IMG/VR virus record: IMGVR_UViG_3300020045_005328
Coordinates: 1-43,740 of that record
Direction: 5' to 3' (one strand)
Origin: a virus
Taxonomy: Duplodnaviria > Caudoviricetes
Length of the DNA stretch: 43,740 bases
The notes beneath the pieces were generated by a model. That model was not told where the DNA came from, did not search any database, and saw only the letters and a program-made list of their open reading frames with translations. This document shows positions 1 to 43,740 of the stretch, one piece after another. The number at the start of each line of letters is the position of its first letter. Position 1 is the first letter of the stretch. A program made the position numbers and the translations under genes.

Positions 1-105
1 CAGCCCGGTGTATCTGACCATCCCGGAAACCGGGACGGAAATCGAAGTGCGCGGGAACTATCCTCAGCGGTGAGACGCGAAAGCCTAAAACTTCAAGAAA
101 GCGAC
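1..105. repeat. Direct repeat identical to 40977..41081 (circularisation point of a 40,976-bp genome)
   Basis: 105 nt exact match by direct comparison; first mismatch is 106 (t) vs 41082 (a). Joining 40976 to 1 restores the terL-to-portal order and completes the solo cassette. Confidence 0.9.
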
Positions 106-279
106 TGGCGGCGGCTAGAAGAACTGGCCGCCGCCACTGCTTCAAACTACTCAGGAAAACCAAGCTGGCGGCGGATGGTGCTACGCATCGCTCGCGGAGA
201 AATAACCGTTCGAGAAACCAAGCGCGTCGCCCGGCGCTCGAACAAATGTATGGGCGTGACAATCTATCAAAAGTTGTAA
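70..279 (+). CDS. Small ribbon-helix-helix-like DNA-binding protein; second gene of the solo cassette. The last 11 codons come from the interrupted target gene.
   Basis: GTG start overlaps the TGA of the upstream 92-aa ORF (GTGA). RRESLKL-(ESDWRRLEELA)-(SWRRMVLRIARG) fits a strand-helix-helix pattern. Crossover AAC at 241..243 is in frame. Confidence 0.55.
   Translation: MRRESLKLQESDWRRLEELAAATASNYSGKPSWRRMVLRIARGEITVRETKRVARRSNKCMGVTIYQKL
235..243 (-). other. Right junction (R box) of the solo gene cassette
   Basis: CGCTCGAAC is the exact reverse complement of GTTCGAGCG at 40644..40652, the far arm of the attC at 40557..40650. Confidence 0.75.
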
Positions 280-343
280 GGTTTCGAGGGTGGGGAAAAA
301 AGTTGTTGAGGTAAGACAGTCCATGTCCTACCTGTTGGCGTAG

Positions 344-2215
344 GTGAAGGAACTATTTGAGTCCGCACACAGCATTTTGACGGGCCGCAGTGTTTGGGAG
401 AACAAGCAACGCCTGTTCTACCAGATGCGGCATGATGGTATCCGGCGTTCCAAGAAACCTTTCCCGACAGCTTCCGACGGTCATTACCCACAGATTGATA
501 TGGCGATCCGAAAGGCGAAACCTTTCTGGATGGGGCAGGTGACGAGCGGGGACAAGTTGGCGGTGTTCACCAGTCTCAAGCCGAACGACATGGCGGCTTT
601 TTCGGATTCAGCAGCGGATTACTTCGATTTCATTCTCACCCAAAAGACGCAGTTCCTTCGCAAGCTGCGCGTGGCCGTGGATGAAATGCTATTGCGCGGG
701 CGCGGCATCATCAAAGTGACGGTCAATCCGTTGGATGACTATTCCGTCCAGGTCGAGGCGATCAACCCCCTCTTCCTTATCATGCCGCAGATGGCCGATG
801 ATTTCGCGGATGCAGATGAGTGGGTGCATGTGAAGCACATGACGGTGGCGGCTTACAAGCGTCTGGATGCGCGTTACGATACCAAGCCGGAAACCGTCGC
901 GCGGATTCGGGGTAGTGAGAACTTTGAGAATTTCAGCACGATCACAGAGGACAAGCGCACGCGCGAAGGCATCACGCACACGTCCAACCCAGACAACATC
1001 ATCATTTGGGAGCATTGGCGGAAGTCGCAAGGCGGGCACACAATCCACACTTACAGCCCGCACGCGCCTGAGTTGCCATTGCGCAAACCTCACGGGAATC
1101 CTTTCAAGGTGGCTGGCAAATCGTCCTGCCCGTTCTTCTCGTTCCCGATGGAAGTTAAAGACGAAGGTTGGTATTCGCCGCGCGGATTGGGCGAACTGCT
1201 TGCGCCGGTGGAGCAATACCTGACGAAACTTTGGAACGAGAAAGCGGACGCGATGACGTTCGCCAACAGACCGCTTTACACGGGAGACAAGGAGATTCAG
1301 AACCCGGCAAACTATCGTTGGGCACCGGGCGAATACATTCCCGGCAACATCCGTGGTGTTCAACAAGGTGCGCCACCGTTCAACTTCGATCAGGAGATCA
1401 TGTTCGCGCGCGGCATCGGTGAGCTTCAAGCGCAGACACCGGACTTTGGCATCACGCAGGAGGGTCAAGGCGGCGGCGGCAAAGCGCGGACGGCAGCGGA
1501 GAACTATCGCATTGCAGCACTGACGCAAGCCGGCACGAACGACAACGCGACCATCTTCCGTGAAAAGCTGGCGGAAGTGTACCGGCATATCTGGGGCATG
1601 ATCCTGCAATTCAAGCCCAAGGATTTCACTTATTTCGCCGCGGGCGAAGTGGGTTCATTGCCGGAACAAGCGTTGCATGATGCCTACCTGATTGCGCCGG
1701 ACGGTTCGCCGGACGGATGGAACAGGCAACAGCGGTTTCAAAAGGCGGTTTCGCTAATTCAGATGTTCACCGGCAATCCGAACGTGAACATGGAGGTATT
1801 GACCCGGAACGCGCTGGCGGCGGAGGACGGACGGCTCGCGCAATCGGCGTTCATCCCGTCGAACCTCAAAGGGGCAATCGAGGCCGAGGACGAGGCGCAC
1901 GAGATTGCGATTCTCAAGGAAGGTTTCCCGGCAGTGGTGACCCCGGGCGAAGATCACGCGACCCGTATCAAGATGCTTTTGGGTTGGTTGCAGAAGCAGG
2001 CCATGACCGGTGCGCCGCTCGACCCCATCGCCAAGCAGCGGGTGCAGGAACACTTGGCAACCCACTACCAGTATTTGCAGCAGACACAGCCGCAGGCGGC
2101 GAAACAGCTGGCAATGGCGATCAACCAGCAGGAACAGCCGAGCAACGTGGCGCAGATGCCATCTGCTGGCGGACCGCCCGTGCAGGCGCAACCGGAACAA
2201 GTAGGAATGATATGA
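344..2215 (+). CDS. Portal protein (podovirus type)
   Basis: 623 aa; follows terL on the circular map and precedes scaffold and capsid genes; motifs YSPRGLGELLAPVEQYL and RTAAE; Q/P-rich C-terminus typical of P22/T7-like portals. Confidence 0.8.
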   Translation: MKELFESAHSILTGRSVWENKQRLFYQMRHDGIRRSKKPFPTASDGHYPQIDMAIRKAKPFWMGQVTSGDKLAVFTSLKPNDMAAFSDSAADYFDFILTQKTQFLRKLRVAVDEMLLRGRGIIKVTVNPLDDYSVQVEAINPLFLIMPQMADDFADADEWVHVKHMTVAAYKRLDARYDTKPETVARIRGSENFENFSTITEDKRTREGITHTSNPDNIIIWEHWRKSQGGHTIHTYSPHAPELPLRKPHGNPFKVAGKSSCPFFSFPMEVKDEGWYSPRGLGELLAPVEQYLTKLWNEKADAMTFANRPLYTGDKEIQNPANYRWAPGEYIPGNIRGVQQGAPPFNFDQEIMFARGIGELQAQTPDFGITQEGQGGGGKARTAAENYRIAALTQAGTNDNATIFREKLAEVYRHIWGMILQFKPKDFTYFAAGEVGSLPEQALHDAYLIAPDGSPDGWNRQQRFQKAVSLIQMFTGNPNVNMEVLTRNALAAEDGRLAQSAFIPSNLKGAIEAEDEAHEIAILKEGFPAVVTPGEDHATRIKMLLGWLQKQAMTGAPLDPIAKQRVQEHLATHYQYLQQTQPQAAKQLAMAINQQEQPSNVAQMPSAGGPPVQAQPEQVGMI

Positions 2216-2547
2216 GCAAATTCGTGACGACATTGAACGTGAACATTGACGCGCTGCTAAAGAACGCGCCTCGTGGAACATTCATCCACAGCGCGACCCT
2301 TAGCGCAGACCGCAAGACTGTTACTGTTGTGTGGGACAATCCTCTCTTTGTGAGTCACGGCAGTGAAGGAATGGAGTTTTCAGTTGAGCAGCTTAAAGCC
2401 GGTGAGTTGCCGCCTTTGGTGACGTTAGCGGATTGGGCCAAGAAACCTCAGACCGTAAAGGTCGAGACAGCGACTGAGCCACAGGCAGAAGTTGTTGGGG
2501 TGGGGAACAAAGAAGTTGAGAGAGCGCCGGTTAAGCGTAAAAAGTGA
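2212..2547 (+). CDS. Hypothetical protein
   Basis: ATG at 2212 overlaps the portal stop (ATGA); lies within the 1717..2547 ORF. Confidence 0.6.
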   Translation: MSKFVTTLNVNIDALLKNAPRGTFIHSATLSADRKTVTVVWDNPLFVSHGSEGMEFSVEQLKAGELPPLVTLADWAKKPQTVKVETATEPQAEVVGVGNKEVERAPVKRKK

Positions 2548-2951
2548 TTTGCATGAGTGGTTTGGTGGTCAAGGTGAAACGGTGGCTGGTTCGCTTATTG
2601 ATGGGCGAGCCAGCCAAACCGTTGCCCGCGTTGCCGCTTCTCGTGGCGCGCGGATGGACGCCAGCCGACAAGGATATTCTCATCAACTTCATGGCATCGC
2701 CTACCGGCATTTGTCTGATGCAACGTATGCGGTGCGTGGCGGGGGAGATGGCGCGGCAAGGTGCTGGCGATGTGATGCACACGGCACACAGCGCGGGGAG
2801 AACGTCAGGATTTTACGATGCAATGGGCTGGCTTGAGAGTCAGTCCCGCATCGAGTTTGAAACGATTTCGGAAGCGGATGCCGATTCATCCGCAATATCC
2901 GCGCAGGAGCAAAAGGGCGATGCTTTGCTGCGCGAGCTTTATTCGCCCTAA
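2544..2951 (+). CDS. Hypothetical head-module protein
   Basis: Coupled ORF between portal and scaffold; start could be 2553. Confidence 0.6.
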   Translation: MICMSGLVVKVKRWLVRLLMGEPAKPLPALPLLVARGWTPADKDILINFMASPTGICLMQRMRCVAGEMARQGAGDVMHTAHSAGRTSGFYDAMGWLESQSRIEFETISEADADSSAISAQEQKGDALLRELYSP

Positions 2952-2966
2952 GAGAGAGACAATAGC

Positions 2967-3998
2967 ATGACTGAAATATCTGGATTAACGGGAGTCGAGG
3001 ACGCCATGACCGCATTGACCGCTTTGGAGACAGAGCGAGCGGCGACGGAAACGACCCCTGCCAGCGCGAACACAGATCAACGCGCGGATCAACCGGAGGG
3101 ATTAAGTGATGCTGAGGCTCAACTGAATCAATTAACCGACACACCAGCCACGGCAGAACCATCGGCAACCGATGTTCAAGCGGTGGCAAAGACAGATGCG
3201 ACGGTAGAAACTCAACAGAAGCCAGAGCCAGAAGCCAAGGGCGGCAAGTTCGCCAAGGATCAACAGCGCCGGGATACGACGTGGAAAGCGTTGAACGCTG
3301 AAAAGGAATCCTTCACCAAAGAGCGTCAGTCATTTGAAGCGGAGCGCAACGCATGGAAAGCGGAGCGTGAAGCGGCAGAGGCGGAGACTGCGGTGACCCC
3401 TGAGAAGTATGAAGGTTACGCGGTGCAGATGCGTGCGCGTGCGGATCATCTCAAGGCCGAGGCGGACAGGCTGGAACAGGCCGGGAAGTTCGACGAAGCG
3501 GAAGCCAAGCGCGAGGACGCAAGGGACGCAGAGGCGGACATCCGGCGGGCGAGCAAGGCAGCGGAAGAACTGCGGAAGAATCCACCGGCAAACGTCGTTC
3601 AACGGAACGAGCGGATGCAGGCGGAGAAAAAGGAATGGACGCTGAAAGCGGCGCAAGACTTCCCGGAACTGGCAAAGGACGGCAGTGAGTTTCAGAAGGC
3701 GGTGGCGACGAACCTGAGCGAGATACAAGCGTATGCGCCCGGGATTCTGCGCGACCCGAAAAGCATCTACTTGGTGACACGCATGACCGCAATGGAGACT
3801 GCGGCGGCTGGTGTGCCGGAACTAAAGACGAAGTTGAGCCAGACAGAGGCAAGGGTTAAGGAGTTGGAAGCCTTGGTATCGCCTGGCGCACCGAGTCAAC
3901 ACACACAGTTGGCCGGTGAAATCCCGTTCGAGCAACGTTCCCGTGAGGAACAGTTGAACGAATTGGAACGTCTGGCTACCGGGATGCCGCTCCGGTAA
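2967..3998 (+). CDS. Capsid scaffolding protein (putative)
   Basis: 343 aa, acidic and Ala/Glu-rich with predicted coiled coil; directly upstream of the capsid gene. Confidence 0.7.
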   Translation: MTEISGLTGVEDAMTALTALETERAATETTPASANTDQRADQPEGLSDAEAQLNQLTDTPATAEPSATDVQAVAKTDATVETQQKPEPEAKGGKFAKDQQRRDTTWKALNAEKESFTKERQSFEAERNAWKAEREAAEAETAVTPEKYEGYAVQMRARADHLKAEADRLEQAGKFDEAEAKREDARDAEADIRRASKAAEELRKNPPANVVQRNERMQAEKKEWTLKAAQDFPELAKDGSEFQKAVATNLSEIQAYAPGILRDPKSIYLVTRMTAMETAAAGVPELKTKLSQTEARVKELEALVSPGAPSQHTQLAGEIPFEQRSREEQLNELERLATGMPLR

Positions 3999-4019
3999 CG
4001 CCCTTGCCATGTAAAGATC

Positions 4020-5165
4020 ATGGCAAATACAATCGCAATCTTCAATCAAGGCGGCACACCCGCCCCGGCGGACTTCGCAAATCGTCTGCAAACCTTCTTC
4101 AACAAAGACTTGTTGGAGGCGTTGCAGTTTCAACTTGTTCTTGCCACCTACGGCATGAAAGCCAGTTACCCGATCCACGGGGACACTGTGCGTTTCTTCC
4201 GTGCGCGCAAGGCCAACACTGACGGCTTGCTTGGCTTGACTGCCGGTGAGTCTGCCGGGCCGGGCCGGGCTGGAACAGCCACGACCCTGACGGAAGGCAC
4301 GACCCCGACCCGCATGACGGATGTGGGCGTTGGGTATGTGGACATCCAACTCAAGCAACGCGGCCAGATCAGCAGCATGTCAGACATCGCACAGGCGATT
4401 GACTTGCTGAACATGGTTAAACTGCACAGCAAGACGCTCGGTGAAGATGCCGCGTTAGGCTTGGACGGCATTGTCCGCCAGGCGTTGATGCTTGGCTTGA
4501 CCGACACAAACGCGACATACGGGGCGGCGCATCCGTTTGAGCGGTTTTCCGGTCTGGCAACACCGACGGACGACAGCTCGACCGACTTTGACACATACAA
4601 AGACGGTGCCACGGTCAGTAACAGCGCTGGCAAGATCACTCGCGCGGTGCATTTGGGTTGCGTCACGCAGTTGCGCGCGGCGAATGTGCCGACCATCGGC
4701 GGCAATTACGTTGCCATTACCCCAACTCAGGTCATGCACGACATGCGACAGGACACCACTTGGGTATCTGCGGCGACGCAGGTTGACACCAAAGACCTGT
4801 ACAAGCGCGGCACGATCAAGCTGGACGGTGCGGTGTTTGTCGAGGCCGACAACGCCAGCATCGAGGGTAACACCTATCAGACACAGCGCGGCACGACTGC
4901 GTTGACAGGCACCAACACCAACACCTATTCAACGTGGTATCTCGGACGTGATGCGTTCGGCTGCGTTGAGTTGAACGACAAACGCGCTGGCAGTTCGATG
5001 ATGGGCCCGAAACTCATCGTGAACGCCACGCCTGACAAGGCTGATCCGCTCAACCTCAAGACGGTGTTGGGCTGGAAAGCGTTCTTTGGATGCAAAGCGT
5101 TGCACACGTCGGAAACGTCCGATGTGCCGCACTACGTTCAGTTGCGCTCCAAGTCCACGTTCTGA
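4020..5165 (+). CDS. Major capsid protein (N4-gp56-like)
   Basis: 381 aa; LTEGTTP, LKQRG, GRDAFG and DKADPLNLKTVLGWKAFFG motifs resemble N4-gp56-family capsids; position after scaffold. Confidence 0.85.
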   Translation: MANTIAIFNQGGTPAPADFANRLQTFFNKDLLEALQFQLVLATYGMKASYPIHGDTVRFFRARKANTDGLLGLTAGESAGPGRAGTATTLTEGTTPTRMTDVGVGYVDIQLKQRGQISSMSDIAQAIDLLNMVKLHSKTLGEDAALGLDGIVRQALMLGLTDTNATYGAAHPFERFSGLATPTDDSSTDFDTYKDGATVSNSAGKITRAVHLGCVTQLRAANVPTIGGNYVAITPTQVMHDMRQDTTWVSAATQVDTKDLYKRGTIKLDGAVFVEADNASIEGNTYQTQRGTTALTGTNTNTYSTWYLGRDAFGCVELNDKRAGSSMMGPKLIVNATPDKADPLNLKTVLGWKAFFGCKALHTSETSDVPHYVQLRSKSTF

Positions 5166-5182
5166 TCGGTGACGAATGACAC

Positions 5183-5210
5183 GGGTGCGGCGGGTCACAC
5201 CGTCGCACCC
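5183..5210 (+). terminator. GC-rich hairpin after the capsid gene (possible terminator or mRNA stabiliser)
   Basis: GGGTGCGGCGG / CCGTCGCACCC stem; U-tract is weak. Confidence 0.45.
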
Positions 5211-5238
5211 CTCTTAAAACCAACAACGAATTGACCTT

Positions 5239-5583
5239 ATGAATCCGAATCTACCGACCGGCGAACTCTCACAGGAAGGCATTGATTGGCCTCCTGTGCC
5301 TCAAGACCCGATGGCCTCCCTGATGGGCGGCGCGAACGAGCAATGCGTGCCGGTGGCAGCGTTGCAACAACCCGACGACTCTGAGCAGCTTGTGACGCCG
5401 GAAGTGGGCGATGCGGTTAGCTACACCGTCGAAGGAAAGATTTCACGGATCGAGGGAGACAAGGCGTACGTGACCGTTGAGACGGCGAACGGTAAGCCGA
5501 TTGCGGACGAGGCGGAGAAAGAACCCAATGCGGATGATGGCTACGCCGCGTTGCAGCAGGAAGCCGAAGGAATGATGATATGA
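5239..5583 (+). CDS. Hypothetical acidic protein
   Basis: 114-aa ORF in the structural operon, coupled to the next ORF. Confidence 0.6.
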   Translation: MNPNLPTGELSQEGIDWPPVPQDPMASLMGGANEQCVPVAALQQPDDSEQLVTPEVGDAVSYTVEGKISRIEGDKAYVTVETANGKPIADEAEKEPNADDGYAALQQEAEGMMI

Positions 5584-5909
5584 ACAACAACGCGAGAAAA
5601 ATCCCAAACGCAGACGGCGGCGCACTGGTGGCGAGCCGTGTCATTGCAACCAGTCCGTGCAAGCTTTTGAGCGTCATCGTGCTGAACACCGGCGCGGCCC
5701 AATACATCCAAATCTTTGAAAGCGCGACCGTGCCCGCGAATGGTGCCGTGCCCGAACTGCCGGCGGTGTACGTGGCGGCAAGTTCAACGGTTCAATTCGA
5801 CTTCCTGAACGGGGTTGATCTTGACGCTTGCAGCATCAGCAACAGCAGCACGGCGGCGACCAAGACCATTGGCTCGGCGGACTGCGCGATTGTGGCAATC
5901 ATCCAATAA
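5580..5909 (+). CDS. Small beta-rich virion protein (putative)
   Basis: 109 aa, Ala/Ser/Thr/Val-rich; ATGA overlap; structural-module position. Confidence 0.55.
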   Translation: MNNNARKIPNADGGALVASRVIATSPCKLLSVIVLNTGAAQYIQIFESATVPANGAVPELPAVYVAASSTVQFDFLNGVDLDACSISNSSTAATKTIGSADCAIVAIIQ

Positions 5910-5914
5910 CGACC

Positions 5915-7900
5915 ATGAAACTTTATCCTTACAAGCGGTGGGTGTGGGTGGCATTGCTGTGGGTGGCTTTGCCTGTTCACGCGGCGATCACAGTGACACC
6001 GGGGGGCGGCGGGGCTGGCGACGTGACGGCGGCGGGGCTGGCGGCGGGGGACTTCATTGCGAGCGAAATCTACAACACCAACACACCCACACGCGGACTC
6101 AATGATGCAGCCGCTATGACTCCCGATCTCACGATCAATTGGTTTTATGTCTGGTCTGGGGCACTTCCCCCGCCAGACAACGGCATCAGCTACTACACGA
6201 ATCTCACCTACTACTCGTCGAATATGTTCCGGGAGTTCAGGACGAACGGCTATTACGCCGCAGGTTGGAACACGATTGATTTGGACGGCGGCTGGGCACA
6301 GACGACACGGACAGGCGGAGGCGATTTGACATGGAGCACAGCTTACTTTGAGAACGGGCAGTTGCCCATGTCGTTGCCGGATTACATCACTTTCGCGCAC
6401 TCAAATGGTTGGAAGGTCATGCTCTACTCATCATTGTCTGACACTCCCTGTAATCCGCCCTCGTCTCCGATCACCTACGCCTACCGTGATATTCAGAAGA
6501 TGATGTCTTGGGGCGCAGATGGTGTGAAGCTGGATAACTGCGTCATCGGCAGCACAGGGGAAACGAACACGTATTACTCGGCTTATTACCGGACGGTGAA
6601 TCAGGCGATCAATGATTACTACGCCGCAACACAGGCAACAAACGGCGAGTGTCGCCCGTTCAAGATTCTCGCGACGGGTAGCACGGCGGAAGGGTGGCCT
6701 AATTCGATCACCACGGACACGCTGTTCGGCGTCAATCAGATTTCATTCCAACCGACCATCATCGCGTTGGACATTTCGGACACTGCTCCGTGGAATCACC
6801 CCGGACTGACTAATCACACCTCGATGATACGGGAGGTCGTCAAGTTCAAGCCGTTCTTCCGTCCGGGCAGTGTTGTTTATACCGGCATTGGCGTCTATGG
6901 GAACAATCCTGGTTCGTGGACAAACATGATCGGCATGGCGGTGTTGGGCTGTCAGCCGATTGAAGCCGGGCTGGGTTCGGTGTTGGGCATGTTCAATTCA
7001 GGGCTGCCACCAACGGGCGATCAATGGGCTGATACGTTTTATCCCAGCTTCTCGCAATACCTGACCAACTCGGAAGTGTTCGCAATGTTGCGGGACAACC
7101 TCGTCATCCCGGCCACCATCACGTCGTCGAACATCTTCCTTGAGACGTGGAATCGTCCGTTGGAGAACGGGGACACCTGTTTGGGTATCTCGAACTTCGG
7201 CCCGACGAATCGAGTTGTCACACTGAACTATTACGACCTCGGCATCAGTCCCGGTGTTGGCTACGCCGTGCGAAATGTCTGGAATAAGACGAACCTGCTC
7301 TCATTCACGAACACGCTGAGTTGGACTCAGGAAAAGGAAAGCGTGTCGTTGTTGCGACTCATTCCCAAACGGACGATCAATGCGAACACCATCTCGGCTG
7401 ACTCTTTGACAGTGGGCGGTGCGTCGGTTGGAGGGCGATTCACGGAGACGACTTATCCGATGAAAAGCCTGACTATCTTCGGCACAGGATTGTCAGCTAC
7501 TTCAGTCGGCTCTCAGGGTGCTTTTAATAACAATGAGGGGTTGGTTCAAACCGCTGCGAATCAAGCGGGCGGCTTCAATATTCCAGTGCCGGATTGGGCT
7601 TCGACAGTCAGTATTGTTGGGCGGTATTATTCTGCTTTTGCAGGAACAGTGGCTTGGACGAACGCGCCTTTCATCAGTTATTACCATCCTGGAGGGCGTG
7701 TTCAAAAGACTGAGAACGATGATCCTGTGAACATACCAAACATTGCTGTTATTTGTCCGTCCGGGAATTATGTCACCGTCACGAACACAATCGTTTTCGC
7801 CAGCACGAACGCGCCGAAGGAAATCTATTTGCAGATGAACGCCTCATCGAACGCATCGGCCCGTCACGTCATCGGGCCTTTGAGCATCAAATATCAATGA
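5915..7900 (+). CDS. GH27 (alpha-galactosidase/melibiase-like) glycoside hydrolase with N-terminal signal peptide
   Basis: IDLDGGW, LPDYITFAHSNGWKVMLY and WGADGVKLDNC match GH27 barrel motifs, including the K-x-D nucleophile. WNRPLENGD...VRNVWNK resembles the melibiase C-terminal domain. MKLYPYKRWVWVALLWVALPVHA is signal-like. Confidence 0.75.
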   Translation: MKLYPYKRWVWVALLWVALPVHAAITVTPGGGGAGDVTAAGLAAGDFIASEIYNTNTPTRGLNDAAAMTPDLTINWFYVWSGALPPPDNGISYYTNLTYYSSNMFREFRTNGYYAAGWNTIDLDGGWAQTTRTGGGDLTWSTAYFENGQLPMSLPDYITFAHSNGWKVMLYSSLSDTPCNPPSSPITYAYRDIQKMMSWGADGVKLDNCVIGSTGETNTYYSAYYRTVNQAINDYYAATQATNGECRPFKILATGSTAEGWPNSITTDTLFGVNQISFQPTIIALDISDTAPWNHPGLTNHTSMIREVVKFKPFFRPGSVVYTGIGVYGNNPGSWTNMIGMAVLGCQPIEAGLGSVLGMFNSGLPPTGDQWADTFYPSFSQYLTNSEVFAMLRDNLVIPATITSSNIFLETWNRPLENGDTCLGISNFGPTNRVVTLNYYDLGISPGVGYAVRNVWNKTNLLSFTNTLSWTQEKESVSLLRLIPKRTINANTISADSLTVGGASVGGRFTETTYPMKSLTIFGTGLSATSVGSQGAFNNNEGLVQTAANQAGGFNIPVPDWASTVSIVGRYYSAFAGTVAWTNAPFISYYHPGGRVQKTENDDPVNIPNIAVICPSGNYVTVTNTIVFASTNAPKEIYLQMNASSNASARHVIGPLSIKYQ

Positions 7901-8084
7901 CCTCCACCCCTTCCAACCCCGTGCCGAGACTCGCGAAACGAAAGCGGAAGTGCAAAGACTGTGCGGCCATCACCAAGGCCGACAAAGCGCGATTGGCGGA
8001 GTTGCTGAAACAATACCGCAAGCTTGAGGCGTCCACGGCGGCGTATGCCCGGCTGTGCCGATGCGGAGGGAAGGGCTCAGGCAA

Positions 8085-8088
<4 letters not shown>
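7897..8088 (+). CDS. Small basic Cys-containing protein
   Basis: ATGA overlaps at both ends (7897 and 8085). Confidence 0.5.
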
Positions 8089-8681
<593 letters not shown>

Positions 8682-8687
8682 AAACTT

Positions 8688-8855
8688 ATGAGCGAACTAG
8701 GGGAACGAACGGCGGCACTCGAAGCAAGGGTTGAACGTATGCAAAAGATCGAGGAACGGCTCAACGAGATGGAACGAAAGATGGCGGGCATGATTGCCGG
8801 GCTTGCTGTGTTGCAGGTTGTCATCGGCGGTGTGCTGGCATACATGAAACATTGA
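8688..8855 (+). CDS. Small coiled-coil plus single-TM protein (XhlA/holin-like)
   Basis: Own translation, 55 aa: MSELGERTAALEARVERMQKIEERLNEMERKMAGMIAGLAVLQVVIGGVLAYMKH. Confidence 0.55.
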   Translation: MSELGERTAALEARVERMQKIEERLNEMERKMAGMIAGLAVLQVVIGGVLAYMKH

Positions 8856-8869
8856 AGGAAACCAACAGT

Positions 8870-9439
8870 ATGAAATCATGGAAAACAACAACGGCGGGCA
8901 TCGGCGGATTGCTGTCCATCATCGCGGCAACACTGACGCAACTGACCGACAACAACCCGGCAACTAATCCCGACTGGAATCTGGTTGTGCCGCTCCTGTT
9001 CACGTCGCTCATCGGCATCTTTGCCAGGGACAACGGCGTGTCCAGCGAACAGGTGGGCGCAGACGAAGCAACGAAGCACATCAAGAAGTTTGGGGCTGGC
9101 CCTGTGCCGATGCTGCTATTGACCGGGCTGCTCTCGTTCGGTGCGCTGACGATGTTCACCGGCTGCGTCACCGGTCCGCAGACGCGCGAGGCCATCGTTT
9201 TCAACGCTTATCGGGACGCCTGGACGGTGGCGCACTCGGCGTATCAGGCGCATTGCGAAAACGTGGTGCGCGGCAAGGTGAGCAAGGAAAAGGAAGCGGC
9301 GGTTGATGCGGCATGGAACAAGTTCCGGCTCGTGTTCGCCACGGCGGTGCGGTTGAACCAACAGGATTGGCGACAGTTGCCGCCGGCGTCACTGGACGTG
9401 GCCGAGGCGGAATTGTTGCGGCTGATCCGAACCCTCTAA
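8870..9439 (+). CDS. Holin-like two-TM N-terminus fused to a lipoprotein-like C-terminal part
   Basis: MKSWKTTTAGIGGLL...LIGIFARD is holin-like; an internal hydrophobic stretch ends in the lipobox-like FTGC. Confidence 0.5.
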   Translation: MKSWKTTTAGIGGLLSIIAATLTQLTDNNPATNPDWNLVVPLLFTSLIGIFARDNGVSSEQVGADEATKHIKKFGAGPVPMLLLTGLLSFGALTMFTGCVTGPQTREAIVFNAYRDAWTVAHSAYQAHCENVVRGKVSKEKEAAVDAAWNKFRLVFATAVRLNQQDWRQLPPASLDVAEAELLRLIRTL

Positions 9440-9443
9440 AATT

Positions 9444-9644
9444 ATGAATGAATCCATCATCGCAGCGATCATCACGGGCGGCTTTGAACTGATGCGCATC
9501 CATCAGCAAAAGCCGGAAGGCTGGAAACCCACGCAAGCAGAGGTGGATGCGTTCCTGTTGAACGTGGACAGCGCCACGCCCGAGGCGGAAAAGGCGGCGG
9601 CACGCGTGCGGCTGGGACTGCCGACGGAGATCGGCGGGGAATAA
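9444..9644 (+). CDS. Hypothetical protein
   Basis: 66-aa ORF packed tightly between its neighbours. Confidence 0.55.
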   Translation: MNESIIAAIITGGFELMRIHQQKPEGWKPTQAEVDAFLLNVDSATPEAEKAAARVRLGLPTEIGGE

Positions 9645-9645
9645 T

Positions 9646-10896
9646 ATGAGCAAACTACACGAAATCCTGCGGACGGGCGTTGCGCCCGGCATGAACCTGA
9701 AAAGCGGCGACCCGACCTTGCCCGAAAAGGCAGTGCCCAAGGCGTTCCGCGACCTGGAACAGAAGCATGGCGCGTCACGCATCGCGCGCGAAGCCGGGTT
9801 CAGCGTCAAACAGATCAAGCGCATCTGGAACATGCTGACGTTGCTGACAGGATTGCTGGCGGTCACAGCAACCGCTGGCGATTTGACGCGCAGCATCACC
9901 TTCAGCGACGGGCAACGCATCACGGCGGCGCAACTGCATACGCTTGTTGATGGTGCGAGTGTCAACGCCACGTTCCTGACGGGCAAGAATCTCAACAGCA
10001 CGGTGGATACGGCGGATTACGTCACGGTCTATGACACCAGCGCGGGCACATTCACCAGGATGACGTTGTCAACGCTACTGATGAACAACACCGGACTGAT
10101 CACAACGCAGACTGATGAGGTCAATCCTGCATACAATGACTATGTGCTGACGTATGACGCGAGCAGCGCGAGTTTCGCCAAGGTGAGCATTACAAACCTG
10201 CTTTGGAACACCAATATGATCGGTGTGTTGCCAAGCATCGTGACACCGGGCGCGGATTCGCGGCTCTGGTTGCGGGACAGCGGCACCAACGCGGCAATCC
10301 AATTGACGAACCTGTGGGCGGCGTTCCTGTACCGGGCGGGCATCACGAACCTGCCAACCCTGACCAGCCCGACAAACGAGGACCGGCTTTTGATGTGGGA
10401 CAGCGATGATCTGACCAACAAGACCACGACCCTGAGCGGGCTGTTCACGAACCTGACGACGACAACCACGAACCACAGCACAGATTCTTATCTGACAATC
10501 AGCAACGGCACGCTGAGGCTCATCACGTTCAACAACATCAGCAACCTGGTGATGCGGGGTTACAATGCGGGTTATGCAAGCGCGGAGACGGCCCTGAGTG
10601 CGGGCACAAAGATTCTGGACGAGGCACACAGCTTGCCAACAACGCCAACATGGGTGCGTGCGGTTTTGATATGCAAGACCGCCGATCTTAATTACGCGGT
10701 TAATGATGAGGTTCCTGCTGAAACGGTATCAAACTTCGACGGGCTTTGTGCCTTTGGAGCCGGAGCGAACACCACAAATGTATTTGTCACTTGTGAAAGC
10801 GGCGGCACTTATTTTTTAGCCAACAAAACAACTGGCGCGGGTGGTGTGGCTATCACTAATAGCCGATGGCGCGTCAAACTCTACGCAAAGCCATGA
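9646..10896 (+). CDS. Thr/Asn-rich virion or tail-fibre-like protein
   Basis: 416 aa with repeated D-x-(V/L)-x-x-D...K/R-x-T-L-x-x-L units; upstream of the tail genes. Confidence 0.55.
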   Translation: MSKLHEILRTGVAPGMNLKSGDPTLPEKAVPKAFRDLEQKHGASRIAREAGFSVKQIKRIWNMLTLLTGLLAVTATAGDLTRSITFSDGQRITAAQLHTLVDGASVNATFLTGKNLNSTVDTADYVTVYDTSAGTFTRMTLSTLLMNNTGLITTQTDEVNPAYNDYVLTYDASSASFAKVSITNLLWNTNMIGVLPSIVTPGADSRLWLRDSGTNAAIQLTNLWAAFLYRAGITNLPTLTSPTNEDRLLMWDSDDLTNKTTTLSGLFTNLTTTTTNHSTDSYLTISNGTLRLITFNNISNLVMRGYNAGYASAETALSAGTKILDEAHSLPTTPTWVRAVLICKTADLNYAVNDEVPAETVSNFDGLCAFGAGANTTNVFVTCESGGTYFLANKTTGAGGVAITNSRWRVKLYAKP

Positions 10897-11840
10897 ACCT
10901 AGAAACCTTAGTTGAGCGGGCCTGCTTGGAATCCGGCTATAACGACACGGACGACATTGCTGCGGCGGAGAAGTTCGCCCGGCATTGGGATGAACACATC
11001 TGGAATCATGCGCTCTGGAAGGATTCGCTCGTGACGTGTGATGTGGCGGTGACGCCGGACACGAACGACGATCACGCCGAAGGCATCCTGTTCCTGCCGG
11101 AGGTGATTGACCGGGTTGTGGCAGTGCGATTGGCGAGCAATCAGGTGGTGGTGCGCGGGCAGGAACATTACTACCGCATGGACTTTGACAGCTTTGCGGC
11201 GACGGGAACGCCCTTGGAGTTTGTGATATTGCCGCCGGCATGGTTCACATGGCGCGCGTCTCCTTCAGAGAATTATCTATCAATCAGCGGTGCGGTGGCC
11301 GATGCGGCCATCCAGGTCAAGATTGTCTGGATGGACGGGATTGGACGCAGGACCACGACCACTACGACCGTCGGCGTCGGCTCGCAACTGGAACCGGAGT
11401 CAGATGATTCCGTCACCTTGTTGCGCATGGCGAAGCCGGTCACAACTGCGGCAATAGGCTTCAACGCCGAGGGCGACGGCACGGTGTTGTATTCCTTGTC
11501 GGCAGCAGACACAACATCCCCCTCCTACCAACGCATTCGGCTGCTGCCCATGCCCACAGTGGACATGACGGTCAAGGTGTTGGGCAAAGCCAAATACGAA
11601 CCATTGGATTTCGACCAGCAAGAGCCTGCATTGAGGAACTGCACAAACGCCCTGCTCGCGTTCATCCGGGGCAGCTTGAAACGTCGCGGCGGCGAGAACG
11701 TCGCGGCACAACTGGAATTTCAGGAGGGAAACGCATTGCTCAAGCAGGTGGAACAGATCGAGGCGTTGCAGGCGGCGAACAACAGCCGGTTCACGCCGGA
11801 GGACGGGTTCGGGCCAGAACACGGTATTGGGCCAATGTGA
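10893..11840 (+). CDS. Head-tail adaptor / tail tubular protein A-like
   Basis: ATG at 10893 overlaps the previous stop; helical N- and C-termini; precedes the nozzle-like gene. Confidence 0.55.
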   Translation: MNLETLVERACLESGYNDTDDIAAAEKFARHWDEHIWNHALWKDSLVTCDVAVTPDTNDDHAEGILFLPEVIDRVVAVRLASNQVVVRGQEHYYRMDFDSFAATGTPLEFVILPPAWFTWRASPSENYLSISGAVADAAIQVKIVWMDGIGRRTTTTTTVGVGSQLEPESDDSVTLLRMAKPVTTAAIGFNAEGDGTVLYSLSAADTTSPSYQRIRLLPMPTVDMTVKVLGKAKYEPLDFDQQEPALRNCTNALLAFIRGSLKRRGGENVAAQLEFQEGNALLKQVEQIEALQAANNSRFTPEDGFGPEHGIGPM

Positions 11841-11841
11841 T

Positions 11842-13404
11842 ATGCCATCCATTGCCAACAATTCCAGCGACCTGCCCTTGTTATGGGAGCAAATCCGCAA
11901 CAACGCGGGCGGCATGGATGCGTTCAGCGATCCGGCGGAGCTTGCGCCAACGGCTTCGGCGAGGCTGGTCAATGTGCTGATCCGGGACAAGGCAAAGTCG
12001 AGGACGCGACCCGGTGCGGATGGATTGGGAGGCGCGGTGCTGGCGGCGTTCCCGGTCAAAGGCTTGTTTTACTTCGACACGTATCTTTATGAACAGTTGA
12101 TCGCGTGTTGCAATCAGGTGTTCCAGTTCTGGAACGGGGCAAGCTGGACGGCGATGGGCGGCTACACCCCGGCCAATGCGCGGATTGTCATGGCGCAAGG
12201 TGTGGACACGCTGCTGGTGAGCGACGGCACGAACGCGCTGCGCACATGGAACGGCGCAGCCTGGACGACGTGCAGCACGGGCGCAACGCATCCCCCGCAT
12301 GAAACGACCATTCTTTGCTGGCACACGGGCCGGATGTTCGCCAGCGGCAAGGCAACCGTGCCGGACACGATCTATGTCAGCAACCGGCTGGCGTTCGGGG
12401 ACGGACAATGGAACAGCACGACCCGCAGCTTCCGCATCGGCGGCGGCGAAGGCGACCCCATCCGCGCGCTCAAGAGTTTCGTCGGATTCACGTTGGCAGT
12501 CGGCAAGGAAAACAGCGTTTGGCTGGTGGAAACCGACCCGGCCAATGAGCCTGCGGACTTCTCAGCATCGCAGGTGAGTGAGAGTGTCAGTTACGGCGCG
12601 GGCGTGTGCGGCCCGGAAGCGTGGGACGTGTACGGCAATGACATCTTCATGGTGTCGCCCGACCGTCAAATCCGCACCCTGCAACGCATGGCGGCGGCTT
12701 CCGGTCAATATCAGTTGTCCGCCCCCATCAGCGAGCCGATGCAGCCGTGGATTGACCGCATCAATGCGGCGGCGCAAAGCACAATCGCGGTGAAGAAGTA
12801 TCAGGAATTGATTTTGTTCGCCGTGCCGTTGGACAGCGCGACCACGCCGGACACGGTGCTGGTCTATAACGGAAGGCTTGGGAAGTGGATCGGGGTTTGG
12901 GAAGGCTGGACGCCGCAACATTGGGAGATTTCGCGCTTTGCCGGGCAACAGCGTCTGGTGTTCGGGGACGTGGCGGGCTACGTCAACGAATGGAAGGACA
13001 ATGAGGACGCGGACACGGACGACACCTACACCGACAACGGCGTGGGTTATGACACGAAGGTCTGGACACGGAACATGAGCTTTGGCGACATCGAGGCGGA
13101 TAAAGTCGCGTTCAACTGCCGGCTGCGGTTCAACGCGGGCAATGCCAACCTGACATTTACGGCCATCGGGGACGATGCGGACATGAAAACATGGGCGCGC
13201 GCCTTTGAGCCATCGGGCGACATTCTGGGCAGCGATACCCTGCCGTTCCTGCTTCAAAGCACCAGTCCGACGCTGGTGGGCAGCAGCCTGCGGGATTTGC
13301 CGAGTTTCCGGGAACTGTATCTCAAGATCGAGAGCGAAAGCGGTTGGTGGGAACTGCGAAACCTGAGCGTCAGCGCGCGGTTGCGTCCGATGAAAACGAA
13401 ATAA
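11842..13404 (+). CDS. Tail nozzle / stabilisation protein (tubular B, P22 gp10-like)
   Basis: ~520 aa with beta-propeller-like repeats (WHTGRMFA, TIYVS, GDPIRAL, GKENSVW, YGAGVCGP); podovirus synteny. Confidence 0.65.
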   Translation: MPSIANNSSDLPLLWEQIRNNAGGMDAFSDPAELAPTASARLVNVLIRDKAKSRTRPGADGLGGAVLAAFPVKGLFYFDTYLYEQLIACCNQVFQFWNGASWTAMGGYTPANARIVMAQGVDTLLVSDGTNALRTWNGAAWTTCSTGATHPPHETTILCWHTGRMFASGKATVPDTIYVSNRLAFGDGQWNSTTRSFRIGGGEGDPIRALKSFVGFTLAVGKENSVWLVETDPANEPADFSASQVSESVSYGAGVCGPEAWDVYGNDIFMVSPDRQIRTLQRMAAASGQYQLSAPISEPMQPWIDRINAAAQSTIAVKKYQELILFAVPLDSATTPDTVLVYNGRLGKWIGVWEGWTPQHWEISRFAGQQRLVFGDVAGYVNEWKDNEDADTDDTYTDNGVGYDTKVWTRNMSFGDIEADKVAFNCRLRFNAGNANLTFTAIGDDADMKTWARAFEPSGDILGSDTLPFLLQSTSPTLVGSSLRDLPSFRELYLKIESESGWWELRNLSVSARLRPMKTK

Positions 13405-13408
13405 CACT

Positions 13409-14419
13409 ATGTCATGGCTTTCTGACCTGTTCTCCAAACCCGAAGTGCCCGACCCGAACGCGGCGGCGGTGGCGGGTGCGGTGGCGGACATGGAGAACTA
13501 CCCGTTTGAATACCAGATCAACAGCCTCGCCAAGATGGGCGGCAAGGGCACGATCAACGGGAAAGTGTACGACTTCACCGGGTTGGGCGATGCGGACACG
13601 GCAGCGGCCATGTCCGATAAGATGGCGCAGACGCTTCTGGACTTGCAGAAGCAGTATGGGCCGGACTTCATCAAGCAAAAGCTTGCGGAGTTGAAGGTAG
13701 CCGATCCGACCGGTTACGCGGCGCGGCAACAGTTGTTCGATCAGATCATGGCGGATGCAGAGGCATCGCCGGATCGCCCGATGAACAATCGGTTGCAAGC
13801 GATGGTCCAGGAAGAGTTGGCGAAAGGCGGCAAACTGGACGCGCGGCAAACCGAGCAAGTTCAGCAAGGCGTGCGCGGGAAGCAGCTTCGACAAGGCATC
13901 TTCCTGGGCAATGCAGCCACGAGCGAGGAAGCGGGCGCGTTGGTGAACGCCGGGGAAGCGGAACGCACGAAACGCCAGCAGCAAGGCATCGGCATCCTGA
14001 ACAGCGGCGTCTTGCCGGAGGACGTTCAATACCGGCAGATTCAGCAGGCATTGAGCAACCTTGGCAACTTCACGAACGGCGCAAGTCCAACCGCACAATT
14101 CAATTCACTCAGCAGCGCGAGCAACGGGGCGGTACCGTTCCAGACCGGGGCGGCGAATCAGGCGCAGTTGAATCCGAACGCGACACAGATGGGCATGGGC
14201 AACGCGCTTGACCTTTACAGCCAGCAACAGAATTGGGCAAACAGCCAGGTCAACCCGTGGATGGCAGGCATCAGCGGCGGGGTGTCGGGCTACAATCTGG
14301 CAAATAAAGCGGGGTGGGGAACTACGGGCGGGACAACAACTGGCGGTTCAGCACCATCAAGGACAACAACCAACGGTATGTATAGTTACGCGCCGGGCGT
14401 GAATCCGTGGGGAGTATGA
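13409..14419 (+). CDS. Internal virion / DNA-injection protein; paralogue of 15830..17119
   Basis: Gln/Ala/Gly-rich; shares DFTG(L/F)G(D/E)AD, LDL-x-x-x-YG-x-DF, ADP-x-GY-x-AR and QV-x-PWMAG-x-SG with 15830..17119. Confidence 0.6.
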   Translation: MSWLSDLFSKPEVPDPNAAAVAGAVADMENYPFEYQINSLAKMGGKGTINGKVYDFTGLGDADTAAAMSDKMAQTLLDLQKQYGPDFIKQKLAELKVADPTGYAARQQLFDQIMADAEASPDRPMNNRLQAMVQEELAKGGKLDARQTEQVQQGVRGKQLRQGIFLGNAATSEEAGALVNAGEAERTKRQQQGIGILNSGVLPEDVQYRQIQQALSNLGNFTNGASPTAQFNSLSSASNGAVPFQTGAANQAQLNPNATQMGMGNALDLYSQQQNWANSQVNPWMAGISGGVSGYNLANKAGWGTTGGTTTGGSAPSRTTTNGMYSYAPGVNPWGV

Positions 14420-15390
14420 CAACTAGAATCATCATTTTCGGATTGTGGTTCACAATGAGTGTGTCCTGCGGGGCGCAGACGAGCTATATGGAGATGGTGT
14501 TGAAGGCGCGCAACGCCGCAGAAGCGCGGGCTCGACTGGGCATTTCCACCTCACCCGGCGGCAGCGTGACACAGACCAACATCCTTATCGGGAACGTTCT
14601 CAATGCGGGAACGGCGGCGTATTCCAATGCGGCGACGTTCTATCCGGCGAGCAATCCGAGCGGCTACACCAGTTTTGACGGCGTGTTTGCGTCCCTCACC
14701 AGCAAACCGACCACAATAACAGGATATGGAATCATGGACTTCAACAGCCTGGGTGATGCGCGATGGCAACCACTGGACACGGACCTGACCGCATGGGCGG
14801 CACTGGCTACGTCAGCCAAACAGGACGCCTCCGCCAATCTGACGGCATGGAGCGCAATCGCCACAGCCACCAAAGAACCTGCGATCACCGCAGGCACAAC
14901 AGCACAATACTGGCGGGGCGACAAGACGTGGCAGACACTTCCGGCTGGCGGTTCTGGCTACCGGACGAAATTGCAGATGACGACCAACTTCGTGAACGCA
15001 CACGCCATCCTGAACACGCTGACGAACATCCCGGAGCTTTCATTCTCCGTGACAGCGGGCACGACCTACAAATATGAGGCCATCATCTATTTCACAACGG
15101 CAGCCACAACCACCGGCTCGCGCTGGTGTCTGACCGGCCCGGCCATGACCGGATTCATGGGCGTCAGCGAATACACCCTCACCGCCACGACCTCGACGCG
15201 CAATGCGATGGTGCAAGGAGTGAGCCTGCCCGCCGCCGCGAACCTCACCAGCGCAGCGGGAGCGAACTCGGCGCGGCTCTACGGCATCTTCCGCCCGTCG
15301 GCCAACGGCACGGTGTCCATCGCGTTTGCGAGCGAGGTCACCTTGAGCGCGGTGACGGCTCAAGCCGGGTCAACCTTGGAATACTGGTAA
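14416..15390 (+). CDS. Tail fibre-like protein with signal-peptide-like N-terminus
   Basis: YPASNPSGY, KPTTITGYGI-x-D, KEPAITAGTTAQYWRGDKTWQT and PELSFSVTAGTTY are motifs common in phage fibre proteins. Confidence 0.65.
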   Translation: MTTRIIIFGLWFTMSVSCGAQTSYMEMVLKARNAAEARARLGISTSPGGSVTQTNILIGNVLNAGTAAYSNAATFYPASNPSGYTSFDGVFASLTSKPTTITGYGIMDFNSLGDARWQPLDTDLTAWAALATSAKQDASANLTAWSAIATATKEPAITAGTTAQYWRGDKTWQTLPAGGSGYRTKLQMTTNFVNAHAILNTLTNIPELSFSVTAGTTYKYEAIIYFTTAATTTGSRWCLTGPAMTGFMGVSEYTLTATTSTRNAMVQGVSLPAAANLTSAAGANSARLYGIFRPSANGTVSIAFASEVTLSAVTAQAGSTLEYW

Positions 15391-15392
15391 CC

Positions 15393-15833
15393 ATGACATC
15401 CCTCTCACAGACCAATAACCGGATTGATGCGGTGCATCGGTATCTGGCGACCCTGCCGCCGGCGGTCATGCCGGTGACGCATCGGTTTGCGCCGGGCTGT
15501 TACGCGCGTGAGATGCTTTTGCCCAAGGGCGTCATGGCGATTTCCAAGGTTCACAGGACGGAACACTTCTTTGTGGTATTGTCGGGCAAGCTTTCCGTCT
15601 GGGACGCGACGAACGGGGTGCAGCAGGTGGAGGCCGGGCATATCGGCATCACCAGGCCGGGCACGCGGCGGATCGGGTTTGCACATGAAGATTGCCGGTG
15701 GGTGACGTTTCATCCCACAGACAAGTTGGACGTGGACGAGATCGAGGCGGAGATCATTGAGCCGTATGAGGTCAATCTCAGCGGCCATCTGAGCGAGGAC
15801 ATGATGAAGGCATTAACCGGAGGACAATCGTGA
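15393..15833 (+). CDS. Cupin-like phage protein
   Basis: HRFAPGCYAREMLLPKG...KVHRTEHFFVVLSG...PGTRRIGFAHED; His-rich double-stranded beta-helix pattern. Confidence 0.6.
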   Translation: MTSLSQTNNRIDAVHRYLATLPPAVMPVTHRFAPGCYAREMLLPKGVMAISKVHRTEHFFVVLSGKLSVWDATNGVQQVEAGHIGITRPGTRRIGFAHEDCRWVTFHPTDKLDVDEIEAEIIEPYEVNLSGHLSEDMMKALTGGQS

Positions 15834-17119
15834 GTTGGGCAAGCATCGGAGCAGCAGTGGCAGGCGCGGCGGTATCAGCCGCAGGCAGCGCGGCCATCGC
15901 CAAGGCGACCACGCCGGACGCGCCCGACATGGCATCGTCCAGCCGGGAACTGAGCAACACCAAGGCGGCGTTGTTGCCGATTCAGCGTGCGCTCGAAGCA
16001 GCAGCGAAGAAGGGCGGCAAGGCGACGATCCAAAGCTATCCGGCACATACCGAGGACAGGCAATACATCCAGATTGCCGACGGTAGCTACACCAACAAGG
16101 ACGGCTACGCGCAAAGCGTCTGGCAGGGCAGCAGCGGCGATGTGGGGGGGGCGATTGCGACCGCTTTTGGCATCAAAGGCATTCATCAAGACCCGTTGAG
16201 CAAAGCAATCGGCAAGCTTTTCGGCGGCAAAAGCGGCGGGCAGACGACGAAATACGATTACGTTCCATACGATCCGAAGGATTGGCAACCCGGCGGCAAG
16301 TTCGCCAACCTTCCACCGCCGGACGCGAACAGCATCATCACCCGCAGCGAGGACATTCCCGAAGGGCCAAAGACGTTCGACTTCACAGGCTTTGGTGAAG
16401 CAGACGCCAACGCGGAAGTTGCCAAGCAGATGGCAAAGGTGCAACTGGACTTGGGCGCGAAGTACGGCGAGGACTTCGCCAAGACCGCAGCGGATCAGGC
16501 GAAACTGGCCGACCCGTTGGGCTATCAGGCGCGGGAGAAGATGAACGAGTTGATCCAGGGTCAGATCAACCGCACTCCGGATCGCGGCATCGCCAACACT
16601 CTCGACAGACAGATTCAAGGCCAGTTGGACGCTGGCAGCGGGTTGGATGCGGAGACGCAGGCGATGCTGGACGATGCCGTGAGACGCGCGGGCAATGATC
16701 GCGGCGGCGTGGACAGCGGCGCGGATTGGGCAGACCCGCTGACGACCGGATACGCAGGAGCAAGCCGCAAGGATGCGGCGATGCAGAAGGGTTTAAGCTG
16801 GCTCACCAGCGGGGCGACACCGCAGGATGCGGCGTACCGCGACACGCAGCAGAACATGAGCAACCTGAGCGCACTGGTGAATGGCAGGACACCGCAGAGT
16901 CAGTTCGCCAGCCTGAGCGCACCCGGAGCAGCACCACAAGCACAGGTGCAAGGCGGCGCACAGATCAGCGGCAATTCAGCGGCGCAAGGCGCGGCGGGTG
17001 CATTGGGCAGCTACGGCGCGAGTATTCAGGCGGCACAGAACCAAGTCAGTCCTTGGATGGCGGGTTTGAGCGGATTGTTAAGCGTGGCGAACACGGCAGC
17101 GGCAAAGAAAACAGCGTGA
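15830..17119 (+). CDS. Internal virion / DNA-injection (pilot) protein
   Basis: N-terminal small-residue helix MSWASIGAAVAGAAVSAAG; paralogue of 13409..14419 with an N-proximal insertion. Confidence 0.6.
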   Translation: MSWASIGAAVAGAAVSAAGSAAIAKATTPDAPDMASSSRELSNTKAALLPIQRALEAAAKKGGKATIQSYPAHTEDRQYIQIADGSYTNKDGYAQSVWQGSSGDVGGAIATAFGIKGIHQDPLSKAIGKLFGGKSGGQTTKYDYVPYDPKDWQPGGKFANLPPPDANSIITRSEDIPEGPKTFDFTGFGEADANAEVAKQMAKVQLDLGAKYGEDFAKTAADQAKLADPLGYQAREKMNELIQGQINRTPDRGIANTLDRQIQGQLDAGSGLDAETQAMLDDAVRRAGNDRGGVDSGADWADPLTTGYAGASRKDAAMQKGLSWLTSGATPQDAAYRDTQQNMSNLSALVNGRTPQSQFASLSAPGAAPQAQVQGGAQISGNSAAQGAAGALGSYGASIQAAQNQVSPWMAGLSGLLSVANTAAAKKTA

Positions 17120-17123
17120 TTTT

Positions 17124-17339
17124 ATGACAATAACGCTGACAATTAACCCGGATATGTCAGACCCACTAAATACCAAAATCACCGGGGTTGTTTGTTTTGG
17201 TGGGCGGGTTGGGACATTTGTTAAGGACGCAATATATTCGGACAAGGAACAACTCGGTGACCAAGTTGGTAATGCGATACGGGACTATCTCAACGTAACT
17301 AAAGACGGGCAGGCTACGCCAGTGAACACAGCGGGATAA
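17124..17339 (+). CDS. Hypothetical protein (lower GC)
   Basis: 71-aa ORF filling the gap between injection genes. Confidence 0.5.
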   Translation: MTITLTINPDMSDPLNTKITGVVCFGGRVGTFVKDAIYSDKEQLGDQVGNAIRDYLNVTKDGQATPVNTAG

Positions 17340-17343
17340 CTTT

Positions 17344-18183
17344 ATGAACAGACAAGATTTTTCAATGGCATTGGGGCAGGCGGATCAGTTGGGCAACACC
17401 CTTCTGCAAAACCGGGTTATGAAACAGCAGCAGATCGAGCGCGCGGACGACCGAGCGATGCGGGAGCGGATGTTTGGCGAACAGCAACTACTCCGAAAAG
17501 AAAACAGCGCACGCCAACTGAATAAGCAGAAGCTAGACGAGGAACGCGCTTTCTTTGAGACGGCTTATAAGTCTGTTATGGGCAACCCGAACATCACCGA
17601 TGACGAACTATCACAGTATAACAACAAGCTGCGAGCGTTTGAATATCTCGGCGGTATCCAGCTAGTTAAGCCACAACCCAAGCAGCCAGGCACGGCGAAG
17701 AACGCGGCGGCGATGGGCGAGGAACATTTGACCAAGCTTCAAGACGACCTTGCAGCAGCCAAGGAATCCGGGGACGCCAAATCCATTGAGCGCGCACAGA
17801 GACGGGTGGACAACTACGCCTCTGAAAAGACGGGAGCAATCAAGCCGACAACACCAAAGCCAACTGACAGCGACCGAAAGCTTGAAGCAGCAAAAGCTGC
17901 GGCAACCAAGGCGGAACTGGACGGAGATGATACGGCCAAGCAGCGTGCGGATGCCATCATTGCGCGACTGGAAAACCCGCAAAAGCCTGTTGGTATGGGT
18001 GAAGTGCGCCAGCGCGACGAGGAATTGATGCGGGAAGGCGCGGCCAATGTCGCACCGGGTCAGGTTGCCGATTACGATACAGAATTAAAATTGGCGACCG
18101 AAGCCGTTGCCGCAAAAGTGCCGTTTGAAAAGGTGGCAGCCCGCTTCAAGGCTCGGACAGGCAAAGACTTTCCGAAACCATGA
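17344..18183 (+). CDS. Internal virion protein (putative)
   Basis: 279 aa, charged and helical; directly before the giant protein. Confidence 0.55.
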   Translation: MNRQDFSMALGQADQLGNTLLQNRVMKQQQIERADDRAMRERMFGEQQLLRKENSARQLNKQKLDEERAFFETAYKSVMGNPNITDDELSQYNNKLRAFEYLGGIQLVKPQPKQPGTAKNAAAMGEEHLTKLQDDLAAAKESGDAKSIERAQRRVDNYASEKTGAIKPTTPKPTDSDRKLEAAKAAATKAELDGDDTAKQRADAIIARLENPQKPVGMGEVRQRDEELMREGAANVAPGQVADYDTELKLATEAVAAKVPFEKVAARFKARTGKDFPKP

Positions 18184-18189
18184 TTTCAC

Positions 18190-21100
18190 ATGAGCAATCC
18201 CTATCTCGAAGATGCACCAACGGTTGCGGAGTCAAACCCCTATCTCGAAGATGCAGTAGATAGCGGGCAGGGCAGGCTTGCGTCTGCTGGAAATGCGTTC
18301 ATGCAGGGCGGTGGCGTGGCTGTTGGGCAGACTTCGCAAGGATTGGCGCGTCTGATGGACATTCTTGCACCGGGCGCGTTGATGCAGGAAGGCATGACGG
18401 ATGAAGCCATGCGTATGCTTTCCCGAACGGGAAAGCAGCGAGAGGCGGACATCGCCAAGAATCCTCTTTATTCCGGCGGCGGCGCATTGGCCGAAGGCGC
18501 GAAGGAAGCCTACCCCACCAATCCAAAATTCAAAGGCGAGTTCTGGACTGACACAATCCCGTCCAGTGCCGGGGCAATGGTTCCCACGATTGCGGCGGCT
18601 GGCGTTGGCGGTGTGTTGGCTGGCGGCTTGCAATATGGCACATCTGCCGGCCAATCCGAAGCACAAGCGGCGATTGATGCAGGGCGGGAGGATGAGGCTG
18701 ACAAGGCGTTTCTAATTAACCTCGGCATTGGCGCGACCAGTGAGGCATTGCTTGGTGTGGGCGCAAACATTTTCAGACTGGTAAGAGCGGCGCGCACGGC
18801 AAAAGTCGGAGAACAAACCGCCAAGGCGATTATCGGCAAAGCAATCGCCAAAGGCTCAACACGCGAGGCGTTGCAAGAGGGATTTGAACAGGTCGGACAG
18901 AACGCAGCGGCGGGAATGACATACGATCCTGAGCGCGGAATATGGGTTGGCGTTCCTACGGCTATGGCAGCAGGCGCATTGCTTGGCGGCGCAGGCGGTG
19001 GAGGTGCAAGCGTTGTGGGTGTTGGTGAACAGGCTTTGAACGAGCGCGCGGCGGAGCGTGATTTCGCCAGCCAATCTGAGAGTGTTGCAAACCGGAAAGC
19101 TTTGGAAGCAACCATTCCATCCGGTGCAGCGGTTGTAACTCCTGAGTCAGATGCCAATGTGGACACAATGCGGGGAATCGAGCGAACGTTTAACGCGAGC
19201 CGATCAAACCCTTACATGGCGGACGAACCCCTCTCACAGTCGCAAGCTCCATCATCTCCCGACGTTCAACCTGGTTTGACTGAACAACCATCCGGCACGG
19301 TGTCCGCGACTTCTCCCGTGCCGGGTGCTTCTCTTGTAAATCTGGTTGAGGTCAACAAGGCGAACTTTGAGAAATGGCGCGGGCGGCAAATACCTTTCCT
19401 TGTAGATTCGGATGGCAAGGTGTTTGTTTCACCCGGCAGCGTTGCACATTGGGACATTGCCGATGAAGCACCAGATAAGCAATGGAGTGGCGCGGGATTC
19501 ATTAAGGGTGGCAGGCTTGAAATGTCGTCGGATTATTTTCCACAATCTAAGGATGGCGAAACACACATCGAGTCATTCAACAAAACCGTTGCAGACAAAC
19601 AATCCCAGGTGCGCGCGGAGTTGGAAGCGTTGCCGGGGGCGGAGCAGGATTTGGCGCAACCCAAAACGGCGGTGGCAAGCGAGCTTGAATCCATGCTCAA
19701 GGCGACTGAGGCAAAGCGTACGGTTTCGCCGTTGACCAGTGAACAGACGGATGCCGGATTACTGGACGACAGCAGGCCGGACGAAGCCACGCCAACGCTA
19801 GGCGACTTGCGCGCGATGATTGCGGAAATCAAAGGCAATCAGCTTGCGCCGAAGGCATCGGAACCAACGGTTCCGGTAGCGGAAAAAGCGGTTCCGCCAA
19901 CCAACCCCGGCGGATCGCAGTCCGCATTGCCAGCAGCGCAACAAGCAATCTCCAAGGCCAACAACAGTATTCAGGCATTTGCCAAGGCTAACGGCGTTGA
20001 ATACGTCGAAGGCGATACGCAAAAGACCATCTTCGAGAAGATCAAAGCGCAATCTTCCGCACCCCAAGGAACGGGCACGGCGGCGGGGCAAATTAACCCT
20101 CCCGTGGTGGGAGATGCCTCGCCGTCGCCGGTTTCTCCCAAGTGGACGCCTACCGCTGGCAAGCTCGCGGTGGTGAATCTCACCAGTCGCGGCGCGGGCA
20201 GGCTTGCGCGGGTGTTGCAAGTGCAACCGGACGGGGATGCCACCGTCCAGATCAAAGGCGAGGCAGGCACGAGATACGTCAAGCTGTCACAGATGCGTCC
20301 GACCGGCGCGGAGCAGTCGCGCATGAATCGCGCGGATGAAATGACCGGGCTTGATCCTGCGGATGTGGAGTCCGTGAAGCGTGACGCAGCGGAGTTTGAT
20401 CAGTTGGTTGAGGATTACGCCCCACAACTGGAATGGGCACCGGGCGAAGCGTATTCCGATACCGCACAGGGCACGGAGTTACGCGCGGATGCCATCGAGC
20501 GCGGCGAACTACGCAAGGCGGCGCGGGTGAACGCAGCAAGGGCGGCGGGTGTGGAAAGCTTCCAAGAGAGCAGCCTTGTGGACCGCGCGGAAGCATTGCC
20601 AAAACTTGAGGCGTATCTGCGCCAGCAATTTCCCGGTGACAATTCCATTGACCAACGGCGAGTGTTGGAGGATTTTTCCCGCAGTGAAGCCGAACCGACT
20701 ACCACCCCTGAGCAGCAAAGTGCCGACGCCAAAGCCTTGCGATGGGTCATTGCTCAACATCCCGGATGGCGCGAGCTCCAAGGTCTTACTGTCCATAAAC
20801 AAGGTCGTGCCGCTGGAACACGCGCCACAGTGGGCGGACAACCCACACAGCAAGCAACTCGCGGCAGAGTGGTTGGAGCGGCAGAGCAAAAAGCAATCCG
20901 TGAACTAGACCGGATCAACGGCACCCGCACCATCCTGGTTGACTCACCGGACTTGGCTGGGTGGATTCCATTCAACGGCGTTCGGATTGCAAATTCCAAC
21001 ATCATCCTTATTCACGCGCGCACAGCGCATCCTCTGGCGGTGGTTTACGGGCATGAGCTATCCCACTACATCGAGGCTACGCACCCAGGGCTTTACCGTG

Positions 21101-24100
21101 AGGCGTTGGACTACATCAAACAGCAATACCAGAACACGGAGAAGTTTCGTCAAGTGTTGCGGAGCCGACAGCAGGGAACTGACAACGCAACATTGGATCG
21201 GGAGTTGTTTGCCGACTTTACCGGCGACCTGTTCACAGACCCGCAATTTCTTGAGGAAATGGCGAAGCGCGAGCCGAACCTGTTCAAGCGGCTGGCTCGC
21301 ATCATCAAGACGTGGCTGGACAAGTTGCTGGCGAAGATCAAGACCGTGCCGGGTTACGAGAGCGCGCAGTATTTCAAAGATGTGACATCGGCGCGGGACG
21401 TTGTGGCGGACATGCTGATCCGGTTTGCGCGTGAACAACAATTCGAGGCCAAAGGTGTGCCGGGACGGGAAGCGGCAGAGGCAGACCAGTTTTCCAAACC
21501 AACCACCGACCCCGGCTTCTCCTTTGACGCGCCAGAGAGTGTTTCTGAGCAGAAGACACGTCAAGCCGTCGAGAAGCGCAAGGCGGACGAAGCCAGGGCG
21601 AAGCAGTCCATGCAGGAACGTGCGGGCGCAAAGCTCACCGGCGCAGACGTGGACACGACCAAGGAGATGTTCGGCGCGGAGGTCAAACAGGACAAGGCTG
21701 GGCAAGGCAGTTTGTTTTCAAAGCCATCACTCGGAGCAAATGGAGTGCTGGATGACCCCAGTCAGTCATCCGGTCAAGAGTGGTGGTTAAATCCGTCTGG
21801 AAAATACCACAGCGCACCACGAGGGCACGACGCTAAAGCAAACCAGCTTTTGAACCGAGATGCAGACGGCATAAAGCCAGGACAGAATAGCAGCATGGCC
21901 CTAATGGATAAGGGTTATTTCCGCGTGGTGCGGGATTGGGTTGGGAAAACAGTTCACGCCGAAGGGTTGAAGCTTAATCAATCCCAAGTTGCCGCACTTG
22001 AACGGCTGGGAATTGCCAGAGATTACAAAGTCGTTGCTTATGATAGGACTGGCAGTTATCCGCGTAAGATTTACTCACCACCGGAAGAAGCCTTGTTCAG
22101 CAAGCCCGAACGCGGCCCGCTGTGGCGGTCGAACATTCAGGACGCACTCGCAACCTGGCAGAACAAGGGCACGGCGGAACAGTTGCGGGCGCACCTGGCC
22201 AAGACCAAGGGCGCGATGGATGAAGCGGAATGGATTGGGCTGGATGAGTTCTTGAAGGACAAGCCGAGCGTGACCAAGCAACAGGTGGCGGAGTTTGTCA
22301 AAGCCAACACGGTGGACGTGCAGGAAGTGACGAAGGGCGCGCCAGCGCGCACAGAGGAAAACACCATGAAAACCCTGAACGAAAGGGCGCAACTTGAGTT
22401 TGATGAGGATTATGACAGCCTCGAAGGGGATCAGCAGCAAGAGATTCAAGATTTGGTTGAAAATGACGGCGGCGTTACAGAAACCAAATTCTCGCAATAC
22501 CAACTGCCCGGCGGGGAGAATTACCGCGAGTTGTTGCTGACGTTGCCGGAAACTCAGGCGCAAGCATTGGACTACTTGCCGACGGGCTACCGAGTCGAGG
22601 AACGGCCAGAAACTTACCGGCGTCCGGGCGCGCTGTGGCAGGTGGTGAACGAGGATGGTGGGGCAATCTCAATCGGCCAGACCAAGGACGAAGCCTTTCT
22701 GAAGGCGATGTCTCTCATCAATAAAGACCGCAAGACTTCCGCGCAAGATACCCGGTTCAAATCCACCCACTTTGACGAGCCGAACATTCTGGCGCATGTG
22801 CGGTTCAATGAACGCACGGACGCGGACGGCAAGCGGGTGTTGTTCATCGAGGAGGTACAGAGCGATTGGCACCAAAAAGGAAGGAAAGAGGGGTATGCGG
22901 ACAAACCGTTTTATCGGGTCATGTCTGGCACAGGAACAACCGTATTAAAACAAGGCGGAGAGGGTCAGGCAGTGTTTTCCACGAAAGCTGAGGCGGAAGC
23001 CTACGCCGAAAAAGGCAGAACAGTGGGCTGGCATGTGAAAGAAATTTCTGCCCCAGGCGTCCCCAACGCACCCTTCAAAACCACTTGGCCCATGTTGGCA
23101 ATGCGGAGAATGATCAGGTATGCCGTGGACAATGGGTTTGACAGATTGGCGTGGACGACGGGTGAACAGCAAAATGAGCGGTATGACCTGAGCAAGCAGG
23201 TGGACAGCATTGATTACGGAACACCTGACGGACAGGACTACACGCTTGCCATCTACAAAAGCGGGATCGAGATCGGTGAATCTATGGGCGTGCCAGACAC
23301 CATTCCAGCAAAGGATTTGGAGAAGTACGTTGGCAAAGATGTTGCCAGACGCATCACAGAGGGCGTCAAGACCGGCACGCTCAAAGGTGATGATCTTAAG
23401 GTGGGTGGCAAGCCGATGCGGAAGTTTTACGATGAAATGCTACCCAGCGAGGTCAACAAGTTCGTAAAGAAATGGGGCGGCAGAGTGGGGCAGACAAAGA
23501 TACCAGCAGGGGACAAGCGCACGTTTAGAGGCACGGGAGAATTAGCGGCTGTGCGGGGAAGAATCGAGGAAATCAGAACGGCGTGGGAATCCCCAACCCG
23601 AACGGCGGCAGATTGGCAACGATGGAACACAAGCCTGGACGCTCAAGCAACAGACGTAACAGACGCCATGCAGCAGGGATTGCCTTACGATGAGGCGATG
23701 CGCCGTCATGGTTCGCCAAGTCTTGCGGCGTTACTGGGTGGAGATTTTGGAAAAGCACCTCACACCGAACAAGTCCATTCCCTCGACATCACGCCCGCCA
23801 TGCAGGAAGCGGCCATGCAGGGGATGCCGTTGTTTTCCAAGCCGGAACAGTCTAAAGAGTTCGCACAGTTGCAATCGGACATTGCCACGGCTCAAACGGA
23901 GTTGATGGATGCCATCCGGCAGCACATGAATCCACCGGAAGGGATGCGGAAGGCGGAAGCGTTGGAAGCCAAGGACGCAGCATCGTCCAAGTTGCGCGGA
24001 TTACTCGCCAAACAGTTGAAGCTGATGACCAGTGCCACCGTGGACGCAGCGCGGAGTCCTGAACAGACGGCGGAGATGATCAGCCAGACCGTTGACCTGC

Positions 24101-27100
24101 TGAACAGCATCCAAGACGACATCAGCGAGCGCAACGCCAAGAGTCAGGAAGTGCCAGCGGATTTGACCAAGTTGCGGCAGGACTTGCAAACGCGGTTGAA
24201 CCTGTTGAAAGGGTGGAGTGATGACCAGACGGATTTGGAAGCGCGCGGTGTGAAGCCGGAGCGGGTGAATCCAGAGGCGCGGACACGCTTCCGGGAGTTG
24301 GAGAGTGCCACAGACGCCGACAGCAAGACCGTGGGCGAGTTCTGGCAGAAGATCAAGACCGCATTGCGGTATCTCACGAGCCCGATCCCGGAGTTGCCGT
24401 TGACGGGCGAGCGCGCGGAGAAGTCCGCTTTGTTCCGGCGCGGCTACCGTCTGTTTGCGGTGGAAAACAACGCGGTGCGGAAGGCGGCGGCGGAGAAGAT
24501 CAACGCCGTGGTCGAGCCATTGACCAAGCTGGGGCGCAAACCGGCGGACAATGCCAAGTTGCAACAGTATTATCGGTTGGGCACGGCATTGCAGCGCGCC
24601 AAGATGGATCCGGCCAAGACGAAGCTGATCGAGGCGAAGATGGCCGAACTGGAAACGGAGTTGAACAAAGACCCGTTCAACCTGTTCCGTCGGCTCGTGC
24701 TGTATCGGGATTTGTGGTGGCGCGGCACGTTCCTCAAAAACGAGCAGGGCGAACCGATCACGTTGCCGATGGGATTGACCGTGGACGACGTGGCTGGCGA
24801 ACTGCGGAAGCTGACCAAGGCCATCACCGAACACCCGGACGGCTTGGCGATCACGGAAGCGTTGCGCCGACACTACGCGCTGACTGAGGAATTGCAAAAG
24901 AGCATCCTCGCCCACGGCGAGATCATCCCGGAAAGCCTGCGCAACCCGCTGTATTTCCCGCATCACGTCATTGATTCATGGAGCGGGAACATCGCGCGGG
25001 TGCGACCCAGCACGGAGGAAGATTTCCGGAAGTATCTGATCACACCGACTGGCAGCGGCAAACTGATCCAGACGGACTACCTGAAAGCCATGTATCTGCA
25101 CACGGCGGATGTGTTGGCGCATAATTCCCGTGTGGAGTTGGTGGATAAGTATTGGAAGCCGTACGACATCAGCGAGGAATTGAAGAAGCAGCACGGCGCG
25201 GATTGGAACAAGCCTTGGAACGTACCGCCGGGCTACAAGTTGTTCACTCCATTCAAGAAACTACCGTTGCGGATGGATTACATTCTGAGCCGGGAAGTCT
25301 TGGCGGAGAAATTGGGCGTGCTGTTCAACGATGGCGACCTGCGCACGCAGATGGCGGGCAAGGTGTTGAACGTGAAACCGGAGGACCTGCACGCGGCGAT
25401 GGTGGCCGGTGAAAAGATTCAATGGGCGTTGCCGGAAGAAATCGCGGACGCGCTGAATGGCATCGCCAAGCGCGAATCAGCGGCCACGAATCCGGGGCTC
25501 GGCCATGCCATCGGACTACCTTTCCGCATTATGAACAACTTTTGGAAGAAAACCAAGCTGTTCGCCCCGTGGAACTGGATCCGTTACGAATACGGCAACC
25601 TTTCAACGGATGCCGTGGATAAGGTGTTGGCGGCGGATCCGGTCACGGCCAAGTATCTCAGTCGCGCGGCGCGCGAGTTGTGGAACGCGGATACCGATGA
25701 GCAATCGCCAGAGTTCAAGGCGGCGGCGCGGGAAGGCGTGTTCGACACGATCACAGCGGGCGAGGCGGGCGAATTGACCAAGCTACCGCAGTTCAAAGCG
25801 TTCCTCACGCCGGGCGAGTTGCGCATGGAGAACATCCGGCACGCTCTCAGCACGCCGATGCGGGGCAGCAAGTTCCGGGAGGGTGTGTTCCGCTACGCGA
25901 AGTTTCTGGCTGACGTCGAGCGATTGCGCGCGGGCAAGCAACCGGTGTATGCCGGTGCGTTTCATGGCGACATCGAGGCGTTGGGCGAGGATGTGGACGG
26001 ACAACGCAAATTGTTGGAAGGGGACGAATTGATTTATGCGAAAGCGGCGGAAATCAGCCTCAAAACATACGGGGATTACAACAGCTTGGGTGTGGCCGGG
26101 CAATGGCTGCGGACGTATGCCGTGCCGTTCTGGTCGTGGCAGGACGTGAATTTCAGGTATCACGCCAACCAACTGCGGAACATCGCGGACGGCATCAGGG
26201 GCGTGAAAGGGGCGACGTCGAGGCACGCGGCATTGCGCTACGCTGGCGTGCGCGTGGTGACAACATTGATCGCCGTGGGCATCGCCAAGGAGCTTTGGAA
26301 TCAGTTCGGCGGCGTGGCGTTGGGTCTATGGGACGATGACGACGACCTGGAAGCGAGCTTGAGCGAGGCGGACCGGCGGCGCGGACATATCCTGATCGGC
26401 AAAGACGCCAAGGGTCAGGCGATGGTGGTCTATACCCCAAGCGCATTGAGCGACGTCGCGGAGTGGACAGGCGGGCAGAACATGAAGCGGCTTTTCATGG
26501 AATACGCGCGCGGCCAGATCACGCTGAATCAATTCATCAGCGACTACGCCAAGCAGTTGCCGAAGGATGTAGTCAACAAATTGGCGCAGAGCGTCGGGCC
26601 GTTGGGCAAAGCACCCTACGAACTGGCGAGCAATAAGGCGACATTCCCGGACATCTTGGATCAACGCACGATCCCGGACAGTGATCGCTGGTGGCGGCTC
26701 GTGGGCACGCTCACCGATGACAGGGCGGTTAATGTGCTGCGGAGCGCGTTCGACCAGGACTATTACAGCCAGCCCGCTGCGGAGCAGTTGCAACAGATCA
26801 TCTTGCAGGTGCGCCGGCGCGATCCTGAGCAATGGGCGTACTTCGAGGCGCGTGAAGATGCTTCCGACTGGAAGGAAGCCAAGACGGGCAAGCGTTTCGA
26901 GTTTGGCAGCTACAACGCACCCGAAGCGCAGGCGTTGCGGAACTTCCGCAAATCCATCTATCGCGGCGACGTGGCGAACGCAGAGCGGTTTTACGCGAGC
27001 CTGCTGGACTACGGCTACACGGCGGAACGATTGGACGCCAGCATCCGCAACCAACACCCGTTGTCAGACTTGAACGTCGCGGAGCGCGCGGAATACACCA

Positions 27101-27270
27101 AGGCATTGACCGACCGGCAAAAGCGGGAATTGGAACTGGCGACGAAGTATTACAGCCGGATCAAGGCGATGGATACACGGGAGCGAGACTTGTTCAAGAG
27201 CAAGAAATACCCGGATCAGAAGCCTAATCCGGCGCTGCTCAAGCGGATTGTGGAGGAACAGCGGCGGTGA
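18190..27270 (+). CDS. Giant (3026 aa) polyvalent / internal virion protein with a zincin-like HExxH domain
   Basis: Gly/Ala-rich TM-like N-terminus; GHELSHYIE...ELFAD metallopeptidase-like motif; YQLPGGENYRELLL...LAHVRF...VLFIEEVQSDWHQ module; helical C-terminal region with PFWSW; last gene of the virion operon. Confidence 0.75.
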   Translation: MSNPYLEDAPTVAESNPYLEDAVDSGQGRLASAGNAFMQGGGVAVGQTSQGLARLMDILAPGALMQEGMTDEAMRMLSRTGKQREADIAKNPLYSGGGALAEGAKEAYPTNPKFKGEFWTDTIPSSAGAMVPTIAAAGVGGVLAGGLQYGTSAGQSEAQAAIDAGREDEADKAFLINLGIGATSEALLGVGANIFRLVRAARTAKVGEQTAKAIIGKAIAKGSTREALQEGFEQVGQNAAAGMTYDPERGIWVGVPTAMAAGALLGGAGGGGASVVGVGEQALNERAAERDFASQSESVANRKALEATIPSGAAVVTPESDANVDTMRGIERTFNASRSNPYMADEPLSQSQAPSSPDVQPGLTEQPSGTVSATSPVPGASLVNLVEVNKANFEKWRGRQIPFLVDSDGKVFVSPGSVAHWDIADEAPDKQWSGAGFIKGGRLEMSSDYFPQSKDGETHIESFNKTVADKQSQVRAELEALPGAEQDLAQPKTAVASELESMLKATEAKRTVSPLTSEQTDAGLLDDSRPDEATPTLGDLRAMIAEIKGNQLAPKASEPTVPVAEKAVPPTNPGGSQSALPAAQQAISKANNSIQAFAKANGVEYVEGDTQKTIFEKIKAQSSAPQGTGTAAGQINPPVVGDASPSPVSPKWTPTAGKLAVVNLTSRGAGRLARVLQVQPDGDATVQIKGEAGTRYVKLSQMRPTGAEQSRMNRADEMTGLDPADVESVKRDAAEFDQLVEDYAPQLEWAPGEAYSDTAQGTELRADAIERGELRKAARVNAARAAGVESFQESSLVDRAEALPKLEAYLRQQFPGDNSIDQRRVLEDFSRSEAEPTTTPEQQSADAKALRWVIAQHPGWRELQGLTVHKQGRAAGTRATVGGQPTQQATRGRVVGAAEQKAIRELDRINGTRTILVDSPDLAGWIPFNGVRIANSNIILIHARTAHPLAVVYGHELSHYIEATHPGLYREALDYIKQQYQNTEKFRQVLRSRQQGTDNATLDRELFADFTGDLFTDPQFLEEMAKREPNLFKRLARIIKTWLDKLLAKIKTVPGYESAQYFKDVTSARDVVADMLIRFAREQQFEAKGVPGREAAEADQFSKPTTDPGFSFDAPESVSEQKTRQAVEKRKADEARAKQSMQERAGAKLTGADVDTTKEMFGAEVKQDKAGQGSLFSKPSLGANGVLDDPSQSSGQEWWLNPSGKYHSAPRGHDAKANQLLNRDADGIKPGQNSSMALMDKGYFRVVRDWVGKTVHAEGLKLNQSQVAALERLGIARDYKVVAYDRTGSYPRKIYSPPEEALFSKPERGPLWRSNIQDALATWQNKGTAEQLRAHLAKTKGAMDEAEWIGLDEFLKDKPSVTKQQVAEFVKANTVDVQEVTKGAPARTEENTMKTLNERAQLEFDEDYDSLEGDQQQEIQDLVENDGGVTETKFSQYQLPGGENYRELLLTLPETQAQALDYLPTGYRVEERPETYRRPGALWQVVNEDGGAISIGQTKDEAFLKAMSLINKDRKTSAQDTRFKSTHFDEPNILAHVRFNERTDADGKRVLFIEEVQSDWHQKGRKEGYADKPFYRVMSGTGTTVLKQGGEGQAVFSTKAEAEAYAEKGRTVGWHVKEISAPGVPNAPFKTTWPMLAMRRMIRYAVDNGFDRLAWTTGEQQNERYDLSKQVDSIDYGTPDGQDYTLAIYKSGIEIGESMGVPDTIPAKDLEKYVGKDVARRITEGVKTGTLKGDDLKVGGKPMRKFYDEMLPSEVNKFVKKWGGRVGQTKIPAGDKRTFRGTGELAAVRGRIEEIRTAWESPTRTAADWQRWNTSLDAQATDVTDAMQQGLPYDEAMRRHGSPSLAALLGGDFGKAPHTEQVHSLDITPAMQEAAMQGMPLFSKPEQSKEFAQLQSDIATAQTELMDAIRQHMNPPEGMRKAEALEAKDAASSKLRGLLAKQLKLMTSATVDAARSPEQTAEMISQTVDLLNSIQDDISERNAKSQEVPADLTKLRQDLQTRLNLLKGWSDDQTDLEARGVKPERVNPEARTRFRELESATDADSKTVGEFWQKIKTALRYLTSPIPELPLTGERAEKSALFRRGYRLFAVENNAVRKAAAEKINAVVEPLTKLGRKPADNAKLQQYYRLGTALQRAKMDPAKTKLIEAKMAELETELNKDPFNLFRRLVLYRDLWWRGTFLKNEQGEPITLPMGLTVDDVAGELRKLTKAITEHPDGLAITEALRRHYALTEELQKSILAHGEIIPESLRNPLYFPHHVIDSWSGNIARVRPSTEEDFRKYLITPTGSGKLIQTDYLKAMYLHTADVLAHNSRVELVDKYWKPYDISEELKKQHGADWNKPWNVPPGYKLFTPFKKLPLRMDYILSREVLAEKLGVLFNDGDLRTQMAGKVLNVKPEDLHAAMVAGEKIQWALPEEIADALNGIAKRESAATNPGLGHAIGLPFRIMNNFWKKTKLFAPWNWIRYEYGNLSTDAVDKVLAADPVTAKYLSRAARELWNADTDEQSPEFKAAAREGVFDTITAGEAGELTKLPQFKAFLTPGELRMENIRHALSTPMRGSKFREGVFRYAKFLADVERLRAGKQPVYAGAFHGDIEALGEDVDGQRKLLEGDELIYAKAAEISLKTYGDYNSLGVAGQWLRTYAVPFWSWQDVNFRYHANQLRNIADGIRGVKGATSRHAALRYAGVRVVTTLIAVGIAKELWNQFGGVALGLWDDDDDLEASLSEADRRRGHILIGKDAKGQAMVVYTPSALSDVAEWTGGQNMKRLFMEYARGQITLNQFISDYAKQLPKDVVNKLAQSVGPLGKAPYELASNKATFPDILDQRTIPDSDRWWRLVGTLTDDRAVNVLRSAFDQDYYSQPAAEQLQQIILQVRRRDPEQWAYFEAREDASDWKEAKTGKRFEFGSYNAPEAQALRNFRKSIYRGDVANAERFYASLLDYGYTAERLDASIRNQHPLSDLNVAERAEYTKALTDRQKRELELATKYYSRIKAMDTRERDLFKSKKYPDQKPNPALLKRIVEEQRR

Positions 27271-27802
27271 GGCGCTCACGAACGGCGCGGATGTGTTTCC
27301 AGTTTCTCCGTGCGATTATCGCCTGAATTGAGGAATGGCTCACTCCGTAAGTCCGAGCCAGTTCAGACTGGTTAGCTTCCCCGTTTGCATACTTAATGCG
27401 TATTTGCGTGACAGCTTCCGGCGTTAGCTTTGCTGTGTTCACCAATGATCCGCGAGGACAATTCCTCCCATTAAGACGACCTTTTGCGCTTGCATCTTCC
27501 ATGTTTTGCTTCCTCGTCCCTTTAAACAGGTGCGCCGGGTTGCAGCATTTTCGGTTGTCACATTTATGGCAAACATCAAGTGCTAAACCTACCAAACCAA
27601 AGTGCAATTCGTATGCAAGTCGGTGTGCGGAAATCGGCGCAGTTGGCTTAATCCAAAATGTTCCGTATCCGCTTGAGCTGCATCCCGCCACCCACACCCA
27701 ACACGCGCCAATCTCCGGGCAATGCGTCGGCACTGTCCCATTCGTGTCCACCTTAGACCAGAATCGCGCGATGGTCTTTTCGTTGTAAGGTTGTAGCGTC
27801 AT
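27239..27802 (-). CDS. HNH homing endonuclease with C-terminal HTH
   Basis: RFWSKV, CWVW, AHRLAY, VCHKCDNRKCCNPAHLFKGTRKQNMED, AKLT...ELARTYGVS. Confidence 0.9.
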   Translation of the reverse strand: MTLQPYNEKTIARFWSKVDTNGTVPTHCPEIGACWVWVAGCSSSGYGTFWIKPTAPISAHRLAYELHFGLVGLALDVCHKCDNRKCCNPAHLFKGTRKQNMEDASAKGRLNGRNCPRGSLVNTAKLTPEAVTQIRIKYANGEANQSELARTYGVSHSSIQAIIARRNWKHIRAVRERLTAAVPPQSA

Positions 27803-28020
27803 TGCATTGTCTGTGTTTTTAGTGAACCAGCATTAAGCTTTTCCAAAACCGCTCTGACGTGGCGGCATGTCCAACTGGCGCAAGTTCTGTTGTGATGGAT
27901 CGCACAGGCGCAGCGAGGAAGCCCCGCGCCGGGTTGCAAGTCCACCAGCCAAGGCAATTCGCTGCTGGGCGAACTGACCCAAAAGCGCGTCGGCTCGTGG
28001 TCCACGGGGGTGATGGTCAT
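27799..28020 (-). CDS. SWIM-like zinc-finger protein
   Basis: C-x-C...C-x-H pattern (CACAIHHNRTCASWTCRHVRAV). Confidence 0.55.
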   Translation of the reverse strand: MTITPVDHEPTRFWVSSPSSELPWLVDLQPGAGLPRCACAIHHNRTCASWTCRHVRAVLEKLNAGSLKTQTMQ

Positions 28021-28370
28021 ATCGCTTCAATTCTCACGATCACGCCTTCGCGTCCAAAGGTGTGCATTTGCTGATACTGCCAGGTGATGCAGGGATCCCC
28101 GTCGTCGAGGCCGAGCGTTTCCGCGATGGCGTCTTGAATGGCTTTGAAGCTCGCAGCGTTGTTGTCAGGGTCAAGAGGGCGTCGGCGTAGGGCAACGAGG
28201 CTGACAACCACGCGGCGCGGGCGTCCTGTTTGTGCCGGATGCGTTCGCGCAACTTCCCGCTCGTGGTGCGGTTCGGGCTGGGCGGGCGATACGGGACGAA
28301 GATCAGCAGCGAGAGCGGCGCGGAGTTTGGCTTGGGTGCGTTCATTGAAGTCGGAAAGTTTGAAGCTCAC
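28017..28370 (-). CDS. RusA-like Holliday junction resolvase
   Basis: RRRPLDPDNNAASFKAIQDAIAETLGLDDGD matches the RusA D-x-DN...K...D...DD catalytic pattern. Confidence 0.7.
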   Translation of the reverse strand: MSFKLSDFNERTQAKLRAALAADLRPVSPAQPEPHHEREVARTHPAQTGRPRRVVVSLVALRRRPLDPDNNAASFKAIQDAIAETLGLDDGDPCITWQYQQMHTFGREGVIVRIEAI

Positions 28371-28612
28371 ACAACCCCAGCTTTCACCATGTCATCGGCG
28401 GCATCTTCCATGAGCGCGTGATCTAGTGCGGCGATGGCTTCCGCTGGCGTCTTGCCGGTTGCGCCCACTTTGAAGCTCTCGCCATTAACTTGAACATCCT
28501 CGAAGTTTAGGATGGCGAAGAATCCACCGACTCTGGCGTCTTGCGCGACGATGAATTTGCGGGATTGGCCGAACGAGAGCGCGGATTCAATCCACGTGGG
28601 TAGTGTTGTCAT
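28367..28612 (-). CDS. Hypothetical protein
   Basis: 81 aa; ATGA-coupled to the RusA-like gene. Confidence 0.55.
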   Translation of the reverse strand: MTTLPTWIESALSFGQSRKFIVAQDARVGGFFAILNFEDVQVNGESFKVGATGKTPAEAIAALDHALMEDAADDMVKAGVV

Positions 28613-29150
28613 AGTGTTTGTTCGTGGTGTCAGAAGTCAGTTTTGCAGAGAATTTAGCCTCCCAATTTTTCCAGTGAGGCAAATGTCCTGTGGCAACAAG
28701 AGTTAACGCTTTAGCGGCGCGCAAAGCGTAGGGATGCGGCGACGAAAGTCTATTATCTGGCGGAAACAAAGATTGATGATCACGGCACCATTTTCGCAAG
28801 TTCCTGACACGATGCGTCTCCCCTGATGGTGTTCTAAGTATGTAATGCTTTCCGAATCCGCACGCCCTACTGCAAGTTTTTGTTCTGCCATTGTCAAAAT
28901 CAGCGAATGGATTGCCGCAAACCGGACAGTTGCGAATTTTAGGCCTCCTGCTCAAGGCTTTAGAACATGGCTTTAGAAGTCTGACTTGGTTGCCACCAAT
29001 TTGATGCTCGTGTTTCATGTGCCAGCGCATCTCAGTTCTTGCTTTGGTATCTTTGCTGTCTGAAACGCGCCAGTGGCAGATAGGGCATTTGAATAGTTCA
29101 ACTGCTTTGATTTTATAGATGGTCGGCTTGCTGTTCATGCGAAACCACAA
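28587..29150 (-). CDS. Zinc-finger DNA-binding protein (homing-endonuclease-associated type)
   Basis: C2H2-like CPIC...HMKHEH, CPVCGNPF...TCSRAC and TPSGETHRVRNLRKWCRDH motifs; start may be 29138. Confidence 0.55.
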   Translation of the reverse strand: MWFRMNSKPTIYKIKAVELFKCPICHWRVSDSKDTKARTEMRWHMKHEHQIGGNQVRLLKPCSKALSRRPKIRNCPVCGNPFADFDNGRTKTCSRACGFGKHYILRTPSGETHRVRNLRKWCRDHQSLFPPDNRLSSPHPYALRAAKALTLVATGHLPHWKNWEAKFSAKLTSDTTNKHYDNTTHVD

Positions 29151-29222
29151 TAAACACAGGGCAAACTAAGTCAATAAAATTACGAAATCTTTGTTGACGC
29201 AGGAAAAGCGACGTGTCATAGT
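29147..29222. promoter_or_regulatory. Divergent sigma70-like promoter pair
   Basis: Plus strand: TTGACG(29194)-N17-CATAGT(29217). Minus strand: TTGACT(29174)-N16-TATTGT. AT-rich gap where gene orientation switches. Confidence 0.6.
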
Positions 29223-29233
29223 CTTGGTGCAAC

Positions 29234-29431
29234 ATGAAACTGAGTGAACAAATCAAGAGACTCCCAGCCGGTAAAATCATCCAGGTCAAACCCTCTCAAA
29301 TGCGGACGGTCTATTATCACGCGCACAACTTCCGGGACATCACCAGCCGGGTCAACCTCAAGACCGGCGCGCGATATGTTTTGCTGGGGGAGTTTTTCCG
29401 GGCGACGGAGGCTGCCAGCAATGAACGATAA
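29234..29431 (+). CDS. Small basic protein, first gene of the rightward operon
   Basis: 65 aa; ATG 11 nt after the predicted -10. Confidence 0.55.
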   Translation: MKLSEQIKRLPAGKIIQVKPSQMRTVYYHAHNFRDITSRVNLKTGARYVLLGEFFRATEAASNER

Positions 29432-29454
29432 TCCTTGTTGTGCATACAAAATTA

Positions 29455-29657
29455 TGATGACCACACTGCAACTGACCCGACACGCGATGAACCAACCATC
29501 TTTCTACATCAACTACGCGGCCACTGCCAAAATCTGGCGGGAGACGGCGCAACGAGCGCATGAGGAAGGGGACTTTGAGGCCATGCGGATGTCGCATCTG
29601 CGCGCTTTGGAGAATGAGATATTGGCCCGGGCACAGGAGGCAAAATGCGCCGCCTGA
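29455..29657 (+). CDS. Hypothetical protein
   Basis: 3' part of the 29244..29657 ORF; start uncertain. Confidence 0.4.
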
Positions 29658-29756
29658 TCCGATCCTTGGTGCGCTGGGTTCACTGCGAGCCGCCTGCGGT
29701 GAATGTACGGCGGCACAGCCTGATCCGGTGGCTGGTGTTTCACGGTGGAATTGAGT

Positions 29757-29958
29757 GAGGAACGAAAAAGCTGAGACATGAGCGCCAACAGCACAAACTG
29801 CAACCAATGTGGAAAGTATCTCGAACACCCAATGACGTGCCCCGAATGTCATGCGCCAAGCGAATAGTCTCCAGCGCAACCTTGCGCGTCCAAATTTATG
29901 ATGACAATTGAAACTGCCCGGCGCTCGCCACGTCGCCTGCATCGAATGGTTAGGCCAC
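29757..29958 (-). other. Degenerate distal attC remnants
   Basis: AAC-N6-GCTGAGAC (29761..29777) pairs with GTCTCCAGC-N5-CTT (29867..29883), where GTT appears mutated. An orphan arm CCTGCATC-GAATG-GTTAGGCCAC ends at 29958. Confidence 0.45.
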
Positions 29959-30182
29959 GTCGGATCATCGTGACCTTCATTGACCCGTTCGATGACGAGC
30001 CTGTGGCGGAGAACAACTACCATTACGACGCCAGACTATCTGCCGATGTATTTTACTCGCGGCATGTCCGAAAAGTGCAACAAGCACTCAAAAAAATCCA
30101 AAGCCACATCCTGCAAGGCCGCACTCCGCGAATCGAAGTGTGCCTAGTGGCCTACGACCCAAGCTCAGCGACGGCGCGATGA
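29898..30182 (+). CDS. Cassette ORF, hypothetical
   Basis: Reads through GTTAGGCC (29949); its TGA overlaps the next ATG at 30179. Confidence 0.55.
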   Translation: MMTIETARRSPRRLHRMVRPRRIIVTFIDPFDDEPVAENNYHYDARLSADVFYSRHVRKVQQALKKIQSHILQGRTPRIEVCLVAYDPSSATAR

Positions 30183-30262
30183 ACCACAACGCTACAATTT
30201 TACGGCCAACGTCCGCGCTGCCCAGCGAACCGCGGGTTCGCAGCAGCGCGATGGTTAGATGC
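30147..30262 (-). other. attC6 (left arm ambiguous)
   Basis: Right arm GGGTTCGCAGCAGC-GCGATG-GTTAGATGC (R box 30254..30262). Left arm is either GGCCAAC at 30204 (57-bp hairpin) or the degenerate GTGGCCTAC...GCTCAGCGAC at 30147. Confidence 0.65.
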
Positions 30263-30406
30263 GACGGGTGGAGCGCAGAATTGGGGTGCGACAAAGAATG
30301 CGAGCCGCAAGAATGGGCAGGCCGATACGGAGGAAAGAACCTCTGCAAACAATGCGGGCAACGAAGCGATGATGATGCTCGTGCGTGGAGATGGCTCACA
30401 AGTTGA
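30179..30406 (+). CDS. Cassette ORF, small Cys-rich (zinc-binding) protein
   Basis: CDG...GC...LCKQCG; ATG at 30179 overlaps the upstream stop. Confidence 0.5.
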   Translation: MNHNATILRPTSALPSEPRVRSSAMVRCDGWSAELGCDKECEPQEWAGRYGGKNLCKQCGQRSDDDARAWRWLTS

Positions 30407-30412
30407 GAAAGC

Positions 30413-30534
30413 ATCTAACGACTGACTTGAGGCAAGACGCCGGAAACGAGCATGGAACGCAAAATGGATACTCAAATTGAAATCAACGATGGAGCGCAAA
30501 ACGGGGCGTCTTTGCCTCCAAGGAATGGTTCGGC
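30413..30534 (-). other. attC5 (122 bp)
   Basis: ATCTAAC-GACTGA-CTTGAGGCAAGACGCC ... GGCGTCtTTGCCTCcAAG-GAATG-GTTCGGC; two extra bases on the right arm. Confidence 0.85.
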
Positions 30535-31039
30535 TTTCCCGCCCGTCTTGGACGTGTGCTGCGGAAGTAGGATGTTCTGGTTCGACCGGAATAATCCCGC
30601 CGCGCTGTTCTGCGATAAGCGCGAAGAAAAGCACGTCCTCTGTGACGGCCGCGACTTGGAAATCTCGCCAGACGTGAAGTGCGACTTCACCGCCCTGCCG
30701 TTCCCTGACAACACATTCTTTCTGGTCGTGTTCGATCCTCCGCACATGAACTCGCTGGGCGCGAATAGCTGGCTCGCCAAGAAATACGGGCGACTACTTG
30801 GTGACTGGCACGACGAACTCGCGGAAGGCTTTCGGGAATGTCTGCGCGTCCTCAAACCAAACGGGACGCTCGTGTTCAAGTGGAACACAACGGATGTGCC
30901 GCTCGATGAAGTGCTGGCACTCGCTCCAATCCCGCCGCTCTTCGGTCATACGACCGGGAGGCAGGCGAAAACAGTGTGGGCGACATTCTTGAAGCCGAAC
31001 GGAGAGTTCAGGCGCACAGACCCGCCGTTGAAACCATGA
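30452..31039 (+). CDS. SAM-dependent (DNA) methyltransferase, cassette-borne
   Basis: VLDVCCGSRMFWFD (motif I), VVFDPPH (catalytic), ECLRVLKPNGTLVFKW; start at 30452 or 30464, inside the attC5 loop. Confidence 0.85.
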   Translation: MERKMDTQIEINDGAQNGASLPPRNGSAFPPVLDVCCGSRMFWFDRNNPAALFCDKREEKHVLCDGRDLEISPDVKCDFTALPFPDNTFFLVVFDPPHMNSLGANSWLAKKYGRLLGDWHDELAEGFRECLRVLKPNGTLVFKWNTTDVPLDEVLALAPIPPLFGHTTGRQAKTVWATFLKPNGEFRRTDPPLKP

Positions 31040-31128
31040 CGACACTCGAACAATCCAAGCCTGACGGCGAAGCCCGCGACTCCGTGCTGCGAATCGGGGC
31101 TGTGTCGTCCTGCAACGATTTGTTACCC
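30994..31128 (-). other. attC4 (135 bp)
   Basis: GCCGAAC-GGAGA-GTTCAGGCGCACAGACCCG ... CGGGGCTGTGtCGtCCTGcAAC-GATTT-GTTACCC; three extra bases on the right arm. Confidence 0.85.
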
Positions 31129-32076
31129 GGCCAATTCGTGAACATCATAAACGGAGACTGCCGAACCGTGCTGAAAGAACTCGCGCCCGAATCCATCCAG
31201 TGCGTCGTGACAAGCCCTCCGTATTGGGGGCTGCGGGACTACGGCCACGCGGACCAAATCGGGCAGGAAGAAACGCCTGACGCCTACGTGGAAACCATGC
31301 GTCAAGTGTTTGCGGAAATCTGGCGCGTGCTGAAAGATGACGGCACGGCATGGCTGAACCTCGGAGACTCCTACGCTCGAAACGGTGGAACGCCCGGTGG
31401 CGGAAACCGTGAACTCATGCACATGGAAGGAACTCAATCGCGCATGTGCAAAATCCCGGCCGGCGCCGGCCTGAAAGTAAAAGACCTTGTTGGTATTCCG
31501 TGGCTGGTCGCGCTCGCGCTGCGTGCCGATGGCTGGTATCTCCGCCAAGACATCATCTGGCACAAGCCGTCAACCATGCCGGAAAGCGTAACTGACCGAT
31601 GCACCAAGGCGCACGAATACATCTTCCTGCTAACCAAGTCTCAGAAATACTACTTCGACAACGAAGCCATCAAAGAGCCTTCGGACTATCCCGATGACGA
31701 CCGGAAAGGGCGCTCCTATGACCATCACAAATCCGCGCCGCCGGTAGAACGAAACGGCGTGAGGTCGGGCAACTATCTCGACTCTGGTCGAAGCTCCTAC
31801 GCGATGAGGAATAAGCGCAGCGTGTGGAGCGTGACAAACGCGGGATACTCAGAAGCGCACTTTGCGACGTTCCCGCCAGACCTGATAAAACCCTGCATCC
31901 TCGCCGGCACGAAGCCGGGCGACGTGGTGCTCGATCCTTTCGGTGGTAGCGGAACGACCGGCATGGTCGCTCTGGAACTCGGTCGCCGGGCTGTTCTCGT
32001 CGAACTGAATCCAGACTACGCGAAATTGTGCGATGAAAGATGCACGACAACCCGAGGGCTACCGCTGGCCGGGTAA
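31036..32076 (+). CDS. N4-cytosine/N6-adenine DNA methyltransferase (beta class), cassette-borne
   Basis: VTSPPYWGLRDY, WLNLGDSY, IIWHKP, HFATFPPDLIKPCI, VLDPFGGSGTT; ATG at 31036 overlaps the previous stop. Confidence 0.92.
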   Translation: MTTLEQSKPDGEARDSVLRIGAVSSCNDLLPGQFVNIINGDCRTVLKELAPESIQCVVTSPPYWGLRDYGHADQIGQEETPDAYVETMRQVFAEIWRVLKDDGTAWLNLGDSYARNGGTPGGGNRELMHMEGTQSRMCKIPAGAGLKVKDLVGIPWLVALALRADGWYLRQDIIWHKPSTMPESVTDRCTKAHEYIFLLTKSQKYYFDNEAIKEPSDYPDDDRKGRSYDHHKSAPPVERNGVRSGNYLDSGRSSYAMRNKRSVWSVTNAGYSEAHFATFPPDLIKPCILAGTKPGDVVLDPFGGSGTTGMVALELGRRAVLVELNPDYAKLCDERCTTTRGLPLAG

Positions 32077-32159
32077 CGATAAGTCCAGCCAAGCCGGAAC
32101 GGGACGCGCCGATTGAAACCGCGATGCAATCCGGCTTTGGCTGCGACGACGGGTTGGCA
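32071..32159 (-). other. attC3 (89 bp)
   Basis: GGGTAAC-GATAA-GTCCAGCCAAGCCGGA ... TCCGGCtTTGGCTGcGAC-GACGG-GTTGGCA. Confidence 0.88.
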
Positions 32160-32681
32160 GACGAAAAGAAAAATATGGACACAGAACACCAAAAGCTAAA
32201 TGCGTGGATCGCGCTGAATGTCACGAGGACGCTGCGCCGCATCTCTGATGCTGAATATGCCGTCGTGTGCGCCATCTGTGAGGAAGCGAACAAAGAACCG
32301 CACCCGAACCTGATGCTCACGCTGCCGTATCGCCACGAAGGACACTGCCCGAAATACACCACAGACTCCGTCGCCGCGATGGTGGTTCTGGAATACTGCA
32401 TGAAGAATCTCGACCGGCTGACTGGTCGCACTAACTTTCAAATCGTGGTGCTTTATGACGAAGGAAACAAAGCGCCATTCTGCGTGATGACTGACTCAAG
32501 AAATGCCGACGACGACAGCATACACGTCGAAAACTGTGCGTCGGCGGAAACGATGGAACTGGCAATCTGCCGCTTCTGTAAAAACCTGCATACCGGCAAG
32601 GGCGTGGCCGAGTCTGCCAACGCCGCGCTATGCGACGGCACGGTCGAACACCAACCAACTACCGAAGCTAAAAACCTATGA
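32124..32681 (+). CDS. Cassette ORF, phage ABA-sandwich-like protein
   Basis: LNAWIA...CPKYTTDSVAAMVVLE...AETMELAIC resembles the P-x-Y-S/T-T-D...A-x-T-x-x-LAIC pattern of that family; start 32124 (in attC loop) or 32175. Confidence 0.6.
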   Translation: MQSGFGCDDGLADEKKNMDTEHQKLNAWIALNVTRTLRRISDAEYAVVCAICEEANKEPHPNLMLTLPYRHEGHCPKYTTDSVAAMVVLEYCMKNLDRLTGRTNFQIVVLYDEGNKAPFCVMTDSRNADDDSIHVENCASAETMELAICRFCKNLHTGKGVAESANAALCDGTVEHQPTTEAKNL

Positions 32682-32817
32682 GACTACGAGGACATCAACT
32701 GGACGGATTCAACGCCTCATTAAAATCCGGCGACACAGCGAAAGCACATCAGGAACTCCAAACGGCGTGCGCCAGAGCCGAGGGCATAGTGCCGTTCGCA
32801 TCAGCAAGTGGTTCGGC
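32615..32817 (-). other. attC2 (203 bp, long coding loop)
   Basis: TGCCAAC-GCCGC-GCTATGCGACGGCAC ... GTGCCGtTCGCATcAGC-AAGTG-GTTCGGC. Confidence 0.85.
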
Positions 32818-33118
32818 CACGGCCATAGACCTGAATCGGTATGAGCAGGCCAGAGCAGAGCGCCAGCGGTGGACACTCGCCCAAAGCGTGGAAGCTCAGG
32901 AGGAACGAATCGCCGCGCACTACACAGCCTTCGCGCACCTCGCGATGCAACTGCGAGAACTGACAGAGGCGAGAAAGCACGGCTGCACAACCGACATAAA
33001 CGACACGATCCGCTTTCTGGCTGGCAAAATCCGCGAAGGCCATCTGATGGAGTTTGGCATCCAACTGGAGTGGCCGAACGTGGAGCTAAACGACCGGCGC
33101 AACCAACCTAAATCATGA
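32678..33118 (+). CDS. Cassette ORF, hypothetical helical protein
   Basis: 146 aa; ATGA overlaps at both ends; starts in the attC2 loop and ends in the attC1 loop. Confidence 0.7.
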   Translation: MRLRGHQLDGFNASLKSGDTAKAHQELQTACARAEGIVPFASASGSATAIDLNRYEQARAERQRWTLAQSVEAQEERIAAHYTAFAHLAMQLRELTEARKHGCTTDINDTIRFLAGKIREGHLMEFGIQLEWPNVELNDRRNQPKS

Positions 33119-33355
33119 GCGAAGCCAAACTCAAAGCCTGTCCGTGGTGCGGGTCTAAACCAAAAACCACAAGCCTGTCACGCGACTGCTGGCAAACATA
33201 CTGCGCGAATCTTGAATGCGAAGCCGAAATATCCGTGATGGGGATAACAAGCTACCAATCCCTGCGTATCTGGAACGAGAGGGCAGGCGACCGCGAACCA
33301 GAGGCCGTCCCAAACGCCGGGGCTATAGCCGGTTCGTTTCAGCGAATGGTTGGAC
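33073..33355 (-). other. attC1 (283 bp; loop encodes a whole zinc-ribbon domain)
   Basis: GCCGAAC-GTGGA-GCTAAACGACCGGC ... GCCGGtTCGTTTcAGC-GAATG-GTTGGAC. Confidence 0.82.
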
Positions 33356-33510
33356 AGAGCGACCCGGGGCGATGGATAAAGAGAGTCCATGGCAAATACT
33401 CACGCAATGGAGACCTGCTGACGATACGAACAGCCGAGGCTCTCATTGAAGAACTACAAGACACCATCGCCGCGCTGTCCAACAATTTTTCCACAACTCC
33501 TGTTCGCTGA
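33115..33510 (+). CDS. Cassette ORF with N-terminal Lar-like (restriction alleviation) zinc-ribbon domain
   Basis: MSEAKLKACPWCGS...YCANLEC...RIWNERA fits the Lar-family LKPCPFCG...C..C...WN-x-R pattern. Confidence 0.65.
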   Translation: MSEAKLKACPWCGSKPKTTSLSRDCWQTYCANLECEAEISVMGITSYQSLRIWNERAGDREPEAVPNAGAIAGSFQRMVGQSDPGRWIKRVHGKYSRNGDLLTIRTAEALIEELQDTIAALSNNFSTTPVR

Positions 33511-33512
33511 AT
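33475..33512 (-). other. attI-like site
   Basis: Minus strand reads GGAGTTGTGGAAAAATT-GTTGGACAG: an R box with A-rich spacer and no palindromic partner arm, abutting the intI start. CTGTCCAAC (33475..33483) complements GTTGGACAG (33349..33357). Confidence 0.7.
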
Positions 33513-34469
33513 ATGAAACTGGAAATCGCCATTGAAAAGATGCGGGACACGATACGGCTCAGGCATTTGTCTCTTGCCACCGAGCAGAGTTACATCGGTT
33601 GGCTCGGGCGGTTTTCACGATTTGTGGCGGAACGGTGTCCGGTGGGTTCACCGGAGCAGAAGATGGAGGCGTTTTTGACTCAACTCGCCAAACAGGATGT
33701 GTCCGCTTCCACCCAGAACGGTGCGTTCTGTGCGTTGCTGTTCTTTTATCGCGAAGTGATGAAGGTGGAAGTCGGCAGGGTGGATTCGTTGCACGCCAAG
33801 AAGCCGGCGTTTCTGCGGTTTGCGCCGGAAATGGATGAGGTTCGCCAGTTGATCGCGGGTCTGCAGGACGTGGGCGGGTATCCGACGCGGCTGATCGTGA
33901 AGCTGATTTACGGCTGCGGACTGCGCGTGTCCGAGCCTTTGAATCTGCGCGTGAAGGATGTGTTGATGTCGGAATCCAAGCTGGTGATCCGGGGCGCGAA
34001 GGGCGGCAAGGATCGGTTTGTTTCGCTGCCGTGTTCGCTTGTGCTGGAATTGACGGCGCAACTGGCGTTCGCAAAGTGCGTGGGCGAACAGGATCGGTTG
34101 AACCGCGTGCCGGTGGCGTTACCTAGATTGCTGGCAACGAAGTATCCGCACTGGCAGTTCTCGACGAAGTGGGCGTTTCTCTTTCCTGCGCGGGCAACCT
34201 GTAAACATCCCCGATCCGGCGTGACGGTGCGCTATCGCTGTCACGAGGCCAACGTGCAGCGGTGCGTGAGGAACGCGGCCCGTCCGCTGGGGCTGGACAT
34301 CACGCCGCATCATCTGCGGCACGCCTACGCCACGCATTGCCTGAACGCGGGGCAGAATCCACGCGCGATCCAGCAGGCGATGGGACACAGCCAGCTTGAA
34401 ACCACGATGGGCTATCTCCATGCGGAGGCCATGAGTGTGAAAAGTCCGATGGAATATCAACCGGCATGA
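33513..34469 (+). CDS. intI: Integron integrase (IntI-type tyrosine recombinase)
   Basis: IRLRHLSLATEQSYIGW, VSASTQNGAFCALLFFY, YGCGLRVSE (R), GAKGGKDR (K), TPHHLRHAYATH (H-x-x-R), MGHSQLETTMGY (H, Y), VKSP. It also has the IntI-specific insertion VALPRLLATKYP...WAFLFPA...HPRSG...R. Confidence 0.92.
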   Translation: MKLEIAIEKMRDTIRLRHLSLATEQSYIGWLGRFSRFVAERCPVGSPEQKMEAFLTQLAKQDVSASTQNGAFCALLFFYREVMKVEVGRVDSLHAKKPAFLRFAPEMDEVRQLIAGLQDVGGYPTRLIVKLIYGCGLRVSEPLNLRVKDVLMSESKLVIRGAKGGKDRFVSLPCSLVLELTAQLAFAKCVGEQDRLNRVPVALPRLLATKYPHWQFSTKWAFLFPARATCKHPRSGVTVRYRCHEANVQRCVRNAARPLGLDITPHHLRHAYATHCLNAGQNPRAIQQAMGHSQLETTMGYLHAEAMSVKSPMEYQPA

Positions 34470-34795
34470 ATGCGCTGACCTATCCGAATCATCCAGGGGC
34501 GAAGGTGGCGGGCACGAGCCATGACGCGGCGGACAACATCGCGGAACATGCGGAGACGTTGAGGGATCGGGTGGACGGACTGTTTTCTAGGCATGACGGG
34601 TTGACGGCGGATGAGTGCGCGGAACTGCTTGGTGCGGAGATTTGGAGCGTGCGACCGCGGTTGAGCGAACTGCGGCGGCTGGGTCGGATCGTGGAGACGG
34701 ATCAACGGCGGAAGAATCGCAGCGGCATGACGGCGACGGTATGGAAGCGCGCGGTTGTCGTGACCCCGGCGCAGCAGGACTTATTTTTCCCATGA
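34466..34795 (+). CDS. Winged-HTH phage protein
   Basis: GLTADECAELLG...VRPRLSELRRLG...RRKNRSGMTATVW; ATGA-coupled to intI. Confidence 0.7.
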   Translation: MNALTYPNHPGAKVAGTSHDAADNIAEHAETLRDRVDGLFSRHDGLTADECAELLGAEIWSVRPRLSELRRLGRIVETDQRRKNRSGMTATVWKRAVVVTPAQQDLFFP

Positions 34796-35193
34796 ACACA
34801 CAAAACAAAAACCAAATGCAATTAGACCAGCCGGGCATTGACTCGGCGTTTCTTACACTGTTGCAACACCATCGGAGCGGCCAAATCCTGAGTGATTTGA
34901 GCGCGGCGATGCGTGAAGTAACAGAGGCGGCGCAGCTACAAGGCAAACCGGCTGCGATCACACTTAAAATCACGGTCAAACCAGCGTCCAACGCCTGCGG
35001 TGCGGTGGTGGTGGTGGACGACATCAAGACGAAGCTGCCCACACCTGAAAAGAAAGGCTCGTTCTTCTTCTCGGACGATGCCGGCAACCTGTTCCGGGAC
35101 GATCCACGACAGAAGGAGTTGCCGTTGCTCAAGACGGTGGACGGCGGGAAGTCGTTTGACGTGGTGGAACTCAAGAAAGTGGCGGCAAACTAA
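34792..35193 (+). CDS. Conserved phage protein usually found upstream of DUF2303
   Basis: ITLKITVKP...KLP...FF-x-x-x-x-GNL-x-R-x-DP-x-Q-x-x-L pattern. Confidence 0.65.
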   Translation: MNTQNKNQMQLDQPGIDSAFLTLLQHHRSGQILSDLSAAMREVTEAAQLQGKPAAITLKITVKPASNACGAVVVVDDIKTKLPTPEKKGSFFFSDDAGNLFRDDPRQKELPLLKTVDGGKSFDVVELKKVAAN

Positions 35194-35201
35194 TCAAACC
35201 T

Positions 35202-36032
35202 ATGGAAATCACATCACAAGCGATAGATACACTTCTGGCAACGGGACGGGGACAACAGGCGATCAACCTGAATCCTCAAGGCGACCCGTATTTCATCAAT
35301 CCCGGCGGCACAGCTACCAGTCTGGCGCAATTCTTTCCACCGCGCAGGGTGCGTCAGAGCGTGGCGCTGTTGGATGCTGGCAGCTTCATAGATTACGTGA
35401 ACCGCTTCAAAAGCGCGGATTCGCTAATCTTCTCCAACGTGACGGAAAGCAACGCCACGTTCACGGCCATCTTGGACTATCACAAGAAGGACTTGACGGC
35501 GGACTACTGCGCGCATCGTGCGTCATTCACCACGCAGCCGACGCCGGAGTGGGCGACCTGGTTGAAGGCAAACCGCGTGCCCATGAGTCAGGTGGACTTT
35601 GCCACATGGCTTGAGGACAACTTGAAGCTGTTTGTCACCGGACCGGATGAGGCATCGCCCACCGCAGCGGAACTGCTGGAACTGGTGCGGACGTTGCACG
35701 GTCATCAAAACGCCAGGTTCAGCAGCAATCTTCGTCTGCAAACCGGCGCGTTCTCGGCCAGCTACGACGAGGACACCGAGGTTAAGGGAACCATCACCAC
35801 GAAGCCGGGCAGCATTGACCTACCCGCGCAGATCACGGGCGGTTTCCCGCTGTTCCAAGGCGGGGAAGCCTACGCAGTACCGGCCCGGCTCAAGAGCCGG
35901 ATCGTGGAGCGCAAGCTCATGTTGCACTTCGAGACGATCAGCCTGCCGCAACTCGTGCGTGAGAACATCATGGCAGTGGTCAAGCAGGTGGCCGACAAGA
36001 CTGGCATCATTCCGATGCTCGGACAGGCGTAA
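35202..36032 (+). CDS. DUF2303 (YfdQ-like) phage protein
   Basis: SFIDYVNRFK, AILDYH, TPEWATW, MSQVDFATWLEDN, PLFQGG...ARLKSR. Confidence 0.75.
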   Translation: MEITSQAIDTLLATGRGQQAINLNPQGDPYFINPGGTATSLAQFFPPRRVRQSVALLDAGSFIDYVNRFKSADSLIFSNVTESNATFTAILDYHKKDLTADYCAHRASFTTQPTPEWATWLKANRVPMSQVDFATWLEDNLKLFVTGPDEASPTAAELLELVRTLHGHQNARFSSNLRLQTGAFSASYDEDTEVKGTITTKPGSIDLPAQITGGFPLFQGGEAYAVPARLKSRIVERKLMLHFETISLPQLVRENIMAVVKQVADKTGIIPMLGQA

Positions 36033-36115
36033 GACATTCCACAAGGTGAACGCCAGCCGAATGGCGTGACAGCCGGAGAGACGGCAAACGATTTCAGTCA
36101 GGATTTTACAGAATT

Positions 36116-36451
36116 ATGAATACCAATTATGACCGTGACAGTGTGATAAAGGCAGAGATAAAAGGTTTAGGGCGACTGCAAGACGCGCAATGCGAGCGCG
36201 AGCGTATTCCCATGCTGCCGCTGCTGTTGAATGACCTAAGCCGCGCAACAGAGGACACGGCGGAACTGGTGGAGCAACTGGAAAAGCAGTTGGATTCAAT
36301 CACGGCACCAGAGTTGTCTGTGCCATCGCCAGTTAATCAAAAAGACCCATCTTGTTTGCCGCCCGCGTTAGAGATGTTGCGAACGACATTGAGCCGGGTG
36401 AACGCCGTCAACGCCAAACTGAACGGACTGAGGCGGCGCGTGGAAATCTGA
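36116..36451 (+). CDS. Hypothetical coiled-coil protein
   Basis: 111-aa ORF in a co-oriented cluster. Confidence 0.55.
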   Translation: MNTNYDRDSVIKAEIKGLGRLQDAQCERERIPMLPLLLNDLSRATEDTAELVEQLEKQLDSITAPELSVPSPVNQKDPSCLPPALEMLRTTLSRVNAVNAKLNGLRRRVEI

Positions 36452-36452
36452 T

Positions 36453-36674
36453 ATGAAAGCAACTATTACCATCGTGGATACACCCAGCGGCAACGCGACC
36501 GTCACGCTGGATTTCAGTGAACCGACGCCGAAACGTGACGCGCAGACTGCGGCGACCAAGATCGCGTATGAGATTCTGCAATACATCGAAGGACGGGCGA
36601 GCAAGATCGGCAGCAAGGAAACCAGCATCGGCGGGAAGAGGATCGTCAGCAAGCCGGGCGACACAAACAACTAA
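36453..36674 (+). CDS. Hypothetical protein
   Basis: 73-aa ORF, tightly packed. Confidence 0.55.
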   Translation: MKATITIVDTPSGNATVTLDFSEPTPKRDAQTAATKIAYEILQYIEGRASKIGSKETSIGGKRIVSKPGDTNN

Positions 36675-36677
36675 ATC

Positions 36678-36848
36678 ATGACAGCACACATATTGGCGGC
36701 GGAATTGGAATGCAAATGGACGGAACTGAGCCGCGAAAGCCCGGTCAACCGGATGCTCGCACTCGAAAGCCTGCTGCTCAATTTCCAGCATGAGATTGTG
36801 ACTCAGACGGGGGATTTTCTGCTGAACGGACCGGAGGTCGGGAATTGA
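36678..36848 (+). CDS. Hypothetical protein
   Basis: Own translation MTAHILAAELECKW...LLNGPEVGN, 56 aa. Confidence 0.45.
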   Translation: MTAHILAAELECKWTELSRESPVNRMLALESLLLNFQHEIVTQTGDFLLNGPEVGN

Positions 36849-37017
36849 AACGGCGGCAGATTACGGCTGGGGTGCGCCGGGAGAAGGCGCGCGGACCGAA
36901 CGGGGGCGGGCGTTCAATGAACTGGGAACTTCGTTGCGGAGAGAAGTCGTCGGTGGGATCGAGTCTGGACGAACTGGAACGGCGGCTGGCGGCATTGTCT
37001 CCAAAGGGAAAGACAAC

Positions 37018-37245
37018 ATGAACAGATCAGAACGGCGCAAACTCCTGGCGGAGTTGAGCGCAACCGAACCGGAACGGCTGGACGCCCAGGCGGACACATG
37101 GCTGGCTCAACATCAAAACGCCGAGCCCAAGGAACAGTTCCGGCTTGCGCTGCTGATCGCATCCGCACGGCTGGCGGCGAGCGATCTGCGGGCGATGCGT
37201 GCGGCGCGGCATCGGCTGGCTTATTCACAGGGTTATTCACAATGA
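37018..37245 (+). CDS. Hypothetical protein (homologue at 43153..43374)
   Basis: MNRSERRKLLAE...; frame is conserved in the diverged second copy. Confidence 0.6.
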   Translation: MNRSERRKLLAELSATEPERLDAQADTWLAQHQNAEPKEQFRLALLIASARLAASDLRAMRAARHRLAYSQGYSQ

Positions 37246-37462
37246 ACATTTGCGCGACAACAAATCAGGACATCAACGTGTGCGAGTGCGGCGTGTGTGC
37301 GCCGTTGCGTCGGATCAAGGAGGCGAGCGCGGCGCGGCGCAGGGCGGTGTTCCATCATCGCACTGGGGCGCACAAGAAGGGCGTGGGTCATTGGTGGGTG
37401 GGCAAGTTGAAGGAAAACGGATTGAAGTTGGCCGATGCGGAATTGCCGAGGGGGGACAGGGA

Positions 37463-38257
37463 ATGACGATAGATTGGAAAAGAGTTGCCGGGACGATGCG
37501 GGCGGAGTTGGATCGGGCCGCATTGAACGAGCGTCCCCGCATGGTGTTGGCGGTGCTGATCAAGGCCACGCTGATGCGGCAGCGGACGGCGGTGGTGTTG
37601 CCGGATCGGGAGGCGCTGTGCGGGTTGCTGGGGATCGCCAAGCAGCACATGCGCGGCGTGTGGCGGGAGATCGAGGACGCGCGCATTGCGACGTTCCGGG
37701 CGGTGGGAGACGGTTGGGAGTGTGTGATGAACGCCGATTCAAGCCAGTGGGCTTGCGAATGGGTGTTTTCGCGTGAACAGATGTCCACGTTTCTGGACTT
37801 CCTGGATCGCGCCCCGGGGCAGTCGCAGGGCAGCTTGCTCGCGCCTGAACCCAACATCACGCGTACTCGCGGCGAACTGGCTGCGGAAAATCTGAGTAAC
37901 CAAAATGGTTACTCAAATCCGCCGCCAGTAACCAAGTTGGTTACTCAGCCTGCCCGCCAAGCTCAACCGTTCGGGAAGTCCACGCCTATTAATGCTTTAA
38001 AGGTTCAAGGTTCTAAGCCTTATACAAGGCTTTCAAACCTTGAACCTTTAACGGAGCCCGGATTGATGCAGCGATGTGAGCAACTGTTTGGAAAGTCCAT
38101 CATGGTGACTTACGGGGCAAACTGGCGGCTGCGTGCGCGTGAGAATCCCGGCAAACTGGATCGGGTGTTGAATGATACGGTGTGCGCGATGAAGGAAGGG
38201 CGCATCAAGACCATTCCGGCGGCGTATGCAAATGACACATGGGGGAGATTCAAATGA
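37463..38257 (+). CDS. Putative replication initiator (lambda-O-like layout)
   Basis: N-terminal wHTH-like region, central linker with DNA palindromes and an AT-rich hairpin, small C-terminal domain (GRIKTIPAAY); position before the terminase genes. Confidence 0.5.
   Translation: MTIDWKRVAGTMRAELDRAALNERPRMVLAVLIKATLMRQRTAVVLPDREALCGLLGIAKQHMRGVWREIEDARIATFRAVGDGWECVMNADSSQWACEWVFSREQMSTFLDFLDRAPGQSQGSLLAPEPNITRTRGELAAENLSNQNGYSNPPPVTKLVTQPARQAQPFGKSTPINALKVQGSKPYTRLSNLEPLTEPGLMQRCEQLFGKSIMVTYGANWRLRARENPGKLDRVLNDTVCAMKEGRIKTIPAAYANDTWGRFK
37893..38051. repeat. Candidate replication origin: two related palindromes plus an AT-rich long inverted repeat
   Basis: TGAGTAACCA-aaa-TGGTTACTCA (37893..37915); AGTAACCAA-g-TTGGTTACT (37927..37945); TTAAAGGTTCAAGGTT...AACCTTGAACCTTTAA (37997..38051). 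Confidence 0.55.
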
Positions 38258-38439
38258 AGAAATTCGAGATATGCGTCAAGCAACTGGCGTGCGACTTGGG
38301 GCGGCATGTGAACTACGTTTATGCCATGAAATCGAAGGGGTTCGATGGTAAGAGTGTGCCGGCGGCATTGGAGTGGGTCAGGAACAACGGGTTTGTGATT
38401 GTGCGAGGCAAGGCGCAATTGAGGGGCAAACATGACTAA
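38254..38439 (+). CDS. Small HTH-like protein
   Basis: VKQLACDLGRHVNYVYAMK helix-turn-helix pattern; ATGA overlap. Confidence 0.5.
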   Translation: MKKFEICVKQLACDLGRHVNYVYAMKSKGFDGKSVPAALEWVRNNGFVIVRGKAQLRGKHD

Positions 38440-38884
38440 AAAGCAACGGCAGAGAAAAAAAAGGGCGGCGTTGGTCAAGGCTGGGCTTGCGGGTCGGCGC
38501 GGCGCGCGGAAAAGCGTGACGATGGCCGTTGTGGAGCGGGTTGGCATCCGCATTTCCAAGGGATTACCGCTGGATTATGCGCTTGCATTGGAGGATCAGG
38601 ACATCAGCGTGGATGCCTTCCATAAGGCCTTGGCTAGAGAACCCAAATTGTCCACCCACCTGAACCGTTTCAAGGCAAAATTCATCGAGGAAAGCGTCAT
38701 TCGTCTCTCAGAGGGCGAGATGGCGGACCTGAAATGGCTGCTGGTGCGGCGGCATCCGGACATTTTTGCGATGCCGAGCGAGAAGGCGGAAGCGCCGAAC
38801 GCGGACAAGGTGGCGGACGGGTTGCAGGATTTGCTGAACCGTAGCAGTGAACTGGCGCGGTTGAAAGCGGGGCTTGGATCGTGA
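38432..38884 (+). CDS. Terminase small subunit (putative)
   Basis: 150 aa directly upstream of and overlapping terL; KWLLVRRHPD motif. Confidence 0.6.
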   Translation: MTKKQRQRKKRAALVKAGLAGRRGARKSVTMAVVERVGIRISKGLPLDYALALEDQDISVDAFHKALAREPKLSTHLNRFKAKFIEESVIRLSEGEMADLKWLLVRRHPDIFAMPSEKAEAPNADKVADGLQDLLNRSSELARLKAGLGS

Positions 38885-40380
38885 AGGACATCGAGGCCAC
38901 GGCGGAATATCTGGCAACACCGAGCCATTACGCGAAGGCGTATCTCGGATTCAGCCTGCATCCCAAGCAGGCGCAGGTGTTGGACGACCTGTTTTGCAAA
39001 CCCAAGCAACGCGTGGCTTTTTTGTGCGGTAATGAGGTGGGCAAGACATCGCGCGTGGCGGTGTCGGCCATCCTTTTTGCGTTGCACCAGTTGAAATCGC
39101 GGGTGCAGATGACAAGCGGCTCGGATCGCCAGTTGAAGGAGCAGTTGATCCCGAACCTTAAGCGTGTGGCGCATCGTTACCGGCAGTTCGGATGGGAGTT
39201 TCTGGATCGGTCCATAAAAATAAACGGGATCAACCAGTTCCTCGCGTATGCGGCGCGGGACGAGGGCACGTTTCAGGGTTTCCACGAGGAAAGCGAAAAC
39301 GAGTCGAAAATAGGGCAACTCATCATCGTGGACGAGGCGGCGGCGGTGCGGGACGAGATCATAGGCGCGGCGGAGGATCGGTGCAATCCGACATGGCTGC
39401 TCATCATGGGCAGTCCGCTCGACCCCACCGGCAAGTTTTACAGCATGACGCGGGAGTTGAGCGCGTTCTACTCATGCCATCGGTTGAGCAAGCTGGATTG
39501 CACCACGGACAAGGTATGGAAAGGCGGCAAGGGCTGGCTGGATGCGGACGATGTGGCGCGTACGATCGCCAAGAACTGCGGTATACCGATGGATGTGGCG
39601 TTGACCATCGTGCGCACGGGCGAGCATCACGGGCAGATCAAAGACCCGCTGACCCTTTCCAGCGTGTTTGCGGAGTTTGCCAGCTTTGTCGAGAACGCGC
39701 TGTTGACCCTGACGGAATATCAGAAGGCGGAGGACAATCCGCCGAACTTCGATCCGAGCCAGGACAAGCACATTTTCTGCGACTTTGCCGGCGGTCGGGC
39801 CAAGAACGTGTGTGCGGTGCGGGTGGGCAATCGCGTCTGGATAGAAAAGAAGTGGGTTGAACCGAACGAGATGACGGCGGTGGGCGAGTTCATCCACCTG
39901 TTTAAACGATTGCAGCAGGAACACGGGTTTGTGGGCGAGGAAATCAGCGGGGACGGTGACGGGCTTGGCGGGCCGATGGTGCGGCGGATTCAAGAGATGG
40001 GTTGGGCGATCAACGACTTTCATGGGGGCAGCGCGGCGCGGTTCAACGAGCGGTATCAGGACGCATGGACCGAGGCGTGGTGCGAAGGCGCGAACCGGAT
40101 CAAGCAATGCAACATCATTCTGCCAAAGGATCAAGAGTTCCGGGGGCAGGCCCTGGCGCGCAAGACCAAGTTCATCAGCAGCGGCAAGCTGAAACTCGAG
40201 ACGAAGGAGGACATGCGCCGGCGCAACATCCAGAGTCCCGACGAGGCGGACGCGATCTTCTGCGCGATGATGCCTGCACCGCTGGCGCGGAGCATCCAGT
40301 TTGGGCAGAGCAAAAGCGCGAACTGGCGGGAGATGATGGAGGAAGTGAACACAGGCGCAACGCCGACGTTCTTTCAATAA
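38881..40380 (+). CDS. terL: Terminase large subunit
   Basis: LHPKQAQ, Walker A GNEVGKT, Walker B LIIVDEAA, MGSP, nuclease motifs CDFAGG, DGDGLGG and SPDEADA. Confidence 0.92.
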   Translation: MKDIEATAEYLATPSHYAKAYLGFSLHPKQAQVLDDLFCKPKQRVAFLCGNEVGKTSRVAVSAILFALHQLKSRVQMTSGSDRQLKEQLIPNLKRVAHRYRQFGWEFLDRSIKINGINQFLAYAARDEGTFQGFHEESENESKIGQLIIVDEAAAVRDEIIGAAEDRCNPTWLLIMGSPLDPTGKFYSMTRELSAFYSCHRLSKLDCTTDKVWKGGKGWLDADDVARTIAKNCGIPMDVALTIVRTGEHHGQIKDPLTLSSVFAEFASFVENALLTLTEYQKAEDNPPNFDPSQDKHIFCDFAGGRAKNVCAVRVGNRVWIEKKWVEPNEMTAVGEFIHLFKRLQQEHGFVGEEISGDGDGLGGPMVRRIQEMGWAINDFHGGSAARFNERYQDAWTEAWCEGANRIKQCNIILPKDQEFRGQALARKTKFISSGKLKLETKEDMRRRNIQSPDEADAIFCAMMPAPLARSIQFGQSKSANWREMMEEVNTGATPTFFQ

Positions 40381-40386
40381 ACAAGT

Positions 40387-40617
40387 ATGAAAATAGAACT
40401 ATTGCAAATGGGATTTGATAAGGCATTTGAACGGATGAAAACAGACCCCGCTTTTCGTGAGAAATACAGATCAAAAACAGATACATGGTGGGCGTGGCAT
40501 CCGGTGCAGTGTGGGGCACTTGGAACAGGGTCGTGGGTTTGGCTGCGTCGAGTCTGGCGGAACTCAGAGGTCAGCGAGCCGGGCGGCCCTGCGCGTCCGA
40601 ACTCGCGGCAGACGTAG
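40387..40617 (+). CDS. Trp-rich small phage gene interrupted by cassette insertion at 40562/40563
   Basis: WWAWHPV...WVWLRRVWRN then continues into attC sequence; the apparent original 3' end (KCMGVTIYQKL*) is at 244..279. Confidence 0.65.
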   Translation: MKIELLQMGFDKAFERMKTDPAFREKYRSKTDTWWAWHPVQCGALGTGSWVWLRRVWRNSEVSEPGGPARPNSRQT

Positions 40618-40650
40618 CCCGCCCGGATTCGCTGCACCGATTTGTTCGAG
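40557..40650 (-). other. Solo attC site (94 bp), same polarity as the array sites
   Basis: GCGGAAC-TCAGA-GGTCAGCGAGCCGGGCGG ... CCGCCCGGAtTCGCTGcACC-GATTT-GTTCGAG; same extra T and C on the right arm. Confidence 0.82.
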
Positions 40651-40692
40651 CGTCCGGTTACAAAATCTCGATGAAAAAAGAACGAAAAACAT

Positions 40693-40721
40693 TTGACAAG
40701 GTAGCTACCTTGTGCGAAACT
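40693..40721 (+). promoter_or_regulatory. Cassette-internal promoter with a perfect 18-bp palindromic operator
   Basis: TTGACA(40693)-N17-GAAACT; ACAAGGTAGCTACCTTGT (40696..40713) is its own reverse complement. Confidence 0.65.
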
Positions 40722-40770
40722 GCTCCCGTGATCGAGATGAACTCGACCACGAAACAAAATAGACGAAACT

Positions 40771-41049
40771 ATGAAAACGAAACTGACCATCAACCACAAC
40801 GGATTCCACGGCTACACATCCTGCTCGCTCGTCGTGGACGGAAACCCCGGAGACCGCGTGCAACTCTCGGAATCTCAAGTCAAAAAGCTCAAGCGCAAGG
40901 CTTGCGGATGCAGCGACTGCAAATGCGGGGAATCACTGCACGCGGCCTGCGAAATCCCCGAACCGTGGATCAACGACAGCCCGGTGTATCTGACCATCCC
41001 GGAAACCGGGACGGAAATCGAAGTGCGCGGGAACTATCCTCAGCGGTGA
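40771..41049 (+). CDS. Solo-cassette gene 1, small Cys-motif protein
   Basis: 92 aa; HNGFH and ACGCSDCKCG motifs; its stop overlaps the GTG of the RHH-like gene. Confidence 0.65.
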   Translation: MKTKLTINHNGFHGYTSCSLVVDGNPGDRVQLSESQVKKLKRKACGCSDCKCGESLHAACEIPEPWINDSPVYLTIPETGTEIEVRGNYPQR

Positions 41050-41135
41050 GACGCGAAAGCCTAAAACTTCAAGAAAGCGACAGGCGGCGGATGGTGCTAC
41101 GCATCGCTCGCGGAGAAGCGCAAACATTGGGGTAA
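41046..41135 (+). pseudogene. Deleted and truncated copy of the RHH-like gene 70..279
   Basis: Lacks 60 bp between the CTGGCGGCGG direct repeats (105..114 / 165..174); homology ends at 41117 (equivalent to 201). Confidence 0.7.
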
Positions 41136-41144
41136 TGCGAACTG

Positions 41145-41528
41145 GTGAAAAACCTGTCATCCGTCTCGGTTTCAACCGTGGGCAAGGTCAGGATCATCGG
41201 GGCAACCACCCTCGGCGGGTTGAAGCATTGCAAGGAAAACAGCAGCCTCACCAATGCTGCGATGGAGAACCTGGTGGAGAACTTTTCGCCGCTGGATTGC
41301 AGTGACGCCTCGCTTCTGTTGAAACATTACATGGTCGGTTTTTTCAAACCCGGAATGCTTCTGATCGTGAACGACGGTGCTAAAAACCGGCTTATCGAAA
41401 TCAAAACGGTGGATGCCGTGGACGAAAAGTCCAAGGAGGAAATACTGTTGTTGAAGCACGAGATCACTCAGCAAAACAGGAAGATTGAGCAGTTAAGAAA
41501 ACGCCTGTCAGATTTGACCCAAGATTAA
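41145..41528 (+). CDS. Hypothetical protein with C-terminal coiled coil
   Basis: 127-aa ORF; start uncertain. Confidence 0.4.
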   Translation: MKNLSSVSVSTVGKVRIIGATTLGGLKHCKENSSLTNAAMENLVENFSPLDCSDASLLLKHYMVGFFKPGMLLIVNDGAKNRLIEIKTVDAVDEKSKEEILLLKHEITQQNRKIEQLRKRLSDLTQD

Positions 41529-41575
41529 CTTTATGACCCCGACTCAACATTGCGAGATGTGTCAGCATAGGATTT

Positions 41576-42277
41576 TCATATCAGGGATCGGACTTCAATG
41601 GTTTCTTGGAGTTGTTTGGATTCTGGTTTGCCGTTGGTGCGTGTTGAAAAGTTACCGGCGTTCCGTTTCCAGTTGGACAATGCCGATGTCCACGATTTCA
41701 TCGGATTCTTACCGACCCGCCATCCGTTGCTTTCGTAGAAGTCGAAGAACTTTTCAGCCTCGAAGTCAGTCAACCCGATCTTGGCCGCTTGAAGCAAGAC
41801 AGCTTCGATGGACGGCTTTTGCGTGCGCGGGAGCGGAGCGACATTCGTACACGAGGGCGAGGGCGAGGGCGAGGGCGAGGGCGAGGGCGAGGGCGAGGGC
41901 GAGGGCGAGGGAGCCGAACACTTGCTAACATTTGCTAACATTTGTTTGCAAGAACCATCCTCAAATGAGGGGAACTTACTTTGACTACGGGCTTTCTCTT
42001 GCCAACGGGACAACTGCAAATATCGCTTCCCGTCTTTTTCGTAGAAAACGGCGAGATCATTTGAAATCATTTGTTCGCAGAGTGAAATCATTTGTTCGCA
42101 AGTGATTTCAGGGTTGAATGGAAATGCCAGCGATTTCAACAGCATGGGGTGAGCTTCAAACCGCCCGTAGTCGTCAACAAGCGTGATGATCCGAACGTAA
42201 AGGGACTGGGCTTGCCATGAGACTGCGTTGAATCGCGTGCTTGTCGTCAGTCCAGGCCTGAGAAATCTTTGTGGCAT
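41576..42277 (-). CDS. Phage replication initiator / replisome organiser-like protein
   Basis: R-x-LRPG...AQSLYVRIITLVDDYGRF N-terminal domain, (SP)n linker, C-terminal AEKFFDFYESNGWRVGKNPMKSW domain. Confidence 0.7.
   Translation of the reverse strand: MPQRFLRPGLTTSTRFNAVSWQAQSLYVRIITLVDDYGRFEAHPMLLKSLAFPFNPEITCEQMISLCEQMISNDLAVFYEKDGKRYLQLSRWQEKARSQSKFPSFEDGSCKQMLANVSKCSAPSPSPSPSPSPSPSPSPSPSCTNVAPLPRTQKPSIEAVLLQAAKIGLTDFEAEKFFDFYESNGWRVGKNPMKSWTSALSNWKRNAGNFSTRTNGKPESKQLQETIEVRSLI
41853..41911. repeat. Perfect hexamer microsatellite (GAGGGC)x9 plus a partial unit, encoding a Ser-Pro linker
   Basis: Seen directly. Confidence 0.9.
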
Positions 42278-42816
42278 TATTCAGTTTCCTCCTCAAGACA
42301 CTTGCGCTTGATGCCGTGGACATATTTCAAAATATCAACTTCCCTGCGACCTGATAGTTTTGCATTGGCGATTTGAAGCCAAGAGAACAATGCATCGCTT
42401 CCGAATCTTTTACAGATCGAAACATAATGGTTGAGCGAGGTTTTCTGTAAAGATTCAACACCAAAGATTTCGCAGTAAAAATTACAAATCTCCTGCCGCA
42501 GTTCCAAAGACTTCCTCGCTGACTCCACGGCTTTTTTGTGAATATCGTTTTGCTCTTGAAACTCCTGAGCGAGACTTAACCTGTGAGATTCAATCTCGAC
42601 CTGATTTGGAATTTGTTTCGCAGCCTTACCTTGATTGCAAGTCTCACACGAAGTAATTAAATTTGTTTCATCATTCGTTCCACCCTTTGAAACCGGATCA
42701 ATGTGATCTATCACAAGCTTCACCTCGTCACTTTGTCTGCCGCAGTATTTGCAAGTGAATCCATCCCTTGAGAACACCGAAAACCGAACCCTTTTTGATA
42801 TGCTTTGGCGTTTCAT
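42277..42816 (-). CDS. HNH endonuclease domain protein
   Basis: RFSVFSRDGFTCKYCG...IDHIDPVSKGGTNDETNLITSCETCNQGK. Confidence 0.88.
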   Translation of the reverse strand: MKRQSISKRVRFSVFSRDGFTCKYCGRQSDEVKLVIDHIDPVSKGGTNDETNLITSCETCNQGKAAKQIPNQVEIESHRLSLAQEFQEQNDIHKKAVESARKSLELRQEICNFYCEIFGVESLQKTSLNHYVSICKRFGSDALFSWLQIANAKLSGRREVDILKYVHGIKRKCLEEETE

Positions 42817-43156
42817 TCAATCCCCCCAAACACCCAATGCATCACCCGACGTTGGAAGCGGCTCATGCCACGGCACTGAGGAAGCGCCGCGTCTTACCGT
42901 TTGCGCCGGGTGACGCAGTGGATTTTTGTTGATGTTATGTTGCATGATCTTCTGACGGGCTTCCGACCCGGCTCTTGCGAGCGGTTGAACTAAATCACTT
43001 TTTCTCCGGCGTGTCACCAAGAATCTTCTGACACAGATAAAAGCCCCATGCGATGATGATGGGACGCACCCACCAAGACGATGCCTTCGGCGCAGTCCAG
43101 ACACTCAGCCAGAAGATCAAAGCAACGGCAAAATATCTCATTTTGTGAATAGTCAG

Positions 43157-43564
43157 TAACCCTGTGAATAAGCCAACCGATGCCGCGCCGCGCGCATTGC
43201 CCGCAGATCGCTCGCCGCGAGCCGGGCGGCCGCGATCAACAGCGCCAGCCGGAACTGTTCCTTGGGCTTGGCACATGAGTGTTGGGACAGCCAGACATCC
43301 GCCTGGGCGTCCAGCCGTTCCGGTTCGGTCGCGCAGGACTCCGCCAGGAGTTTGCGCCGTTCTGATCTGTTCATGTTGTTTTGCCCTTTGGCGACAACGC
43401 CGCCAAGCGCCGTTCCAATTCGTCCAAGCTTGAGCCCACGGACGACTTTTCTCCGCAACGAAGTTCCCAGTTCATTGAACGCCCGCCCCCGTTCGGGACG
43501 CGCGCCTTCTCCCGGCGCACCCCAGCCGTAATCTGCCGCCGTTTCAATTCCCGACCTCCGGTCC
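43157..43564 (-). repeat. Diverged inverted copy of 36828..37235
   Basis: Collinear 408-bp match with scattered substitutions; includes a homologue (43153..43374) of ORF 37018..37245. Confidence 0.85.
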
Positions 43565-43738
43565 AAGCTGCGTCAAAAACGCTTCCATCTTCAATTCTGG
43601 TGAACCCACCGGACACCGCTCCGCCACGAATCTTGAAAATCGCACGAGCCAGCCGATATAACTCTGCTCCGTAGCGAGCGATAAATGCCTGAGCCGTATC
43701 GTGTCCCGCATCTTTTCAATGGCGATTTCCAGTTTCAT
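43544..43738 (-). pseudogene. intI: 5' fragment of a second, diverged intI
   Basis: First 58 codons match 33513..33686 (43683..43740 identical to 33511..33568, then diverged), fused in frame to GPEVGN* of the 36678..36848 homologue; no catalytic domain. Confidence 0.85.
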
Positions 43739-43740
43739 AT

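Follow-up and report, generated by a model that had tools for sequence, protein, structure and literature searches.

Organisation of the locus

The window, that is the whole 43,740-nt stretch of DNA analysed, to which all coordinates refer, corresponds to IMG/VR record IMGVR_UViG_3300020045_005328 (Caudoviricetes), its plus strand being the strand as given. The phage genome, about 41 kb long, carries an integron integrase gene (intI), an attI site, and five intact and two decayed attC sites (Table 1). The tail of the contig is chimeric and holds a truncated intI; an assembly artefact as the origin of the array was nevertheless rejected, as the chain of boxes is continuous and no repeat above 50 nt exists inside the array. 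The hosts are likely to be Verrucomicrobiota, because most of the closest IntI relatives sit in genomes of that phylum.

Table 1. Features of the integron region (window coordinates)
Feature	Position	Strand	Remarks
Candidate early promoter	29194..29222	+	TTGACG-N17-CATAGT, extended TG; 9/12 match
Small ORFs ahead of the array	29234..29883	+	e.g. 29234-29431, 29487-29657; without recognised attC boundaries
Decayed attC	29884..29955	+	left arm gone, loop and right arm retained; 84% to L031 site across 73 nt
Degenerate attC	30204..30260	ambiguous	extra-base pattern unclear
attC, 122 nt	30413..30534	top strand minus, bottom strand plus	loop with ATG of first methyltransferase
DNA methyltransferase	30452..31039	+	phrog_954, E 6e-71; cassette unit 30419-30999
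attC, 135 nt	30994..31128	top strand minus	predicted stem probability 0.03; encodes leader
N6/N4 DNA methyltransferase	31036..32076	+	PF01555, E 4e-54, phrog_67; cassette unit 31000-32076
attC, 89 nt	32071..32159	top strand minus	canonical hairpin fold; stem probability 0.99
ABA-sandwich-type protein, candidate	32124..32681	+	cassette unit 32077-32620; start 32124 in loop, or 32175
attC, 203 nt	32615..32817	top strand minus	loop encodes 47-residue leader
Unknown protein	32678..33118	+	hairpin leader, conserved body, next-hairpin tail; cassette unit 32621-33078
attC, 283 nt	33073..33355	top strand minus	whole Lar-like domain in loop; stem probability 0.02
Lar-like restriction-alleviation domain and short body	33115..33510	+	phrog_599, E 2e-9; cassette unit 33079-33482
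attI	33477..33512	-	hairpin-less; box GTCCAAC 33477-33483, crossover AA|C at 33482/33483 of the plus strand
Integron integrase IntI, 318 aa	33513..34469	+	R138, K163, H266, R269, H292, Y301 and IntI-specific insertion

The TIGR02249 match of IntI is a single stretch from position 2 to 312 of the 315, at 249 bits (just missing the cut-off of 265), and Xer models matched in two stretches; alignment showed its catalytic residues to be intact. In an annotated phage collection it retrieved 9 records, all below 60% and the best at 37%, with no close relative among them. The attI site, directly 5′ of intI, has a second conserved box ahead of the intI ATG and aligns with the attI of relatives, and its box at 33477-33483 is complementary to the last right box of the array. 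The locus is not a CALIN, which lacks a neighbouring IntI, since intI adjoins the array, nor is the integrase inverted, since intI lies on the plus strand and the top strand of the attC sites is minus. The array points away from intI and its intact sites are canonical when read on the minus strand, as the sequence-only reading had it.

That reading also placed all cassette ORFs on the plus strand, co-oriented with intI, and the database-supported genes of the window agree: PHROG matches in the array were two DNA methyltransferases and the Lar-like protein, all plus, while 0 of 9 minus-strand ORFs matched. One minus ORF (29358-30023) gave a sub-threshold Pfam match (E 4e-4; 20.7 bits, the cut-off being 29.6); having no PHROG match either, it was rejected as a real gene and is likely a shadow frame. 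The family names suggest an anti-restriction role for the methyltransferases and the Lar-like protein. With an atlas score of 0.93, ORF 32175-32678 is similar to phage ABA-sandwich clusters, in which 40% of the members carry PF18066, and a phage ABA-sandwich-type product of 32124..32681 is a likely lead. The 32678-33118 protein has 23 homologues and no ESM Atlas match above 0.76, and a family search of the small ORFs in 29234..29883 gave no match. Further plus-strand ORFs begin in the loop of the decayed attC (29898-30182) or pass through the degenerate site (30179-30406).

Polarity of the attC sites in the window

The window sites have the R and L boxes, unpaired spacer and one-arm extra bases of attC sites. 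A strict template scan recovered 4 of the 5 intact ones and gave a single match in total in eight shuffles of the 6.5-kb region; a generic repeat search did not reveal the sites. In all 5 intact sites the extra bases, first a C close to the L box and then a T, are on the plus-strand 3′ arm, so that the minus-strand 5′ arm shows G, then A; their placement on the right arm of every intact site, noted earlier, was thereby confirmed. A G follows AAC on the plus strand in 6/6 left boxes, which is the usual feature of a bottom-strand R′ box (PMC2727003). At 6/6 junctions the right box and the next left box are exact reverse complements, which a right box and its own left box never are, and this chain ends at attI. 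The degenerate site was given the opposite polarity from the intact sites by the arm aligner, and its right box is still complementary to the next left box. Polarity, coding strand and attI position in the window are established at the sequence level.

Predicted stem probability on the plus strand was low in 3 of the 5 intact sites (0.03, 0.21 and 0.02), and these may therefore recombine rarely. Folding energies showed no consistent preference for the plus strand, and the loops, which contain coding sequence, reach ~230 nt. Exact searches with the right arms of the 283-nt and the 203-nt site gave 2 and 3 matches, respectively, none inside a recognisable attC.

Inverted layout in related loci

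The survey of ORF versus attC polarity proposed earlier was carried out on 19 phage loci with related IntI, comprising 73 attC sites. Left out of the counts were re-fetches of the same contigs (L016-L021, L025, L032-L036, L038, L039), near-duplicates (L006, L023, L024, L027, L041), L037 (no upstream DNA) and L040 (26% identity); L013 and L028 had no detected site. The plus strand was the bottom strand, as defined in PMC5027507 and PMC2727003, in 72/73 sites. G after AAC was found on plus in 69 of the 73 sites and on minus in none, and the first extra base was C on plus in 64, a base tolerated at that place (PMC2727003). The right box complements the next left box in 42/54 neighbours, its own left box in 3/73 sites, and median stem probability was 0.95. 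As for coding, 20/65 plus ORFs and 0/59 minus ORFs had PHROG matches, and a codon model scored plus above minus in 73/73 bodies, with a margin of at least 3 in 61.

A duplicate cassette in L012 (7566-7819 and 9717-9970, 99.6% identity) runs from AAC to AAC, which fixes the side of the crossover. In it the hairpin precedes the gene, and one copy is at attI, a copy-and-paste outcome known for IntI1 (PMC8024014). At the level of its sequence, the mobile unit of L012 is AAC of the left box, hairpin, gene, next AAC. Together with the polarity markers, the duplicate supports the earlier proposal that the recombinogenic bottom strand is also the coding strand. The proposed entry of new cassettes immediately before intI is likewise supported, by the copy at attI and by the chain of boxes: in 16/19 loci a match to the last right box stands 34-58 nt ahead of the intI start. 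Chain complementarity and duplicate fit cassettes that would move as units by bottom-strand IntI recombination. L012 also has a 297-nt site parallel to the 283-nt Lar-containing site of the window.

In a second set of 19 pattern-selected viral loci (L192 and L194 left out as copies of the L193 contig), scoring gave 14 plus, 2 minus and 3 tied; by eye, L193 is canonical and L180 mixed, so that some viral arrays are not inverted. Controls L088, L048 and L107 were scored minus-coded by the same scripts, the canonical control set having been labelled after the codon score was seen. L088 has a minus-strand hydrolase between two sites, and among 57 control cassette ORFs the sole Pfam family match was in one plus-strand ORF of L057. 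On a quick, unrooted IntI tree the window falls in a 17-row group (SH-aLRT 99), 13 of them inverted and 4 unscored, and the inverted label needs 3 changes.

Hairpins as starts, stops and leaders

Most hairpins give a start codon and a leader to the next gene, the loop containing an ATG in 48/73 sites. An upstream gene either ends at the TAA in the box, as the N6/N4 methyltransferase does, or continues through AAC, translated as Asn, to a stop within the next hairpin, as in the first methyltransferase; this stop often overlaps the following ATG (19 exact ATGA overlaps). An in-frame stop inside the hairpin was present in the AAC frame in 69/73 sites, against 45 and 42 in the other frames, and the longest upstream frame was the AAC frame in 51/62 cases. 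With these stops, cassette order can change and no gene is left without a stop. In the window, an ATGA overlap or 2-nt gap was found at 7/9 listed junctions; the Lar-like fusion, in the attI-position cassette, reads through attI and stops 2 nt before intI.

Leaders and gene bodies reassort separately. The leader of the 135-nt hairpin recurs on other gene bodies in five other viral contigs, that of the 203-nt site is present on 7 other bodies, and one gene body was found behind at least 4 other leaders, with junctions at box positions. Non-cassette homologues align to the first methyltransferase only from about residue 17-31 to 181-184. In 5 of 6 closely related hairpin pairs neither flank is shared, which bottom-strand crossover alone does not explain. 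We tentatively suggest, because of the shared leaders, the multiply led body, the box-position junctions and the non-cassette gene forms, that the hairpins might be portable translation start-stop modules and that IntI might act at both boxes, at AA|C when leader and gene move into attI and, more rarely, at the opposite box when a leader is joined to a new body, a proposal to which we give clearly less than an even chance. If true, the integron would be a cassette factory and domain shuffler making new cassettes and fusion proteins, in which ordinary phage genes stripped of their own ends become cassettes, and cassette origin would be testable. Hairpins that carry starts, leaders or whole domains and reassort with gene bodies offer a handle on how cassettes first arise.

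Expression of the array

The sequence-only reading saw at 29194..29222 the only clear promoter. The motif exists, in an AT-rich divergent intergenic region (GC 40%), but it is one of five 9/12 matches in the window (2.6 +/- 1.8 in shuffles); with a number so near chance it is the best candidate, not the sole one. In relatives the array lies mid-operon and promoter matches are at chance (5 plus and 3 minus in 65 kb; 4.25 and 5.6 in shuffles). No 9/12 match for a Pc facing the array was found in intI/attI, where one 8/12 minus match lies at 33538, across the intI start. In chromosomal-type relatives the second attI box is followed by a retained TATATT and, further downstream, by the ATG; in the window and its closest phage relatives the intI ATG falls on this ancestral -10 position. 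L031 combines an inverted array with an intact intI promoter match. A scan with three LexA motifs found no perfect box, but CTGT-N8-ACAG with 1 mismatch at 33418 and the GAAC-N4-GTTC type with 2 mismatches at 33493.

The proposal that array and intI form one operon is supported indirectly, by the start-stop junctions and the intI ATG on the -10 position; the single far-end promoter candidate is particular to the window genome. Cassette genes that lie on the unusual strand and mostly start inside hairpins are likely read together with intI as an early operon, not from a promoter at the insertion site as is usual, with transcription presumably coming from the far end of the array. We read the locus, with a probability of about 0.8, as a complete phage integron with normal attI/attC geometry, bottom-strand cassette genes, the hairpin before the gene, and likely one early operon with intI. 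Like IntI1 on bottom strands, IntI would act on the folded plus strand and recombine it at AA|C; cassettes, new or copied, would enter between array and intI, farthest from the upstream promoter; and translational coupling would take ribosomes through the hairpins. Having lost its own promoter, intI would be made together with the early genes. Unlike in bacterial integrons, the position of a cassette would then not act as an on/off switch, and the integron would be a place where early accessory genes are exchanged, in this phage methyltransferases and a Lar-like protein.

The layout could also be real and expression come from several internal plus promoters, or a phage-specific activator, rather than from one message starting at 29194. 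We hold this to be unlikely, although L009 has three cassette-internal plus-strand candidates (one 11/12), a TTGACA box follows an isolated site at 40557, the mid-operon arrays of relatives and 8/12 plus matches inside the window array point the same way, and promoters of other types may be in use in the hosts. Against it, starts and stops overlap at the majority of junctions, no 9/12 plus match lies within the window array, and transcription has no space to begin between the ancestral -10 position and the ATG of intI.

Less probable still is a frozen relic, once mobile and now fixed by long coding loops that block folding. Loops of up to ~230 nt would fit, mobile-integron attC sites ranging from 56 to 141 bp (PMC5371416), as would the low stem probabilities at three window sites, the decayed distal sites, and the truncated intI in loci L014 and L015 and in the contig tail; against it are the intact catalytic residues, the 6/6 perfect box matches, the median stem probability over the 73 sites and the near-identical duplicate in L012. 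That polarity was misread, this IntI lineage recombining the other strand so that the coding strand is the functional top and hairpins follow genes, is very improbable: it would turn the extra C into the familiar G on minus and accommodate near-identical hairpins with unrelated downstream genes, but the L012 duplicate includes the upstream hairpin and ends at AAC, a hairpin-less box adjoins intI in 16/19 loci, G follows AAC on plus only, and coding is on minus in non-viral relatives whose sites share this geometry, some of them likewise with C.

Comparison with known integrons

With sedentary chromosomal and class 1 integrons, as described in PMC8946536 and PMC2727003, the phage integron shares an IntI-family enzyme, attI 5′ of intI, attC sites with R and L boxes and two extra bases, box complementarity, an array pointing away from intI, and copy-and-paste insertion at attI (here in relative L012). 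It differs in having cassette genes on the bottom strand, read towards intI, without a clear Pc, and a hairpin that precedes the gene and usually supplies its start, with long coding loops; the canonical layout, top-strand genes followed by attC, was not found in the window. Verrucomicrobiota-associated integrons L046, L048 and L088 (IntI 50-55% identical) have a homologous attI, similar attC arms and the same site polarity relative to intI, whereas their cassette ORFs score minus and their match to an intI promoter overlaps attI and leaves space ahead of the ATG. The chromosomal relatives appear canonical.

Phage-borne attC arrays with methyltransferase cargo are also found among the phage integrons and CALINs of Qi et al. 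2023 (PMC9892861), where the complete integrons, carried by temperate phages, belong to Vibrio, Shewanella or class 1 types; the main text of that paper contains no description of bottom-strand coding and calls TJE1 typical. Our detector, tuned to GC-rich, 5-nt-spacer sites, picked up one site in TJE1, of canonical polarity; P12002L gave no confident site, and 10.6 kb of Rctr41k gave no site at all. In the inverted-integrase (reverse) integrons of Treponema (PMC4889954, PMC13323075) intI and cassette genes are co-oriented as here, but there intI is flipped relative to attC, whereas in the phage intI and attC are regular and the genes are flipped within the cassettes.

No integron with bottom-strand cassette coding was found described in the literature searched. 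In such arrays, gene-then-attC tools and gene finders would give each hairpin to the wrong gene. The phage lineage appears to swap methyltransferases and other early genes via its own integron, leaving a coupled operon unbroken. Strand selectivity has been explained as the means of bringing genes that lack a promoter under Pc (PMC2727003, PMC5027507); the phage integron retains this selectivity with its genes on the other strand, and recombination logic is therefore uncoupled from expression logic.

Phage genome and integrase

Positions 1-114 of the window, a single contig, recur at 40977-41090, which suggests a circular phage genome of some 41 kb with a chimeric tail attached. The genome encodes a major head protein and has tail-like genes. 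Besides an HNH gene, the chimeric tail carries one for a replication initiator. At 43149-43740 (minus strand) the opening 175 nt of intI recur inverted, at 89% identity, directly joined to a copy of 36828-37243; either a deletion of 3.1 kb running through intI in a sibling phage or chimeric assembly would account for this. For gene 33513-34469, TIGR02249 (integron integrase) gave a single continuous match of 249 bits, against a cut-off of 265; Xer models fitted far less well, and the catalytic residues are intact. Among 38 genome loci, most of its closest IntI relatives come from Verrucomicrobiota. Related IntI also lie within Mu-like early regions (loci of the L009/L030 type, L057 and L109, the latter two with Gam, AAA, GemA and Pol beta-like genes nearby), and the system is therefore not restricted to one phage type.

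Polarity of the sites and coding strand

Recombination sites of the window array
Feature	Position	Bottom strand
Half attC	ends 29955	
Degenerate attC	30204-30260	ambiguous
Intact attC	30413-30534	plus
Intact attC	30994-31128	plus
Intact attC	32071-32159	plus
Intact attC	32615-32817	plus
Intact attC	33073-33355	plus
Hairpin-less box	33477-33483	

In every intact attC (5/5), the 3' arm of the plus strand carries the extra bases, first C and then T. Sites characterised experimentally have the bottom-strand extra bases on the arm facing the one with the cleaved AAC (PMC5027507); a G usually comes after this AAC, and C is tolerated as first extra base (PMC2727003). Plus is therefore the bottom strand, and the site polarity proposed by the sequence-only reading holds. 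At 6 of 6 window junctions the right box and the left box that comes after it are reverse complements (4 variable bases per junction, a chance of about 1 in 256 each), and this chain terminates at the hairpin-less box, aligned with the attI region of relatives. By structure the array is an integron; the canonical gene orientation is absent. That its cassette genes are on the plus strand, as had been claimed, was borne out by PHROG matches in 3 of 9 plus ORFs versus 0 of 9 minus ORFs, two further plus ORFs being supported by an atlas look-alike and by 23 homologues, respectively.

Three of the five intact sites are predicted to fold poorly. Long loops reduce recombination from double-stranded DNA, and placing the bottom strand on the lagging-strand template increases it (PMC8946536, PMC5371416).

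Downstream of an isolated attC of the same polarity (40557-40650), distant from intI, come a TTGACA box, near 40693, and then a cysteine-rich ORF (40771-41049); together they are possibly an off-target cassette with its own promoter. A run of heptamer repeats followed by an inverted copy (8086-8190), within a tail-like gene, is not an attC.

Survey of relatives

IntI searches gave overlapping sets of 15 and 26 viral loci, which after duplicate removal left 18 loci with sites besides the window, and 73 sites in total. The survey extended the window pattern to related phage arrays: the bottom strand was plus in 72 of the 73 sites (19 loci), the exception being the degenerate site of the window, and PHROG matches fell in 20/65 plus ORFs and 0/59 minus ORFs. 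G followed AAC on plus in 69/73 sites and on minus in none (0/73). Box complementarity linked 42 of 54 neighbour pairs and extended to attI in 16 of 19 loci; the misses were a one-base variant (L003) and two loci with truncated intI. A codon model preferred plus in all 73 bodies, with 12 coming close to a tie.

In non-viral collections 21 of 38 bodies scored plus, several of these on phage-like contigs. In six loci labelled canonical, the codon score was clearly minus for 11 of 16 bodies and clearly plus for none, the label having been assigned after seeing that score; one relative (L088) has a hydrolase with Pfam support on the minus strand, between two sites. Viral loci chosen by a right-arm pattern (n=19) gave 14 plus, 2 minus and 3 tied; L193 appears canonical and L180 mixed, with one minus ORF having a full-length homologue (77%). 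This viral array of 12 sites (IMGVR_UViG_3300032156_000999, 140-4944) seems to mix plus-coded phage cassettes and minus-coded host-type cassettes, in which antisense frames are open too, behind hairpin leaders. In relative L004, a site downstream of intI (6065-6158) is possibly still bottom-strand coded, since its polarity is opposite and the surrounding ORFs are on minus.

Box complementarity by itself cannot identify the crossover side. Another relative, L012, contains a duplicate (7566-7819 and 9717-9970, 99.6% identical) whose copies start at a left-box AAC, take in the hairpin and the downstream gene, and stop at the following AAC, the one in attI in the case of one copy. Judged from its sequence, this duplicate settles the crossover side, for one event in one relative. 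It resembles the copy-and-paste insertion observed with IntI1 (PMC8024014).

Direction of expression

The pattern of the promoter at 29194, held by the sequence-only reading to be the only clear one, is present (9/12 match), but it is one of five such matches; two divergent candidates beside it face leftward genes. A comparative argument is better. In chromosomal-type relatives, attI is overlapped by a TTGATT/TTAATA...TATATT match and the ATG lies farther downstream; in the window and its closest relatives, L031 excepted, the intI ATG sits on the ancestral -10 hexamer position. Transcription beginning at the old promoter would leave out this start codon, and intI is therefore likely made by read-through across attI. 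Among relatives, arrays lie inside long runs of co-oriented genes, promoter matches at their loci are no more frequent than expected by chance, and three plus-strand candidates lie inside the L009 array. Array and intI therefore likely form one operon, as first proposed, and a single far-end promoter, from these comparisons, is not a rule. Promoter matches appear to overlap in both directions in the attI of L088 (6936-7008) and L048 (7936-8008), the minus-strand -10 ending 7 nt ahead of AAC; the minus-strand match is a possible Pc of this group of integrons.

The AAC frame meets a stop within the hairpin in 69/73 sites, against 45 and 42 for the other two frames, and it is also the frame in which 51 of 62 upstream genes enter the box. 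The loop has an in-frame ATG in 48/73 sites, overlapping the stop exactly in 19. Of nine listed window junctions, seven are ATGA overlaps or a 2-nt gap, including cassette-intI and intI-next gene, and two are gaps of 45 and 47 nt. In class 1 arrays, how upstream cassettes are translated affects the expression of those downstream (PMC11511950), from which we infer that start-stop coupling is plausibly a selected trait in phage arrays.

Reassortment of leaders and bodies

The 135-nt hairpin (the second intact site) recurs in five other viral contigs, two near-identical to one another, with homology running from AAC to GTT and differing genes on either side. The copy in L161 has a loop one base longer, which shifts the leader to the frame of another gene body. 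Among 23 homologous protein sequences of ORF 32678-33118, whose 47-residue leader comes from an attC loop, 16 have the body in common and 7 the leader alone; the body-sharing ones use at least 4 other leaders, and in 13 of them the tail diverges past the Asn of the box. Three homologues lack box-like ends. Non-cassette homologues of the first methyltransferase (30452-31039) align to its body only. A complete Lar-like domain lies within the loop of two different hairpins, one in the window (33073-33355) and one in L012 (7110-7406); both end in a similar short motif and are fused to different bodies.

Hairpins shared by unrelated genes are typical of Vibrio arrays too, so this reassortment may reflect the usual way in which cassettes arise. 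One candidate mechanism is exchange at the opposite box; with IntI1, top-strand recombination is 1,000- to 10,000-fold less frequent (PMC5027507).

Comparison with known integrons

An array with systematic bottom-strand coding was not found in the literature searched, which covered few subscription journals. Integrons and CALINs in phages have been described (PMC9892861), as have inverted-integrase integrons (PMC4889954, PMC13323075); unlike for the window, no systematic bottom-strand coding is reported in the main text of the former or in the available text of the latter. The array appears to work like an integron and, having the structural features of one with the canonical orientation absent, departs from known integrons in the orientation of its cassette genes.

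Follow-up and report, generated by a model that had tools for sequence, protein, structure and literature searches.

The textbook integron is a promoter plus a cassette array, with noncoding attC sites placed after their genes, and its expression is driven away from intI by a Pc promoter near attI. In the canonical cassette, the gene lies on the attC top strand and ends before the attC, an arrangement that is usual, not mandatory, and that was not seen here. Complete integrons, be they class 1 mobile or sedentary chromosomal ones (V. cholerae IntIA), share with our locus the extra domain of IntI, an attI at the 5' end of intI, attC sites with R''/L''/L'/R' boxes and an extra base at position 4 of L'', and an array polarity away from intI. 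The window, that is, the whole 43,740-nt stretch of Caudoviricetes DNA that was analysed, holds an integron within phage DNA, made up of intI with attI beside it and five intact attC sites (Table 1), but its genes run antisense to attC, in the same direction as intI, the attC is coding and stands at the gene front, and genes crossing the junction keep to the Asn frame; as first extra base the bottom strand has C instead of the usual G, a change tolerated in the tests given in the available part of PMC2727003. We consider it probable that this is an inverted phage integron, in which each gene is fronted by an attC that carries an AAC-frame stop and, in most cases, a predicted start, IntI likely shuffles at AA/C (the slash marking the crossover) without breaking genes, and rarer swaps at G/TT likely give gene bodies new heads.

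Table 1. Integron features in the window, in order of position; attC cores run from AAC to GTT on the plus strand
Feature	Position	Strand	Remarks
Lone cassette end, site without hairpin	233..243	+	crossed as Asn
Likely degenerate attC	30153..30256	-	TAC in place of AAC; heads small cassette 30254-30419
attC core, 114 nt	30417..30530	-	stop 30423, starts 30452/30464
Predicted DNA methyltransferase	30452..31039	+	head in attC 30417, body residues 26-183, tail from attC 30998
attC core, 127 nt	30998..31124	-	ATGA at 31036; common to phage locus L019
N6/N4 DNA methylase	31036..32076	+	PF01555 E 4e-54; own TAA overlaps AA/C
attC core, 81 nt	32075..32155	-	stop 32114
ORF, function unknown	32124..32681	+	start 32124 or, more likely, 32175; reads 32619 as Asn
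attC core, 195 nt	32619..32813	-	ATGA at 32678; codes 46-residue head seen on other bodies
Mosaic ORF	32678..33118	+	head 1-46, body 47-134, tail from attC 33077
attC core, 275 nt	33077..33351	-	ATGA at 33115; loop encodes Lar-like domain
Lar-like ORF	33115..33510	+	crosses attI junction as Asn; stop within attI
Putative attI	33481..33512	-	crossover AA/C at 33482/33483; TGA 33508-33510 in Asn frame
Integron integrase IntI, 318 aa	33513..34469	+	TIGR02249 249 bits; VchIntIA 2a3v match
attC of lone cassette outside array	40561..40646	-	closure 9 nt

The best family match of the integrase falls below the curated cut-off of 265 bits, and its nearest solved relative, VchIntIA, aligns over residues 10-304 (E 2.5e-43), spanning the stretch that is absent from Xer matches and represents the IntI-specific extra domain. 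Residues R138, K163, H266, R269, H292 and Y301, which we take to have functional roles in IntI, are present. A palindrome precedes intI. By comparison only, attI appears to adjoin the 5' end of intI as a conserved junction without a hairpin: the detector found no hairpin at attI, the last body closes over 9 nt at this junction, an AAC lies shortly before the intI start in 12 of 12 relatives checked, and a stop in the Asn frame is found ahead of the intI ATG in 18 of 19 attI-type sites. In L033 a methylase gene adjoins an attC, and in L087 the same gene adjoins an attI site. The TGA reported two nucleotides before the intI ATG by an earlier, sequence-only reading of this DNA is indeed there.

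The five array sites and 40561 have the attC fold, with R and L boxes, 5-6 nt spacers and an extrahelical base, and a DNA-only hairpin detector, which also scores a simple repeat at 8090-8186, recovered the same six (L boxes 7/7 perfect). The attC top strand is the minus strand, opposite to intI, the standard crossover being AA/C; the direction of the cassette genes implies transcription towards intI, from upstream. The ends of the five bodies checked are complementary over 9-12 nt; the small cassette upstream also closes, over 10 nt (30254/30417), its attC being read by eye and not scored by the detector. Judged from the extra base, minus is the top strand of 102 of the 109 hairpins that lie upstream of intI, and plus that of the other 7, while folding energy is a weak test of strand, plus being more stable in 46 of 73. 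Score-based classing of 36 arrays gave 28 with genes on the bottom strand (L064 and L127 included), 6 in normal orientation and 2 unclear (L021 and L096). We also considered G/TT as the main crossover, with plus as the top strand, and rejected it given the position of the extra base, the attI junction at AA/C and the same geometry in normally oriented arrays. The body of the lone cassette spans the circular junction to reach the AAC at 241, its ends are common to an array cassette of L034, and its hairpin-free end is likely a secondary insertion site.

In the 28 inverted arrays, with 92 junctions (24 uncalled), all 40 genes called as crossing by a hexamer model built for this analysis read AAC as Asn; the crossings represent 37 sequence clusters from 20 loci, with a log10 P of -16.4 given the open frames. 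Loci found by DNA pattern added 10 further crossings, all in the Asn frame, although the scans gave mostly chance matches (7 of 70 loci passed a strict hairpin filter and 6 of 68 a closure filter) and one pattern scanned for further loci matched nothing. The frame claimed by the sequence-only reading, with in-frame AAC at 30998, 32619, 33077 and 33481 and also at 241 and 40561, is present at all these places and fixed in the larger phage set; methylase 31036 does not cross its downstream junction and ends by its own TAA (32074-32076). Within the attC, the Asn frame contains a stop in 69 of 73 sites, leaving 4 without one inside the site, against 42 and 48 for the other frames and 47.5 +/- 3.9 in shuffles. 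The five stops (30423, 31037, 32114, 32679 and 33116) had been correctly located and framed, but four of them were wrongly assigned to the left arms: they sit 39-60 nt past the AAC, in the loop or at its edge. The three reported ATGA overlaps are real, and such exact overlap occurs in 30 of the 73 attC sites, being common, not universal; in 40 of the 43 without it, the stop is retained all the same. An in-frame ATG lies inside the attC in 39 of 50 called, 29 of those in the -1 frame, all start codons being predictions; because most starts sit in that frame, an off-frame entering gene would often fuse with the next gene. The loop starts proposed for the window (30452/30464, 31036, 32124, 32678 and 33115) are correctly placed as codons, 32124 being doubtful as a start since an alternative ATG, past the right arm, has an A-rich leader; this ORF has no Pfam or PHROG match. 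Comparison indicates that the frame-locked, inverted layout is general among related phage arrays.

As had been predicted, similarity between homologues ends at the Asn. For ORF 32678, 119 of 120 residues are identical before the Asn and 8 of 90 after it, and for methylase 30452 the figures are 175 of 260 and 12 of 188; the borrowed tails have a median length of 13 aa. The same methylase, with a phrog_954 match at residues 31-184, is 95% identical to P0001 over residues 20-185, head and tail differing. The Lar-like domain (PF14354 at residues 5-57, E 1e-5, under the Pfam cut-off; phrog_599, E 2e-9) belongs to an ORF that its homologue P0144, ending N-E, matches in both head and body. Across phages, homology blocks begin or end at AAC and GTT, which indicates that each cassette travels as a whole, with the crossover as its limit. 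Ordinary bottom-strand recombination would act at AA/C, and a gene without its own stop would take over a short tail and a stop from the attC or attI that happens to come next; a ribosome reading the tail may then open up the attC hairpin of the mRNA and start again on the ATG in the loop, much as short ORFs relieve attC hairpins in mRNA according to the available part of PMC8876359.

Heads appear to be exchanged as well. The attC core at 30998 is identical to that of L019 at 121 of 127 positions, identity stopping directly after GTT, with flanks matching at 11/60 and 17/60 and unrelated genes on both sides; a second shared core with unrelated flanks is identical at 82 of 84 positions, and a third (L018 vs L057) contains indels, matching at 53 of 91 ungapped and 88% by BLAST. 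The 46-residue head of ORF 32678 is found on seven unrelated bodies, its body occurs with other heads and tails, and among its 23 homologues 7 share the head alone and 16 the body alone. The breakpoint of the head swaps is the G-S junction: different heads on one body stay dissimilar up to the residue preceding G-S-A. From GTT to residue 71 this ORF has no ATG, GTG or TTG, and the earliest in-frame start of methyltransferase 30452 past GTT is a TTG at residue 33, within the conserved region. We rejected a fixed frame at G/TT, where the three frames number 14/19/17 among 50 and heads of the methylase family are joined in all three registers. An attC with its start codon is not tied to its gene, and the sequence-only reading, which saw in the frame a convention for reordering cassettes, is backed by the Asn frame and the breakpoints, less so in its ATGA coupling, and was incomplete in leaving out the exchange at G/TT.

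Shuffling at AA/C may be real and heads nevertheless be exchanged by homologous or illegitimate recombination within similar right arms, or by repeated de novo capture, and not by top-strand action of IntI. We find this doubtful, though far from fanciful: right arms of different attCs are 75-85% alike, and top-strand recombination, reported at a low rate at R'' for some attC sites (PMC5027507, available part), is rare in the tested sites, orders of magnitude rarer than bottom-strand recombination in the reports at hand. On the other hand, the breakpoints are sharp, directly after GTT (30998 vs L019) and before G-S-A, which argues against homologous exchange, as that should scatter them along the arm. 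Rare top-strand recombination is the likely route in our reading: acting at R'' (G/TT on plus), for example by top x top excision and then normal reinsertion, it would move the core to another body, the ends of the body staying complementary, and selection would keep only in-frame joins, this side having no fixed frame. Comparison of natural relatives supports the strand geometry, the Asn frame, the in-frame stop and the sharp breakpoints at both R boxes, and the integrase probably assembles proteins out of heads, bodies and tails that can be exchanged. More tentatively, and with the odds in our view slightly against it, IntI might be a two-sided protein assembler, bottom-strand recombination reordering frame-locked cassettes and top-strand recombination transferring attC cores to new bodies, each core bringing a stop, a start and as many as about 80 N-terminal residues, which may include a complete small domain. 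The same reaction could create new cassettes, a core being added to an ordinary phage gene that then loses its own start and stop. Cassette and non-cassette versions of one gene coexist (methylase 30452, ORF 32678) and give a direct handle on the way in which cassettes are formed.

We suspect that selection maintains the frame rule as a convention. It could be a relic of cassette making, had a capture step favoured one register: cores common to unrelated genes are what genesis by addition of an existing attC would yield, and the methylase heads in all three G/TT registers fit repeated capture. This we think improbable, however, for the rule is one-sided, the G/TT end having no register; the Asn-frame stop is retained even where it is superfluous (18 of 20 attCs whose current neighbour ends by a stop of its own); of 16 sites in normally oriented arrays from this integrase clade, 3 have it (a small control of 6 loci, some alike); and we know of no way for a DNA recombinase to read frame. 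Finally, short ORFs and AAC or GTT words are common and the detector has its simple repeat, but hairpins and frames as chance in a GC-rich phage operon, or as an artefact of ORF calling, are already refuted, with virtually no probability left, by the 102 to 7 geometry, the closure of the bodies, the uniform Asn frame and homologue breakpoints at exact residues.

Among described systems, the phage integrons and CALINs of Qi et al. 2023 (PMC9892861), whose attC sites recombine with attI1, resemble our array in placing attC sites and DNA methyltransferase cassettes within phage genomes; unlike here, the available sections describe typical cassette structure and captured host integrons, and nothing in them refers to genes antisense to attC, attC sites that are coding, a rule of frame or an exchange of heads. 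The inverted, frame-locked layout was not found in the openly accessible literature searched, and a myxobacterial virus preprint (10.64898/2026.09.14.751636) and PMC8352920 have, in their available parts, no bearing on it. Inverted-integrase integrons (Treponema and others), as given in the accessible text of PMC4889954, also have intI co-directional with cassette genes, but there intI is inverted relative to attC, whereas here that relation is normal and the genes are inverted. With ORF-11/ORF-18 at attI1 and short ORFs in attC, as far as PMC8876359 was available, our array shares a frame that crosses the crossover and a stop from the incoming cassette, giving translational coupling; there, a leader peptide crosses at attI1 only, and here cargo proteins cross at most junctions. 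Against the textbook picture, phage attC sites would be coding, ahead of the gene and under a reading-frame rule common to many phages, one that would keep any cassette order translatable within the phage operon. Exchange at two ends would produce head-body-tail mosaic proteins and could explain the odd, variable termini of many database proteins. Synthetic protein-coding attC sites, which also encode peptide linkers and were proposed for shuffling protein modules (Nivina et al. 2020, PMC7439510, parts available), are engineered; the phage array looks like their natural counterpart, and its mosaics like nature's version of the attC-based shuffling of modules that has been put forward for engineering.

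By its sequence, the array upstream of the phage integrase gene (intI) is a genuine integron of variant form: its genes are inverted, its attC sites are coding, its frame rule applies to one side only, and its proteins are mosaics in which a head from the front attC, a body from between the sites and a tail from the next attC or attI are joined. The integrase ORF is an integron integrase whose best family is TIGR02249 (249 bits; the cut-off is 265), and VchIntIA aligns to it across residues 10–304. The virus record also carries a terminase-like gene and a major head protein, and because bases 1–114 recur near its end, the genome is probably circular at about 41 kb, the remainder being an added tail. 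Relatives of the integrase sit in viral contigs and mostly in genome records labelled Verrucomicrobiota, so the host, judged by these labels, likely belongs to that phylum.

Features of the window and observations attached to them
Position	Feature	Observation
8090–8186	tandem 7-mers, then their own reverse complements	long imperfect hairpin between genes
29760–30256	remnants of decayed attC sites, upstream of the array	include a broken AAC at 30153
29884–29951	right arm of a remnant	84% like an attC of comparison locus L031
30417, 30998, 32075, 32619, 33077	attC cores	
33077–33351	275-nt attC	whole Lar-like domain encoded in the loop; same arrangement in the homologous protein P0144; a 250-nt attC at 5824 of comparison locus L019 encloses a 56-aa frame
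33481–33512	probable attI	
33494–33505	short palindrome (AAC or GAC, 4–5 bases, GTT or GTC)	similar in relatives; in 39/89 loci no more than 45 nt from the intI start (raw count, no chance estimate); could serve as an IntI site or repressor operator
33513–34469 (+)	intI	
40561–40646	attC	
40561–40976 joined to 1–243	lone cassette, flanked by the terminase-like gene and the large gene that follows	9-nt closure; far end a site without hairpin; body ends match a cassette of the L034 array that bears another attC; both junctions crossed as Asn
40977–41090	repeat of bases 1–114	
41091–43740	tail past the circular repeat	HNH gene and, on the minus strand, the 5′ end of another intI that differs from the first; possibly an assembly chimera
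41576–42277 (−)	ORF	presumably a replication-initiator-like gene, by resemblance
41852–41917	hexamer run	within ORF 41576–42277

A DNA-only detector, which looks for AAC and GTT ends, an L box and one extra base, gave perfect L boxes in the five array sites and in the sixth at 40561, and the two ends of each cassette body in the window are complementary over 9–12 nt. The extra base falls in the plus-strand right arm at each of the six sites, so the top strand is the minus strand. The detector was applied to the window and to 97 of 143 fetched loci, those with the IntI start region present (partial and distant matches dropped). With duplicates still included, the minus strand was on top in 102 hairpins upstream of intI and the plus strand in 7; downstream, the counts were 10 and 6. 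Because of the upstream counts, we read the array's polarity towards attI and intI as normal, with the standard crossover AA|C on the plus strand, and the genes as inverted. A hexamer model placed the genes on the plus strand in 28 of 36 arrays and on the minus strand, the normal arrangement, in 6, with 2 unclear; the viral collection contributed 17 of these arrays, of which 16 were inverted, one was unclear and none was normal. Normally oriented arrays with the same IntI clade occur in other records (L046, L048, L065, L088, L107 and L134), and the orientation may have been flipped on entry into phages. Seven loci (L096, L047, L051, L054, L056, L067 and L098) carry near-identical repeats of about 100 nt upstream of intI that the attC detector did not score and that are possibly another attC type.

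A further regularity concerns the reading frame at AA|C. Three duplicate loci, duplicate junctions and hairpins above 300 nt in length or beyond 6 kb were excluded. The 28 inverted arrays then held 92 junctions: 40 were crossed by a gene, 16 followed a gene that had already ended, 10 had TAA and 2 TGA over the junction, and 24 were uncalled. The sequence-only reading had proposed that AAC is crossed as an in-frame Asn, and this holds at all 40 called crossings, four of them in the window; they form 37 sequence clusters from 20 loci (log10 P −16.4, conditional on which frames are open at each junction). Loci chosen by DNA pattern without reference to IntI, only 7/70 and 6/68 of which passed the filters, added 10 further distinct crossings, 10/10 with Asn. 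The rule covers the ORFs that do cross; the methylase starting at 31036 stops at its own TAA over the junction.

Similarity between homologues was expected to end at this Asn, and it does. For the 30452 methylase, 175/260 residues are identical over the ten positions before it and 12/188 after, and among the 120 homologues listed 26 have the junction Asn, bearing 25 different tails. For ORF 32678 the values are 119/120 and 8/90, and the Asn maps to the junction in 12 of 23 homologues, bearing 12 tails. A methylase gene present in two loci, with 95% DNA identity as far as AAC, runs into an attC in L033 and into attI in L087, and the window tail NGEFRRTDPPLKP recurs as NDEFRRTDPPLKP on an unrelated L019 protein.

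What receives the incoming gene fits this rule. At every intact window acceptor, entry in the Asn frame terminates within 6–60 nt; in another frame it would continue for 572–1076 nt at four. Across arrays, the Asn frame has a stop inside the attC in 69 of 73 sites (other frames, 42 and 48), against 47.5 ± 3.9 expected from 500 shuffles (maximum 59), and in 3/16 sites of normally oriented arrays. The stop is kept in 18/20 sites behind a neighbour having its own stop and in 40/43 without ATGA, and attI provides one ahead of the intI start in 18/19. All codons named in the sequence-only reading are where it put them, and the stops supplied by attC in the AAC frame are present, but four of five lie 39–60 nt past AAC and not in the left arm. 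Of 50 downstream genes that could be called, 39 have an in-frame ATG within the attC, in the −1 frame for 29 of them and as ATGA for 22. Among the predicted loop starts, those at 30452, 32678 and 33115 are most likely real, because later start codons are absent (within 25 codons past the right arm for 32678 and 50 for 33115) or, for 30452, the first one falls inside the conserved region; the 32124 ORF may instead begin at 32175.

Exchange of heads at the opposite core end, G|TT, extends this picture beyond what had been proposed. The attC at 30998–31124 is identical to an L019 site at 121/127 positions, with flanks at 11/60 and 17/60, and the shared start opens a different protein in L019; loci L032 and L058 share a core (82/84) with 19/60 on either side. 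Over residues 20–185 the homologous protein P0001 matches the window methylase at 95% identity, but its head and tail differ. The 46-residue head of ORF 32678 is encoded entirely within attC 32619 and tops seven proteins whose bodies are unrelated, with one shared joining position in six; the ORF's body occurs without that head in sixteen proteins, several of which begin at a Met of their own around residue 50. No single frame holds at G|TT (14, 19 and 17 of 50). Two units therefore assort, the cores running from C to G and the bodies from TT to AA.

Published work (PMC5027507 and PMC2727003) describes bottom-strand recombination at R′ as well as top-strand recombination at R″ at a low rate, and in its tests a C replacing the first extra G caused little loss. 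In the window, R′ corresponds to AA|C and R″ to G|TT. Common R′ events would reorder cassettes, with the frame convention maintained by selection because a cassette entering off frame could end up fused to its downstream neighbour. The less frequent R″ events would shift cores among bodies and leave the complementary body ends intact, and selection would retain in-frame joins at G|TT. Since the mRNA carries the hairpin, translating the borrowed tail would open it and bring ribosomes to the loop start, an effect already reported for short attC ORFs and, at attI1, for ORF-11 (PMC8876359).

Neither the inverted, frame-locked layout nor head exchange was found in the searches, which covered openly accessible papers without their supplements. 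Engineered protein-coding attC sites exist (PMC7439510), and phage integrons and CALINs with methylase cassettes have already been published (PMC9892861).

Follow-up and report, generated by a model that had tools for sequence, protein, structure and literature searches.

An integron cassette of 656 bp was found to interrupt a small Trp-rich gene between the terminase and portal genes of a tailed phage, in a contig of 43,740 nt (IMG/VR record IMGVR_UViG_3300020045_005328; the whole record is called the window, and positions refer to it). The anatomy of its attC site, both cassette ends, both halves of the target gene and copies of the cassette beside other neighbours were observed. We consider it probable that the cassette entered the gene at an AAC core by integrase-mediated recombination between its attC and an attI-like GTT site, the enzyme being probably the IntI of the phage's own lineage. 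Mediation by an integron integrase of some kind is very likely, and insertion in place by the own-lineage enzyme appears reasonably likely.

Contig structure and the terL-portal interval

The record is classed as linear, with a CheckV completeness of 65%. The phage is a tailed phage, with a major capsid gene that scored above the cut-off of the N4-gp56 family. The gene for the terminase large subunit (terL, 38881..40380, plus strand) was labeled from its position and a weak PHROG match (phrog_7579, E 0.0014), with relatives in contigs L004-L006, and that for a portal-like protein (344..2215, plus strand) from its position and a weak match to phrog_332 (E 0.0057); the latter lies 3′ of terL in the relatives. 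Homologues of cassette ORF2 (see below) with 46-52% identity in Spartobacteria and Chthoniobacterales assemblies point weakly to Verrucomicrobiota as the presumed host. A query of genome contigs with the portal sequence for a named lysogen gave no confirmed match. Elsewhere in the window, a 31-nt inverted repeat lies within a putative replication gene (37883-37957) and is a candidate origin element, and an AACATCG tandem repeat near an ORF start (8090-8138) is a possible phase-variable tract.

The first-pass annotation had the cassette running across a circular junction, from 40976 to 1. No such junction is present in the record, which is linear: positions 1-105 are repeated exactly at 40977..41081 (plus strand), and the contig then continues elsewhere for 2.66 kb. 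A terminal repeat as the reading of these two copies was dropped, since the contig runs on into different sequence; the repeat was taken as an assembly overlap within the cassette, 40977-41049 duplicating 1-73. The tail of the contig (41082..43740, minus strand) consists of 36 bp of a cassette variant with 60 bp deleted, followed by an inverted segment from a relative, about 2.6 kb long, that is 89% like 33511-33685 and 36828-37243 of the phage itself. It contains a replication gene differing from the phage's own, an HNH gene and a truncated intI. The first 175 bases of this intI are fused to the equivalent of 36828, which corresponds to a 3.1-kb deletion. The tail is probably an assembly or library chimera with a relative, a real variant being the alternative.

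The join of 40976 to 1 itself held up in independent contigs, in which the cassette is continuous across it. In L026, the cassette body is uninterrupted over the join at 92% identity. Three sequencing runs gave the same picture: contigs of runs X1 and X5 carry, after 41090, the letters of window 115 onward, and one record of run X3 spans window 54-214. The X2 contig stops at 41090 and is hence uninformative for this join. Four of the 24 listed runs were examined, all with small word shares, and the phage itself was in none of the four. In all five related contigs showing the gap, terL is followed by portal. Portal comes directly after terL in L004, L005 and L069, which are near-identical to each other and thus not independent, and in L006 and L067 the gap is occupied by one ORF each, coding for about 54 and 113 aa, respectively. 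Since terL adjoins portal in relatives and copies of the cassette are continuous, the join is real despite the linear record, and the placement of the cassette in the terL-portal interval agrees with the neighbours in all five relatives. The gap (window 40381-40562 plus 243-287; L006 and L067) is a variable slot with unrelated small ORFs and ends at a conserved GGGTGGGGAA motif.

An assembly artefact, with contigs of different molecules joined via a common cassette, would have a precedent in this contig, whose extension past 41082 is demonstrably wrong, and two copies may have been collapsed into one in the middle of the cassette. This explanation is nevertheless very improbable, as each junction is embedded in unique sequence (414 and 242 bases deep, at opposite contig ends), both fall at the same AAC, and together they rebuild a conserved gene with no base lost or added, in a position where terL and portal are neighbours in relatives.

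attC site and ends of the cassette

The attC site of the solo cassette lies on the minus strand at 40557..40650. With the minus strand taken as the top strand, it consists of R'' CGCTCGAAC (40650-40644), a 5-bp spacer, L'' GGTGCAGC including an extra base, L' GCTGACC, another 5-bp spacer and R' G|TTCCGC (40563-40557), with the crossover G|TT between 40563 and 40562. The orientation is fixed because the extra base sits in L''. R'', L'', L' and R' boxes, spacers of 5-6 bp and an extrahelical base are the features by which an integron cassette is recognised, and all are present. With a strict attC scan, 4 sites were called in the window, as against none in any of 10 two-base-block shuffles. A SALIN is defined by a single attC with neither another att site nor an integrase gene close by; here, no second attC was called within 7 kb, and intI lies 6.1 kb off in the same genome.

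The R box had been said to find its complement at 231-243, across the join. This was borne out, with 9/9 bases pairing (235-243) and 4 more past one bulge. GTTCGAGCG begins at 40644 and is complemented from 235 onward; the 9-mer is present once per strand in the window, with about 0.17 expected per strand. On the minus strand the cassette start (231..243) reads G|TTCGAGCG, complementary to R''. In place, R' and R'' pair over 4 bases only; with the cassette start restored, the fold energy of the plus strand goes from -25.6 to -36.8 kcal/mol, the native sequence alone being compared. The length of 656 bp was likewise reproduced, as 414 bp on the left (40563..40976) plus 242 bp on the right (1..242). 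In the usual build, genes and attC share a strand, whereas here ORF1 and ORF2 of the cassette are antisense to attC, as in the array of the phage. Inversion by way of two 18-nt inverted arms (230-247 and 40640-40657) was considered and rejected, since other cassette copies end at 243 and the bases that follow belong to the Trp-rich gene.

The interrupted Trp-rich gene

The 5′ part of this accessory gene (40387..40562, plus strand) comprises 58 codons plus AA and has a weak match to phrog_14828. As it stands, it runs into attC and reaches a stop at 40617, giving a 76-aa chimera. The 3′ part (243..279, plus strand) starts with the bases that form, on the minus strand, the attI-like left arm of the target site. 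Two chimeric frames are therefore present, the Trp-rich N-terminal part with an attC-coded tail and ORF2 with the Trp-rich tail. Joining 40387..40562 to 243..279 gave, as claimed, an in-frame protein of 70 aa. The in-frame join alone proves nothing, because the tail at 243-279 is also in frame with ORF2, and the homologues decide.

When only residues 1-59 of the Trp-rich ORF were used as query, a full HMMER search (E ≤ 1e-3) returned 49 homologues. A test had been set beforehand, namely whether these would end in the tail seen in situ. Past the equivalent of residue 59, 23 of the 49 match the strict reconstructed motif [ND][KR]CxG[VAIG]xIYQ, 30 match a looser pattern and 36 contain IYQ, as against 0/49 with the in-situ tail. 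Against the profile of the 49, scores were 97.5 bits for the reconstruction, 73.5 for the ORF found in situ and 72.3 for the N-terminal part. In one homologue (P0052), the first nine tail residues are identical to those of the reconstruction. When compared at the DNA level with an intact phage gene (L129), both halves were in register, with 46/75 and 28/37 bases identical, compared with 18/75 and 10/37 for cassette controls. On these alignments, the cassette splits a conserved gene in its best-conserved motif, and no base has been lost or gained.

The homologues (P0017-P0065) form a widespread family of small proteins with the motif WFAWxPVxxGALxxG and a conserved Cys. None of 33 members matched Pfam, and the PHROGs matched were only those of unknown function. 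With the N-terminal part as query, a word-index protein search gave no candidate and the Atlas no usable match; two viral loci retrieved with it were weak partial matches and were left unused. The 19-base right half of the target site matched one other viral contig only. The empty junction that the first-pass annotation proposed to search for was not seen in close relatives or in the runs; the latter cover the cassette without terL, the Trp-rich gene or portal, and are therefore uninformative on the empty site.

Since both halves of the gene are intact and precise excision would restore the frame, the cassette might be thought to act as a reversible switch that IntI removes whenever the Trp-rich gene is required. 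For IntI1, cassettes inserted in a genome have been shown to be excised precisely, according to the accessible text of bioRxiv 10.1101/2022.09.11.507474. Set against this are the single occurrence of the arrangement, the absence of the Trp-rich gene from the slot in 5/5 relatives and the landing of the cassette at many unrelated sites, and we find such a switch hardly credible.

A different history would have the cassette enter the Trp-rich gene in another phage, the split gene then being imported as a block into the terL-portal slot. The variability of the slot, which is empty in three of the relatives and filled with other small ORFs in two, would allow for this; an intact Trp-rich gene was found at the slot in no relative; and the G+C content of the gene (46%, compared with 57% for the phage) marks it as itself an import. 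However, a broken gene offers little reason to be imported, and the undecayed halves, together with a cassette about 97-98% like the X1 copy, argue for a recent event. We regard import as a block as quite unlikely, and insertion in place remains the preferred reading.

Copies of the cassette in other settings

Contigs of X1, X2 and X3 begin matching at 40560, the left end of the cassette, and the flanks listed for X1 and X2 are unlike each other and unlike the window. At the right end, matches of X1 and L026 end exactly at 243, giving two further flanks. Both limits coincide with the AAC ends of the cassette in the window. The bases after 243 in X1 have the shape of an attC arm (a 5-bp spacer, then an L-like box), and the cassette therefore likely lies in an array there. 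As judged from its flanks, the cassette is found in at least three settings besides the window. The same unit with different neighbours and breakpoints at G|TT is what marks an integron cassette, and this was observed. The copy in L026 (540-1145) has lost most of its attC, has an altered core and is apparently fixed in place.

A search with a degenerate pattern of the cassette end gave 16 viral matches. Nine had the exact 24-base end together with a basic ORF ending KRVARRSN; the other seven were unrelated sequence and were dropped. Among the nine phage records, the scan found an own attC in 5, and 3 of the units stand directly behind another attC. These records (L073, L076-L078, L080-L083 and L085) have a common shell, made up of R box, end motif, palindrome over the promoter and small basic ORF, with varying cargo. 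The palindrome and the type of basic ORF vary together, a pattern suggestive of putative autoregulation. In L083, a solo family copy of 580 bp (about 1938-2518) has a primase-helicase-like gene on one side and terminase-like genes on the other, these labels being assigned by reading; it is a second case beside a packaging module, the cassette being just upstream of the terminase-like genes. In L082 (about 2000-2620), attC is broken, and 40 bases of the adjacent site recur on either flank, which may reflect imprecise insertion or excision.

The cassette DNA had no match in GenBank phages. In 401 genomes of the presumed host phylum (the phylum of G020), the end motif gave 1 match (L128) and the reversed control also gave 1, which is background. 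The L128 match sits in what we take to be a gyrB-like gene.

Cassette contents

A promoter-like stretch is located at 40693..40721 (plus strand), with TTGACA at 40693 overlapping a perfect 18-bp palindrome (40696-40713), a candidate operator; the stretch is conserved in L026. A scan with a consensus promoter did not call it. ORF1 (40771..40976 and on into 1-73, plus strand, antisense to attC) encodes a Cys-rich protein of 92 aa with 26 homologues. Its Cys region has four near-invariant or invariant positions, and its structure was modelled confidently (pLDDT 85). Fold searches with this model gave nothing at E ≤ 0.001 in BFVD, and in the PDB a best Z of 3.3, mostly in beta-grasp-like rows and not significant. 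A Pfam match to eukaryotic metallothionein was ascribed to Cys bias, and metallothionein was rejected as an identity for ORF1.

A second small ORF of the cassette, missed in the first pass, encodes a small basic protein (ORF2, 70..279, plus strand). It has no stop inside the cassette and here borrows the last 11 residues of the Trp-rich gene. Of its 15 homologues, 9 reach RR[AS]N and then diverge, and none has the tail of the ORF2 in the window. The model of ORF2 has helices at 10-22 and 31-41 (pLDDT 67). The nearest named Atlas clusters, TraM and DUF3950 among them, were at 0.90 with low shared-feature counts, and fold searches gave no usable match. A ribbon-helix-helix-like protein is a lead only, taken from the predicted structure. 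The cassette may carry its own putative promoter, which would likely be repressed by ORF2 at the palindrome.

The phage integron and its relatives

The gene intI (33513..34469, plus strand) encodes an integron-type integrase of 318 aa in which the catalytic residues R138, K163, H266, R269, H292 and Y301 are present. The protein aligns to 2A3V, the structure of a Vibrio integron integrase, over 10-304 (E 2.5e-43), with the IntI-specific insertion included. Its score against TIGR02249, 249.2 bits, is below the cut-off of 265, yet this is the best family by far. From its sequence, IntI looks intact. An attI-type site (33483..33497, minus strand) was located 30 bp upstream of intI and is matched over 9 nt by R'' of the first cassette; attI-like sites also lie upstream of intI in 12 other phages with a full intI. 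The array (30204..33483), whose cassettes extend leftwards of attI to 30210, has at least six of them with attC on the minus and genes on the plus strand, which include two methyltransferases, a Lar-like gene and unknowns. Pairing of R'' with the cassette start extends over 9-12 nt in six cassettes (9, 10, 10 and 9 computed; 12 and 9 read from the sequence). Some start codons in the array (30452, 32678 and 33115) fall within attC loops, and the loops have up to 272 bases between the cores.

For comparison, 14 other phage records of the same IntI family were taken whole, plus G015, which is without intI. In 13 of the 14, attC sites were called, and the array sites were on the strand opposite intI. 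Solo cassettes off the array were seen in 3 of the 14, namely in G002 (301 and 269 bp), G003 (880 bp) and G004 (397 bp); the second one in G002 (269 bp) may follow a decayed attC. By inspection, no split gene was callable around these four. The solo cassette of G004 (C1:5755-6152) has its attC opposite to the array strand and is surrounded by a small gene cluster that is likewise reversed. Stretches of G004 (50847-51286) and G011 (642-1375) were excluded as solo cassettes, an L-box-like arm preceding each.

IntI proteins of this family are 55-81% alike across the 12 other phages with the full gene and at most 37% like the IntI of GenBank phages; the family therefore looks phage-resident. Among the 401 genomes sampled from the presumed host phylum, 5 had IntI homologues with 44-56% identity.

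Choice of target site

The core of the target is TTG|TT, as in most attI sites of these phages; the window has 109 TTGTT sites. Among 1538 GTT sites, the target ranked 48 with a matrix built from 7 other attI sites and 66 with one built from 12, that is in the top 3-4%, and the phage's own attI ranked 4 and 2 on the same matrices. Other ectopic sites ranked 1, 5, 174, 233, 383 and 959 on the 7-site matrix, the rank-1 site being favoured by the inclusion of its own phage's attI in the matrix. As far as such ranks can tell, likeness of ectopic targets to attI is a tendency and not a rule.

The GWT expected of an attG site is present at the crossover (G|TT). The motif CRGM, defined for IntI1 only, is absent at +6 to +9, where CCAG stands in register and CAGA one base on. 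CCAG is the out-of-register form, with which IntI1 insertion at one hotspot dropped more than 2 logs in the available part of bioRxiv 10.1101/2022.09.11.507474. The pattern of sites suggests that the phage integrase family may pick secondary sites by their likeness to attI and not by the IntI1 hotspot motif.

Mechanism and source of the integrase

On established integron chemistry, the excised cassette would fold the bottom strand of attC, which is the plus strand of the window. IntI would exchange one strand at AA|C with a double-stranded target, and the junction would then be resolved by replication. The event may have been survived because the Trp-rich gene is accessory and lies in the variable terL-portal slot, and because the cassette genes point in the same direction as the late operon.

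The first-pass annotation took the insertion at a secondary GTT site as independent evidence that the integrase of the phage has been active and can act outside the array. That an integrase acted outside the array stands; activity of the phage's own IntI does not follow, as another integrase or import as a block could explain the same structure. The own IntI is the nearest candidate because the solo cassette has the reversed build of the array and the end motif is at background in the 401 genomes.

The same insertion could have been catalysed in trans by another integron integrase, of a co-infecting phage or of the host chromosome. Enzymes of the same family are encoded in the 14 other phage records, and relatives co-occur in the sample, as the contig tail includes part of the same cassette and the 5′ end of intI from a relative; the host-type homologues (5/401) make a host enzyme available in principle. 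Against these points stands an intact-looking IntI only 6.1 kb away on the same molecule and, for a host enzyme, a cassette end motif not above background in the presumed host phylum. Catalysis in trans is therefore judged unlikely, and action of the own-lineage IntI at the attI-like site is preferred.

It is an evenly balanced proposition that this phage-resident integron family, with its reversed cassettes, uses attI-like secondary sites to seed its own genome routinely with self-promoted cassettes. If true, off-target activity of IntI would be a working route to morons, by which the phage knocks out or retails its own accessory genes, and the split Trp-rich gene would be a clean natural footprint of such seeding. 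It would give one concrete answer to how morons enter the late regions of phages. Because one 41-kb phage genome bears the two target halves, the two cassette ends and a candidate integrase, substrate, product and enzyme are defined for a direct test.

Comparison with known systems

Most demonstrations that cassettes can insert outside att sites come from IntI1 in E. coli; for bacterial genomes, such events have been deduced from the isolated attC sites they contain. The head-gene regions of phages harbour morons, self-promoted accessory units between conserved late genes. The cassette resembles these in being an accessory unit with a putative promoter of its own between conserved late genes; a difference is that its recombination sites can be recognised and the enzyme class named, so the route of acquisition is readable. 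A literature search, thin on subscription journals, returned no report of a phage-resident integron with reversed cassettes and none in which a phage gene is split by a solo cassette.

Phage-borne integrons and CALINs were described by Qi et al. 2023 (PMC9892861). Like the phages in the accessible part of that paper, the present one has intI, attI and attC arrays in a phage genome, with methyltransferase cassettes. The complete integrons reported there represent pieces captured from Vibrio, Shewanella or class 1 integrons, whereas the family of the window looks phage-resident. The screen, as described in that part, required at least two attC sites, and solo cassettes were therefore not sought.

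The accessible text of Loot et al. (bioRxiv 10.1101/2022.09.11.507474) cites a solo aadB cassette that occurs naturally at secondary sites of the plasmids RSF1010 and pRAY. It likewise represents natural secondary-site insertion of one whole cassette into a mobile replicon. In contrast to aadB, the cassette studied here is in a phage and not a plasmid, lies inside a coding sequence, has an apparent, putative promoter of its own and carries no resistance gene.

Secondary-site insertion, isolated cassettes (SALINs) and their precise or imprecise excision are the subject of the same preprint. As in SALINs and attC × attG recombination described in its available portion, a single complete cassette is found at GWT outside an array, with a G|TT crossover and no target duplication. 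The present case differs from these in being natural, in lying in a phage genome with its own IntI, attI and array, and in having cassette genes antisense to attC; unlike attG, its target resembles a weak copy of attI, with the IntI1 hotspot CRGM one base out of register. The feature is thus a secondary-site cassette insertion, and what is new is the phage setting and the completeness of the footprint.
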